A stretch of 64,000 bases of DNA from Anthoceros angustus (GCA_010909165.1 VJWM01000003.1:310001-374000), one strand, 5' to 3'; shown: positions 1 through 64,000, counted from the first letter of the stretch. Translations and numbers: made by a program. Notes: a model not told the origin generated them from the letters alone.

Positions 1-44
1 ATGAAGAACCATCCACTAAAGAACACTGCAGACTTGAGAATTAC

Positions 45-1019
45 ATGCTCAGTCGGCATCAGAATCCTGGGTTGGCCGAGATGGAATGCAGTCATGGGGC
101 TGCTAACTTAATTGCAGATGATGACCTGGATGTTCCAGATGTTGAAGCGAACAAGAATTTGATGGAGTCTCCGGTTATAGACACACAGATGGCAGCGGTG
201 GATAAGGATTTTGATTCTGCTGCACTTCCAAGTTGTGAAGGTCTGGACCCTCATACTCCAACAGCTCTCTCTTCCCAACAGATGGAGTTTGACGAGGCAG
301 TCTTAAACATTTTAAGGGAAACTTGTGCAACCTCTGGGGAGGACGTGGCTGAGAACTCGGTGGCATCAGGGAAGCCTTTGGATTCCGTTTCACAGTCTGC
401 TCTGTCCTTAACAAGGACAACCGCTAGATTGACTGATGTCATTGCGATCTTTGACATAGTTTCTAACTACTCAGCATGGGAGGGTGCGGAGAAATTATGG
501 GGCTTCCATCTGAACAGTTTGGAGGACAAAGGTGCATATCTCGCAGATCTGGCTGTGCAGCTGTGCCTCCGACATTGCTCGGATCTGCTGCAGTCACCAA
601 GCATAAGCAAGCCGACAGCCGACTCATCAGATACACTGCAGAAGCTTCAGCCAGGTCCGCAGGTTGGTCCTGGTCCATTTGACTGGCTCAGAACAGATGC
701 AAACCCCTGCGATCCTGATCACAATCTCAAAAAGAAAGCTAGATGGGGGATGCTGAAGGGCATCGTGCTCAACCTCGTTCCTGCACGAGTACAGGCAGCA
801 GTAACAGGATCCAACTTACATGACTACAGCATGGCCTTGGCCCGCATCAGCAAGCTGGAGCATCGTCGTCAGAAGTCTGCACTGACTGAAACAGGATCAG
901 GCTCAAGACGTAGCGGTCGTGGATTCCTTCACCACCTCACGAATTCAATAGCTGAGGACAGCATCGCTGGCTTGCTAAGCCACTCCATGTTTGAACGTGG
1001 GGTATCTACCACACCATAG
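45..1019 (+). other. 324-aa ORF of unknown function, possibly part of a decayed non-LTR/TE region spanning ~1-2300
   Basis: Long open frame with no recognisable domain; downstream frames to ~2290 are broken; no diagnostic RT motif seen. Confidence 0.25.
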
Positions 1020-2825
1020 ATCAATCAAACAGAGTGCCCAAATGGGCAGTTCCTCACTGCCGAACCAGTTCAGGATCATCTTCAGCATATCAGACTGCTA
1101 ACACGTTAGGTATGACACACCACCAAGCACCTACCTAGCTCATTGTCCTACATCAAGTTCGTCCTGCAGCACAATCTGAGATATGAATTGGCTATGATGC
1201 AGGATGGCGAAAGCAGATCTCGATCACTTAGAAAGCAGATGTAGCTCTTCCATCGTTCACCCAATTCCTCAAATCGTCCAATCTCCGAACCATTCTTTCT
1301 CTGGCATCGTTATAAACATTGTCTGCCCATGTTTTTGTCCCCACCACAGAAAGAATTCCAAGGGTATCAATCATGTGGCGGGGGCAGCAGCTACCTCCTG
1401 TCGCAACTCCCTTGTCCCTGGGCTAGATGTTCGGAGATTCATTAATGGCAAGATGCTTTTCGGGAAGGAACGTGTGCCATGCCGTGAAAGGAATGGGTAG
1501 GGCAGGTTCATCACAACAGACCTCGAATACACCTTCCCATTCAAAAGTGCCCCATGTGCAGACCCCAAGTCTTCCGCGGCTCCAAGCAATCAGAAGATAG
1601 TGGAAGAGGGAATCCTTCCCCAGACAGAGCCTTGACTCGAGAATCGGCCATGGACTTCCTGTCATGTCCTTTGCTCAACCTAGTCTTCCTTGCCCAGAAT
1701 TTGAAATGCTGGGTGACGCAGCAGGTGGGCAACAAAGGGTGCAGCAGGGACACTGTACACACATACAGTCCCTGCTCTCATCACCTCTCCCTCAAACGTC
1801 CAACACTCTTTTTGCCATCAAGACAGTCTCTCGTAACAGTGACACCAACAACCGGAGTGAATACCGTGGAAAACCCGCGGTCATGGTGAGGGGATTCCGC
1901 TGGTCATCGCACGCAACTGGTCAAGCAAAGCAAAAGCAAAAGCAAAAAGGCGGCCAAAGAAAGACCTGGGCCCAACCTCCTGACCCCCCGTCTGTCTCTG
2001 ATCACAAACAGTGCCTTCAAATGCAGCGCAGAGCGTGTTCTGCGGACACCAGCCTTTTCGGTAACCGAAGTAACGACCGCCATTTGACGCCATTTAATAA
2101 ATGCCCCATGCAACGCTAGAAGGAGATAACCTTGGCCCACTGCCCACCAAAAAGATACGAGTGCATTTGGCACGATGCAAATTTGTGCACACCAATCTCA
2201 AAGATCCGGATCCAGAAGATGCTGTTGATGTCTATCTACCAAAATGGATGAAGCTCAGAAGCACATTCTGTCAGACTTTGAAATGAAGATTCAACACGTA
2301 CCCAATAACTTGGTCTTCCAGAAGATAACTAGATTGGAGTTTACCTAGGAGCTTTTGGATCTTCATGTCTTCAAAATCTTAGAATCACTTCTACTCTAAA
2401 TCTGCGTGATTTGCTTTCACTTTGCATGCCTTTACTTGGATTAGCTCATCCCTTTAATATTCATTATGTAAGTCTTTGGTATGGCTAGACCATCCTTTCT
2501 GATCCTAATGGACTATCCAAGAGTATAAAAGTTTTTGCATCATGGATCCTTGCTAGGTCCAAACTGTGTTTTTGTACTTTACGTGAGTTTAGTTCTTGAA
2601 TCTTGTCAACAAACTTAAGGGCGGGCTGTATTGAGGAAGTAGTTGTCTTAAGTTTTTCAATAAATGAGAATCTTGTGTTGTATTAGAGGAGAGTGATAGC
2701 AATCATGGACATGGGAGACTATAAACACGCATGCTTTTTATCTTCCATATTACAATACATCATACATCTTTGTTGATATAAAAAAATCAAAGTTATATTT
2801 ATATTGCATGGATGTCTATGTGCTT

Positions 2826-5686
2826 TTAATGGGCAGCAACAGGCTTTCCTCCAGCAGCTGGAGCAGCTCCCTTTGCAGGTGTGTTGCTTGATTTCCCACC
2901 TGATAGCTTTTGGATTAGTGTTTCTGAGTAGCCAGGTGAATAGTAATGGACAATCTCTATTGGATAACAATTGTTGATATTATCCACGAATTCTCGCAAC
3001 TCGCTGCCAGGCTCAAGGCTCTCCACCAAAATTTGTATCTTCTCAAATGCTCCGGATGTAACAAACTTGGTCTTGGCATCGGCATCGTTGGGTATGATCT
3101 TTGCAATTTGTCCCAGGACGTATTTGAGAATACCTTCGGGTAGTGCAGGTCCCTGGTTGTTTGTCATGAACCATGCGGTTAGTAGACAGGCATTGGCCAC
3201 ATGGTAATGCAGTGCATAGCTAGGGTTGAAAGATGATGCATGGTGATGTATATCAATTCAGCATGGCTTGCAAGTGCTTGATGTTGAGTGGTATGGTGCA
3301 TGTGAAGCAAGGAGAGGGTGCAGGGTATCCTTACATGGATGAACGAGTCCAAGGCGGGGAAGTAGGTAAGACGATCACAAATGGCTTTGATGGCCTTCTT
3401 GCACTTGTTCTGCAAATCTTCGCTACTGGTTTTGGATATAAAAGCCAGCACCAACTGTGGTAGTATGCCAGCTTCGGCAATGGCCTTGGCATGATTTGGT
3501 GTGTGCCTTCCAATCTGGCCTATCGTCCAGGCAGTGGCACTCTTGATATGATCCTCTGACTCATTGATGATGGCATGCAACAATGGTGGAAGGCCATTGG
3601 AAGCGATGACACTCAAGGCCAATGCTTCATCAAAAGCTGCTATGTATCCCAAAGCCATGATTCCTGCGCCACATACCAGGCACGGATTCAGGACTCTTTT
3701 GCACAATTAAGGACTGCAAAATGCGGCAGACTGGGTGATAAGGCTGCAGAGGCGAACCAGGCAGGCGTTCATTTCCTGTGGTCTCGGACACGTTATCGAT
3801 GAGGGCTGCAACACCGCCTGTGGCCACTATCAGCTGAGCCAGTTCTGGTGTATGCTTGGCAACCTCACGTACAACAGTTGCCGAGTTTCTCCTGACCATA
3901 GGATCTATGTCCTTGAGGCATAGGAAAATCTTCGGGAAGATGTCTGCTGCAACAACAACCTGCCAGGCAACGTGCAAACTTTATGCCTCACCGTCTATGC
4001 TGAAGATGTGCCTTGAAATATCAGGTTTCTGAGGGGATGTTTACCTCAGCCAAGTCCATGGTGTGTTTAGCAATCTGGGCCAAGGCCAAGCAAATCTGCG
4101 GAGACAGTAGCACGGCTTAGCATCTTGCTTTCCTCACAGACGATGTGGGCCAGTCACAACATCCATGACAAGGTTTGGAGAGAGGTAGTCATACATTTCG
4201 TCTCAGCTTGGTGTCCGTCTGCACCACCTGTGGTGCTAAGAATGGCACAGCACCGGCATCCACTACAGACTGTGCCAGCTCTGGAGTATGCTTTGCTATG
4301 TCTGCTAGAGCAGAGGCTGCTACCCGCCTTAATGGGAGTTCAGGTTCCTGTCAGCAGAAACATGCATTGAGAGCATTTCCCTTTGAACCCTGCCTGCTCC
4401 ACTACGGTCTCCGACAACTTATGTTTCAGTCATACCTGAACACAAAGCACAAGAAGGCCAATGGCTCCAGCATCTACCACACACTGGGCGAGCTCAGGAT
4501 TATGCTTAGCAATGTGGCCTAGTGCGGAAGCTCCAGTCTCCTTCACAGCTGGATCAAACTCTTCAAGACATTGCACAAGGGGTTGTACTGCCCCAGCATC
4601 CACCACATGTTTGGCAAGAGCTGGATTGTGCTTAGCCGTTGCCCGTAATACTGAGGCAGCTGCTTTCTTGTTGAACCTGTTCAGCTCCCTGAAAGCAGGA
4701 AAGCCATGTGTGTCAAGGACCAGCAAAACATGTCTTCTCCATGTCCAACCTACCTGCCATGGCCTTCCAGTCTGAGTGGACTTGAATTACAGAAGAGACA
4801 GATGATCAGCATCCTCACCTCAAAGAGAAGACCAGATGTGGCAGTATGTTCTCAGACACTAGCGTTCCTGCCAGGTCTTCATTGTAACTGGCAAGTCTGG
4901 ACAACCCCAAAGCAGCCGTCTGCTGGATATTTGGGACAATGTCTAATAGCAGTGGTTTCAGTAGTTGCATCACCCCTGCTGAATGCAACACCTCCACATT
5001 CTGCAGCAGAAAGAAAGTCAGTCCAGTATGTTTCAATTGCTTGCTTATTTAGCTCTCTCTTTACAGCTTATTCATTTTATGATTCAACATCCAATTCTCC
5101 CACCTTGTCTACAGTTCACCAATCTTACCAAGACACCAGAGTTTCACATCAAGGCCCATCTCAAATTTCAAGTTCTAAACAAAACCATAAGAAGTGCCTC
5201 TAATATGCCCCGATGCCTCTACTTGAGACTACATCTTTGCTTTTGTGCAATTGAATAACAAAATAACTTTCTCATTATGCGCAGGTAAGAGCATTCTTTG
5301 TAAAAAATGAGACCTATTTGAAATTGGGATTACTTTATGTTGTTGAACTTCTTTCTACAAGATGGTATGATCTTTACGACCAAAAGACTATCTACACGTG
5401 CATTATATATATTATCTTGGATTCTATACTCCTGAAATCTTGAAAGATGGTAATGCAATCACTAAGAGTTCAATAATTCTCTTATTTTTAGAATCATGCT
5501 AGGTCAAACGCTTTGCTTGTGTTGGTTTGAGAGAGATGCATTGTCATGACTTGAATGTATTTGTGCAAGAGATACTATCAATTAAACCTGTGCTTTTGTA
5601 GCAAGCTCTGCAATTGTTTGCACAAAAATGACTCTGCTCTTTTGATAAGTCTCCAACACAGCAAGCATCTGTCTTGTGGTCGCCAT
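2826..5686 (-). CDS. PF16: Axonemal central-pair armadillo-repeat protein PF16/SPAG6, 8 exons, ~531 aa
   Basis: Exons with GT-AG borders: 5686-5588, 5000-4819, 4688-4436, 4347-4195, 4095-4045, 3959-3758, 3663-3335, 3152-2826 (1596 nt, phases consistent). Translation MATTRQMLAVLETYQKSRVIFVQTIAELA..NVEVLHSAGVMQLLKPLLLD..LEEFDPAVKE..KHTPELAQ..NCYPIEIVHYYSPGYSETL matches PF16/SPAG6. Confidence 0.93.
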
Positions 5687-7618
5687 TTTTCATTCCTCCT
5701 AAAATTGTTTACAAAACTATATGACACTTTTGATTCAAGTTTGGGCGATGCTAGCATTCTACCATCTTGGCCCTATGAGAATCATTTCCAAGGATCTTGT
5801 CATTTCAAAACTAACCTACTACAATCTATCGATAGGTTGTATCACAAATATATGGGGAAGGACTTCTAAGTTTTCGGTGCGTCCAATCGTTCACATGAAG
5901 TAACACACTATCCTCCTCATGAAGTAAATTATGATAAATTTAAATTAGTTAAATACATTTTAAATAGAATTTAATTAATTTATTCCATGTGTTTGCTAAT
6001 AGATGGATATGCTCACCAAATATTCCCCATCCAATCCAAGAAATTGTCTACTAGGTAATCATCATAATATTGGTATGTAATTTAGATATTCCCCTAATAT
6101 GTATACAAGTTGTTGTATAATATATCTATTTATGTTTTTTTAATTTTTAATTAAAGCCTCTCCATATCCTTATCGGGTAATGCTCGTCCAAACATGGGAT
6201 TACCATTCACATTTTCTTATAATCTTCCTCTACACTTCGAAAACAAGATGAATTACTATCACCCATTTCACTTGTTTTCGGCTTGTCACCAATCTTTCAG
6301 AGGCTATTGTTCCCACTCAATCCTGTTTTTATTCTCTATTTGTGAGGGTTTTTATTTTAGTAAAAAAATAAAAAATAAAAATGTACCTAGAAAGAAATAG
6401 AAACATGTTGTGGCAACATGATGACCCAGTCACCTCCAAGAAGAAAATATCTTTGAAGACATCCAAGTGGTCCATTGAAAACGGATGAGGCAAAGAGGAA
6501 GAAAAGCAGTGGTCAAAGTGATGCGGGTCCATGGAGGCCCTGGAATATGAAGTGGTGTGGTGTGTGAAGGATTTTCTCCCTAACAACCTCCAACTTGAGG
6601 ACGGCTTCAAGCGACAAAAAGAGGGAGTCCTACAAAAGCCAGTCAACATCCTATGCCTCCACCACCCACAAACAATAAATCTGCACGCGGCATCCAAGGA
6701 CGGCCAGATCCGTTCCCACCATGGCGCATTGGCCAGCATGCAAACTTCAATGCTTAGTTTAATCACCTCCGCGACTTTGTAAGCCGCGTCTGCGTCATGG
6801 GCGTGTGGGGGAGATCTCACATGTCCATGTCCATACGTAGACCATGATAGTATGTACAGAAACGAAAATGAGAATGGAAACGAAAATAAAAATGAAAATA
6901 AGAATGAGATTGAGAATAGAAATAAACATATATTTTCATTTCCCACCGGGTCATGGTACCATGGCCGGTCGGTGACCCGGGGCAAATCGAAATATGTACA
7001 TAGGGGTTGCCGCCCTGCACGCCCAGCCCAACGCCTCCCGCACGCCACCACCACCTTTGACCCGTGAGTCGTGACCTTGCCACATCCCAGGGAGGCGGGC
7101 CCCACCGGGCCGTACCACTCCGCCCCCGCGTTCCACTTGCACAAGGTGTCGTGCGTTCCCGTTGGCTTTCATTCGTACCATTTCGCCATCACTCGCCCGA
7201 ACGGCCATCTCCTCCACACGGACACCAATCACCTTACCACCGCGCACCCGTTCTCCTTCTTTTCATAAATATGAGGCGCCTGGAGGCCTCGCTCAACGCT
7301 CAAGGAAACCCGGCGCGCCCGTGGCCCGTGGAGGAGCCGACCATATTAAATATCATTATATAATGTAATTACTGAAATCAACAATTTATATTTCATTCAT
7401 AATATTATTTTGAAATTATTTTATTATAAATACTTATAAATATTTAGTACGTCAAATATTTAAATATGCATTTTCTAATATTTAAAGTGGGTAGACAATC
7501 CTGTACCAAAATAATAAGGTAATAATGGTGGAGGGGTACTCGCATCAATGCATCTTCCTCTACCTCACTAGTATGTAAGCCTTTTAATCTCCTTGCATTT
7601 AAATACATATGATATTGT

Positions 7619-7730
7619 TGGTGCAATAGGTGCATTTGCATAAGACATTTGTGGGTGCAACAGGTGCATTTGCATATGACATTGGGTGCAATACAATAGG
7701 TGCATTTGCATATCAATTGTCGGTGCAATA
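7619..7730. repeat. Short degenerate tandem repeats (GGTGCAATAGGTGCATTTGCATA, 3-4 copies)
   Basis: Directly visible repeated motif in AT-rich intergenic DNA. Confidence 0.6.
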
Positions 7731-9343
7731 GATGACTTGAAATGTCAGTTTAGTTACTTATTTTTATCCCGACCCCTGGCAGGTATGCCTATTTTGTCTT
7801 CTTCTAGATGGGCTCCCCCAATCACCCATGTAGCTCTTGAATTAAACTATATTTATTCTTTTTATCTGAATGATTGATAGAGAATATAATAATCAATAAT
7901 AACAAAATATTATGATTTGGAAGTAAGTAAGGAAGAGATGAGTAACACTTTGGAGGACGACAATAAGCATTTTTATGTAATAGTTAGCAAAATTCTGAAT
8001 ACGGTATATTTAAATTATTTATTAGCAATTTTTTTAAACTGAATGTTAAGAGTGAAGATTAAACAAACTTCTATCCACATACATGGAATCCTGGTGCCCT
8101 GCAGGGGAGCGTGCAGGTGTGGAGCAGAGCCAGATTCCGATGATTGTAATATAGGTAATAGATAGGGGTGATGACAAGAGAAAGGCAAAGCCACGACATA
8201 ATCCCGCACGGAATTCGCGCAGGTAAGAAGCGGAATTTAAAAATCCGCTATCCGCTTCCATGCCTCCATCCGAGCTTTTTTTAGTCGCCCGCGCAACAGT
8301 CAGTCGTGAAAAGTGTCAGCACATGCTCCGTCTGACACTCTTTAGCTCCAGCGGAGTCTGGAGCAAGGCAGGCGCCGGAGGGGAGGGGAGGGGAGGTAAC
8401 GGGAGGGCGCGTCTCTCTCTTGCGGCTCCAGCCCAGAGACCAGTCCGACTCCGCCGCGCCCCGTCTCGATTTCTGTTGTCCGTTTGTCCGGACTCTGATT
8501 GCAACCAGGGCTCATGAGCCATTCTCTCCCCCTCCCAGCCGCGCTGCGCGCATCCTCAGGACTGGAGCTTCCAATTTTCCATCGGGATTGCCACCGCTCT
8601 CGCTGATCGCACCGGCCGTCACCAGGCACGAGGAAGAGAGGAACAGATTGTATGGCTGTGCTGGAAATGCCGGACGGGCTCCTGCGCTGACCGCTGCCCC
8701 CGGCTCTGAGTCGTGCATTCTTCTTGCCCCGGAGAGCCAGGATGACGAGGCGCTGCACCGGACTGTGGACGGCGTGTCAGTGTGGAGGTGGAGGAAGCGG
8801 GGGAGCGGATTTCTGTGACTGAATGTACGGTTTTCTGTGAGCGACTGGCTGCGGAAAATGCTGTTCTGCGGCCCGGGGCTCGCTGCTTTGTGTTGCTCTG
8901 GACTGGCCACACTGAAATGTCGACTACGGGATGATGATCCCCGTGCTGTGTTTGTTCTATGTTGGATTGAGGTCAATTTCCGCTCCCGTGTCCTGCACTA
9001 CTGCCGCTGCTGCTGCATGGATTGTCTCCGGGCTTCGTCATTGCTCCTCTCTGCATCCTTGCGAACGAGGTGCAGTGCTTGTTGAACCTCTGCTCTGTTA
9101 GTCTCGGAGACAATTTTCTGTGAGGATTGTGTACGGCGGGTGGAACTTTATGCTGTGGCAGGCGTTTGCGGCTTTGTTTGGACGGGGAATGTGATGGTAT
9201 TGTGCAGTGCTCAAGGTCTTGGTGCGAGTGGACTCCGTTGTGAGAGGCTGAAGTTTTGGTGCCCTGGTGTGTGCAGGGTTGATTCGGAGTAGGGAAGCTT
9301 GAGGAGAGCGTGACGACTGCCGGCAGAAGCTGAATAGATAAGG

Positions 9344-12300
9344 ATGCCTCTTTTGGCGGAGCAGCTTCAGCAGCTGCAGAATGGATATCAAGGAGAGGTC
9401 ATGGGGCACAAGAGCAGGTTCTCGATGGACCCGGAGACCATAATAGTGGGAGTCAGGCTGCTAGAGGAAGAGTCGGAACTCATCTCCTGGGCCGTGTACA
9501 CAGCTGCGCGGCCTGGTGACAGCATCATCGCACTCCATGTTCAGAGCTCTCAGGAGCCGTTGTATACGGAAGGTACCTATTTCTCGCCCGGAGCGCACCT
9601 GGAGCGGGGTGAGGTCTGTTCTGGGAGGGATTGGTGTCACAATTCGCTTTCTTGTGGGAACGCAGAGGATGCGGAAGAACGCCCGTTGAGGCTTGCTAAG
9701 GATGTGGCTAAGTCTGCTCTGGTCAAAATGTTGGACCCCTATCTACACCATTGTGCGCAGAAGCAGGTATCGCTCTCTCACGACTCTCAGTTCTGCGGGT
9801 TGGGGCTCGGCTCAACCCCGGCGGTGACATGAGAGGAACGTGTCTTTGGACGCGGAAGTACTTACCGTATGAAAGCGTCGAAATATTGTGCAGATAAAAG
9901 TAGAAGCCAGAATCGCTGGAGGCGTCAGTGTGGAGAAAGTTTTGGTGGAGCAAGCAGATGCACTTCGCGCCACGCTTCTTCTTCTGGGGAGCTCTGGCAG
10001 ACCGCGGCCCTCCTGGTATGCAATTCCTCAATTGCAAATCATGCTCCAGAGCCCAGGGGAAGGATATGGTACCGTTCCTCCATGCCTCTCTGTGTACTCT
10101 AATGTCGGGTTTCTGCAGGTGTTATCAAAGCCCGACCATCTATTGTTCTGACCATGCACCCCCCCGTTGCTCGGTGCTTGTTGTCAAGGACAACAAGGTC
10201 CTCGCGTACAAGGGCAGCACAGACAACACTTTTTTTCCTGGTAATACTATGTTTGCATTCAAGTGAATGTGGTGCGGGGTAATGCGAACACAATGTTGAC
10301 CCTCTAAATATTTCTCGATGTTTCAATCTTCCAGAACCTCAACCGAAACAGAAACCAACTAAGAGCGTTGCAGGCAGCCGTGGATCCTTACCACGGAGAT
10401 TCAAATTCTGCGCTCAAGAACCGGACGTGCTACCAACACCCCTCGACAGTCCTACCAGAGATGGGAAGGATGCTGCCAGCCAGGCCTGGGAGCTGGAGGG
10501 TCTGTCACCGAGGGGAGTTCTGGAAGGCACGGTGGAATCTGAATCGAGCTCTCCGCCCAGCAGCATAACTATGTTCTCCCCAAGCCTTTCAAAAAGACCT
10601 TTTCTGGTTGCAGAGGAGGACACATTGCAGCCATTACCTCCACCCCAACGTCCACTATCGATGGTTTGGAAGAACCCCATTAGGAGGCTACACAGCTTTC
10701 CATCATCACACCGAGTCAAGAAGCTGTTGGCGAATTCCAGCTGCCATTCTGCAAGGACAAACCCAGAATCTGGTGCAGATTCGGGTGCAGAGGACGGTGA
10801 ACAGGCGTGGGATGGGAAGCCTCCTAACTCTCAACCTCCATGGCGCTCCTTTACTTATGGCGAGATTTCGATGGCTACAAGGTCATTCGACCATGGTAAG
10901 TACGCTGAATTTATCGCGGATCTTGGAGTGCTTTTCATTCGTATTGTCCTCAGTCTTACACCTTTCTGTGGTCTCCAGCCAACTTGGTCGGTAAGGGAGG
11001 TTATGCTCAGGTGTTCAAGGGAGTACTACCCAACGGAGAGGTCATAGCAGTGAAACTGCTCACTCGAGAGTCGGAAGAAATGAAGGAGAGAGATTTTCTT
11101 ACGGAGTTAGGGATTATTGGCCATGTCTGTCACCGAAATACCAGCATGCTCATTGGGTTTTGCATTGAAGGCGGTCTTCACTTGGTATACAAGTATTCCC
11201 CACATGGAAGTTTGGCTTCTTTTCTTCATGGTGAGACTAGCAGCCTCTTGCTAATGGTGCACTCCCAGAGCACTGAGCCCATATTGAGTCTAACGTAGTT
11301 GTTGACTTCTATAGCTGGCGGCGGCTCGTCGATGGATTGGGCTGCTCGGTACAAAGTCGCTGTTGGCGTTGCTCATGGTTTGCATTACTTGCACAAGCGA
11401 TGCCCACGACGCATCATTCACAGGGACATAAAGTCATCAAACATTCTTTTGGGACCGGACTTTGAGCCACAAGTAAGAAAGCTTTCCGATGTCGTAGTCG
11501 AGTATCCTAAATGTTTTGTCTAACATGGTTCGAAGGCTAGAAGGCTTATGCGGCTGAAAACCCTGTGCAGATATCGGACTTCGGCTTGGCGAAATGGCTG
11601 CCGGAACAGTGGACGCATCATACTGTGGAGCCTGTTGAAGGCACTATTGGGTGAGTAAATGTCGATGCTTTCAGCTTGTCATTATTTCCAGTCCTCGACA
11701 TGTGATGTGACGTTGTCCAGTGCATCACCGCAGGTATCTTGCTCCTGAGTACTTCATGCATGGAATTGTCGATGAGAAGACAGATGTGTTCGCCTATGGT
11801 GTGGTACTCTTAGAGCTGATAAGTGGCCGACGGCCGGTAGAGGCTACTTCCCAGAACTTGGTGATGTGGGTACGTTCCACCACTTATCCTGTGATGTCCT
11901 GTGCAATGTGTATTTCTTACTTCGGAACGTTGGATCGGCTGAAAGTTTTGATACTGTATCAGGCAAAGCCGTTACTCGAGGCCACCAACCTGCCGGAGTT
12001 GGTAGATCGGAGCTTGGGAACATCTTACGATTCGTCTCAAATGCGAAAGCTGATAATGGTGGCCACCCTCTGCGTCAGGCATTCTGCAATTTGGCGTCCA
12101 AGCATGAAGCAGGCAAGTCCCTTGCTCTGCAGCTGTTCAATCCTAATGCCTCCATGTTGGAGATTCCCTGCTTCTAACAAAAGTGCTGGGATGTTACAGG
12201 TTCTGGACTTGTTGACAGAGGATGCAACAGATTCTGACGCAGTCGGGTCAGAGGAACTGAGCCAACTGGTGAACAAGTCACTCGGCCAAGAGATCACCAA

Positions 12301-12376
12301 CCTTGAATCCGACTACAGCATCGCCACCTATCAAAAGGATCTGTGCCGCCATAGAGAGTTGGCCTTGTGCTTCTGA
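9344..12376 (+). CDS. Receptor-like cytoplasmic kinase with N-terminal USP/adenine-nucleotide alpha-hydrolase-like domain (RLCK-VI/RBK-like), 10 exons
   Basis: Exons ~9344-9766, 9894-10015, 10119-10240, 10335-10895, 10979-11230, 11315-11472, 11571-11650, 11734-11869, 11963-12112, 12200-12376. Motifs: [20 protein letters not shown] (USP-like), [67 protein letters not shown]. Confidence 0.9.
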
Positions 12377-12689
12377 AGGGTACTTCAATTTTGTCTCAAC
12401 CTTCGCGCCGCCTGTAACCATTTCAACCCCGCCTGTCACAACTGTATCATAGTAATTGCCTTGATGCGTCGGCATAGACACTGTAGTATGTGAGAAGGAC
12501 TGGAGAAACCTCTGGCTACTTGTTGTATCAGTGTTGGGAAGGAAATCCCTGTATTACTTACATAGCTTACTGGCAATGCCCGCAGCGCAGCCTCGAGGTC
12601 GCTCGGATGCCTTTAATAGGAAATGCACTCTGTATATCAACTGCCCTCTAATCTTTTAACTACCTATGCAATCAAAAGGTCGCCCGAAT

Positions 12690-12773
12690 GCCGTCTCTGT
12701 ACCGGGAAAATTAGAGGGCCGTCTCTGTACCGGAAGAATTAGAGGGCCGTCTCTGTACCGGAAAAATTAAAGG
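12690..12773. repeat. 28-bp tandem repeat x3
   Basis: GCCGTCTCTGTACCGGRARAATTARAGG units start at 12690, 12718 and 12746. Confidence 0.9.
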
Positions 12774-12879
12774 GAATAATTTATATAAATACTATCAATA
12801 ATTAATTATTTACACTGAAATAAATAGATAATAATTTGATTACTTATGCATAAAATAAATATATGACACATCTTATTTT

Positions 12880-14250
12880 TTGTGTAGTGAGTGCTGCAAG
12901 CCTATATATAAGGGTTTACTCAAAACGGTAGAAAGAATAATAGCAAGCCCATGTACAAGTATGACACACAAAATGAGAATGCCCTCATCACAGCTAGCCC
13001 CTTGTGCAAGCAGCAAAAAACGAAAAACACCCCAAACTTTTTTGCTGATTTTTTACTGAAAAATTTTCAATAGTGTAGCCTCCTGGGGTCAGTCGATCGA
13101 GTCCAGATGGGTTTAGCGGTTAATCTTTCTAAACACCTTGAAACTGTTGTGAAGATTAGGTACTGCCCACGCATTATATACGGCTTGAAACTTTTGTGAA
13201 GACTAGGTACTGCATTGACACAAATGGAACTAGTTTCGAGAAACACAAAAGTGCAACCAGCAAACAAGTATGATAAATACCCCATATTACTTGAGTAGTG
13301 AGTGCCACAAGTCTATATATAAGGGTTTGCATAATTTTTGAATTGTTCTTCAAGACATTTCACAAAATTGATACCATACACTGAATTAAAGATTAGCATT
13401 GGTAGATAGATAGTTAATTAGTAAGTTAGTTTTTACATGGCCTCGACATCAACATAACACGTAAAAATAAAGCACATAAAAGGTCTGAAGTTTCCTACTA
13501 AAAATGTTGTAACAATCGAGAAAAGGTCTGAAGTTTCCTACTAACAATGTTGTTTTAGCGCAGCCTCACAGGGTCGTTCATTTGGCCCCGGATGCCTAAA
13601 ACCAATTAGATGATTCTTTTCATTGATCTTGAAAGATCTCGAACAGTCTTCACAAGGATTTGAGAGTCATCAGTGCATACCAATTAAGCTTTTGTAAGGC
13701 CCTAGGTAGCATATAGGCACGACTAGAACTGGTTCCGAAGCACTCAAAGGTGCTGATTCCAAGTAATACTGAAGAAGAAAAGCGTGATAAATAACCCATA
13801 TTGCTTGAGTATGTAGTGAGTGTCGCAAGCCTACTCATAGGGGTTTGCACCATTTTTGTATTTTTTGTCGGACATTTAATAAAAAAAAGCATCACACATA
13901 AGATTAAGATTGCATGGGTAGATAGATAGTGAATTTTTTAGTTATTCTTACATGGTCTTTGCACCAACATAACGAGAGAAGAGGTCTAAATGTTTTTACT
14001 AAAAATGCTGCTACAGTGCAAACTCCTTGGATCGTTCAAACTAAGTAACACTGAAGTAAACAAGCGTGATAAATAATGTACATAATGAGTGGCGCAAGTT
14101 TTTTTGTACTTTTGAAGTCCTGGCGTAGACAGGTTTACTAAAAATGTTGCTGCAACATTATCATATGTATCTATATATGATACAATTTGTATCATATGTA
14201 GAATTAAGATTAATATGAGTAGATAGATATTAAATTAGTTAGTTATTTTT
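12880..14250. repeat. Degenerate AT-rich repeat family, several partial copies (also at ~17.0, 19.0 and 19.9 kb)
   Basis: Recurrent AAGCGTGATAAATAACCCAT..GAGTAGTGAGTG..CAAGCCTA motif (~13265, 13780, 14063, 16995, 19016, 19858) and GTAGATAGAT..AATTAGT motif. Confidence 0.6.
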
Positions 14251-15248
14251 TTTACAGGGCCTATGTGCAAGTATGCTTTTGGTTTTTGTTTTGATACGTA
14301 ATACTCTTTGCTGACTGTTGTTTACATTGTAGATAGGTTGTAAATTGCAATATAGAGGATATGTGTGTGTGCGATATATGGATATCTGAAATAAGGCACA
14401 CAAAGAAGAAAAAGACGATAGAGGTTCATCGAACGGTAGAAATCGACAGAACTCCAAAGTACTTACGCTTCCACTAGTTACTACCTCCAGTATTTCTTGG
14501 GATACTACATCTACACACCGATCTGAAAGGTTTATGTTGTTGCATGCCGGTGCTATGTATGCAACTGCTTCGTGCGGTGAACAAAACCGATGGACATTAG
14601 CAGAAATTATAGGTTTGTTTTTCTCCATGTTTTTATTTAACTCATATATACTTACATATGTTCCTTAATGTTTAGCCTACATGGCAGGGTCATGTTGCAT
14701 TTGCTATGGTCTTGGACATTTCACCATTTATGAGAAGTCGAAAGGCCACTAAGTGCCATATGAATTGGTGGTAGTTGTGAACATGTTGGAGAGTCTTCTA
14801 TGAGCTTTCCACGTTGTGGTTTACAAAATGATGATAAGGGGCATATGGTATAAAGTATCAGATAGCTTGGCAAAGAGAGAGACAGAGGAAATGGTACTTA
14901 TGGCAAAAGCATCCTTCGTATTTTATGAGCAAATAGTGATTTGGCCAATTTGCTCTACCCTTGCTCTTGCTCCCGCTCCTCCAATAATTTGTCGGTGTGT
15001 CGATGAGAACATTTTGTGCACTTAACATCAGAAATAGGCTCTTGGCAACTCATGCATTGTAGACAAATTTGAAGATTACATCCTTCGATCTGCAGATTCA
15101 AATATCAAGTGAATTTGACATAAAAGACCATAGCTATAGTGAATTTTACATGGAAAAAGTATCGTATACCTACCATAGCTCCCTCATTAGTTGGAATTGG
15201 CAGCAGAATGCTGCTGAAAGGCTCAAACTTGGTAGAAAATTGTTAGGG

Positions 15249-18200
15249 AACAATCATGTCAGAGAGAAGAAGGTGTGCACTCATGTAACATCTCATGGGA
15301 CTACTAAAACATCTCAATGCACTGCTGCATACTTTAAATTCTAACAAACCTTGTAATCGCACTCCAACATCCCATCGCTATTACGATGGTTTCTTGTAGT
15401 GGACACATATCCTCCTCTAACGATAGTGCATATGACACTCTTTTTCCAGCAGTATTGTCACATGCACAAGCAACTCTTCTGCATCCTGCAAAACAAAGTA
15501 CATCGGTCAAAATCTAAAGTGTAAAACAAGTAATTACAAATCTACATTATAATAACTTGTTGTTCGCTTATTTTGAACTCCAATGCACCTTGGAGACGGC
15601 AAATATAAGATTCAATAATCGTAACTTTTACCTCTGATGTCACTGTGGAGAGATCTATACATCAAAAACAATAGGCCAATTAGTTACACTTGGAACCTAC
15701 TCAAAACCTACAAATTATCTCTCCCCTCACCCTGCATTCACTAATTTATACCTCTAACAACACTTTTGTTAGATCCAAAGGGTCGGTAGTGACCTCATAT
15801 ATGGAAACGAAGAACCTTTGAAAGTTGTGGCAGCTTACAAGTGCCTTCCAAAACAACTTAGCAACCCATCAACAATTTCACCCGAACCTCACAAGCAGCC
15901 ATGGCATTCATGCAAGTATCATTCGTTCTCACCTGCAAAACAAAATGTAACACAGGTATCCGTTGTTGCGGAGGCAAGGTCGACAGTCTCTTCTATCACT
16001 TTGAGCGCCTTTACCAAGTTAGACTTTTTCAACTCCTTCGTCTTCACCTTGGTCTCGTTCATTAATGGCTCGGGCCAACTACAAGTGCAACACAGTGCTC
16101 CAACTCCACTCACATGATTTGTCAGTCTTGAAGATAAAATCGCTACAAAGGATTAGCACGGTAATGCCCAAACCCACGTAGCATGACAGCCACTTCCATA
16201 GCCCTGTCCCATTTGACAGATACATCCACAACAACGTGAGGTCATCAACCGAATGAAGAGCCACAACACCTTTAGCTATCTTCATAACGTAGATGCCAAC
16301 ATTGTGAACCTGACGGAAGACAAACCTTTAACCCGCCACTTCCAACAGCACAAACCTTCTCCCAACACCTAATATGGGGAAGCAAGAAATGACGCCATCA
16401 ACTAACCAAAATGTCAGTAGTATCATACTCTTGCTTCAACCAATCCGCAAGCTTCTATCGGGGAATGACCCCTTTTCTTTGGAGAGTATTTTGACTACTC
16501 TTGATTTGTAAAGATCTAGAAACTTGGCTATTGCTGATCTCTCATATAGTTCTTTTCCTGAAGCAAACATGTTTTGGACCCTTCCTTCGGACGGCGTGGG
16601 TCCTCCTCTTATCTCTTATCCGGGCGGTAGACTCATTCCCTTAGGGTTGTGGCCTCTTTCTCCCAGCACATAGATGCACGAGTCTTGAGAAAAGGTCCAA
16701 ATCATTTTACTGTATAAATGCCCTGTGAAGCGCAGCCTCGAAGGATTGTCCGATTGGATTCAGATATCTTCAGTTGTCAATCATTTTGTATATCTTGTAA
16801 CTTTTGTGAAGTTTACAGCGGAAGTGCAATCTTGCGGGAGTGTTCGATTGGATCCGGATACCTTTAGCAATCAATCATTTTGTACATCTTAAAACTATTG
16901 TGAAGTTTAATGCATAAGCCGACCGTTACTAGTTCCAAAGTAGAGAAAAGTGCAACTAGCTCTAGACCTGCTACTAATTAACATTGAAGTACAAAAGCGT
17001 GATAAATAACCCATTTTGCTCGAGTAGGGAGTGCTACAAACCTACAATTAAGGTGTTGCACTATCTTAATATTGCCCTTCGGCACATGCAATAAAATAAA
17101 GAACCATACATTAGAGATTAGTATAATTCTAGGTTATTTCTTCATTGTTTTATATCCTATAATTAATCCTATGCAAGGATTGATATTAAAAAAATGAAAA
17201 AATATAATTTTTTTTAATGAAATGCAGGGCAGCCTCCCGAAGTCGTTCAATGGGCTTCGGATGAACCTGCACTTTTGCGAATCCTAATGTGCGAAAACTT
17301 TTATGAACCCCAAAGTGTGAAGAACAATCATGTCGGAGAGAAGAAGGTGTGCACTCATGTAACATCTCATGGGACTACTAAAACATCTCAATGCCTGCTG
17401 CATACTTTAAATTCTAACAAACCTTGTCCAACATCCCATCGCTATTACGATGGTTTCTTGTAGTGGACACATATCCTCCTCTAACGATAGTGCATATGAC
17501 ACTCTTTTCCAGCGATTGTCACATGCACAAGCAACTCTGCATCACCAGACAAAGTACATCGGTCAAAATCTAAAGTGTAAAACAAGTAATTACAAATCTA
17601 CATTATAATAACTTGTTGTTGCTTATTTTGAACTCAATGCACCTTGGAGGCAAATATAAGATTCAATAATCGTAACTTTTACCTCGATGTCACCGTGGAG
17701 AGATCTATACATCAAAACAATAGGCCAATTAGTTACACTTGGAACCTACTCAAAACCTACAAATTATCTCTCCCTCACCTGCATTCACTAATTTATACCT
17801 CTAACAACACTTTTGTTAGATCCAAAGGGTCGGTGACCTCATATATGGAAACGAAGAACCTTTGAAAGTTGTGGCGACTTACAAGTGCCTTCCAAAACAA
17901 CTTAGCAACCCATCAACAATTTCACCCGAACCTCACAAGCTGACCATGGCATTCATGCAAGTATCATTCGTTCTCACCTGCAAAACAAAATGTAACACAG
18001 GTATCCGTTGTTGCGGAGGCAAGGTCGACAGTCTCTTCTATCACTTTGAGCGCCTTTACCAAGTTAGACTTTTTCAACTCCTTCGTCTTCACCTTGGTCT
18101 CGTTCATTAATGGCTCGGGCCAACTACAAGTGCAACACAGTGCTCCAACTCCACTCACATGATTTGTCAGTCTTGAAGATAAAATCGCTACAAAGGATTA

Positions 18201-19330
18201 GCACGGTAATGCCCAAACCCACGTAGCATGACAGCCACTTCCATAGCCCTGTCCCATTTGAGAGATACATCCACAACAACGTGAGGTCATCAACCGAATG
18301 AAGAGCCACAACACCTTTAGCTATCTTCATAACGTAGATGCCAACATTGTGAACTGACGGAAGACAAACCTTTAACCCGCCACTTCCAACAGACAAACCT
18401 TCTCCCAACACCTAATATGGGAAGCAAGAAATGACGCCATCAACTAACCAAAATGTCGTAGTATCATACTCTTGCTTCAACCAATCCAAGCTTCTATCGG
18501 GAATGACCCTTTTCTTTGGAGAGTATTTTGACTACTCTTGATTTGTAAAGATCTAGAAACTTGGCTATTCGATCTCTCATATAGTTCTTTTCTGAAGCAA
18601 ACATGTTTTGGACCCTTCCTTGACGATGGGTCCTCCTCTTATCTCTTATCCGGCGGTAGACTCATTCCCTTAGGGTTGTGGCCTCTTTCTCCCAGCACAT
18701 AGATGCACGAGTCTTGAGAAAAGGTCCAAATCATTTCTTGTATAAATGCCCTGTGAAGCGACCTCGAAGGATTGTCCGATTGGATTCGGATATCTTGATT
18801 GTCAATCATTTTGTATATCTTGTAACTTTTGTGAAGTTTACAGCGGAAGTGCAATCTTGGAGTGTTCGATTGGATCCGGATACCTTTAGCAATCAATCAT
18901 TTTGTACATCTTAAAACTATTGTGAAGTTTAATGCATAAGCCGACCGTTACTAGTTCCAAAGTAGAGAAAAGTGCAACTAGCTCTAGACCTGCTACTAAT
19001 TAACATTGAAGTACAAAAGCGTGATAAATAACCCATTTTGCTCGAGTAGGGAGTGCTACAAACCTACAATTAAGGTGTTGCACTATCTTAATATTGCCCT
19101 TCGGCACATGCAATAAAATAAAGAACCATACATTAGAGATTAGTATAATTCTAGGTTATTTCTTCATTGTTTTATATCCTATAATTAATCCTATGCAAGG
19201 ATTGATATTAAAAATGAAAAATATAATTTTTTAATGAAATGGGCAGCCTCAAGTCGTTCAATGGGCGGATGAACCTGCACTTTTGCGAATCCTAATGTGC
19301 GAAACTTTTATGAACCCCAAAGTGTGAAGA
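15249..19330. repeat. ~2.05-kb near-identical tandem duplication (copy A ~15249-17321, copy B ~17323-19330)
   Basis: Both copies start at AACAATCATGTC.GAGAGAAGAAGG and end at CCCCAAAGTGTGAAG; identical small ORFs (MSGVGALCCTC...) occur in both. Confidence 0.9.
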
Positions 19331-19633
19331 CTTTTATCAACCTTATGGTGCAAAGGAGGAGACAGATTGAGCAGGTTAGCCTAGTTTGTGTACATATATA
19401 CAAACTTTCATATTAAAAATCGGTTCAGATGAATATTGTATGAATTTCAGGATAGGAATCGGGCCATGTATGTAATCTACAAGCAGAACTAACACTTGCC
19501 CTTCAGCAAAGCAAAGTCTGCACCGCACACCTTGCTTGGTCTATGATTTCTGCTCTGGTGACTACAAAGTCGCAAGCGTTTCCAAGCTGTGCACGACCCA
19601 GCAGATCACTGGGCACCGGCTAGATCTTTCTTT

Positions 19634-19812
19634 TCACGACCTCACTGCCAACTGCTCAAAAACCTTACGTGCAGTTCTCAGATCACCACATTTTGCATAC
19701 ATGTCCACCAGGCAGGTGCCAACCAGTGGGATAGCCAGCAGTCCTCTCTCGACAATCTGTGAGTGGAGCTGCTTGCCCTTCTGTAAGGCACCAGCGCTAG
19801 CGCAGGCCTTCC
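19634..19812 (-). pseudogene. PPR gene fragment (one L-S motif pair) attached to a duplicate of the 3' flank of the first PPR gene
   Basis: KACASAGALQKGKQLHSQIVERGLLAIPLVGTCLVDMYAKCGDLRTARKVF is identical to the 20496-22781 gene; ~19015-19633 duplicates ~19858-20490. Confidence 0.8.
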
Positions 19813-20495
19813 GCTTGTGCAATCAGCCACTCCGCTTCACACATTCTGTCTCAAACCAAAAGCGTGATAAATAACCCATTTTGCTCGAGTAGGAGTGCTA
19901 CAAACCTACAATTAAGGTGTTGCACTATCTTAATATTGCCCTTGCACATGCAATAAAATAAAGAACCATACATTAGAGATTAGTATAATTCTAGGTTATT
20001 TCTTCATTGTTTTATATCCTATAATTAATCCTATGCAAGGATTGATATTAAAAAAATGAAAAAATATAATTTTTTTTAATGAAATGCAGGGCAGCCTCCC
20101 GAAGTCGTTCAATGGGCTTCGGATGAACCTGCACTTTTGCGAATCCTAATGTGCGAAAACTTTTATGAACCCCAAAGTGTGAAGACTTTTATCAACCTTA
20201 TGGTGCAAAGGAGGAGACAGATTGAGCAGGTTAGCCTAGTTTGTGTACATATATACAAACTTTCATATTAAAAATCGGTTCAGATGAATATTGTATGAAT
20301 TTCGGGATAGGAATCGGGCCATGTATGTAATCTACAAGCAGAACTAACACTTGCCCTTCAGCAAAGCAAAGTCTGCACCGCACACCTTGCTTGGTCTATG
20401 ATTTCTGCTCTGGTGACTACAAAGTCGCAAGCGTTTCCAAGCTGTGCACGACCCAGCAGATCACTGGGCACCGGCTAGATCTTTCTTTTTCATTC

Positions 20496-22781
20496 TCACG
20501 GTCGACCCTTACAACTGCAACAACCAGCTTCAAACCGATGCACACGGTAACCATCCCTTACAACAATGTCTCTCTTTTCAACCCTTGACATGATCTCGGT
20601 GGAACTATGGCAGTCACTGCACATACGTAGATTCTTCGTTACCAGCAGAGGTGTGCCACTTGGAGTGTTCAAGAGACCATACGCCAGAGCTAACTTCTCA
20701 GCATGCCCACAAAGCGCGTCTTCCTTTTCCTTCTCAGACACTGGCTTCAAAACCAACTGAGTGTGTGCTACGTGGCCCCCTTCCTGCTTCAAACGTGCAT
20801 TCGTGCTCTCTACCTTGAGCGCAATATCATCTCTGTTGTCTCCCACTACAAATGTGTGTACCTGCTTCTTCACCTCAATGCCCGCCACTGCAGGCTTCTT
20901 CTTAGCTCCTGCTGCTATTCTCTGTGTTTCAATCCTGTCCACATCGGTCCACATACCTGCATCTGCATAGGCATTCGCCATCAGCACGTATGCGGATGCC
21001 TGCTGAGGCTCCAGTCTAACAAGGCTTTCAAAACACCGAGTAGCCCTTTCTATATCCCCGTAACTTTTGCAGGCATTCAGCAAAGACCTCAACCCCACAA
21101 CATCACTTTCGCCCTCACAGGATAATAGGATGTTCTCTGCCTCATCTAGATGGCCTGCACGGCCAAGTAGATCAATCATGCAACTGTAATGCTTCATAGT
21201 AGGTTTGACGCCATACTGTTCAACCATGGAACTGAAGTGCTTCCGACCCTCATTCACCAGTCCCTCGTGACTGCATGCTCCTAAAATGGAAGTAAACGTG
21301 GTATCATCAGGCTGAATACCAGCGACCAACATCTCCTCAAAACAAGCTAGTGCCTTGTGACCTTCATCACAAGCACCACACCCAGATATCAGGGCATTCC
21401 ATGTCACGACATCCTTTGTGGCCAAGCTGTCAAAAACCTTACGTGCAGTTCTCAGATCACCACATTTCGCGTACATGTCCACCAGGCAGGTGCCAACCAG
21501 TGGGATAGCCAGCAGTCCTCTCTCGACAATCTGTGAGTGGAGCTGCTTGCCCTTCTGTAAGGCACCAGCGCTAGCGCAGGCCTTCAGAAGGCCAGCAAAA
21601 GTGACAAAGTCAGCCACAATCACGCCCTCCTGTTCCATTTGTTCAAACAGAACAAGCGCCTCCTGACCGAGCCCTTGCTGTGCATACCCAGCAATCAGGG
21701 CATTCCATGTCACCACATCCTTTCTGGCCAAGCTATCAAAAACCTGGCGTGCATCTTCCAGTTTGCCACATTTTGCATACATGTCCACCAGGCAGTTGCT
21801 GACAAACAAGTCAGGAGGAATGCCGCTGTGCAACACATCAGAGTGCACTTTTCTGCCAGATTCCAAGTCCGCAGCAAGTGCACAAGCTTGAAGGGCAGCC
21901 AAAAAGACGTGGGCATCCGCCTTCAAACCTGAGCCACACATCTCATGGTACAATTGTATAGCCTCCTTAGGCTTCCCATGTTTAGAATGGGCAGAAATTA
22001 TGGAACTCCACATGAAGACATCTGGTTTGCCTACCCTGGTGAACACATCCATGGCCTCCTGCAGCCTACCTCCACATGCGTACATGCGCAAGATATGGTT
22101 CCCCAAGTATGTATTTGACTCGTACCCGAGTTTGACACACAGATCATGAACTCGTCGCCCCACAACGAGATCCTTTTTAGCTACACACACTTTTAGCACA
22201 GCATACAACAGAAACCGAGAAATAGGACGGTCTGCCTGCACCAGAGATTCCAGTGCTGCAAAGGCCTCAGTAAGCTGACCCTGCTGACATAAGGTGTTCA
22301 CGGTTCCTCCCGTTACCACGCCCATTTCCGATCCTGCACGGCTGCCAGGCTTACCCCGAAAGCTGCATTTAGAAGGAGAAGCACCATGACCCTTCTGCAT
22401 ATCCCAAGAAACGAGCTGCTCATCAACCCAAGCTGGCGTGACTTTGTTGTTTAACCAGAGGACCTCACCGGACCCCTTATGCCGAAAGTCAGGCGAACGA
22501 GAGTGCTTCTTATCTCGCCTGTTGTCCCACCACATGGATGGGTCCAGGAAAAACTGACGCCATAAGAGCTCATGCTCCTGGCGGCAACCATGGCTGGAAA
22601 ATCCTTCCCGAGCTCCATGTTTTGTAGGAATTGCTGGATTCGTTACAGTGCTGCTGGAGGCTTGTTTGTATGCCAAAGGTTGACTCCCTCCCGTGTGGTG
22701 AGCAGGAGCTCCTCGTACAATCCCTGTGCATCCATCAATTTGTTGGGTCCACAACGAATCTGGTGGCGATAATGTGGACAT
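20496..22781 (-). CDS. PLS-class PPR protein with N-terminal OSB-type PDF motif, 11 PPR motifs, E1-E2 and DYW:KP (GRP) deaminase domain; candidate U-to-C editing factor
   Basis: Intronless 761-aa ORF; WWDNR..PDFRHK..LWL..P.WV; L-S-P-L-S-P-L-S-P2-L2-S2; KKPAVAGIEV, HAEKLA..CSDCH, ends CSCKGRP. Confidence 0.95.
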   Translation of the reverse strand: MSTLSPPDSLWTQQIDGCTGIVRGAPAHHTGGSQPLAYKQASSSTVTNPAIPTKHGAREGFSSHGCRQEHELLWRQFFLDPSMWWDNRRDKKHSRSPDFRHKGSGEVLWLNNKVTPAWVDEQLVSWDMQKGHGASPSKCSFRGKPGSRAGSEMGVVTGGTVNTLCQQGQLTEAFAALESLVQADRPISRFLLYAVLKVCVAKKDLVVGRRVHDLCVKLGYESNTYLGNHILRMYACGGRLQEAMDVFTRVGKPDVFMWSSIISAHSKHGKPKEAIQLYHEMCGSGLKADAHVFLAALQACALAADLESGRKVHSDVLHSGIPPDLFVSNCLVDMYAKCGKLEDARQVFDSLARKDVVTWNALIAGYAQQGLGQEALVLFEQMEQEGVIVADFVTFAGLLKACASAGALQKGKQLHSQIVERGLLAIPLVGTCLVDMYAKCGDLRTARKVFDSLATKDVVTWNALISGCGACDEGHKALACFEEMLVAGIQPDDTTFTSILGACSHEGLVNEGRKHFSSMVEQYGVKPTMKHYSCMIDLLGRAGHLDEAENILLSCEGESDVVGLRSLLNACKSYGDIERATRCFESLVRLEPQQASAYVLMANAYADAGMWTDVDRIETQRIAAGAKKKPAVAGIEVKKQVHTFVVGDNRDDIALKVESTNARLKQEGGHVAHTQLVLKPVSEKEKEDALCGHAEKLALAYGLLNTPSGTPLLVTKNLRMCSDCHSSTEIMSRVEKRDIVVRDGYRVHRFEAGCCSCKGRP

Positions 22782-23268
22782 CTTACAGGCACCGCTCCCG
22801 GAAGATGAGACGCATCGCGCACTATGCAGGCTATAGCAGGATGCATAGGTTCTGAGGTGTGCATCAACACACCACCCTCACAAGCAGCGTGCAATAGCTC
22901 GATCGCAAACTAAGCGAGGATTATGAGGGAAATGCAAATGAAAGATTCACTGTTTTACTTTGTTAGCATGGTCATCAGATGCCAAGAGATCTACAAGTTC
23001 CAACGCTACGCATTCGAGCTATCGAGGCATGTTCAGATGCCGTAACCATGCCCCATCCCCTTCACCATTCGCCTTTCACCTCCAAATGAGGTTGGGGTGC
23101 ATGTTCTAGGTGGTAACGCGAGTTGTAGTGCTTGTACAATGGACCCCCACGGATAGGGCTTAGATCCAATGGGGTAGGATCCAGGCGTAAAGTAGCAGGC
23201 GTTCCTAAGGTATGTCGGGATCAAGCGATCAAGCTCATCGCTGATGAGAACAGTTTAGGTCCTTCATC

Positions 23269-26200
23269 TCACGGTCGGCCCTTACAACTGCAACAACCAG
23301 CTGCAAACCGATGCACACGGTACCCATCCCTGACAACAATGTCCCTCTTTTCAACCCTTGACATGATCTCCGTGGAACTGTGGCAGTCATTGCACATGCG
23401 TAGATTCTTTGTCACCAGCAGAGGTGTGCCACTCGGAGTGTTCAAGAGACCATACGCCAGAGCTAGCTTCTCAGCATGCCCGCAAAGCGCGTCTTCCTTT
23501 TCCTTCTCAGACACTGGCTTCAAAACCAACTGAGTGTGTGGTACGTGGCCACCTTCCTGCTTGAGACGTGCATTCATGCTCTCTACCTTAAGCACAATAT
23601 CATCTCTGTTGTCTCCCACCACAAATGTATGTACCTCCTGGTTCACCTCAATGCCCGCCACTGCAGGTTTCTTCTTAGCTCCTGCTGACAGTCTCTGTGT
23701 TTCAATCCTGTCTACATCGGTCCACCTCCCTGCATCTGCGTAGGCATTGGCCATGAGCACATACGCAGACGCACCCTGAGGTTCTAGTCTAACCAGACTT
23801 TCAAAGCACCAAGTCGCCCTCTCTATATCCCCATGACTTTTGCAGGCATTCAGCAAAGTCGTCAACCCCACAACATTCCGTTGGCTCTCACATGATAGTA
23901 GCATCTTTCCTGCCTCATCTAAACGGCCTGCGCGCCCAAGGAGATCAATCATGCAATTATAATGCTCAGTAGTAGGTTTAATGCCGTGCTGTTCAACCAT
24001 GGAATTGAAGTGCATGTAACCCTCATTCACCAGTCCCTCATGACTGCATGCTACTAGAAGACAAGTAAAAGTGGCGTCATCAGGCTGAATACCGGCGACC
24101 ACCATCTCCTCAAAACAAGCTAGAGCCTTGCGACCTTCATCACAAGAACCAAACCCAGCTATCAGGGCATTCCATGTCACCACATCCTTGGTTTCCAAGC
24201 TGTCGAAAACACGTCGTGCCTCTTCCAGTTCACCACATTTTGCATACATGTCCACCAGGCAGGTGCTAACCAGGACGTCATCTAGCAGTCCTCTTTCCAC
24301 AATCTGTGAGTGCAGTTGCCTGCCCTTCTGTAAGGCACAAGCGCTTGCACAGGCCTTCAGAAGGCCAGCAAAAGTAACATGGTCAGCCACAATTAGGCCC
24401 TCCTGCCCCATTTTTTCATGCAGAACAAGCGCCTCTTGACTGAGCCCTTGCTGTGCATACCCAGAAATCAATGCATTCCATGTCACAACGTTCTTTTTGG
24501 TCAAGCTATCAAAAACCACACGGGCATCTTCTAGTTCGCCACATTTTGCATACATGTCCACCAGGCAGGTGCCAACCAGTGTGTCATCTAGCAGTCCTCT
24601 TTCCACTATCTGTGAGTGCAGCTGTCTGCCCTTCTGTAGGGCACCAGTGCTTGCACAGGACTTCAGAAGGCAAGCAAAAGTAACATCGTCAGCCACAATC
24701 AGGTCCTCCTCCTCCATTTGTCCATACAGAGAAAGCGCCTCTTGGCCAAGCCCTTGTTGTGCATACCCAACCATAAGAGCATTCCATGTCACCACATCCT
24801 TTGTGGCCAAGCTGTTAAAGACTCTTCGTGCGTCTCCCAGTTCACCACATTTTGCATACATATCGACCAAGCAGTTTCCAACCACTAAGTTATCTAGCAG
24901 TCCACTTTCCACAATCTGTGAGTGCAGCTGCCTGCCCTTCTGTAAGGCACCAGTGTTTGCACAGGCCTTCAGAAGGCAAGCGAACGTAACATGGTCAGCA
25001 ACCATCAGGCCCTCCTCCTGCATTTGTCCATACAGGACAAGCGCCTCTTGGACGAACCCTTGTCGTGCGTACCCAGCAACCAAGGCCGTCCATGTCACCA
25101 CATCCTTTGTGGCTAAGCTGTCAAAAACACTGCGCGCCTCTTCCAGTTCACCACATTTTGCATACATGTCCACCAGGCTGGTGCCAACCAGTCTGTTCTC
25201 TAGCAGTCCTCTTTCCACAATCTGTACGTGGAGCTGCCTGCCCTTCTGTAAGGCACCAGCGCTTGCACAGGCCTTGAGAAGACAAGCAAACGTAACATGG
25301 TCAGCCACAACCAGACCCTCCTCCTCCATTTGTTCATACAGAACAAGCGCATCTCGGCCACGCCCTTGTTGTGCATACCCAGCAATCAGGGCCGTCCATG
25401 TTACCACATCCTTTGTGGCCAGGCTGTCAAAAAGCTTGCGCGCCTCTTCCAGTTCCTCACGTTTTACGTATCCTGCAATCAGGGCATTCCATGTCACCAC
25501 ATTCTTTATGGGCAAGCTATCAAAAAGCCGGCGTGCATCTTCCAGCTTCCCACATTTAGCATACCCAGCAATCAAGGAATTCCCAGTCACCACATTCTTC
25601 GTGGCCAAGCTATCAAAAACCCGGTGTGCATCTTCCAGTTTGCCACATTTTGCATACATGTCCACCAGCGAGTTGCTGATAAACAAGTTGAGAGGAATGC
25701 CACTGTGCAATACATCATGGTGTACTTTCCTGCCAGATTCCAAGTCTGCAACAAGTGTACAAGCTTGAAGGGCAGCTACAAAGACATGAGCGTCCGCCTT
25801 CAAACCTGAGCTATGCATATCATGGTACAGTTTTATAGCCTCTTTAGGTCTCCCATGTTTAGCATGTGCAGACATTATAGAACTCCACATGAAGGCATCT
25901 GGTTTCCCCACCCTGGTGAACACATCCATGGCCTCCTGTAGCCTACCTCCACATGCATACATGCGCAAGATATGGTTCCCCAAATACGTATTTGACTCGT
26001 ACCCAAGTTTGACACACAGATCATGAACTCGTCGCCCCACAACCAGATCCTTTTTAGCTGCACACACTTTTAGCACAGTACACAACAGAGACTCAGAAAC
26101 AGGACAGTCTGTCTGCGCCAGAGATTCCAGGGCTCCAAAGGCCTCAGTAAGCTTCCCCTGCTGACATAACGTGCTCACGTTGCTAGGAGAGGCACCAACA

Positions 26201-26595
26201 CCCATCTGAATATCCCAAGAAACAAGCTGCTCATCCACCCAAGCTGGCTTGAACAAGCTGTTTAACCAGAGGACCTCGCCGGACCCCTTACGCCGGAAGT
26301 CAGGCGCATGGGAGCTCCTCTTATCTCGCCTGTTGTCCAACCACAGGGAAGGGTCGAGAAAAAATTGTTGCCACAATAGATCCTGCTCCTGGCGACGACC
26401 ATCGCTGGAAAGTGGTTCCTCAGCCACACATTTTGTCGGAAGTGCTGAGTTCCTTACACTGCTGCACCTGGAGACTTCGTTGTATGCCAGCGGTTGGCTC
26501 CCTGCGGTGAGGTGAGCGGGAGATCCTCGTAGAATCCCTGTACACCCACCAATTTGTTGGCTCAAACACAAATCCGGTTGCCACACTATGGCCAT
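23269..26595 (-). CDS. PDF-motif PLS-PPR DYW:KP (GRP) protein, 22 PPR motifs
   Basis: Intronless ORF; ATG at 26595 aligns with the paralog start (the track begins at GTG 26604); WLDNR..PDFRRK..LWL; two SS motifs; HAEKLA..CNDCH..CSCKGRP. Confidence 0.95.
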   Translation of the reverse strand: MAIVWQPDLCLSQQIGGCTGILRGSPAHLTAGSQPLAYNEVSRCSSVRNSALPTKCVAEEPLSSDGRRQEQDLLWQQFFLDPSLWLDNRRDKRSSHAPDFRRKGSGEVLWLNSLFKPAWVDEQLVSWDIQMGVGASPSNVSTLCQQGKLTEAFGALESLAQTDCPVSESLLCTVLKVCAAKKDLVVGRRVHDLCVKLGYESNTYLGNHILRMYACGGRLQEAMDVFTRVGKPDAFMWSSIMSAHAKHGRPKEAIKLYHDMHSSGLKADAHVFVAALQACTLVADLESGRKVHHDVLHSGIPLNLFISNSLVDMYAKCGKLEDAHRVFDSLATKNVVTGNSLIAGYAKCGKLEDARRLFDSLPIKNVVTWNALIAGYVKREELEEARKLFDSLATKDVVTWTALIAGYAQQGRGRDALVLYEQMEEEGLVVADHVTFACLLKACASAGALQKGRQLHVQIVERGLLENRLVGTSLVDMYAKCGELEEARSVFDSLATKDVVTWTALVAGYARQGFVQEALVLYGQMQEEGLMVADHVTFACLLKACANTGALQKGRQLHSQIVESGLLDNLVVGNCLVDMYAKCGELGDARRVFNSLATKDVVTWNALMVGYAQQGLGQEALSLYGQMEEEDLIVADDVTFACLLKSCASTGALQKGRQLHSQIVERGLLDDTLVGTCLVDMYAKCGELEDARVVFDSLTKKNVVTWNALISGYAQQGLSQEALVLHEKMGQEGLIVADHVTFAGLLKACASACALQKGRQLHSQIVERGLLDDVLVSTCLVDMYAKCGELEEARRVFDSLETKDVVTWNALIAGFGSCDEGRKALACFEEMVVAGIQPDDATFTCLLVACSHEGLVNEGYMHFNSMVEQHGIKPTTEHYNCMIDLLGRAGRLDEAGKMLLSCESQRNVVGLTTLLNACKSHGDIERATWCFESLVRLEPQGASAYVLMANAYADAGRWTDVDRIETQRLSAGAKKKPAVAGIEVNQEVHTFVVGDNRDDIVLKVESMNARLKQEGGHVPHTQLVLKPVSEKEKEDALCGHAEKLALAYGLLNTPSGTPLLVTKNLRMCNDCHSSTEIMSRVEKRDIVVRDGYRVHRFAAGCCSCKGRP

Positions 26596-28018
26596 TTCAG
26601 GCACGGCTCTCGGAAGATGAGAAGCAAAGCAGGCTGTGCAGGCCGTGGCAGGATGCCTAGATCCTTAGACCGTGCATGACGACCACCCTTAGCCAGCGCA
26701 GTGCTGATGTGAATTGATCACCGAAGGCGAAGTCAAAGTCACAAAACAGAAAAACGAACCAGCCGAGCTGTGCAATGGCAGGGTGATCGAAAGCAGAGCA
26801 AGGCTAATACGGGGATCGGAAACTGCATGATCCCGCCTGTCTTGTGTTCTGAGCACGATCCATGAAATGCCAGTCGATAGACCTGTGTTGAAAAGCAGAC
26901 TACATATTGTTCTCCTGATGGGCGTGGACGTGTTCTCAGGTTCAACTTCATTACAGAAATGAATACATGTCCAAACCAACTTCAACCTGTGTTCAACTTG
27001 GTTTGGACACATTCGTAGAGTTCGACGTCCCTTGTTCTATAGACTCTTCCGTTTGGGTTCAAAGTATCGTGATGCTCATTGCCTGGGGAAGACGTTTGAT
27101 CTTACAACCATGACTGGGAAGTTGCTTGAAAAGGGCCGGGCGGGGGAAAGGATTTCTTCGATGGAAGCAAACTCTGATCTTCCCTGTCGGTAACACCGAG
27201 GACAACGATTTCTTCGAAGATGTCCTACAGATAAGCTTGTAAGCTGTGAACCACTTGTTCACAATCCTGCTTGCTGACCGGGTTCAAACTCGCCGATAGT
27301 TTCTCTTCAGATCCATGGTTGCATTCTGCTAGATTTCTGAAGAAGACAATCCTAATCCGGTCATGTTGAATTACGACCCAGGTACGCAGAAATTTCATTG
27401 CAAATCCCTCTTGTCCCAGCTGGCCGTAGGAGATTCAACCCCCGCATTCCCCGATTTGAATGTCGCAAGCAACTGCACAAGCTTGCACACGGAGGGTAGT
27501 GCCCCCACGAACGAGCATGCACTGTTACAGGAGTTCCTGCTCCTCCTGGACACATCTCTTTCAAACGTCCTTTCCGAAGCTGGGAGGCAAATAGGACTCA
27601 CTATTGGCATTCCTTCCTTGCACTCTTCATGGCAGAACTGCCATGGCAGCGGCCCGCCTATGTCTATGTATGGATGCCCACCCTTTGGCATCGGGAGAAC
27701 TGCAAATTGACCTCCTTTTGCCAGCACCTGATCCCTCTATATGTTCTACTTTGTACCGATTCTAATAGTTGAAAACCCCACCGGTACAGCCATGGCTTGG
27801 TAGGGTCAGGGAGCAAGTGAGACCAAGATGTTTAGGTAGTCTCGTTTGCTCAATCCCGTTCGTTCTGGCATGCAAATCCGCCCTGAACTTCAGATCATTT
27901 CCTTAGCACAGACCCTCGTCTCCCGCATCCACATCCTCTTGAAAACCGATTGCTGATTCTTCTCGACTCCCACATGCAATATTTCACCTGCTGAGCACGG
28001 GCTAGACCTTCATCATTC

Positions 28019-31000
28019 TCATGGTCGACCCTTACAACTGCAACAACCAGCTGAAAACCGATGCACACGGTAACCATCCCTTACAACAATGTCTCTCTTT
28101 TCGACCCTGGACATAATCTCAGTGGAACTGTGGCAGTCATTGCACATGCGTAGATTTTTTGTTACCACCAGACGTGTGCCACTCGGAGTGTTCAAGAGAC
28201 CATACGCCAGAGCTAGCTTCTCAGCATGCCCGCAAAGCGCATCTTCCTTCTCCTTCTCAGATACTGGCTTCAACACCAAGTTTGTGTGTGGTACGTGGCC
28301 CCCTTCCTGCTTGAGACGTGCATTCATGCTGTCTACCTCGAGAGCGATATCGTTTCTGTTTTCTCCCACCACAAATGTATGTACCTGCTGGTTCACCTCA
28401 ATGCCCGCTACTGCAGGTTTCTTCTTAGCTCCTGCTGCCAGTCTCTGTGTTTCAATTCTCTCTACATCGGTCCACATACCTGCATCTGCATAGGCATTTG
28501 CCATCAGCACATATGCGGATGCCTGCTGAGGCTCCAGCCTAACGAGGCTTTCAAAGCACCGCGTTGCCCTCTGTATATCACCATGAATTTTACAGGCATT
28601 CAACAACGACCTCAACCCCACAACATTACTTTGGCCCTCACATGATAGTAGCATGTTCTCTGCCTCATCTAGATTGCCTGCTCGCCCAAGAAGATCAATC
28701 ATGCAAATGTAATGCCCAATATTAGGTTTCATGCCATGCTGGTCAACCATAGAGTTGAAGTGCTTGCGACCCTCATTCACCAGTCCCTCATGACTGCATG
28801 CTACTAAAACGCAAGTAAAAGTAGAATCATCAGGCTGAACACCAGCTACTAACATCTCCTCGAAACAAGCTAGAGCCTTGTGACTTTCATCACAAGCACC
28901 ACACCCAGATATCAGGGCATTCCATGTCGCCACATCCTTTGTGGCCAAGCTATCAAAAACCCGGCGTGCCTCTTCGAGTTCACCACATTTTGGATACATG
29001 TCTACCAGGCAGGTGCCCAGAATGTTATCTAGCAGTCCTCTTTCCACAATCTGTGAGTGGAGCTGCCTGCCCTTCTGTAAGGCACCAGCACTTCCACAGG
29101 CCTTCAGAAGGCAAGCAAACGTGACATGGTCAGCCACAATCAGGCCCTCCTGCTCCATTTGTCCATAGAGAACAAGCGCCTCCTGACTAAGCTCTTGCTG
29201 TACATACCCTGCAATCAGGGCGTTCCATGTCACCACGTTCTTTGTGGGCAAGCTGTCAAAAACCTCACGTGCACATTCTAGTTTGCCACATTTTGCGTAT
29301 CCAGCTATAAGGGCTGTCCATGTCACCGCATTTTTTGTGGCCAAGCTATCAAAAACCTTCCGTGCATCTTCCAGTTCACCACATTTTGCATACATGTCCA
29401 CCAGGCACGTGCCGACAAGTATGTTATCTAGCAGACCTCTTTCCACTATCTGTGAGTGCAGCTGCCTGCCCTCCTGTAAGGCACCCGTGCTTCCACAGGC
29501 CTTCAGAAGGCAAGCAAAAGTAACATGATCAGCCACAATCAGGCCCCCGTCTTCCATCTGCCCACAAAGAGCAAGAGCCTCTTGGCTGAGCCCTTCTTCT
29601 GCATAACCAGTTATAAGGACATTCCATGTCACGACATCCTTGGTGGCCAAGCTGTCAAAAAACCCCCGTGCATCTCTCAGTTCCCCACATTTCGCATACA
29701 TGTCAACCAGGCAGTTGCCAAGCAGTACGTTTTCTAGCAGTCCTCTTTCCACAATCTGTGAGTGCAGCTGCCTGCCCTTCTGTAAGGCACCAATGCTAGC
29801 GCAGGCCTTCAAAAGGCAGGCAAAAGTGACCTGGTCAGCAACCATCAGGCCGTCCTCCTCCATTTGCCCATACAGATCAAGCGCATCTTGGGCGAACCCT
29901 CGTTGTGCATACCCAGCAATCAGGGCTGTCCATGTCACCACATCCTTTGTGGGCAAAGTGTCAAAAAGTTGGCGTGCCTCTTCGAGTGCTCCACATTTTG
30001 CATACCCAGCAATCAGGGCATTCCATGTCACCACATTCTTTGTGGCCAAGCTATCAAAAACCTGGCGTGCATCTTCCAGTTTCCCACATTTTGCATACCC
30101 AGCAATCAGAGTATTACCTGTCACCACATTCTTGGTGGCCAAGCTATCAAAAACCCGGTGTGCATCATCCAGTTTGCCACATTTTGCGTACATGTCCACC
30201 AGGCAGTTCCCAACAAACAAGTTAGGAGGAAGGCCACTGTGCAACACATCACAGTGTACTTTCCTGCCAGATTCCAAGTCCGCAGCAAGTGCACAAGCTT
30301 GAAGGGCAGCTACAAAGACATGCGCATCCGCCTTCACACCTGAGCTACGCATATCATTGTACAATTCTATAGCCACTTCAGGTTTCCCATGTTTGGCATG
30401 TGCAGAAATTATGGAACTCCACATGAAAGCATCTGGTTTCCCCACCTTGGTGAACACATCCATGGCCTCCTGTAGCCTACCTCCACCCGCATACATGCGC
30501 AGGATATGGTTCCCGAAGTACGTATTAGACTCGTACCCAAGTTTGACACACAGATCATGAACTCGTCGCCCCACAACCAGATCCTGTTTAGCTGCACATT
30601 CTTTTAGCACAGTATACAACAAGGACTGAGGAATAGGACAGTCTGTCTGCGCCAGAGATTCCAGGGCTCCAAAGGCCTCAATAAGCTTCCCTTGCTGACA
30701 TAACGTACTCACACTGCAAGGGGAGTCACCAAGACCCATCTGCATATCCCAAGAAACAAGCTGCTCATCCACCCAAGCTGGCTTGAACATGTTGTTTAAC
30801 CAGAGGACCTCGCCGGACCCCTTATGCCGAAAGTCAGGCGAACGGAAGCTCCTCTTATCTTGCCTGTTGTCCCACCACATGGTAGGGTCCAGAAAAAATT
30901 GACGCCACAAGAGCTCCTGCCCCTGCTCCTGGCGACGACCATCGCTGGACAGTCCTTCCCCAGCCACACATTCTGAGGAAAGTGCTGGATTCCCTGCACT

Positions 31001-31135
31001 GCTGCAGCTGGATGGTGGGCAGTATACTAGCGGTTGCCTCCATACGGTGAGGTGAGCGGGAGCTCCTCGCAAAATCCCTGTACACCTACCAATTTGTTGG
31101 GTCCACGACAAATCGGGTGGCCACACTGTGGCCAT
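28019..31135 (-). CDS. PDF-motif PLS-PPR DYW:KP (GRP) protein, 20 PPR motifs
   Basis: Intronless ORF; ATG at 31135 (the track begins at TTG 31174); WWDNR..PDFRHK..LWL; three SS motifs; HAEKLA..CNDCH..CSCKGRP. Confidence 0.95.
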   Translation of the reverse strand: MATVWPPDLSWTQQIGRCTGILRGAPAHLTVWRQPLVYCPPSSCSSAGNPALSSECVAGEGLSSDGRRQEQGQELLWRQFFLDPTMWWDNRQDKRSFRSPDFRHKGSGEVLWLNNMFKPAWVDEQLVSWDMQMGLGDSPCSVSTLCQQGKLIEAFGALESLAQTDCPIPQSLLYTVLKECAAKQDLVVGRRVHDLCVKLGYESNTYFGNHILRMYAGGGRLQEAMDVFTKVGKPDAFMWSSIISAHAKHGKPEVAIELYNDMRSSGVKADAHVFVAALQACALAADLESGRKVHCDVLHSGLPPNLFVGNCLVDMYAKCGKLDDAHRVFDSLATKNVVTGNTLIAGYAKCGKLEDARQVFDSLATKNVVTWNALIAGYAKCGALEEARQLFDTLPTKDVVTWTALIAGYAQRGFAQDALDLYGQMEEDGLMVADQVTFACLLKACASIGALQKGRQLHSQIVERGLLENVLLGNCLVDMYAKCGELRDARGFFDSLATKDVVTWNVLITGYAEEGLSQEALALCGQMEDGGLIVADHVTFACLLKACGSTGALQEGRQLHSQIVERGLLDNILVGTCLVDMYAKCGELEDARKVFDSLATKNAVTWTALIAGYAKCGKLECAREVFDSLPTKNVVTWNALIAGYVQQELSQEALVLYGQMEQEGLIVADHVTFACLLKACGSAGALQKGRQLHSQIVERGLLDNILGTCLVDMYPKCGELEEARRVFDSLATKDVATWNALISGCGACDESHKALACFEEMLVAGVQPDDSTFTCVLVACSHEGLVNEGRKHFNSMVDQHGMKPNIGHYICMIDLLGRAGNLDEAENMLLSCEGQSNVVGLRSLLNACKIHGDIQRATRCFESLVRLEPQQASAYVLMANAYADAGMWTDVERIETQRLAAGAKKKPAVAGIEVNQQVHTFVVGENRNDIALEVDSMNARLKQEGGHVPHTNLVLKPVSEKEKEDALCGHAEKLALAYGLLNTPSGTRLVVTKNLRMCNDCHSSTEIMSRVEKRDIVVRDGYRVHRFSAGCCSCKGRP

Positions 31136-31622
31136 CTTACAGGCACCACTTTCCGAAGATGAGATGCACAGCAAACTATGCAGACCGTGGCAAGAGGCCT
31201 ACATACTGTGAGCGAGTGTTCATGCTCACTGTTAGCAAGCGCATGCGAACTGTGCAACAGCAAGATGGATGATTCAGGCGGAGCAAGAATTACAGGAGAC
31301 TGGCTTGAGTGATTCAATGCTGGCAGTTACGCATTCCAGTGGTGTGCGCATCGTTATAATATTAACATACAACAGATATCAAGTCCAACCTGGCTCATCA
31401 TCGTCGGCTACACCTAGCTCAAACTCCTTCACAACTACCTACCAAACAAAAGCGAAGAGTTGCAAATAAGTACCTAGTTCATAGCATGGTTTTGCAAATA
31501 GTGTTATAACTCTATTTGAAATCACTTGCTTTGCATTTAGGATATTATACTTGACCAACCAGGCTTTCATATCATAGTAGACAACTATTTATATCAGTCA
31601 AAGCTTACCATGCGCGCAGGCA

Positions 31623-31932
31623 TAGTGCAAGGCTGTCCCTCTCGTACTTCACAGCATACTTCCGAGAGCGGGTTTCGATTGCTCTTCAACGGGCGCTCTC
31701 AACGGCGATTCTCCATAAGGCGGCGACGGTGGGTGATGCCTTTTCCTCTTCCTCCGTGGTTTTGCGGGCGTTATTCTACCCGCATATGACATTGTGGGTG
31801 CAGTTGGTCACTTTAGGTAGGGAGCTCGATTGCTCCTCTTCACTCCGACCCCCGGGTCCCCATTTGTTGTCCCCTCCTAGATGGTCTCTTTCCATCGTTC
31901 TTTCACCTCAATAAATCATCCATTCTTTATAT
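31623..31932. repeat. ~300-bp dispersed repeat, diverged direct copy at ~38232-38541
   Basis: Shared GGCGCTCTCAACGGCGAT, ATTGTGGGTGCAGT, AGGTAGGGAGCTC, TTGTCCCCTCCTAGATGG and TTTCACCTCAATAAA. Confidence 0.8.
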
Positions 31933-32150
31933 CAGTTAAATGTACGTATACTCAAAGACTTTGAATACAATAAATATACTTCACCGTATGTTTTTCAAAT
32001 ATGATGGTATTGGGAATAAATTTAAACTCAAACAAAAAACAATTCGTGGAACCAAATTTCAAATTAGGTGGTAAAGAACAGAACACATGGTAGGGCCAGC
32101 CAGGGCGGGGATTTTGGCTCAAACGAACAGTAGCCTAACCCTAACTCGAA

Positions 32151-32406
32151 GAGAGAAGAAGAAGAATTTTATTTAAGTCCACTAAGGACGGATTTCCGTC
32201 ATGGGACTAAAATATGATAATCACATAGATTGCGGTAAACTGGTCTGGACTAATGTAAAGGTAAAATTCAAACAAGACAAATAATCTTCAATCAATCAAG
32301 TGTCAATGAAATTGCACGAACGAGGGCCAAACACCACCAATTCATCCCCACGAAAGAAAGCCACTTGACCTGCAGCACGAGCTGCTCTGAAACGAAGGGT
32401 GATGGC
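32151..32406 (-). mobile_element. 256-bp probable retroposed (LINE/SINE-like) insertion with 39-bp flanking direct repeats
   Basis: Direct repeats at 32112-32150 and 32407-32445 (2 mismatches); the minus strand ends with AATAAA followed by a (TTC)n tail. Confidence 0.55.
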
Positions 32407-33364
32407 TTTTGGCTCAAACGAACAATAGCCTAATCCTAACTCGAATAAGCTTGTATCCGAAGAACATTCATACCTAAACTTGTTGTAATATTATGGTTTA
32501 TTTACGTCTGCTAACTAGAGTCCTTCTATCCTTAACGGACATAAATAAAATTGTTTCTGTTGGTTTAAGTGTATAGGTTGGACCGTCCACGACCTGGAGA
32601 CCAACCTAGACACAGGTTCTATTGCCCGCAACGAGAATTATTTTTAGACTTCTATTCTTGTTGCTTCGTCCACGAGCTGAAAATCTACTTGGACCATATT
32701 TGATTCCTAGCAATGAGAATAATTTCTATAGTTTCCTTGTTGCTCTTTCAGCATAATTACTATGGGCACAACCTAGTTTTCATGATGCTTTGAATAAACC
32801 TTTTTCTAGCAATCTGGCTCGTGGACATTCTTGCCTTCTGTTAATTTAAGCTCGGTACGTATTTGCTTAACCTTTAACCTCAAACTAGAAGCCTGAAGGA
32901 GGAGTGAATGGCAGATGCCTCCAACTCTCACCAGCCTCTCTCTAGCATCAAGCCTGTTCTCATATTTTGCTTTACGAATATGATGACTCGTCGTACTTTT
33001 CCTTCAATAAGTGACATGGTTTATGTGTTGTAAGTTAACATTAATTTTATAGAAGATATAAATACCAACCAATGAGGGATCATATATAACTTGACTTATA
33101 TTAAATTAGAACACATTGCACGACAAAAAAACTATTTTGTATGATGTGATCAAGAAGTGGTCTCTAGCTATAGGTACATTGTCGAAGAGTCTAATTATTG
33201 CATGCATTCAATAGGAATAATAAGTTTTTGAAATACAAAAAAAATCAATAATAAATATACCGATTGTAGAATAAAAATCTTTACTTTTATCCTTCACAAG
33301 GGATATAATAAATGAAATTGAAACAAATATATGCTTAACTGTACTTCAAAAGCCTTGTGATTAA

Positions 33365-33480
33365 AAACAAACAAAGTTACTAACCAACACTGACCATGAA
33401 CATCAAACAAAGTTACTAACCAACACTGAACCGGAACATGAACATCAAACAAAGTTACGATCCAACACTGAACATAAACA
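33365..33480. repeat. ~40-bp tandem repeat x3
   Basis: AACAAAGTTACTAACCAACACTGA..ATGAACATCA units. Confidence 0.8.
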
Positions 33481-34170
33481 TCACTGCAAGTAGACAAAGT
33501 ACTAGGTTATAATGTTTTTTGCTCTCGGAGTTGTTGATCTTCTTTGCTTCAAAAGCCTGAGAAGGTTGTGCACACATTTTAGTTGGTTTGAAGCTCCCAC
33601 CTTTAGTACACAAAGGAGCAATAACATAACTATTGTGATTCTCAATTCTTCTCCTCTTCTTGTCAGATTTCCTTGAATGTTTCCCCTTCACACTCCCTCG
33701 AGCGAGTACTCCTGTGGGCTCTTGGATAGGTAGTTCTATGACATCTTCAACCTTCAGTGACTTTCCTTGTTTCTCTTTGTGACCTGTACAACAAAACACT
33801 TTAAACTATAATTAAAATTTAATGATAATAAAAATCAGCATCCAAAAGTTCTCAATTGTGGAAAATAAATTGATAGAAGTTCAAAACTCAAATTAATGAT
33901 GGAATATGTACATCAAAGAGATAAGTTTAATACAGACTTACAAGGAGTAAAGTTTGAAGCGGATTTCGATTTACCAGGATGAATGTATTGTGGACGCTGA
34001 GATGTGCCATCATCAAATAGCATGTTGATTGTGACAATGTTTCCTTCTCCTAGAACTTCAAGAAGTCGCTGAAATTTATCCTCACTTGAAGCTTTCGTAT
34101 TGGTATGATCCTTAATTGCAAGACCATATTGCCCGAAAACAATTTCTAGATCTTCATTCACCTTCTCCAT
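33455..34170 (-). CDS. Orphan two-exon gene, copy 1 (5' end uncertain)
   Basis: Exons 34170-33975 and 33783-33455, phase-1 GT-AG intron; homologous to 36434-37344 in both exons. Confidence 0.5.
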
Positions 34171-35122
34171 GACCAAGTTCCCTTAAGCAGCTGCAAGAAA
34201 GTTTCCCACTTGGTTTCGACAAGTTTCATGTACACTTCCTAGGGAGTCCAAACAACATCATGTACAAGTGTACCATCAATCACAATACTAACAAACATAA
34301 CACTCAGCCACACATGCATGATTGTTTGAAGAATAAGTGACACATGGATAAGGACACGATAAAACATTTATAGAATTTATCATACTTCCAAGATACAATA
34401 CAATGAATCATCTACCATATACATGCATATATCAAGAGATAGAGAAAAAAGAAATACATACCTACTGAGTCCAGATGCACAAAGAAATAGGATTAAAAGT
34501 CATCCCTAGCTGTATACATATATAGTTGAAAATCAAATGATGCTTCGATTAAAATGTGTCAATACTCGATATCATTTGTGGGAAAGTAAATAATAATCAT
34601 ATTTAGTCTTCTTTGATTTTTAACTTAGAATATATCTTATTTTATTTGTACATACAATAGTACCTCCAAAATGAGTTTTTCTATTAAAAATGATTTATTT
34701 TCAGCTATATTTTCATTTTTCAGCTTGCTTACTACTTGTTTCTACTCAAAATTGCTCAAATTATTTATATAGATAAATATCTATTAACAAAAACAATGCG
34801 ATAAGTCATATCTTAGTATCACACATACCAAACACTATGTGAATCTAGCATCTGGCTGCATATCTCTTTGGTCGTTATCTTCAAACCTACGTTGATAGCT
34901 AAGTGCTAGGGGTTTGCACGCAAAGTTGAGCGCAAACAAGGATGAAAGCTTACATGACTTTGGATTACAAAGAGGATAAAACAACAATTTAATGATGATA
35001 TAAATATACAATAACTAGGGCTATGTCTCGGGTTATACATGGTGCCGCAATCATGGCCAACACAGTCTCTATGCCATACTCTAGCATGCATAATATGTTT
35101 GACAAGCCCAATGATATTTTTA

Positions 35123-35340
35123 GAGAGTGGCTTGCCTTGCTTGCTTCAAGACTCGATCTCAAAACCAAAATGTGCACATTCAAGAGAGTGGCTTGCCTTG
35201 CCTACTTCATGACTCAATCTCAAAACCCAAATGTGCACATTCAAGAGAGTGACTTACCCTGCCTACTTCAAGACTCGATCTCAAAACCAAAATATCCACA
35301 TTCAAGAGAATGGCTTGCCCTGCCTACTTTATGACTCGAT
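35123..35340. repeat. ~61-bp tandem repeat x~3.5
   Basis: GAGAGTGGCTTGCCTTGC..CTTCAAGACTCGATCTCAAAACCAAAATGTGCACATTCAA units. Confidence 0.85.
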
Positions 35341-36433
35341 CTACCGAAATTCAAGATGGTCAAGGAGCGCTTCAACAGATTTTATGTTCTGCATCTTTAC
35401 CAGCAAAGTGAGGATGAAGTCACCACGAGGAGAAAACAAAAAAAGCTGTGGTTTCTTTGGCATCCAGACTCTTTCTACTTGAGCACTGTGGAAACAAAGG
35501 ATGTACGCATGTGTGCTTTCTTTTATATGAAAGGCAGATATCGGAAAGCGAGGACATACCAAAGCAATTATTGCGTGGGCTTGGGTTGTCTACTAACAAA
35601 GCAATTTGCCTGGCTTGGGTTGTTTACTAATAGCCGCGCAGGATAAGCAGTGAATTCAGCAATATTTGTTTGCTGAGTCTACGAGTAGCACCAAGCCCAA
35701 CAACTAAGTGCAGCCACCCTTTCTGTAGGTAGTAGTCTAAAAATCCATTTCTGTTTTGGTTGCTCATGGCTATGGTGTTTAGCTCCTTCCTTGTGAGTTG
35801 CTTAAGCCCAGCAATGAACCTATGCTTCGTGTTTTCTCCCTGACACCGATCCAATTTACTAGCTATGTGGAATTGGATGCATTTGTGCATGAAAATTTGC
35901 TTAGGTTTAACGAATTGGACTCTACTAGGAGCATAACTTATCATGGACAACCATAACTTGTTGATGACCATGAGAACAAAGCCAATAACTTAACAGAGGT
36001 GGTTTCTAACTAGGTGCATTGTCAAAAACACTTCAATGCATTGCATAAGTTAGTTCAAATATTTTCTTAAGATCTATAAAAAAAAGAAAATAATAGATAT
36101 ACCAATAGTAGAATCAAATGAATTGAAAAAAATGAAAATCATATGTTTAATTGCACATTTAAAGCCTTGCAATTAGAAACAGTTTCTAAGCAAACTTGGT
36201 CTTGTACATCTTCATGACACAACCTGAAGACTTTATATAAAAAAAAGAGATAGAAATCTCATTTATCCCGAGACGATGAGGAACAACCCTTTGAAGGGCA
36301 CCAGGCCAGGGGGACTAACCCTGCCATCGACCACCGTGGAACTACCTACTATCCCAAGAATGTCATGGTCTAGGAATCAACATGACTAGTACCATTATTA
36401 GAAATATCACTAGTACCACAACTAGACAAAGCA

Positions 36434-37344
36434 TTACATTACAAAGCAATTGTTCCTTCCCGAGTTGTTGATCGACGTCTCTGCTACAGAAGCCTCGGAA
36501 GGTTGTGCAGCTATTTCAGCTGCTGTGCACTTCCCAACCATAGTAAGCAAAGGAGCACCAACTGAACTCTCTTTATTCTCATCATCAACGTTAGTCTTTT
36601 TCTTTCTTCTATTCTTCTTCTTCTTCTTCTTCTTGGATTTCCTTGAGCCTTTGTCCTCGGCACTCATGTCAGTAAGTACTTCTGTGGACTCTTGGACAGA
36701 TGGACCTTCAACATCTTGGGCAGAAGCCTCGGAAGGTTGTGCAGCTATTTCAGCTACTGTGCACTTCCCAACCATAGTAAGCAAAGGAGCAACAATTGAA
36801 CTCTCTTTATTCTCATCATCGACGTTAGTCTTTTTCTTTCTTCTATTCTTCTTCTTCAGAATCTTCTTCTTGGAATTCCTTGAGCCTTTGTCCTTGGCAC
36901 TCATGTCAGTAAGTACTTCTTTGGACTCTTGGATAGGTGGACCTTCAACATCTTCGGTTTGTGATGACTTTTCCGATTCCTCCTCACCTGCATAAAAACA
37001 CTTTTGACTATGACTACTATTCTATGGTTGTAAAAGCTCCCACATATGATTTACGAATGTTATAGAATTTTTAGAAAAGAGGTTTAGAATCCAAGTTAGC
37101 AATGAAATATAAACATCAAAGAGGTGGATTTTGATATAGACTTACAAGAATGGCCTTCACGTATGGGGCGCTCAGATGTTCCGTTTTGAAATACCATATT
37201 GATTGTGACGGTGTTACCTTCAGCAAGTACTTGAAGAAGTCGATTGAAGTTATCTTCACCTGAAGCTCCCATATTGGTACGATCCTGAATTGAAAGACCA
37301 CGGCTGCCGAAGACAATATGTAGATCTTCATTAACCTTCTCCAT
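36434..37344 (-). CDS. Orphan two-exon gene, copy 2, with in-frame 234-bp internal duplication and poly-Lys/Arg (NLS-like) tracts
   Basis: Exons 37344-37146 and 36987-36434, phase-1 GT-AG intron; MEKVNEDLHIVFG..RLLQVLAEGNTVTINM; repeat units start at ~36487 and 36721. Confidence 0.55.
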
Positions 37345-38815
37345 GGTCAGTTTCCTTAAGTCCTGATCCAAATTGCAATTAGTTATTTCTATGGACATCA
37401 TACACATGTACACGATATATATTAATAAGAGTAACAATCATAAGACTTAAGTACTACAATCATCATATTTTTTAGTACACACAACAAATACCTTAAGTGT
37501 CTTGATGCAAAACAATTAGAAGACAAGCCATAAAATGATCTTAAGTTGAACCATTGTGCACATATATATAGAAAAAAAACAAGCAAAACTTCGCTTCAAA
37601 CATATCAATATAATCATATAGTATGGCACATCTCGACATCCTCCAATATAATAGCATTTTCAAAAAGATCACTCCGGTGTTCCATACCAATCACATTAAA
37701 TTTGGTCGATCGGCATATGACGCCGTCTAAGAAGCATTCCCATGGAAGAGCATCAAGGTTCTAGGACGACCTAAGGAGTTTTTCAACGTTGTACATTTAA
37801 GGAAACATATATATATATTGAGAATTATTTTAAAACTACGTATACAATTAAGGTTATATACACATATATATATATATATTTGAGAAAAAAATTTCTTAGA
37901 TATCTCTAGTATGCTTACAGTAAAATCTCTTGAAAAGACTAACCATAAATTACTTTTAATATTTGACCAATTGTGGTTAAAAACTCTGATCGAAACTATT
38001 TAGAAATTTATAAGTTTCCATAGCATAAACCCTAAACCCTACTTCACGGCATTGTTTCGGCAATATGTGTCCAAGTTATGACATTGTAGGCACTATATAT
38101 ATGTCCGCAAATATAGCAGGATGCAAGTAGGCCACCTCTTCATTCCGCTTGCACTAGAAACGTATGGGGCAATGGTTGAGGACATTGACAAATTTGTCAA
38201 ATCCTGTGCTAAAGCTTACCATGCCAGACACAGTGCTTGAGGCTGTCCTCTCAGATTACAAAGATACTCCGACAACGGGTTTCAATTGCCCTTCAATTGG
38301 CGCTCTCAACGGCGATCCTCCACAAGGCGGCGACAATAGGTGTCTGCATCTTCCTCTACCTTCGTGGTTTGCAAGCCGTTTATTCTTCCTGCATATGATA
38401 TTGTGGGTGCAGTAGGTGACTCTAGGTAGGGAGCTCAGTTGCTTCTCTTCACCTCGACCCCTGGTCCCCTTTGGTTGTCCCCTCCTAGATGGGCTTTTCC
38501 CATCGTTTTTTCACCTCAATAAAATCTCCAATTCTATATACGACTTAAGATATGGAGCTTAGTTGCTCGCTCTTATTGTGGCCCTTGGAGGCCTCCTATA
38601 TTTCCTCTATAGTAGATGGGCTCACCTCATCTCTCTTCCATTTATAGTCGTGGAAGCTGACCAGCGGTAGGGGAGCTCAGGGTACGTAACCCTAAGGAGA
38701 CCGGAAAAATGACAGAAGCAAGTTCAAACGGTGGAGCGCAACGGCGGCTGGAGTGAGGGTGAGCTCAAAAGTGTCAATTGGTGCCCCTCCACCATTTCAG
38801 GGTTAATGAGGTGAT

Positions 38816-38998
38816 GGTAAGTAGTAGTAAGCTCCCCGGTGGCCTCTTTTACGAAATGGGGGTCCAAAGCTCAGGAAATAGCTGTTGGCAAGTGTTTTTT
38901 CTCTGTACGGTAAGTAGTAGTAAGCTCCCCGGTGGCCTCTTTTACGAAATAGGGGTCCAAAGCTCAGGAAATAGCTGTTGACAAGTGTTTTTCTCCGT
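38816..38998. repeat. 93-bp tandem repeat x2
   Basis: GGTAAGTAGTAGTAAGCTCCCCGGTGGCC... at 38816 and 38909. Confidence 0.9.
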
Positions 38999-40084
38999 AC
39001 GATAGTGAAAAGGCCAATGCTTCTTGATACCCTCGATTGTAAGTAGGCTTTTCGAAATCCCCAACTAAGGTGCAGCAAGAGATTTTTGGTCGGATTTTTT
39101 CATGCATATGCTCCGACTCATTGAGCCCTAGAGCCGTTGAAGAGTCTTTCTTCCACACCGTTTTGTTGAAGATGGGATGGCCCATCTCTCTAAATGACAT
39201 AAAGATATCCCTCATATGTATCGTACTCACAAACTATATTCTTTTATCATCTTATTCCTCTATATCTTAATGCGCTTTTGAGTTTGAGTTAAATGACACC
39301 ATGCTATTTGATGGATCAAATAACACTTATGTTGCCCAATCTTAGGAATCAATCTCTACATGCAAATATGTGGTTTCCCTACTAAGAATCAATTATGAAA
39401 ATGGAGAGACTTTATGTCGAAAGGAAAAAAGATGGAAAAGACACGATCTACACCGAAGAAAAAGGGGTCAACCCAACAAAGGGCACCAGGCCATGAGGAC
39501 TATCTCCATGATCACTTTTTTCAAAACTACCTATCCAAAGAATCTCGTGATCAGGGATAAGAAAGGGCCTACCTACCACCTCCCAATCGGGGATAAAGAA
39601 AGAACCTACCTACCACCGCCACCAAAGAAGTCACCTCCCTTGCGCTAATTGCCATCTTGTACACGCGTTCGCCAAGAACCACTTATGTAATTCGGCAACC
39701 ATAATGTAGTTATGTGTAATATGTACCTAATGTAGTTATGTGTAATATGTACCTAACTGCTGTTAGTTCGGATGTGCGCACGTTGGTGCGCTAGCATATC
39801 GATGTACTCATGTACATACTAGGATGCCAGCCCGGCCCCACCTCGTAGCCAGGCCTCGGGTGGTCCGACGCACGCTGGCAAACCGGATGCCTTTTGGGCG
39901 AGGATGACACAGCTCCAAATCTACACCGTCCAATCCGAACAAGGGATTCGTGGAAAGACCTATCCTCTTTTGGATAAGGCCACGTCCAAGGGAACGGCGC
40001 AGGAGAAACAGGGACACTGTTACTCGGCTAGCTTTGCTGTGCACTTGTTGTGCTACAGAGGTCAGAAAAATGCTACTTTGGTCA

Positions 40085-41356
40085 TTAAACCAAGGAGTCC
40101 AACCTGGGCTCAAATGCAACCCCCAGTAACCCGTTGGATTCCATGTTCTGAATTGTGCAACTGGGTAACCACTGCCATAGATCCTTCCCAAAATCATACA
40201 TTAGAGTGTTCCGGGAATGGGTCTCGTGAAAGCAGATAACATCGTCCTTCCCAACACAAAGGAAGTGAAAGGCTGCCGACTGAAAGAGCATCTTAAAATA
40301 CTCCTCAGGCATTCTCCGTATCTCCAAACACGTTCTCTGTACCAGATCCAACTCCCAAACGTGAACGCTTTCAAGCATTCCAAACTTCTCTATACCGCCA
40401 ACCATGATCAAGCTCCCTCGCCGCTCCAGCAGATCACAAGTGGTGAGGGAAGGAGGAAGAGGTATCTCGGTGTCGTGCCATGACCCCGCTTCCAGGTTGA
40501 AAGCTACAATGCCATGGGGACCATATGTTGTACAATATAGAAAGCCATTCAGGAAGGCACCTCCACAAACAAGAGCACTTCGTCTGTGAAGAGTGCCAGT
40601 CATAGACCAGAAGTTGGTTTCTGAGTCATAAACCTGTGAGGTCACAAAATCGCCGTCCTGGGCCACAACTATTTTATAGGCCTTCTTATCCCTTCGCATC
40701 ACCATGCCCAACACGTAGGGTGACTTCATGTAGAGCATCGGTGGTAGCTTCCGTTGCTCCCTTCGCATCGGATTCGACACAAACAGAGTGTGCAGCTGGG
40801 CTCCCATTCCTTGCAGACACATCAAGCCTCCTGAGGTTGCGAGTACATTCACTGGGCCAGCACTAGGATATGACAGAAAATTTGAAAAAGGTATTCCATG
40901 CCAAGTGTTGGAACCTAGATTGTATGCCGCACCCACTTGATGCTGGGAGAAGCCTGTAAACATGAGGATGTAAAGCCCTTGAGATGGAACTCTGCACAGC
41001 GAATCCAAGTAGGGTTTGGAGTGCATCAAAGAGTTCCATCTTCTGCACACACACCTGAAGCGGAAGAAGGCATCCAAAGGTAACCAGGCCAAGATACAAT
41101 CTACCAGATGCTCTGGTAACAGACCCCACACCCTCTCATCCAAACAAGCTCCAGTCTTCATACACTGTGCGCCAGCGTGTGGTACTCCCTCAGAGTGAGA
41201 AGCGGACGGAGACAAAGGTTTCACCACCTTAGCCCGACTGCGCTTCCCACTGTCAAGCGAGAGATTGGCCAGCCGCCGGACGACCTCAGGGGAGGTGGAG
41301 TGCAGATCGTGGACTCTGCTATCCTTCGAGGCATCAAGCAGCAACTTCTCATCCAT
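40085..41356 (-). CDS. F-box protein with C-terminal kelch-like/F-box-associated beta-propeller, single exon, 423 aa
   Basis: LDERVWGLLPEHLVDCILAWLP..FFRFRCVCRRWNSL F-box; LATSGGLMC..VSNPM..LPPM; VYDSETNFW; ends AFEPRLD. Confidence 0.92.
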   Translation of the reverse strand: MDEKLLLDASKDSRVHDLHSTSPEVVRRLANLSLDSGKRSRAKVVKPLSPSASHSEGVPHAGAQCMKTGACLDERVWGLLPEHLVDCILAWLPLDAFFRFRCVCRRWNSLMHSKPYLDSLCRVPSQGLYILMFTGFSQHQVGAAYNLGSNTWHGIPFSNFLSYPSAGPVNVLATSGGLMCLQGMGAQLHTLFVSNPMRREQRKLPPMLYMKSPYVLGMVMRRDKKAYKIVVAQDGDFVTSQVYDSETNFWSMTGTLHRRSALVCGGAFLNGFLYCTTYGPHGIVAFNLEAGSWHDTEIPLPPSLTTCDLLERRGSLIMVGGIEKFGMLESVHVWELDLVQRTCLEIRRMPEEYFKMLFQSAAFHFLCVGKDDVICFHETHSRNTLMYDFGKDLWQWLPSCTIQNMESNGLLGVAFEPRLDSLV

Positions 41357-41499
41357 TCTCGACGAGCTCTTTGGAAGAGAGAGCCTACGACAACATGGCC
41401 AGCATACTCGAAGAGCTCGTGGCCAGAGAGAGAACCTATGATGCTGTGGCCAGCAGATAAAAACCTAATCGCCCATAATCAAGTTGCGTCTGCGTCAGT

Positions 41500-43560
41500 A
41501 TCGGAAAAGGGAGACTTCGAACCTTCGAACTTTAGCAGAAGGCAAAGATGGAATCTGCGAGTTCCCTACGGCTTAAGTCTTACTCCACCCAGGAATCCGA
41601 CCGCAGTTTGTCAGACAACCGTGTCTCTTTGCTGCTCTCCGGGTGAAGGCTATGCATGGAACGCGATTTTGTTTGAAATACAGCGCGTTGGAGATATATT
41701 CTCTGGATAGAGTCCACCTCTTTTATTTAATTTCACCTCACAGAAACATGCAAAAGATGTTGCTCAGGAACGAGGTTTACTCAAGTACATCTAGGTCCAA
41801 GGATGGAGAGGAGTTGTTTACGTCTGTTGACAAACGGAAAGCAGTTGGGCTTGCTGAACGATCAGAAGAGCAGTGGCGGCGGAAGGACAGAAGCAACTTC
41901 GAGTAGCTGATGAGTTTGAGCACGCTGGCTCGAAGATCCTACAATGATCTGACGCAGTGTCAGTGTCCTGTGTTTTCATGGGTCTTAGCTGACTTTACAT
42001 CTGAAAAGCTCGATCTGTCAAGTCAAGCCATATTTCGCAACTTCAGCAAGCCTATCGGTGCAATGGACGAGAAGTGGTTTGAGGTAACCCTTCAATCAGG
42101 CATACTTTCAACTCCACGTGAGGATTCAGACTGGGTCCTATTGATCGGGTATTTTCTAACTTCTCTCAGGTTTCTGAGGAGCGATCCAGGTATCCTAAGA
42201 TATCCATGTCTGACAGAGCTCGTCTATTTTGATGGCTGAGTGGTGGGCCTTGCTCTGATGCTCAAGTCATGGCAGATGCACTCTCTGTTCTATATCTTAT
42301 GTTTGACAGCATTCCAGGAAAGAATTTTGGCTTCTTGCCGTAATTTCCGTTTGTCCGCATCAGCTTAGAAACTATCTAACGTGTAACAGGTTTTATCACG
42401 GATCACATTATTCAAGTATGGGCATTGTCCTGTTCCACCTTATTCGGTTGGAACCGTTCACAACTCTCCACCATCAGTTGCAGGTTAGTATGAACTTTCA
42501 GTATCTCCCATGTTCCCTTCACGCTAAATGGCTGTGCCTGCCTTACTTGGTTACTCTCATGATAATGTGTCCTCGAGGGGGCTTGTTTCAAGGATATCAG
42601 AAACTGAACAGGATTTCTTGGTGTTTTGTTCAGTGTGGCAAGTTTGATCTTGCTGATTGCCTCCACAGTATCGAGGGTGCATATTCCAACTGCCTGAAAA
42701 ATACAAGTGATGTGAAGGAATTAACGCCATCTTGGTGTTTGACCGCCAAGGAGAAAAGCCATTTGAGTTCTTCAGAAACTCAGGCAAGAAGAAGAACTTG
42801 GAGACTGTAGTCCAACCATCATGGGCAAAGGTGCTGTGATTGTTTCATCTCTCGAATACTAGTCCTTGTCACGTGAATCATGAAAACTACATGCAAGGTG
42901 ATTTGTGATGAACAGGGAAAATGTCAGAACTTTGTAGACCATGTTTATCTTTTCAGGTTCCACAGAGGAGTTCATACAGAATAGTATAGAGGGATTGGAA
43001 AGTGAATATGTAAGCTAGCATCTGCCTGCATGTATTGACCTGATATTTGGGTACAAGCCAAGGGGCAAAGCAGCTGTGGAGGTTGGCCTCTTCTGGGTTT
43101 CGCTTAGAAGCTCCCTTCCTCTCTGTTGGTCCGACAACATGTTTCATCTGATATCGACTGGTTGACTGAATCCTCGCAGCATGACAATATTAACTGTCCT
43201 GAATGCGTGCAGTCTGCCAATGTCTTCTATCACCTTACGTATGAGGGTGCAGTTGATCTCGAAGCAATGGATGATCCCTTCAGTCGCGCTGCTGTGGACG
43301 ATCGGACAGACGCATATCCAGTTGTTTCGTCTAAGACGTCCCAAGCGGGGACCCCCAATTCCAGTTGCACGTCCACTACATGTTGATCCAGCCTCCTTAA
43401 CACTCAGAACTTCTCTACAGTGCTTAGGACCACGAGGACGTCAGGATGGGTCACCCGTTATCTCCTTGCAGGTGTCATGGACAACAAGGTTCACGACTAA
43501 AAGTGGTGATCTCGTGGTGTCAGTTAGACTGTGGAGTACGCCAGCAGCGTTACTTTCATA
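41500..43560 (+). pseudogene. 5'-truncated, intron-containing PH-BEACH (BchB-like) gene fragment with stops and frameshifts
   Basis: [43 protein letters not shown]; SSMGIVLFHLIRLEPFT; KFDLAD..NTSDVKEL; DLIFGYK; ANVFYHLTYEGAVDL; GQT..QLF..RGPPIP. TAG at 41904; introns 42084-42169 and 42484-42633. Confidence 0.85.
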
Positions 43561-44408
43561 GTCACTTCCAGACCCCAGATTGTAAATGATCCCAGACCCC
43601 AGATCCTCAATGCCGTAACACAAGCCTGCATTGTGGCAATGTATTCTGCTGTGCTTCTTTCTTGAGGATGGAATTGTTTTGCGGGTGTCATGACTTGATG
43701 ATGGTGGAAGTTGTGCTTCTTGAATGTGCAATTCAGCCTCATATGCAGATGGTTTGGTCATTAGCTCTGAAAGTTTTGGCCTTCTGCGAGTACGCTCAGG
43801 GTCCTATCTCTTGACCCGTTGTCATGGGGACCATAGCTTCAAAGGAATCTCACTGCTGGATGTCGTGACCTGCTAGTTCTGCTTCATTTATTGTTCATTC
43901 TGGTTGCAGGAAACAATCCCAACAGAGTGGGCAGTGCACTCATGGATTCCTTCTTGCAACAATAAAAAGCAGACCTATTCAAAAAGTCTTTCAACCTCCA
44001 TACTAGACTATCACGTGGACGGACATATCATCCGAAGCCAAACTCCCAACATCACAGGTTATCAGCACATCTGATTCCAAGCCAGCTGCCAGCTCCCATG
44101 ATCAGCACATCTGATTCCAAGCCAACTCCCAATGATCAGTGCTTTTCATGAAAGAACAACCATCCGGCAATTTGCTAAAGGTTCGGGATTGCACACAGAT
44201 CAGCCACTCCTACATCGTGGTACCGGCACAATCTATCATGCATGCCTCCTCAAGACAGATGGGCTTGGCTAGTGCCATGGGCACTGTCCACGAAAATGTA
44301 CACATCAAGCCCCGTACACTTCAAGCCCTAATCTCTCCCCGTGAGTAAGAGCCATTACGCTATCCTGGAGAGCTCTGAGGTGGTAACCGAAGGAGTAAAG
44401 CAGGCGCA

Positions 44409-45065
44409 ATGGAGATCTGGGCAGTGGGAGTGGTGCTTGTGCTGGGACTGATCGTGCTATGGGCCGCCAAGATCCTGAGCACAAGCTTGACGATGCGTGC
44501 TAGGGCCCGAGGCAGCGCCAGATCCCGCGCCGGCCGGCACTTCGTGAAGGCAGCACAGCTGCTGTCACAGGCCAAGGCGGGAGGCGGAAACCGCAACGCA
44601 TACAGGGAGGCCATCAAGGAGGCGGACGTGGCCATTTCTCTGGATCCCAAAGACGCTGCGAGTTACATCGTCAAGAGCCTCGCTTTGGAGCAGCTTGGCC
44701 AGCAAACAGCAGCGTTGCGCTACATGAGTGTAGCACTAGCTACGCCTGTTGTGCGCTCGCTCACGCCGGAGGATAAGGCGGATGCGCTGGCTAAGCGTGC
44801 TGGGATGCTGCTAGATCAGTCCCGGGGAAAGAAGAGCTTGCAGGCTGCTATTGCGGATCTGGAGGAGGCCGCTGAGTTGCAGCCGTTGAATGTCAAGGTG
44901 CTGTGTGCGCTGGGAGCTTGTTATGAGCGGCGGGGGAGCGGGTTCCGTGGCCAGGCGCTGGAGGCATATGAGAAGGCGCTGCTTATTGACTCGCAGCTGC
45001 CGGACGCCAGGGCTGCTGTCAACAGACTGCAAGCCGCTTCTGGTCCCGGTTGCAGGCGCTCCTAG
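44409..45065 (+). CDS. Single-exon TPR-repeat protein with N-terminal transmembrane anchor, 218 aa
   Basis: Hydrophobic IWAVGVVLVLGLIVLWAA; TPR-like EADVAISLDPKDAASYIVKSLALEQLG, AIADLEEAAELQPLNVKVLCALGACYE, ALEAYEKALLID. Confidence 0.85.
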   Translation: MEIWAVGVVLVLGLIVLWAAKILSTSLTMRARARGSARSRAGRHFVKAAQLLSQAKAGGGNRNAYREAIKEADVAISLDPKDAASYIVKSLALEQLGQQTAALRYMSVALATPVVRSLTPEDKADALAKRAGMLLDQSRGKKSLQAAIADLEEAAELQPLNVKVLCALGACYERRGSGFRGQALEAYEKALLIDSQLPDARAAVNRLQAASGPGCRRS

Positions 45066-45888
45066 TGACCATGGCTGGTCCTGCACGCAAAGTTTTCGGC
45101 TTCCGACGTGCTTTTTGATCTTTTGATCTAGTTCTGCAAGACTGGTTTCTGGCAGTTTCTGAACACACTCAGGTTTTTCTCCAGCCAAAGAGTCTGCTAC
45201 TTGGTGGAGGCTAGCGGTGCCGGTCAGGCAAGTTGGATCTAAATCCTGCAACGCCAGTCAGATTGCCTGTCTTGAGGCCCAGTCACAGAGGGGTTTCAGT
45301 TCACAAGAGTGACCAGCCACTGCAAAAAACATTCCAAGGGATACTATCTGCGAGCAATGTCTTCATGCATTCTATGCGTGAAGGGGATAACAATTTATGA
45401 TCTCTGCTGGCTGGTACTGGATGTGCAACTCGAGTATTTCACCGAAGGGATACTTATGTTTGAAGGGGGTTGCAATGTATGACCCCCGGAGGCTGGTACT
45501 GATTGGGCAGCCCCAAAAAGTCGCGTGGGGCTGGAGAGTGAATTACTCTTGGCTGCACATAGATTACTTTTGCTACTTCTAGCCGTATAGGTACTATTTT
45601 GATCCGATCTGAGAGAATTATCTCAGATCGATGCAGTCTATTCCTGGAGGAGGTTGCAATTTTCCACGAGACGAGGGGTTGTCTCTGTGATCAAGAGGGA
45701 TGGCTGGCCCCATCAAAGCTACAGGCAGAGTAACGAGCTTGTGTAAAAAATTGACGTAATTACTATTGTAGCTGGGAGATGCAAACCTATTACGGAGTCC
45801 CTCTCCTTTCTCCTTCCTGCCTGCACCGAGCATAGCATTGGGCCGTGCAAGAGCAAGCAGACCGGCCTGGATACAGGTCTTTTAAGTT

Positions 45889-47180
45889 TATTACCCGGTG
45901 AAGACAGCTAACAGGGAATAGCGTATAAGGGAATAGCGTATATGGGTAATGAATAGGTGGCCGAAGAGCGATTCGCTCTTGAGAACAATTTGTAAATTAA
46001 TGTTGGTAGGGGGATGATAAAGACTTAGAGAGTAACAAGCCTTGCATAAGAAGCATGCAACCCTTGATTTAGTTAGTAAGTTATAAGTAGTGGTGGTAAG
46101 ATTTAGCTTAGGGTTTAAGGAAGAAAGTCTGTAGTTATTTTCCATTTACATCTCCCTATATAAGGAGATGAGGCTAGCCCTAGAGAGGGATATATCTTGT
46201 GATCTAGCATGGGGAGCTACACTCTTGAGGATAGGACTTTGGAGCCTAAAGGCCTTGGGAGCCTAGAGTGTGAGCATGTCTAGAAGGATCCTAGCACTTG
46301 GGAGCTACACTCTTGTGAGGATAGGACTGTGGTGCCTAGAGGCCTTGGGAGCCTAGAGTGTGAGCGTGCTAGAGGAGAGCTGTTGAGGAGGAGATCGAGG
46401 GGAGAGAGCTAAGCTTCTAGCTTAGGCAAAGATGGGGAGCTCTCTCTGATCTCTCATGTATTCTTGTTGACTCTTGCTGGAATAAATAGCAGCCGGATGT
46501 CGAGTCGCCGTGGAAGGATGGCGGGCTACTTGGAGGCCTAGTGCTGGTGTCTGGTGATGTTTTTGTCGCTAACTGCGTGACTGCCCCACCTCGCTGAAAA
46601 GGGGGTGTTACTTAGAGTAACGATACTGGTGACATAAAATAGATTAAAAAAAGTGAAAATTAAAATGGTTAAAAAATTAATTAAAAAATGAAAATTAAAA
46701 TGGTTAAAAAATTAATTAATAGTTTTTCTGTTAACAAAATATTTGTGTTGCATGTTTCATGCAATCTCCTATTCGCTCCTATTAGAAAGGAATTGTTGCA
46801 ACCACAAGAGTTGCCTAAAGAGGACTCTTAGTGATCGGCGGTCTATAAGAGTCCCCCGAGTTAATCACTGCCTAATTGAGGCAACCCTGCAAGGTATGTA
46901 AGGCTAGAGCAAGCGCTTTTAGCATTTATCATTTAGTTCTTTTAACATTCATGTAAAGCTAGAGCTAGCATTTATCATTTAGTTCTTTTAACATTCATGT
47001 AAGGCTAGAGCAAGCATTTATCATTTAGTTCTTTTAACATTCATGTAAGGCTAGAGCTAGCATTTATCATTTAGTTCTTTTAACATTCATGTAAGGCTAG
47101 AGCAAGCGCTTTTAGCATTCATCATTTAGTTCTTTTAGCATTCATCATTTAGTTCATGGTGCACTGCAAGCCTTGTGTTG
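45889..47180. mobile_element. LTR-like repeat, second copy at ~48927-49345; this copy is interrupted by a solo LTR and a ~50-bp tandem array (46898-47155)
   Basis: Both copies start TATTACCCG(G)GTGAAGAC and align through CAAGCCTTGTGTTGAGA. Confidence 0.65.
46031..46612 (+). mobile_element. Solo LTR (582 bp) with AGTAACA...TGTTACT termini and TAGAG target-site duplication
   Basis: TSD at 46026-46030 and 46613-46617; empty site (single TAGAG) at ~49059 in the paralogous repeat; internal TATATAA (~46158) and AATAAA (46481). Confidence 0.8.
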
Positions 47181-48310
47181 AGATAGATGTGGAGTATAAG
47201 ATCCGAGGATGTACAAAGTCAAAGCATAAAGAGAGAGAATGAATTAAGTATAATGTGTGTGTGTTCCAGCATGTCTTATACTCACCCCGAAGGGATGTGA
47301 CTCTTGGGGTCTAAGGGTAGCCTAACTAGATTGACATTCCAATACTCCCCCTCAGCCTAGACATGTTAGGCTAGCTTGCTATCTTGGTCGGGGAGCATAC
47401 TAACACCTAGAAGTGATGCACAAGCTAAGTGCTTGTTGCGGGGAGGCTTTTAGTCAAAATGTCTGCCCCCCATCAACTCTGTTGGGCAATACTCAAGTCC
47501 TATGTCCCCGGCTACACACTTCTAGTGCACATAATGATATTGGAGATCAATGTGCTTGGACCTAGAACTAAACTTCGGATTGCCGACGAGAGTGAGAGCG
47601 GATTAGTTGTCTATCTTAATGACCATTGGCTTCTTCTGTAACATACCAAGTTCATCAAGGAGTTGGATACGATCCACTATGCACTTAGTAGTGAGTGTAG
47701 CAGCCATGTACTCGGATTCAGTAGAAGAGAGTGCTATGGTGGTCTGCCGCTTGGATCCCCAATCAATAGCAGCGTCACAAAGCATCAAGGTGAATCCTTA
47801 TGTGGATTTCTTGGAGTCCCCGTCTCCCCCCAATTAGCGTCGGTGTAGGCTGAAAGTTAAGGAAAGGAGGCAGAAGCGGAATTGCCGGCTGGAGGTCCAT
47901 GGTACTTGAGTCCGTAAGCCATAGTCCCCTTAAGATAGCACAAAGTGCGCTTGAGGGCCGACCAATGTGTGGGAATGTGTGGGTCTGGGGTTAGCCATCT
48001 GTTGAGTGAGCACACGAACAGCATGGTTGTGCAGATCCAGTTGTTGAGTGAGCACACGAACAGCATGGTTGTGCAGATCCAGTTGTTGAGTGAGCACACG
48101 AACAACATGGTTGTGCAGATCCAGTTGTTGAGTGAGCACACGAACAGCATGGTTGTGCAGATCCAGTTGATCTGCCCTATTTCTTCTTGATAAGGAATCG
48201 TCTCCATATACTTGCGCTCCTCGTCGGTCTTGGGTGCTTGGTCAGAGGACAGTGGTGCTCCACGGCAAGCGGAGTAGGTGCAGGTTTGCACTCCAGCATG
48301 TTGAAGCAAG
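47176..48310 (-). mobile_element. Ty1/Copia 3' remnant: RT/RNase H fragments, polypurine tract, short LTR
   Basis: HWSALKRTLCYLKGT, WGSKRQTTIALSSTESEYMAA; PPT AGGGGGAG at ~47345-47352; putative LTR ~47344-47176. Confidence 0.85.
48001..48168. repeat. 42-bp tandem repeat x4 inside the Copia RT remnant
   Basis: GTTGAGTGAGCACACGAACAGCATGGTTGTGCAGATCCAGTT x4 (NWICTTMLFVCSLN). Confidence 0.95.
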
Positions 48311-49499
48311 TTAGCGTGTTCTTAATACATTGCGTTCGAGTAAGTTGCAAGGTTGTAAGTGCAAGTTTCAATACTATAATTCTGTAAAGAGGGTAATATA
48401 CAATCTGGGAGTTTTGTGCCTTGTTCGAGTAAGATGCAAGGTTGTAAGTGCAAGTTTCAATACTATAATTCTGTAAAGAGGTTAATATACAATCTGGGAG
48501 TTTTGTGCCTTTTATATGCCTAAAGGGGTTTCCAATGGCTCTAGAATGTAGGTTTTTTGGCACTTGATCCAAAAAAGGCCTTAGAAAAGGGTATTGAACA
48601 TGCGCTGAACATAATATTCATGTCCACATCATGCCGGCGAAGGGTATGGACCATACAATGTCTGTCAGTTTGGACCCAGTTAACGCCCATGTATGAGGAC
48701 CATTAGAGCCGGTAAAGTTGAAAAATTATGAGCATTCTACGGCAAACCTATGGTTAAGCATGGTATCGTTCTCGAAGAATATATGTGCATGTTCAGGTAC
48801 CCACTAAAATATGGAGCATATCATTACTTTGAGACTGCCGGGTGAATAGACGCGATGTTGCCCGTGAATAAGGAGTCGGTCTACAAGGTGAATTATATTA
48901 ACTTCCTTGCAGAATTATGGTAGTTTTATTACCCGGGTGAAGACTAATAGGGAATAGCTTATATGGGTAATGAATAGGTGGCCGAAGAAGGATTCGCTTT
49001 TGAGAACAGTTTGCTTATTCAGCTGTAAATTAATATTGGGAGAGGGATGATTAACACATAGAGTAACGATACTGGTGAAATAAGGTAGAAAAGTGAAAAC
49101 CTAAAATAGATAGAAAATTAATTAATAGTTGCCTTGTTAAGTTGATGCATGCTTTATGCAATCTCCTATTAGAAAGGAATGGCTGCAACCACGAAGAGCT
49201 GCCTAAAAACTCTTAGTGATCAGTGCTTTGCAAGAATCCCGCAAGTTAACAAAAGCCTAGTTGAGGCGAGCCTGCAGGATATGTAAGGCTAAAGCAAGTG
49301 CTTTGAGCATTCATAGTTCATGGTGCGTTGCAAGCCTTGTGTTGAGAGAGCTATAGAGAGCCTAGTTAGTGAGCTTGTCGTTGAACCGAGCCTAGCTATT
49401 GTCGTTGAGCCAAGGGTAGTAGCCAGTCGTGGAGAGCCTAGCTAGACCCTAGCTAGTGAGCTTGTCATTGAGCCAAGGTAGTAGCTAGTTGTGGAGAGC

Positions 49500-52400
49500 C
49501 TAGTTAGTGAGCTTGTTGTTGAGCCGAGCCGAGTGTGGGCTACGGACTTCCCTTGGGGGTTAGGAAATAAGTTGGGTTTTGTTTTTTTCGTAGGTCCGAA
49601 GTGTAAAATAAGGCGGAAAAGGAGGAATAAGCACGGACGGCGCTCCGGACTGTGCTCCGGAGTGTACTCCGGACTCGGAGTAGGTAACGGACCCCGGTAC
49701 CACTACGACGAGCCACGGACCGCGCACCGGGGTATCGGGATAAGTCCGGAACCCACTCCGGGTTAAAACAGACAAATGCAGTAACTTAGAAGTTGAGTCG
49801 TGAGTCGACAGAGCGCGCCACGTGGACGGTCCCGAATGGAAGGCAGGCATACGTGAGCCAGGGCCGCAAGAGGCGTTATAAGCGCATTCAGCGTCTTGCG
49901 GCAGTAAGGCGAGTAAGGCGCCGTGAGAGTAAGCCATGCGGACCTCTGGCGATTCACGACGAGGAAGGCACCTCCCGCCCGTTACTCTAGCAGCGGCCCG
50001 GCGAGGAGGTCATTTCTGTGCGACCTCGAGACAATTCTCGCGATCTCGCCCGCAACCCCGCCCGCGCTATCTCCGAACGCCAGCACCTGCCAGCTCACCT
50101 TTGAGGTTGGAGGCGGTGACGCCAAGAGGGCGATCGTGCCGATCACGACAATCGTCTGGAGTAAGAAGAAGAAGAAGCGATGGGACCCAAGAAGGCTGGA
50201 GGTATGGGCGCCATGGAACCTGGTGGAGCGCAACATTGTCACCTGGCGCTATCCGGACTTTGGGCCGTGGCTGGAGGAGGTGGGGGGATTGGTCGAGGAA
50301 TGGCACTGTGGACTACGGACTTCCCTGGGGGGTTAGAAATTAGGTAGGGTTTTGTTTTTTTTGTAGGAGTAAAGGATAAAATGAGGCGGAAAAGGGGAAA
50401 TAAGCATGGGTAGCACTCCGGACGGCACTCTGGAGTATACTCCGGACTCCGGAGTGAGGAACGTACCAGGACCTACTATGGTAGGCGCCACGGTAACAGG
50501 ATAAGTCCGGACCCACTCCAAGACCAGGCAGGATAAGTACGCCCAGAAAAGTAACTCAGGAGTTGAGCCGTGGGAGCGGACCAGGCGCCGCCACGTGGGC
50601 AACTCTGAGTGGAGAACGGCATGCACCGCCAGATCAGAACCTTGCCAGAGGCAGTATTCACGCCTGGACGCGCGGCGAAGGCCGAGTACGCGCGCGTAAG
50701 GCCGCAGTAAGCGGAGGCGAAGGTCGTAAGCCATGCACCGCGCTACATGTGGAAGAGGCGCCCCGCCCGTTACTCCCGGAGCGCCGGGGAAGGTCATTTC
50801 TGTGCGACCTCGAGACAATTCTCGCGATCTCTTGCGCTCCATGATCCGGCTCTGGCGGTATCTCGTGGACACTCAGACGCTCGCGCTGCTCACCGCTGAG
50901 GTATGGGCGCCATGGAACCTTGTGGGCGCAACATTGTGACCCGCGCTATCCGGACTTTGGGCCACAGCTCCGAGGCGGGAGGACCAAGGCGATGGCACCC
51001 AAAAGCCCGCGGAAGTTTGGGAGCCATGGAACCTTGTGGAGCGCAACATTGTGACCCGCGCTATCCGGACTTTGGGCCCCGCCCAGGAAGGTGAGAATTG
51101 GTGCAGGAGTGGCATTTGGATGTGTTCCATGGTCCGACATTTGACAAGGTCACCGTCCGGAGTTCGCCGGAAGATCTTGGCGGTCAATAAGGAGGTGCGG
51201 TCCAAGAACCTCCGGAGGACCCAAGGCGATGGACCTTGAGGTCCCGAGGCGCCTACAACCGCCCAAAGGAGGAAGAGGGGAGTGGTGCGGGCCCCTCAAG
51301 GCGAAGGGAAGATAGGGCCACCACAGCTGGCGCCGAGGCTCGACGCAACGACCACCAACGGTTGGTCGATATCCGACCGCTGACACCGAGTAAGGGCGGC
51401 CCGGATCATTGTCCATCGAACCTACTCACCAAGGTGGATCACCTTGGTGATAATCTGATAGTATTCACGCCATGGAACCTTGTGGAGCGGCAAGGGCGCC
51501 GAGGGAGGAGGCGGAGGAAGGATTATTTTCGCCTGCTTAGCCAGGCTCGCAAGCTCAGACCGAGAAGCCTCGCCATCTGGGCCGCCCCATACCCGATCCA
51601 TGTATGGGGGCATTTCGAGCTCCTCAAGGAAGGAGAGCTTGAGCGAGCGCCCGAAAGGACCGGAGGCCCCGCCAAGTGGAGCGGCAAGGGCGCCGAGGGA
51701 GGAGGCCGATCGTCAAAGCCAAACGGACGGAGGAGGACGATCGAGGATTCCTGACTCCATACGCCTGAACGGACCCCTCACCACCTGTGGAAGTATGGAA
51801 GAAATTCCCGCCTCCTCCGTGCCCCAACCAGAGCACCCAGAAGCTGCCGACCCCAGCAGCCCGCCATCACCACCTACCGAGGAGCCTCACGACTGTGAGG
51901 GAGCCAAGAGACGCAAGACCACTTACCAACGCTGCACCTGGGCCGGCAAGACTTCCCCGCCTACCTGAGTGGCAAGAGGCGGAGGAAGCAGAAGGAGGCG
52001 GAGGCGAAGGGACGCGCCTGTGGAGCGGAGGACACTGCAGCCACACCCGAGCCGGTCCTGTCGCCGACCGGAAGGGGCAAAAAGGCTTGCTCCCGGACTC
52101 CCTCACCTCCTCCGAGCCCCAGGAGGAAAAGGGCGGAGAAGGAGCTCGCGCCAAAAGGGCCAAGGAGGGGAAGCCCGAGCCAAGACTCGTGACCTAAGGG
52201 TCCCGATTAGGTCCGAGAACCCCCCGGCCACTCGGACAGCAGTATGGAGGTCCTTGGCGGACCGTGAGATGCCGGCCCCGCCACGGACTTTGTGGGAGCC
52301 TCACCGGCGGCCGTGGAAGAAACACGGCGGGTCCTGCTACCATGGACGGTATGCCTGGGGTCTCGGGGATGGCCGAGAAGACCTGTGGAGGTAGAAGCCA

Positions 52401-55400
52401 CCCGAGGCGCATGGTACTCCTCCGTGAGCTTGGAGGAGCCCAGAGGCGAAGGAAGGCCAAGCTCGGCCGATTGAGGAGGGAAACGCCGAGGCCGAGAGGG
52501 AGGTCCGTCCATCCGCAAGGACCGGACCAAATTCCTTCACCGGAGGAACACCAAGGCACTAAGGAGGCCCAGGAGGCGGAGAAGGAGCTCGCGCCAAAAG
52601 GGCCAAGGAGGCGAGAGGGTGAGGCGGGGCGCAAGCGTAACGGGCGCGGATCCGCGAGGCAGCGACCGACCAGAGCCAAGCCGAGAGGCTCGTGAAGGTG
52701 GCCAAGGAGGCGGAGGCCACGGCGGCCGATCGCGATCACTATCGGCGTGATCGGAACCGTGGAGGAGGCGGCCGAGAGCCACGGCCAATCAAGGCCGAGC
52801 AGTGGCATGAGCAAGCACGACAAGCCGCAAACACCGGAGGCCAAGACCCGGAAATCGGGACCCTGTGCAGCAAGAGGTAGAAGGGAGGCGGAGTTGGAGG
52901 ACAAGAAGGACACCTTGGAGTTACAACCCAAGACGCTGGAGCAGCAAGGAATTCTCAATGGGAGAATCCAGACTTCGAGTGAGATAGAGCGCCCGCCTCC
53001 GCTCAAGATGGAGCAGAGGTGGCGGAGCGCGACCAACCAGCCCAAGAAGCTCGCACAAGGAGGTGGAGGATCTCGGACTCGGCTCGGGAGGTGGAGCAGC
53101 GGCGGAGATGGAGGACCGCAAGGAGACTTTGAGCCGCAGCCCAAACTATCATTGAGAGGAATGGTAGTCTAGGACATGGTCGCGAACGCGACCGGAAATA
53201 GAGCGCCCGCCTGCTGGCGGAGGCGAAGGAAGGCGGAACAGGAGCGTGACGCCGAGATGGAAAAGGGCTCGGTGAAGGTGGCCAAGGCGGAGGCCACGGC
53301 GGCCGATCGCGATCACTATCGGCGTGATCGGGCCGGTGGAGGAGGCGGAGAGAGCCACGGCCAATCGAAGGCGGCGGAGTTGGAGCAAGTGGAGCAAGCA
53401 CGGACAAGCCGCAAACACCGGAGGAGGCGGCCGAGAGGGAGGTCCGTCCATCCGCAAGGACCGGACCAAATTCCTTCACCGGAGGCCAAGACCCGGAGGT
53501 AGAAGGGAGGCGGCGGAGTTGGAGGACAAGAAGGACACCTTGGAGTTACAACTCCAAGGCAGCGTCGGCGGCAAGGAATTCTCAATGGGAGAATCCGGGA
53601 CTTGACGAGATAGGCGCCTCCTGCACGAAGATGGAGGCGGGAGGTGGCGGAGCAGCGGACCAACCGGGCCCAAGCTCGCACAAGGAGGTGGAGGATCTCG
53701 GACTCGGCTCGGGAGGTGGAGCAGAGGTGGCGGCGGAGATGGAGGACCGCAAGGAGACTTTGGGCTGCGGCTCAAACTATCGTGAGAGGAATGGTAGTGC
53801 GGGACATGGTCGCGAACGCGACCGGAAATAGAGCGGCCCGGCTCGGCTCCGGCTCTGTTGGCGGGCCAGTCGATGGCGATGGAGCAGGGAGGCGGGGCGT
53901 CGCCGAGATGGAAAAGAACTGGGTGAAGCCCGCAGCCGTGGAAGAAATTCCCGCCTCCTCCGAGGCGGGAGATGGCGGAGTTAATGTAATGGACAAGGAG
54001 GCGAGGGCGCCGAGGCGGAGGACAAGAAGCCGGTCCACCGAGGAAGTCGGAAGGGGCAGCTGCGTTATGGCGGGCAAGGTGGCGGAGCGGAAGCGGAGAG
54101 TTGGAGCAAGTGGAGCAATGACGATCATGGAGGTGACCGAGGCCCCGCCAAGTGGAGCAAGTGGAGCAGCGGACCCCAAGGTAAGTTCACCACCACCCGA
54201 GGCGGGAGGTGGAGCAACAAGGGCAATGTGCCTCCGAGCATCTATGGCGAAGGGAGTATCGGGTGCTCGGGCACACGTGGAAGAGGCAATCCAGCAAGTG
54301 GATTCGGACTTTGCCTATTACCACACCGAGCTCCTCAAGGAGGCGGAGAAGGAGCTCGCGCCAAAAGGGCCAAGGAGGCGGCCGAGAGCCACGGCCAATC
54401 AAGGCCGAGGAGGAGGAAGAAGGGGCACGAGACAAAGACAGGACCCTAGGGGCCCTGCTTGGAGACGACGGCAAGGAGGAGCCCAAGAGGAGCGGACGCA
54501 GGACCCCAAGGTAAGTTCACCACCACCCGATCCGGCGGGGGTGAGGGCCCGCAGGGTGCAACCGGGGAGCCAACCCAACCAAGACAAGGGTCGGGGGTAA
54601 GGAGGAGGACCTAGCGATCTGAGGTCCACGTGAAGGGGTCCGAGTTGGAGATCGGACCCGTGTCATCTGGACCACGAGGTCCGAACCCGAGACGAGGCCG
54701 GACCTCGAGGTCCGGACTCGGGAAATAAACCGACCTTGGAGTTCAGTTCGAGTCGAGACCGACCTCGAGGTCCGGACTCCCTCACCTCCTCAAGGAAGGA
54801 GGAGCCCCTCGACTTACGCTAGGGGAGGACAGCAGCCGGCCGGTCACATCGCCCGGCCGGAAGGGCAAAAGGCTTGCTCCGGACTCCCTCACCTCCTCAA
54901 GGCCCAGGAGGAAAAGGCGGAGAAGGAGCTCATGACCAAAAGGGCCAAGGAGGCGGAGGAAGCTCGGCTCGGCCTCGGGACCTAAGGGTCTGATTAGGTC
55001 CGAGAACCCAGTCGGACTTACTCGGACAGCAGTATGGAGGTCCTTGGCGGACCGTGAGATGCCGGCCCCGCCACGGACTTTGTGGGAGCCTCACACGGCC
55101 GTGGAAGAAACACGGCGGGTCCAGCTACCGTCATGGACGGTATGCTCTGGGTCTGGATGGCCGAGAAGACCCGGAGGTAGAAGCCACCGGGCGCATGGTA
55201 CTCCTCCGAGGCGGTTGGAGGAGCCGAGGCGAGAAGGAAGGCCAAGCTCTCGGCCGATTGAGGAGGAGGAGCCCAGGAGGCGGAGGCGGAGGTGGTCCAT
55301 CCGCAGGCCGGACCAAATTCCTTCAGTGGAGGCAGTGAGACCAAGGAGGCCCAGGAGGCGGAGGACCTCTGCAGGGAGGCGGGAGGTGGCCAAGGAGGCG

Positions 55401-58400
55401 AGGAGGAGGCGGAGAAGGAGGCGGCGGACGAGCCAAGAGGCTCGGTGAAGGTGGCCAGGAGGCGGAGGCCACGGCGGCCGATCGCGATCACTATCGGCGT
55501 GATCGGGCCGGTGGAGGAGGCGGCCGAGAGCCACGGCCAATCGAAGGCGATGGAGCAGAGGTGGCGGAGCAAGCACGGACAAGCCGGGCTCTGGAGGCCA
55601 AGACCCGGAAATCGGGACCTCGGCATGCAGAGTAGAAGGGAGGCGGCGGAGTTGGAGGAGGCGGAGGACAAGAAGGACACCTTGGAGTTACAACTCCAAG
55701 GCGCGGAGGCGGCAAGGAATTCTCAATGGGAGAATCCGGGACTTGACGAGATAGGCGCCTCCGGCTCTGAAGATGGAGGCGAGGAGGTGGCGGAGCAGCG
55801 GACCAAGGAGGCCAAGCTCGCACAAGGAGGTGGAGGATCTCGGACTCGGCTCGGGAGGTGGAGCAGCGGCGGAGATGGAGGACCGCAAGGAGACTTTGGG
55901 CTGACTCAAACTATCATTGAGAGGAATGGTAGTCTAGGACATGGTCGCGAACGCGACCGGAAGGGCAAAAGGCTTGCTCCGGACTCGGGAGGTGGCCAAG
56001 GAGGCGGAGGCGATGGAGCAGGGAGGCGGGGCGTCGCCGAGATGGAAAAGAACTGGGTGAAGCCGCGATCGCGTGTTGCCCGGCCAAATGCAGGCGGGAG
56101 ATGGCGGAGTTGCGACGGAATGGACAAGGAGGCGGCGGAGTTGGAGGACAAGAAGCTGCTGGTCGGTGAGGAAGTCGGAAGGGGCAGCTGCGTTATGGCG
56201 GGCAAGGTGGCGGAGCGGAAGCGGAGAGTTGGAGCAAGTGGAGCAATGACGATCATGGAGGTGACCGAGGCACTGGCACCATGAGAAGCAGCGGCCCATA
56301 TCCAACTCAAGCGGGAGGTGGAGCAACAAGGGCAATGTGCCTCCCGAGCATCTATGGCGAAGGGAGTATCGGGTGCTCCGGGCACACGTGGAAGAGGCAA
56401 TCCAGCAAGTGGATTCGGACTTTGCCTATTACCACACTGAGCTCCTGAAGGCGGTAGAGGCCTCCCACGCCACAGACGGCCCCGGAAGGCCCTGAGGGGA
56501 AGAAGGGCACGAGACAAAGACAGGACCCTAGGGGCCCTGTTTGGAGACGACGGCAGCGAAGGAGGGAGCCCCAAGAGGAGCGGGACGCAGCGGACCCCAA
56601 GGTAAGTTCACCACCACCCGATCCGGCGAAGGGGGGTGAGGGGCCCGCAGGGTGCAACCGGGGAGCCAACCCAACCAAGACAAGGGTCGGGGGTAAGGAG
56701 GAGGACCTAGCAAGACGAGGTCCAGTGAAGGGGTCCGAGTTGGAGATCGGACCCGTGTCATCTGGACCACGAGGTCCGAACCCGAGACGAGGCCGGACCC
56801 ACGGGACGGAAATAAACCGACCTTGGAGTTCAGTTCGAGTCGAGACCGACCTCGAGGTCCGGACTGCAAGAAGGAGGAGCCCTCGACTTACGCTAGGGGA
56901 GGACAGCCGGTGGCCCCACCGAGGGGACCCACGGAAGGCTGTGGAGGATGACGTGGTAACGGCCGCCGACCGCCGAGCCAACCCGATGTGATTCCGGGAG
57001 AAAGGAGGTCCGCCTCGCGGATCATCCGATTGGGTGCGCCCGCAATTGTCGAGCGGAGATTGGACCACCAATCCCAAGGCGGAACCGGGACCTTCCCACA
57101 CCGCGGGAGATAGGAGGAGGGAAATAGGATGGTAGGCGGCGATTAGGCATACCGAGCCGGCCACCGTAATAGGGGTGTAATAAAGACGCCGACCTAGGCG
57201 TAGTATAAGAGGTGGGCCTCAATAAATCATCTTTCCTTGGTGTTGATGCGCGTTCTTGCGGACCACTGTGTCTTCACGATAACGTGAGTCTGAGTCAGCG
57301 AGCCACGGCGGCCGGAGGGATCGATCGTGGTCCCGTGACGGACCTAACGTGTTGTGGTGTGTGCGGGGGAGTGGTGGCGGGGACCCGTGCTCGTCGAGCC
57401 GCGACCCGGCCGAGCGGACGAGCGTGTGGCCGGAGGACTTGAGGCGTCTGCGCGCGGGCGGAGAGGCCCGGTGGAGCAGCGGAGGAGGTCGGGCGGCAAC
57501 CCAGCGTCTTCCCTTAAGACCGATAAGTGTAGTGTGAGAGAGGAGTGGGCAGAGGTGTGAGAGGCGAGCGAGGCAGAGCAGACCAGAGCGTTAGCGTTTG
57601 GCCATACCGGCTGCGGTGTTTGTCGCGAGTAGTTAGGCGTGAACTAAGGGTGTGTGCGTTAGGGGCGGCGGACGTAAAGTAAGGCGAAAATGCACGAAGC
57701 AGCGCAAGCGGAGTCATCATTCCCTTGGGAACGAACTCCTTCCTACAACGACACGGGATTGTGCGCGCCCGGCTGGCCGTCAGCAAAAGTCGCGCCACAT
57801 TTTGGCACCTAGGCGTGTTCAGTCACGGACATTTGTGATGTCACCTAGTCCGGGAGTTCGGAAGATGTTGGCGGCCAACAAGGAGGTTCGATCCAAGAAC
57901 CTCGGGAGGATCCTGTGAGGTGGACCTTGAGGTCCCAGGCGGGTTACAACCGCCCAGTAGAGATTGGGGCGTAGTCCGGAACCCCTCAAGGCGAGGAAAG
58001 ATAGAGCGGAGGAGGAAATAGGATGGTAGGCGGCGAACAACCAACGCTGGTTGATGTCGGACTGCTGGGCGGGGAGGAGGTGAGGCGGTGGCCCGGATCA
58101 TAAATCCACGGAACACACTCACCAAGGTGGATCACCTTTGGGACAACTTATTGGTGTTCGCATGCGCTGCGGCCGGTAAGAGGGCCAAGAGGGCCAAGGA
58201 GGTTCGATCCAAGAACCTCGGGAGGATCCTGTGAGGTGCGAGAAGCCACCTCGTCGGGACTATCCCCATATCCGATCCATGTGTGGGGACACTCGACCTC
58301 TAAGGATGGGGAAGAAGGCGGGCGCTCGGGAAGGGCTGGCGGCCAAGAGGGCCAAGAGGCGGGCAGGCGCCCGAGGTGGAGGCCCGACCCTAGGGGCCAA

Positions 58401-59730
58401 GGAGGTTCGATCCAAGAACCTCGGGAGGATCCTGTGAGGTGGACCTTGAGGTCCCGAGGGTTACAAAGCAAGAGATTGGGGCGTAGTCCAACCCCTCAAG
58501 GCGAGGAAAGATAGGAGGCGTGGCTGTCAAGCTCTAACGAACAACCATTTGGTTGATGTCGGACTGCGAGGGCCAAGGAGGGTGAGGCGGTGGCCCGGAT
58601 CATCGTCCACTGGAACCTGCTCACCAAGGTGGATCACCTTTGGGACAACTTATTGGTGTTCCTGCATGCGCTGCGGCCGGTAAGAGGGCGGAAGGATCGT
58701 CGCCGCGTTCGAGGAGGCCCTGGGCGGTGCGAGAAGCCACCTCCGTCGGGACTATCCCCATATCTGATCCATGTGTGGGGACACTACGACCTCCTGAAGG
58801 ATGGGGAAGAAGAGCGGGCGCTCCGGAAAGGGCTGGCGGCCCTACCGGAAGCGGAGCGGGCAAGGGCGCCCGAGGTGGAGGCCCGACCCCCTAGGGCCAA
58901 ACGGGTCCGGGAGGAGGACGACTGGGAGGGGATTCCGGACTCCATACGTCTGGAACGGACCCCCTCACCACCTAGGGAAGTGTGGGAAGATATCCCCGCT
59001 TCCCTCCTCTTGGTGCCCCGAGCGGCCCGGCTGGCAGAGGCGGTCCAGGAGCCGGCGGCCCCGCCGACAACCGACCACTAGCCACGACGAAGCCGATGAG
59101 CCCACGACCGGCCGAGGGCCAAGAGGCGGAAGACGGTGCCACCCGCCAACGCAACACCGAGACGGCACCGTGCCTTGCCCCCACGGAGTGGCAAGAAGTC
59201 AAGAGGCGGTGAGAAGGGCGAGAAGAGGCGCGCTCAAGGAGCAGGCGCCCGAGGTGGAGGCCACCGGGCAAAGAACCCCACTGAGCGCCCCTGCTGCCGG
59301 AGAGGCAAGGGCTCCCTCACCCTCACCTCCGAGCCCTGGGACGAAGAGGGCGAATAAGGAATTGGCGGCCAAGAGGGCCAAGGAGGGTGAGGCTCCGGAC
59401 CTCGGCACTCAGGACCCAAGGGACCTGATTAGGTCCGGAGAGCCCAGACTCGCCCGCAGTATGGAGGTCCTTGGCGAACCGTGAGATGCCCGCTCCCACA
59501 ACGGACTTTTTGGGGGCCTCACCAATGGCAGCCGTGGAGGAGACACGGTCCGCCACCGCCATGGACGGAGTGCTCGGGGTCTCGGGACGCCGAGAAGACC
59601 TGTGGAGGTGGAAGCCACAAGGAGGCGCATGGTGCTCCTCCAGGAGCAGTTGGAGGCGGCCCAGGAGGCGAGGAGGAAGGCAAAAGCTCTCGGCCGCATC
59701 GAAGAGGGGAAGCGCCGGGAGGCCTAACAG
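49500..59730 (+). repeat. GC- and purine-rich scrambled multi-copy repeat, probably decayed retroelement internal regions
   Basis: Blocks recur at ~52.2/55.0/59.4 kb, 52.7/53.3/55.4 kb, 54.0-54.8/56.1-56.9 kb and 51.2/57.9/58.4 kb; no intact catalytic ORF. Confidence 0.7.
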
Positions 59731-59738
59731 AATAGATG

Positions 59739-62700
59739 TGTTGGAGTCATGATTAGGGTTGTATTAATTGGGTTTAGTTAAAGCTATAGTACATGACCGT
59801 TCATTAGGGTTACGTCGCTTGAGAAACGTTATGTCTTTTCACATTTAGTTTAAGTTGTCTTTTCATGCATAAGCACTTTAACCCCTTTCTTGATATACAA
59901 TGTAATTACTTAATGATGTGATTTATTTCTACATAATCTATATAATATTGTTATGGTATCGAGCTTACTTTGTAGAATGCATCTAGGAAGATGCGCATTG
60001 AAATTCTGCACTAGAAAATGTGCAATTTATCTTCTTTAGTCTTCCTATTTTGAAAATGAGTTCAAAAGAAAGAAACAAGAAGATTTTCAAGAAAATAGTT
60101 TCTTATATTTTCTTTTAGAAAAATCTAACACGAATCTTTCTGAATCAGATTTTCTAATGCATTTCCATTAAATTGTCGGTTTAGACAATTCCATGCAGAT
60201 GCACTAGAACAAGCGCCTAATAAAGATTAGTGTATATGATTTATATAAAAGGATCTCTATAATGCAAATTTGCATTTTAGATATAACAATCGGCTCAAGG
60301 CCATGGCAAATTATATCTACCTTGCTCCCGTGAAAATCCTAGGGGAACAACAATCCTAGGCGAGAATCGATACATGAGTCGGTGATTTACCCTTGCCAAT
60401 CAATTACATGTGTGTGTCCAACAATGGAGCCACGGGCAGACTCAACCGCGCAAGCAGAGACCAAGGAGCATTCAACACACTACTTGAATTGCTGTTCCCA
60501 ATGTAACTCGACGACATTCACGGTGGAGGCGTTGTACAAAATCAACCACTTTGGTGTACACCAACGCAGCTTTCCTCACATTGGGCACAATCAACCAGTG
60601 TAAACACAATTGTTCAGCGTCTTGAAACTAACAATAGGAATGTTGAAAATAGATTCAACCAGATTTCAGGTCATGTTTCTGCAGCTAGTATCGATTTGCA
60701 GGATTTAAAAGAACAGCTTGCACATATAGATTACAAACTTGTAATGCTATTAAAACCCGAGTTGCGTTGTCTAACCCAGCATTCAGAGGTATTGCCTGCA
60801 AGCACGTAAGTAAAACAAATCGTGAAAGGAAGTTTGACTCACCAAATTCTTGTCCTTCATGTTCAACTTACGTCTATAACAAATATGAGATGAGAAGTGC
60901 TAGGATAGCAGCACGCAGAATTGCATGGGATCAAACCCTGCAACGTCAAAACCAACATGCACTGTAAGTAATAATGTATGGAACGATCAGAAAGTGATCT
61001 AGACGATTTTGGAAACGCCTTCAATAAAGCGAGTCGAACTGTCATAGAAGAGCGATACCCGTAACATGGGTGATATAGCCTTATCTTCTAACTTTGGTAG
61101 TAGTGAATCCTTCAAAGAAAAGGACAGGTTCAACGGCAATGACTTTGATATCTGGCTCATCCGGATGGAGGGTGTTCTCGAGATGAGAGGCCTCCTTAAA
61201 TATGCAACCGGAAATGTAGAGTATCCTGGCGAAGGGATATCAGGGGAAGCAGATTGGTTAGCTAAAGACAGCGGAGCCAAGTACCTCATACGCAGTGGCC
61301 TAACATCTGAAATGTTGAGGCAGACTGGGTGAAGACTTCAGCCGAAATCCTAACTCGCCTCAAGGAACTCTACGCAGGCAGAACATGGTCAGTGCAATGA
61401 CAGCTTTACGAAACTTCCAAAATTTGAGAATGAAGGATGGGGACTCAGTGGAAAAGCACGTGAGTACCTTGGGACCCTAGCTTCAAGGCTTGGTGCCTCC
61501 AAAGTCACCATAGGAGACGATGAAATGGTGATGAGACTCCTTCTTTCTCTTCCAATCGTGGTCACACTTTGTGACTTCACATATCCGCAGACACAGCTAC
61601 ATTGTTAGCCAAGAAACAAGGTGTGGAAATGCCGAGATGAGCTTTTCACATTGGTGAGCTCAATGCTTCAAGAGGAAGCAAGCAAGACCAACTATAGGCG
61701 TGCGAGAAGCGGCCACATCACATCCAACCAAGGACGAGGGGTAGAAGGACCTTCTCAAAGGTGGAAGCAGTAATTTCAAGGGTGCTGGTCAGGAACCAAC
61801 ACTCTATACAAGAAAACCAAAAGGTGTACTTGTAATCGTTTACAGCCATTGGGAACGTGAGTGTCAAGAAGCTGGAATTCCTCGCAAGGAGGGATCTTCA
61901 CCGAGACACACGTTGTGGTCAAGAAGCAAAATACTCCTATAGCTTGGAACAAGGGAGTTTGCAAGTCCACTGCTACCCACATGCTTGTCTGCCAAAGCAT
62001 ATTTTAAACCCACTGCTGAGTGGTATCTCGACACAGAGCCACACTCATATTTGCTTTGATGAACGCATTCTTAACATACAGTGCCACTTGTCGACCAAGA
62101 TGTGTATCTTGAGACGATAGGTCTCTTGTCTCTCCCGAGGTATCAGAGACTTGCCCCACCGGACTAACCCTCAAATTGCGGATGTCTACTATGTACCGAC
62201 ATGACAAGAAACCTCATCTCGCTTAGAAGATCGAATGCATAATAGCAGCCATGTGCTATTTACTAGAAGATCCGATTATAGATGCATTTGACCATAGGAA
62301 GGTACTTGCATATGGGTCTTGGACCATGACCGCTTGCCTCCATTTGAATAGTGGAATAGTTGAGTCCCACTTGACACAGGATGTCTCCAAGGCATCAGCA
62401 CAACAGATAACTAAATCTCAGTTGTGGCATGCCCGCTTAGGTCACCCACACATGGCAAAGCTGCAAAAGTTAGCAGTTAGTGACCTTTACCAGGATGGAC
62501 CCATTGGTCCCTTGACCTCAATTCCATTATGTGAGGCTTGTGTTCTTTCGAAGAGACATCAAGCAGCCTTCAAAAATCAGGCCCCTCACCGCAAGTGATC
62601 TTCTTGAACTTGTCCACACAGATTTGTGTGGACCTCTGTCCCAGGATTCAATTGGTGGAGGAAAATATTTCCTCACATTCACCGATGACAAGAGCAGATT

Positions 62701-64000
62701 TGTCACAACATACATCCTGAAACAGAAGAGCGAGTGTTTCTCCTACTTCAAGGAGTATATCAAGTTTGCTGAACGATGGACAGGGAAGCAGCTGAAAACC
62801 TTAAGATCAGATAATGGTGGGGAATTCACATCAAATGAATTCCAGGCCTATTGCAAGGATGAAGGAATAGGTAGATGACTCACGCTTGTCTACACTCCAG
62901 CAACGGGTGGCGAGCTCAACCTCACATTGCGAAATGACCTCCTCTTTGCTCCATGACGACAAATGCCCATATTTGAGGCCCTTATGACTTCAACTTACCT
63001 ACGCATAAAGTTACCTACTAACGTTAATGGATGACCCCATATGAGGTGTTCACGGAAGGAAGCCATCTCTTAAACATTTAAGGACCTTTGGTTGCCTTGC
63101 CTACGCCTTTATCCCTAAAGAGAAGCGGAAGAAGCTTTCAGACAAAGCTAGAAAGCTACTCATGCTGGGATATACAGAGGGCATAAAAGCATACAAACTG
63201 TATGATGTTCCCACCAACAAAGTTATTTATGCTCGGAGTGTTACCTTTAATGAGGCACGCACTTGGGCTTCAGTGGGAGCACAGCAGCATCCTCCAGCCA
63301 CAGATGACGATTCGGATGACATCTCAGTCACTCATTTTGATCTTTCTGACCATGGCACTCAGTCCCTAGCTCCAGCCCTTGAGAATATTGCTCCTGCTGG
63401 TGGGGAATATGCAGTACAGGCACAAGCAGCTCTAGATGACGCAGCCACTATGCCGCACCTCATACAGATCAATTTCCTCCGCCCCGACGATGATACACAA
63501 CGATCTTGCTCAACGACCCAGGTTGATACTGATGATGACACGCTTGAGGACATACCTGATGAACCCGATGAAGCACCTCCAGAGCCAGAACCTGTCCGGC
63601 GATATCCTACTCGTGACAGAAGACCCCCTGATTATTATTGTGCCCCTGACTTCAGAACTTCTTCCCATAATGTGAGGGTCAATGGCGCAACCTCTCTTGA
63701 TCCCATAGAACCTCAAACCTATGCTGAGGCATTGACTAGACCTGATCACAAGGAGTGGGAGAAAGCTATACAGTTAGAATATGACTCGCTCATAGAAAAT
63801 GGCACATGGGAGATAGCAAAATTACCCCCTGGCAGGAAAATGGTGTCTTGTAAATGGGTCTTCAAATTAAAGGTGAAAGCTGATGGTACCTTTGACAGGT
63901 ACAAAGCTAGGCTAGTAGCAAGAGGATTCTCTCGATTCTCGGACTTGATTACTTAGAGACTTTCGCTCCGTTGTAAAACTAGCCACACTCCGCGTCCTCC
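59739..64000 (+). mobile_element. Ty1/Copia LTR retrotransposon (5' LTR, PBS, gag-PR-IN-RT), frameshifted, runs off the window
   Basis: TGTTGG start at 59739; Met-tRNA-like PBS TGGTATCGAGC at 59954; gag FNGNDFDIWLIRM (~61130); protease WYLDT (~62020); integrase LWHARLGH, CEAC, LELVHTDLCGP, RSDNGGEF; RT EPQTYAEAL..KWVFK..RYKARLVARGF. Confidence 0.93.

Follow-up and report, generated by a model that had tools for sequence, protein, structure and literature searches.

An OSB-type PDF domain ahead of the PPR array in three tandem DYW:KP genes and in PLS-PPR proteins of other seedless plants

Why would an RNA-editing factor carry a domain known from organellar DNA-binding proteins? The question is raised by a 64,000-nt stretch of DNA (the window) in which a sequence-only reading had noticed three tandem PPR genes, here called A to C, each encoding a motif that resembles the C-terminal PDF motif of the OSB proteins, which bind single-stranded DNA in plant organelles. 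We address here what this motif is, where else it occurs, how it may have come to stand before a PPR array, and what it might do there.

Three intact editing-factor genes with the motif in frame

Genes A to C are whole, intronless open reading frames lying in tandem on the minus strand and uninterrupted from the presequence to the DYW domain; their start ATGs were picked by alignment among the paralogs.

20496..22781, minus strand: gene A, 761 aa; presequence, PDF domain, PLS-type PPR array, E1/E2 motifs and DYW:KP domain (GRP); intact, intronless
22569..22781, minus strand: gene A N-terminus of about 70 aa under weak constraint, a candidate peptide for organelle targeting
22401..22568, minus strand: gene A PDF domain, residues 72-127 (72.8 bits; predicted fold)
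20898..22304, minus strand: gene A PLS-type PPR array and E motifs (Pfam and motif reading)
20496..20897, minus strand: gene A DYW:KP domain, 133 aa, with HAE at 65, Lys88, CxxC and GRP end
23269..26595, minus strand: gene B, 1108 aa from the paralog-aligned ATG; intact, intronless, architecture as gene A
26212..26379, minus strand: gene B PDF domain (63.6 bits)
23671..26181, minus strand: gene B PPR array of PLS type, SS motifs included, and E motifs
23269..23670, minus strand: gene B DYW:KP (GRP) domain
28019..31135, minus strand: gene C, 1038 aa from the paralog-aligned ATG; intact, intronless, architecture as gene A
30746..30913, minus strand: gene C PDF domain (68.5 bits)
28421..30715, minus strand: gene C PPR array of PLS type, SS motifs included, and E motifs
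28019..28420, minus strand: gene C DYW:KP (GRP) domain

Pfam recognizes a PPR array, an E motif and a DYW domain in each protein, and the P-L-S array, E motifs and DYW domain in one frame are the make-up of PLS-class editing factors. The DYW domains have 133 residues with a KP box at the start, HAE at 65, Lys88, CxxC and a GRP end, which places them in the GRP subgroup of DYW:KP domains (132-133 aa) under the definitions that we took from the literature (PMC9478123, PMC11845758). Since GRP is described as a hornwort variant of DYW:KP (PMC9478123), the window is most likely hornwort nuclear DNA.

The three copies share about 80-88% of their DNA sequence, upstream sequence included, and contigs from a sample of the same organism match parts of the region without differences, intergenic DNA among them. 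Gene B has the longest PPR array; gene A has the shortest, and its linker after the PDF domain is 22 residues longer. Code pairs in the P and S motifs are normal (ND, TD, TN, SN and NN) and follow one another in orders that differ between the genes, so that their RNA targets probably differ as well. Near the end of the gene C array (about 28950-29050), an L motif lacks one residue and Pro replaces the usual Ala in the S motif after it, which may be a mild defect. Before the PDF domain stand 68-71 residues, 12-16 of them Ser or Thr, with few charges in the first 40, a composition that makes a transit-peptide-like role plausible.

The motif lies between this N-terminal region and the first PPR motif of all three proteins, within about 15 nt of the positions first estimated. 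Its general form was also as described by the sequence-only reading, except that the spacer from DNR to PDF is 8 residues in every copy and not 8-9; in addition, two residues separate LDP from the following W. In all three genes the motif shares its reading frame with the PPR array and with the DYW domain, and a frame artefact was rejected. Removal by splicing was likewise rejected, the frames being open with no intron required.

The motif is a PDF domain of OSB type

Each protein has one copy of a 56-residue PDF domain. All 14 of the near-invariant columns in an alignment of 113 motifs are kept in genes A to C, and the conserved W, WDNR-K, PDF-K, LW and P-W residues are present in the three copies. 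With HMMER, a profile of these copies retrieved 717 proteins from a 50%-identity library; among those examined, 81 had an OB/SSB-like region and 15 had PPR arrays, with no overlap between the two groups. Several of the OB/SSB-bearing relatives are named OSB1 or OSB3 by their source and match the SSB family. In the reverse direction, an HMM built solely from 154 PDF motifs of OB-fold-bearing proteins and searched against the six-frame window scored 72.8 (A), 68.5 (C) and 63.6 (B) bits. The next-best match in the window reached 8.6 bits, and a chance match was rejected on this difference. Single-sequence queries with OSB1 and OSB3 match the window motifs too.

Other searches with the motif were less informative. 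Pfam has no model for it, and word-indexed searches with the motif alone found nothing, a limit of sensitivity given the 717 proteins found by HMMER. No meaningful match (best Z 2.8) came from searching PDB by sequence, from Foldseek runs on PDB and viral models or from a wide VIA search, and weak matches to colicin E5 and PHROG were regarded as noise. A language-model search returned a single match, to a phage (0.77).

AlphaFold (AF2) predicts a small domain made of a helix, short strands and a helix (pLDDT 94). In the ESM Atlas this model matches an SSB/OSB cluster with a TM of 0.95 and three PPR clusters of 127, 57 and 63 members with TM 0.84-0.93; both sides of these comparisons are predicted models, and the input alignment included OSB motifs. 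Among solved structures no clear match was found. Two Atlas clusters of hypothetical phage proteins also match the model (TM 0.75 and 0.67, 57 residues), a hint at a possible phage origin of the fold; a Foldseek search against viral models did not confirm the phage-like match.

Together, the OSB-only profile, the predicted fold and a common intron position (see below) agree in identifying the motif as an OSB-type PDF domain, as had been proposed. The proteins themselves were rejected as OSB proteins, since they lack the SSB/OB fold and carry the PDF domain at the N-terminal side, and not in the OSB arrangement of an OB-fold-like domain followed by a C-terminal PDF.

Elsewhere, four to eleven tandem PDF domains without an OB fold occur in the dinoflagellate Cladocopium and the volvocine alga Astrephomene (P0013, P0007, P0002 and P0023). 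Judging by such architectures, the life of the PDF domain is wider than the OSB proteins. In a Coptis gene model (P0050) three PDF motifs are joined to a kinesin domain, probably through merged annotation.

The domain occurs on editing factors of several C-terminal classes

The sequence-only reading held that standard PLS-PPR editing factors carry no such domain. This is too broad for seedless plants, where fern, Selaginella and moss-like fusions were found. A PDF domain followed by a PLS array is present in Ceratopteris, Adiantum, Pteridium (transcript contigs) and Selaginella, and the full-length fern and Selaginella fusions stop after the E motifs, with no DYW domain. In two fern-type proteins, P0004 and P0041, the PDF is present two or three times. 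When metagenomes were scanned with a moss-like copy, 51 loci were obtained, nearly all with the PDF directly before a PLS array; judging by the accession series and the style of the PPR sequences, these loci probably come from Sphagnum-associated samples. On three moss-like contigs (L035-L037) the PDF-headed array ends in a canonical DYW:PG domain with PG box, HSE, CGDC and DYW, which by these signatures is of C-to-U type. PDF and PPR are found in one frame in transcribed relatives, namely the Pteridium transcript contigs and L012, the spliced form of L039. At L006 (8340-10845), a PLS-PPR ORF whose DYW-like end is divergent (HVE, CQDC, RRN) comes after a short ORF that contains the PDF alone, and candidate GT-AG joins would fuse the two.

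Within the GRP subgroup, P0082 and P0163 also have the domain and P0164 has none. P0082 (L001 2709-4970) is a natural decay variant in which the PDF signature has degenerated, with RDF for PDF and an altered WDNR.

Because the domain sits on DYW:KP, DYW:PG and DYW-less proteins alike, it is, as far as this distribution tells, independent of the direction of editing, and the special tie to U-to-C editors that was first suspected does not hold. A PDF that forms part of the DYW:KP reverse-editing mechanism would be in keeping with its presence in genes A to C, P0082 and P0163, and natural KP proteins have not been shown to be active (PMC11845758). However, the domain also accompanies canonical DYW:PG (L035-L037), in mosses and Selaginella, and is absent from P0164, and designer GRP proteins edit U to C without it (PMC9478123). 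We therefore regard a U-to-C-specific module as extremely improbable, and as an exclusive role it is contradicted by the distribution and by the designer proteins. The same two observations, a GRP protein without PDF and designer GRP editors that work without one, mean that the domain is dispensable for catalysis (PMC9478123).

An intron shared with OSB1 points to an OSB-type source and an old fusion

In the moss-like fusions, whose exons were joined by script for intron mapping, the tree and pN/pS, a GT-AG phase-0 intron splits the motif after WDNRxxK. Castilleja OSB1 and the Selaginella fusion gene each carry an intron that agrees with this one in codon boundary and in phase. This position common to OSB1 and the fusions is strong evidence for an OSB-type gene as the source of the PDF domain and for an old fusion. 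The capture would have taken place early in land-plant history, and since then the PDF would have been passed down within one lineage of PLS-PPR genes, irrespective of what stands at their C-terminus. Few branches are supported in a tree of 86 PDF motifs, which is mostly unresolved and neither shows nor excludes a single origin.

Genes A to C and a Ceratopteris fusion (gene length equal to coding length) have no motif intron, which, read against the genes above, genes A to C have lost. Spread by retroposition has been reported for PPR genes of these lineages (PMC13386178), and the missing intron fits retroposition followed, in the window, by tandem duplication.

The domain is kept by purifying selection

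The motif had been said to be much better conserved among the paralogs than its flanks. This is true only of the immediate flanks, with 79-86% identity in the motif against 56-67% in the upstream N-terminal region and 55-64% over the short linker; conservation is as high in the first PPR motifs (81-85%) and higher in the E/DYW part (87-94%). Pooled pN/pS among genes A to C follows the same order: 0.84 in the N-terminal region, 0.37 in the motif, 0.36 in the first PPR motifs and 0.17 in DYW. The motif ratio, rather than being near 1, departs from the neutral expectation (p=0.028; three sequences), and among seven moss-like paralogs it is 0.25. The PDF domain is thus under purifying selection, with a constraint about equal to that of the RNA-reading repeats.

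These values bear on whether the domain could be a passenger, brought in when a PPR gene took over an OSB-type gene's 5' exons and targeting sequence, and kept with little function in the recent hornwort expansion. Some observations leave room for this: in the window, N:S counts of motif and N-terminus do not differ significantly among the three sequences (Fisher p=0.24), dN/dS between genes B and C is 0.8, at least one GRP protein (P0164) does without the domain and its signature has decayed in P0082. Against it stand the low ratio among the moss-like paralogs, the two or three copies in P0004 and P0041, and a PDF identity of about 45-60% kept across mosses, lycophytes, ferns and hornworts. 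Taking both sides together, a mere passenger seems to us quite improbable.

A built-in single-strand-binding helper as the favoured role

PPR motifs bind RNA with their N-to-C order running along the 5'-to-3' direction, and the DYW domain acts just downstream. We tentatively favour, just short of calling it probable, the view that the PDF serves as an inbuilt helper that binds single strands without regard to sequence and lies on the 5' side of the RNA held by the array. We read genes A to C as tandem-duplicated, intron-free organellar editing factors of the hornwort GRP (DYW:KP) type. Their PPR array would read a specific RNA sequence and the DYW:KP domain would most likely turn U to C via Lys88; this residue is required for the U-to-C reaction (PMC11845758), and designer GRP proteins carry out that conversion (PMC9478123). 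After import the presequence would be removed, and the PDF would then stand before the PPR superhelix at its N-terminal end, beside the RNA's 5' flank, held by a variable linker and distant from the active site. From this place its binding of single-stranded nucleic acid, with no preference for sequence, could add avidity or prevent the flank from folding, akin to the separate RNA-binding accessory factors of seed plants, and the domain would influence the efficiency of editing, not its direction. The PDF motif of OSB1 alone is sufficient for ssDNA binding (PMC6963530). Besides its dispensability for catalysis, two further points count against a helper: the accessible literature documents no case of a PDF domain that binds RNA, and the motif in genes A to C is about charge-neutral, with 8-9 basic and 8 acidic residues.

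The main rival is that the PDF keeps the ssDNA specificity of OSB proteins and holds the editor near organellar DNA, at nucleoids or transcription bubbles, where nascent transcripts could be edited before they fold or are translated. Indeed, ssDNA is the only documented ligand of PDF domains (PMC6963530, PMC13393729), the residues of the window copies are fully OSB-like and many PPR proteins are nucleoid-associated (PMC10226603). However, most fusions have a single PDF, and abundant OSB, SSB and Whirly proteins would presumably compete for ssDNA. Such a tether is possible, if on the unlikely side; it is compatible with a helper role, and both may hold.

Less likely still, in our view, is a module for protein interaction or folding, which would cap or stabilise the first PPR motifs, oligomerise or recruit a partner, such as a DYW donor for DYW-less members or a factor that resolves a Lys88-RNA adduct. 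Many fusions are indeed DYW-less and in need of a partner, the conserved core is rich in aromatic residues without being strongly basic, AtOSB2 forms a tetramer (PMC6963530) and seedless plants have no MORF proteins (PMC13386178). Against this, the linker from the PDF to the first PPR motif varies from 11 to more than 30 residues even among genes A to C, which argues against a packed cap, and the surface is not visibly unlike that of the nucleic-acid-binding OSB copies.

Relation to known systems

By profile, predicted fold and intron position, the domain is the same 50-56 residue PDF domain as in OSB1-4/PTAC9. In those proteins, however, it is C-terminal and often repeated, whereas genes A to C have a single N-terminal copy and no OB fold, and the host here is an RNA-editing PPR protein. 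With the hornwort GRP DYW:KP factors on which the designer proteins KP2 and KP3 are based, genes A to C share the PLS array, E motifs and 133-aa DYW features; they differ in the extra folded domain before the PPR array, which is omitted in the designer proteins. The accessible literature on GRP-type factors makes no mention of an additional N-terminal domain. An extra nucleic-acid-binding or helper module is likewise known from RRM-PPR (PPR4), RRM-DYW and PPR-SMR proteins and from the separate helpers ORRM, MORF and OZ, but the PDF module, absent from Pfam, derives from the machinery of DNA maintenance and stands at the head of a large PLS subfamily.

The sequence-only reading knew of no description of this architecture, and we found no paper in the searchable literature that joins PDF/OSB with PPR/DYW, although the original OSB1 paper or the Anthoceros editing-factor paper may mention it in passing. 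A 2026 survey of PPR fusions covers MORF, RRM and zinc-finger domains, and the term "single-stranded" is absent from its text (PMC13386178); a 2026 OSB survey required PDF and OB fold together in the proteins it retained and says nothing of PPR (PMC13393729); a review of moss PPR proteins names only other added domains (PMC9459714). Surveys have missed the fusion because Pfam lacks a model of the PDF domain and searches for OSB proteins ask for an OB fold as well (PMC13393729). Thus, the parts are known, and their combination is apparently undescribed, ancient and widespread, with no special tie to reverse editing.

This combination links organellar DNA maintenance to RNA editing, and the PDF marks a PLS-PPR lineage that mosses, lycophytes, ferns and hornworts have in common, and it is in these groups that editing is heaviest. 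More speculatively, and in our view less likely than not, these proteins could form a large, ancient and overlooked PLS-PPR class of seedless plants whose own OSB-derived single-strand-binding domain couples editing to the nucleoid or replaces the helpers of seed plants; its omission would then be one reason why natural DYW:KP proteins are unproven and designer ones poor. Genes A to C, three whole frames with a removable module, are ready natural GRP candidates. Should the PDF increase efficiency, adding it to designer PPR editors would be useful.

Other features of the window

A 10-kb GC-rich stretch (60-64%) at 50000-60000 has a strong plus-strand purine skew, with an AT skew of up to 0.38; the ORFs tested there have no Pfam match. 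Just downstream of gene A, the segment 15248-20489 contains a recent tandem duplication (15248-17323 and 17322-19330, 96% identical) and a second repeat (19014-19634 and 19857-20489, 97%). A 170-nt PPR fragment at 19637-19811 is 97.6% identical to gene A at 21421-21585. The window further contains the following.

11720-12376: protein-kinase fragment
40085-41356: F-box/KIB1-4 beta-propeller gene
44409-45065: TPR exon
63162-63956: Copia-type reverse-transcriptase fragment
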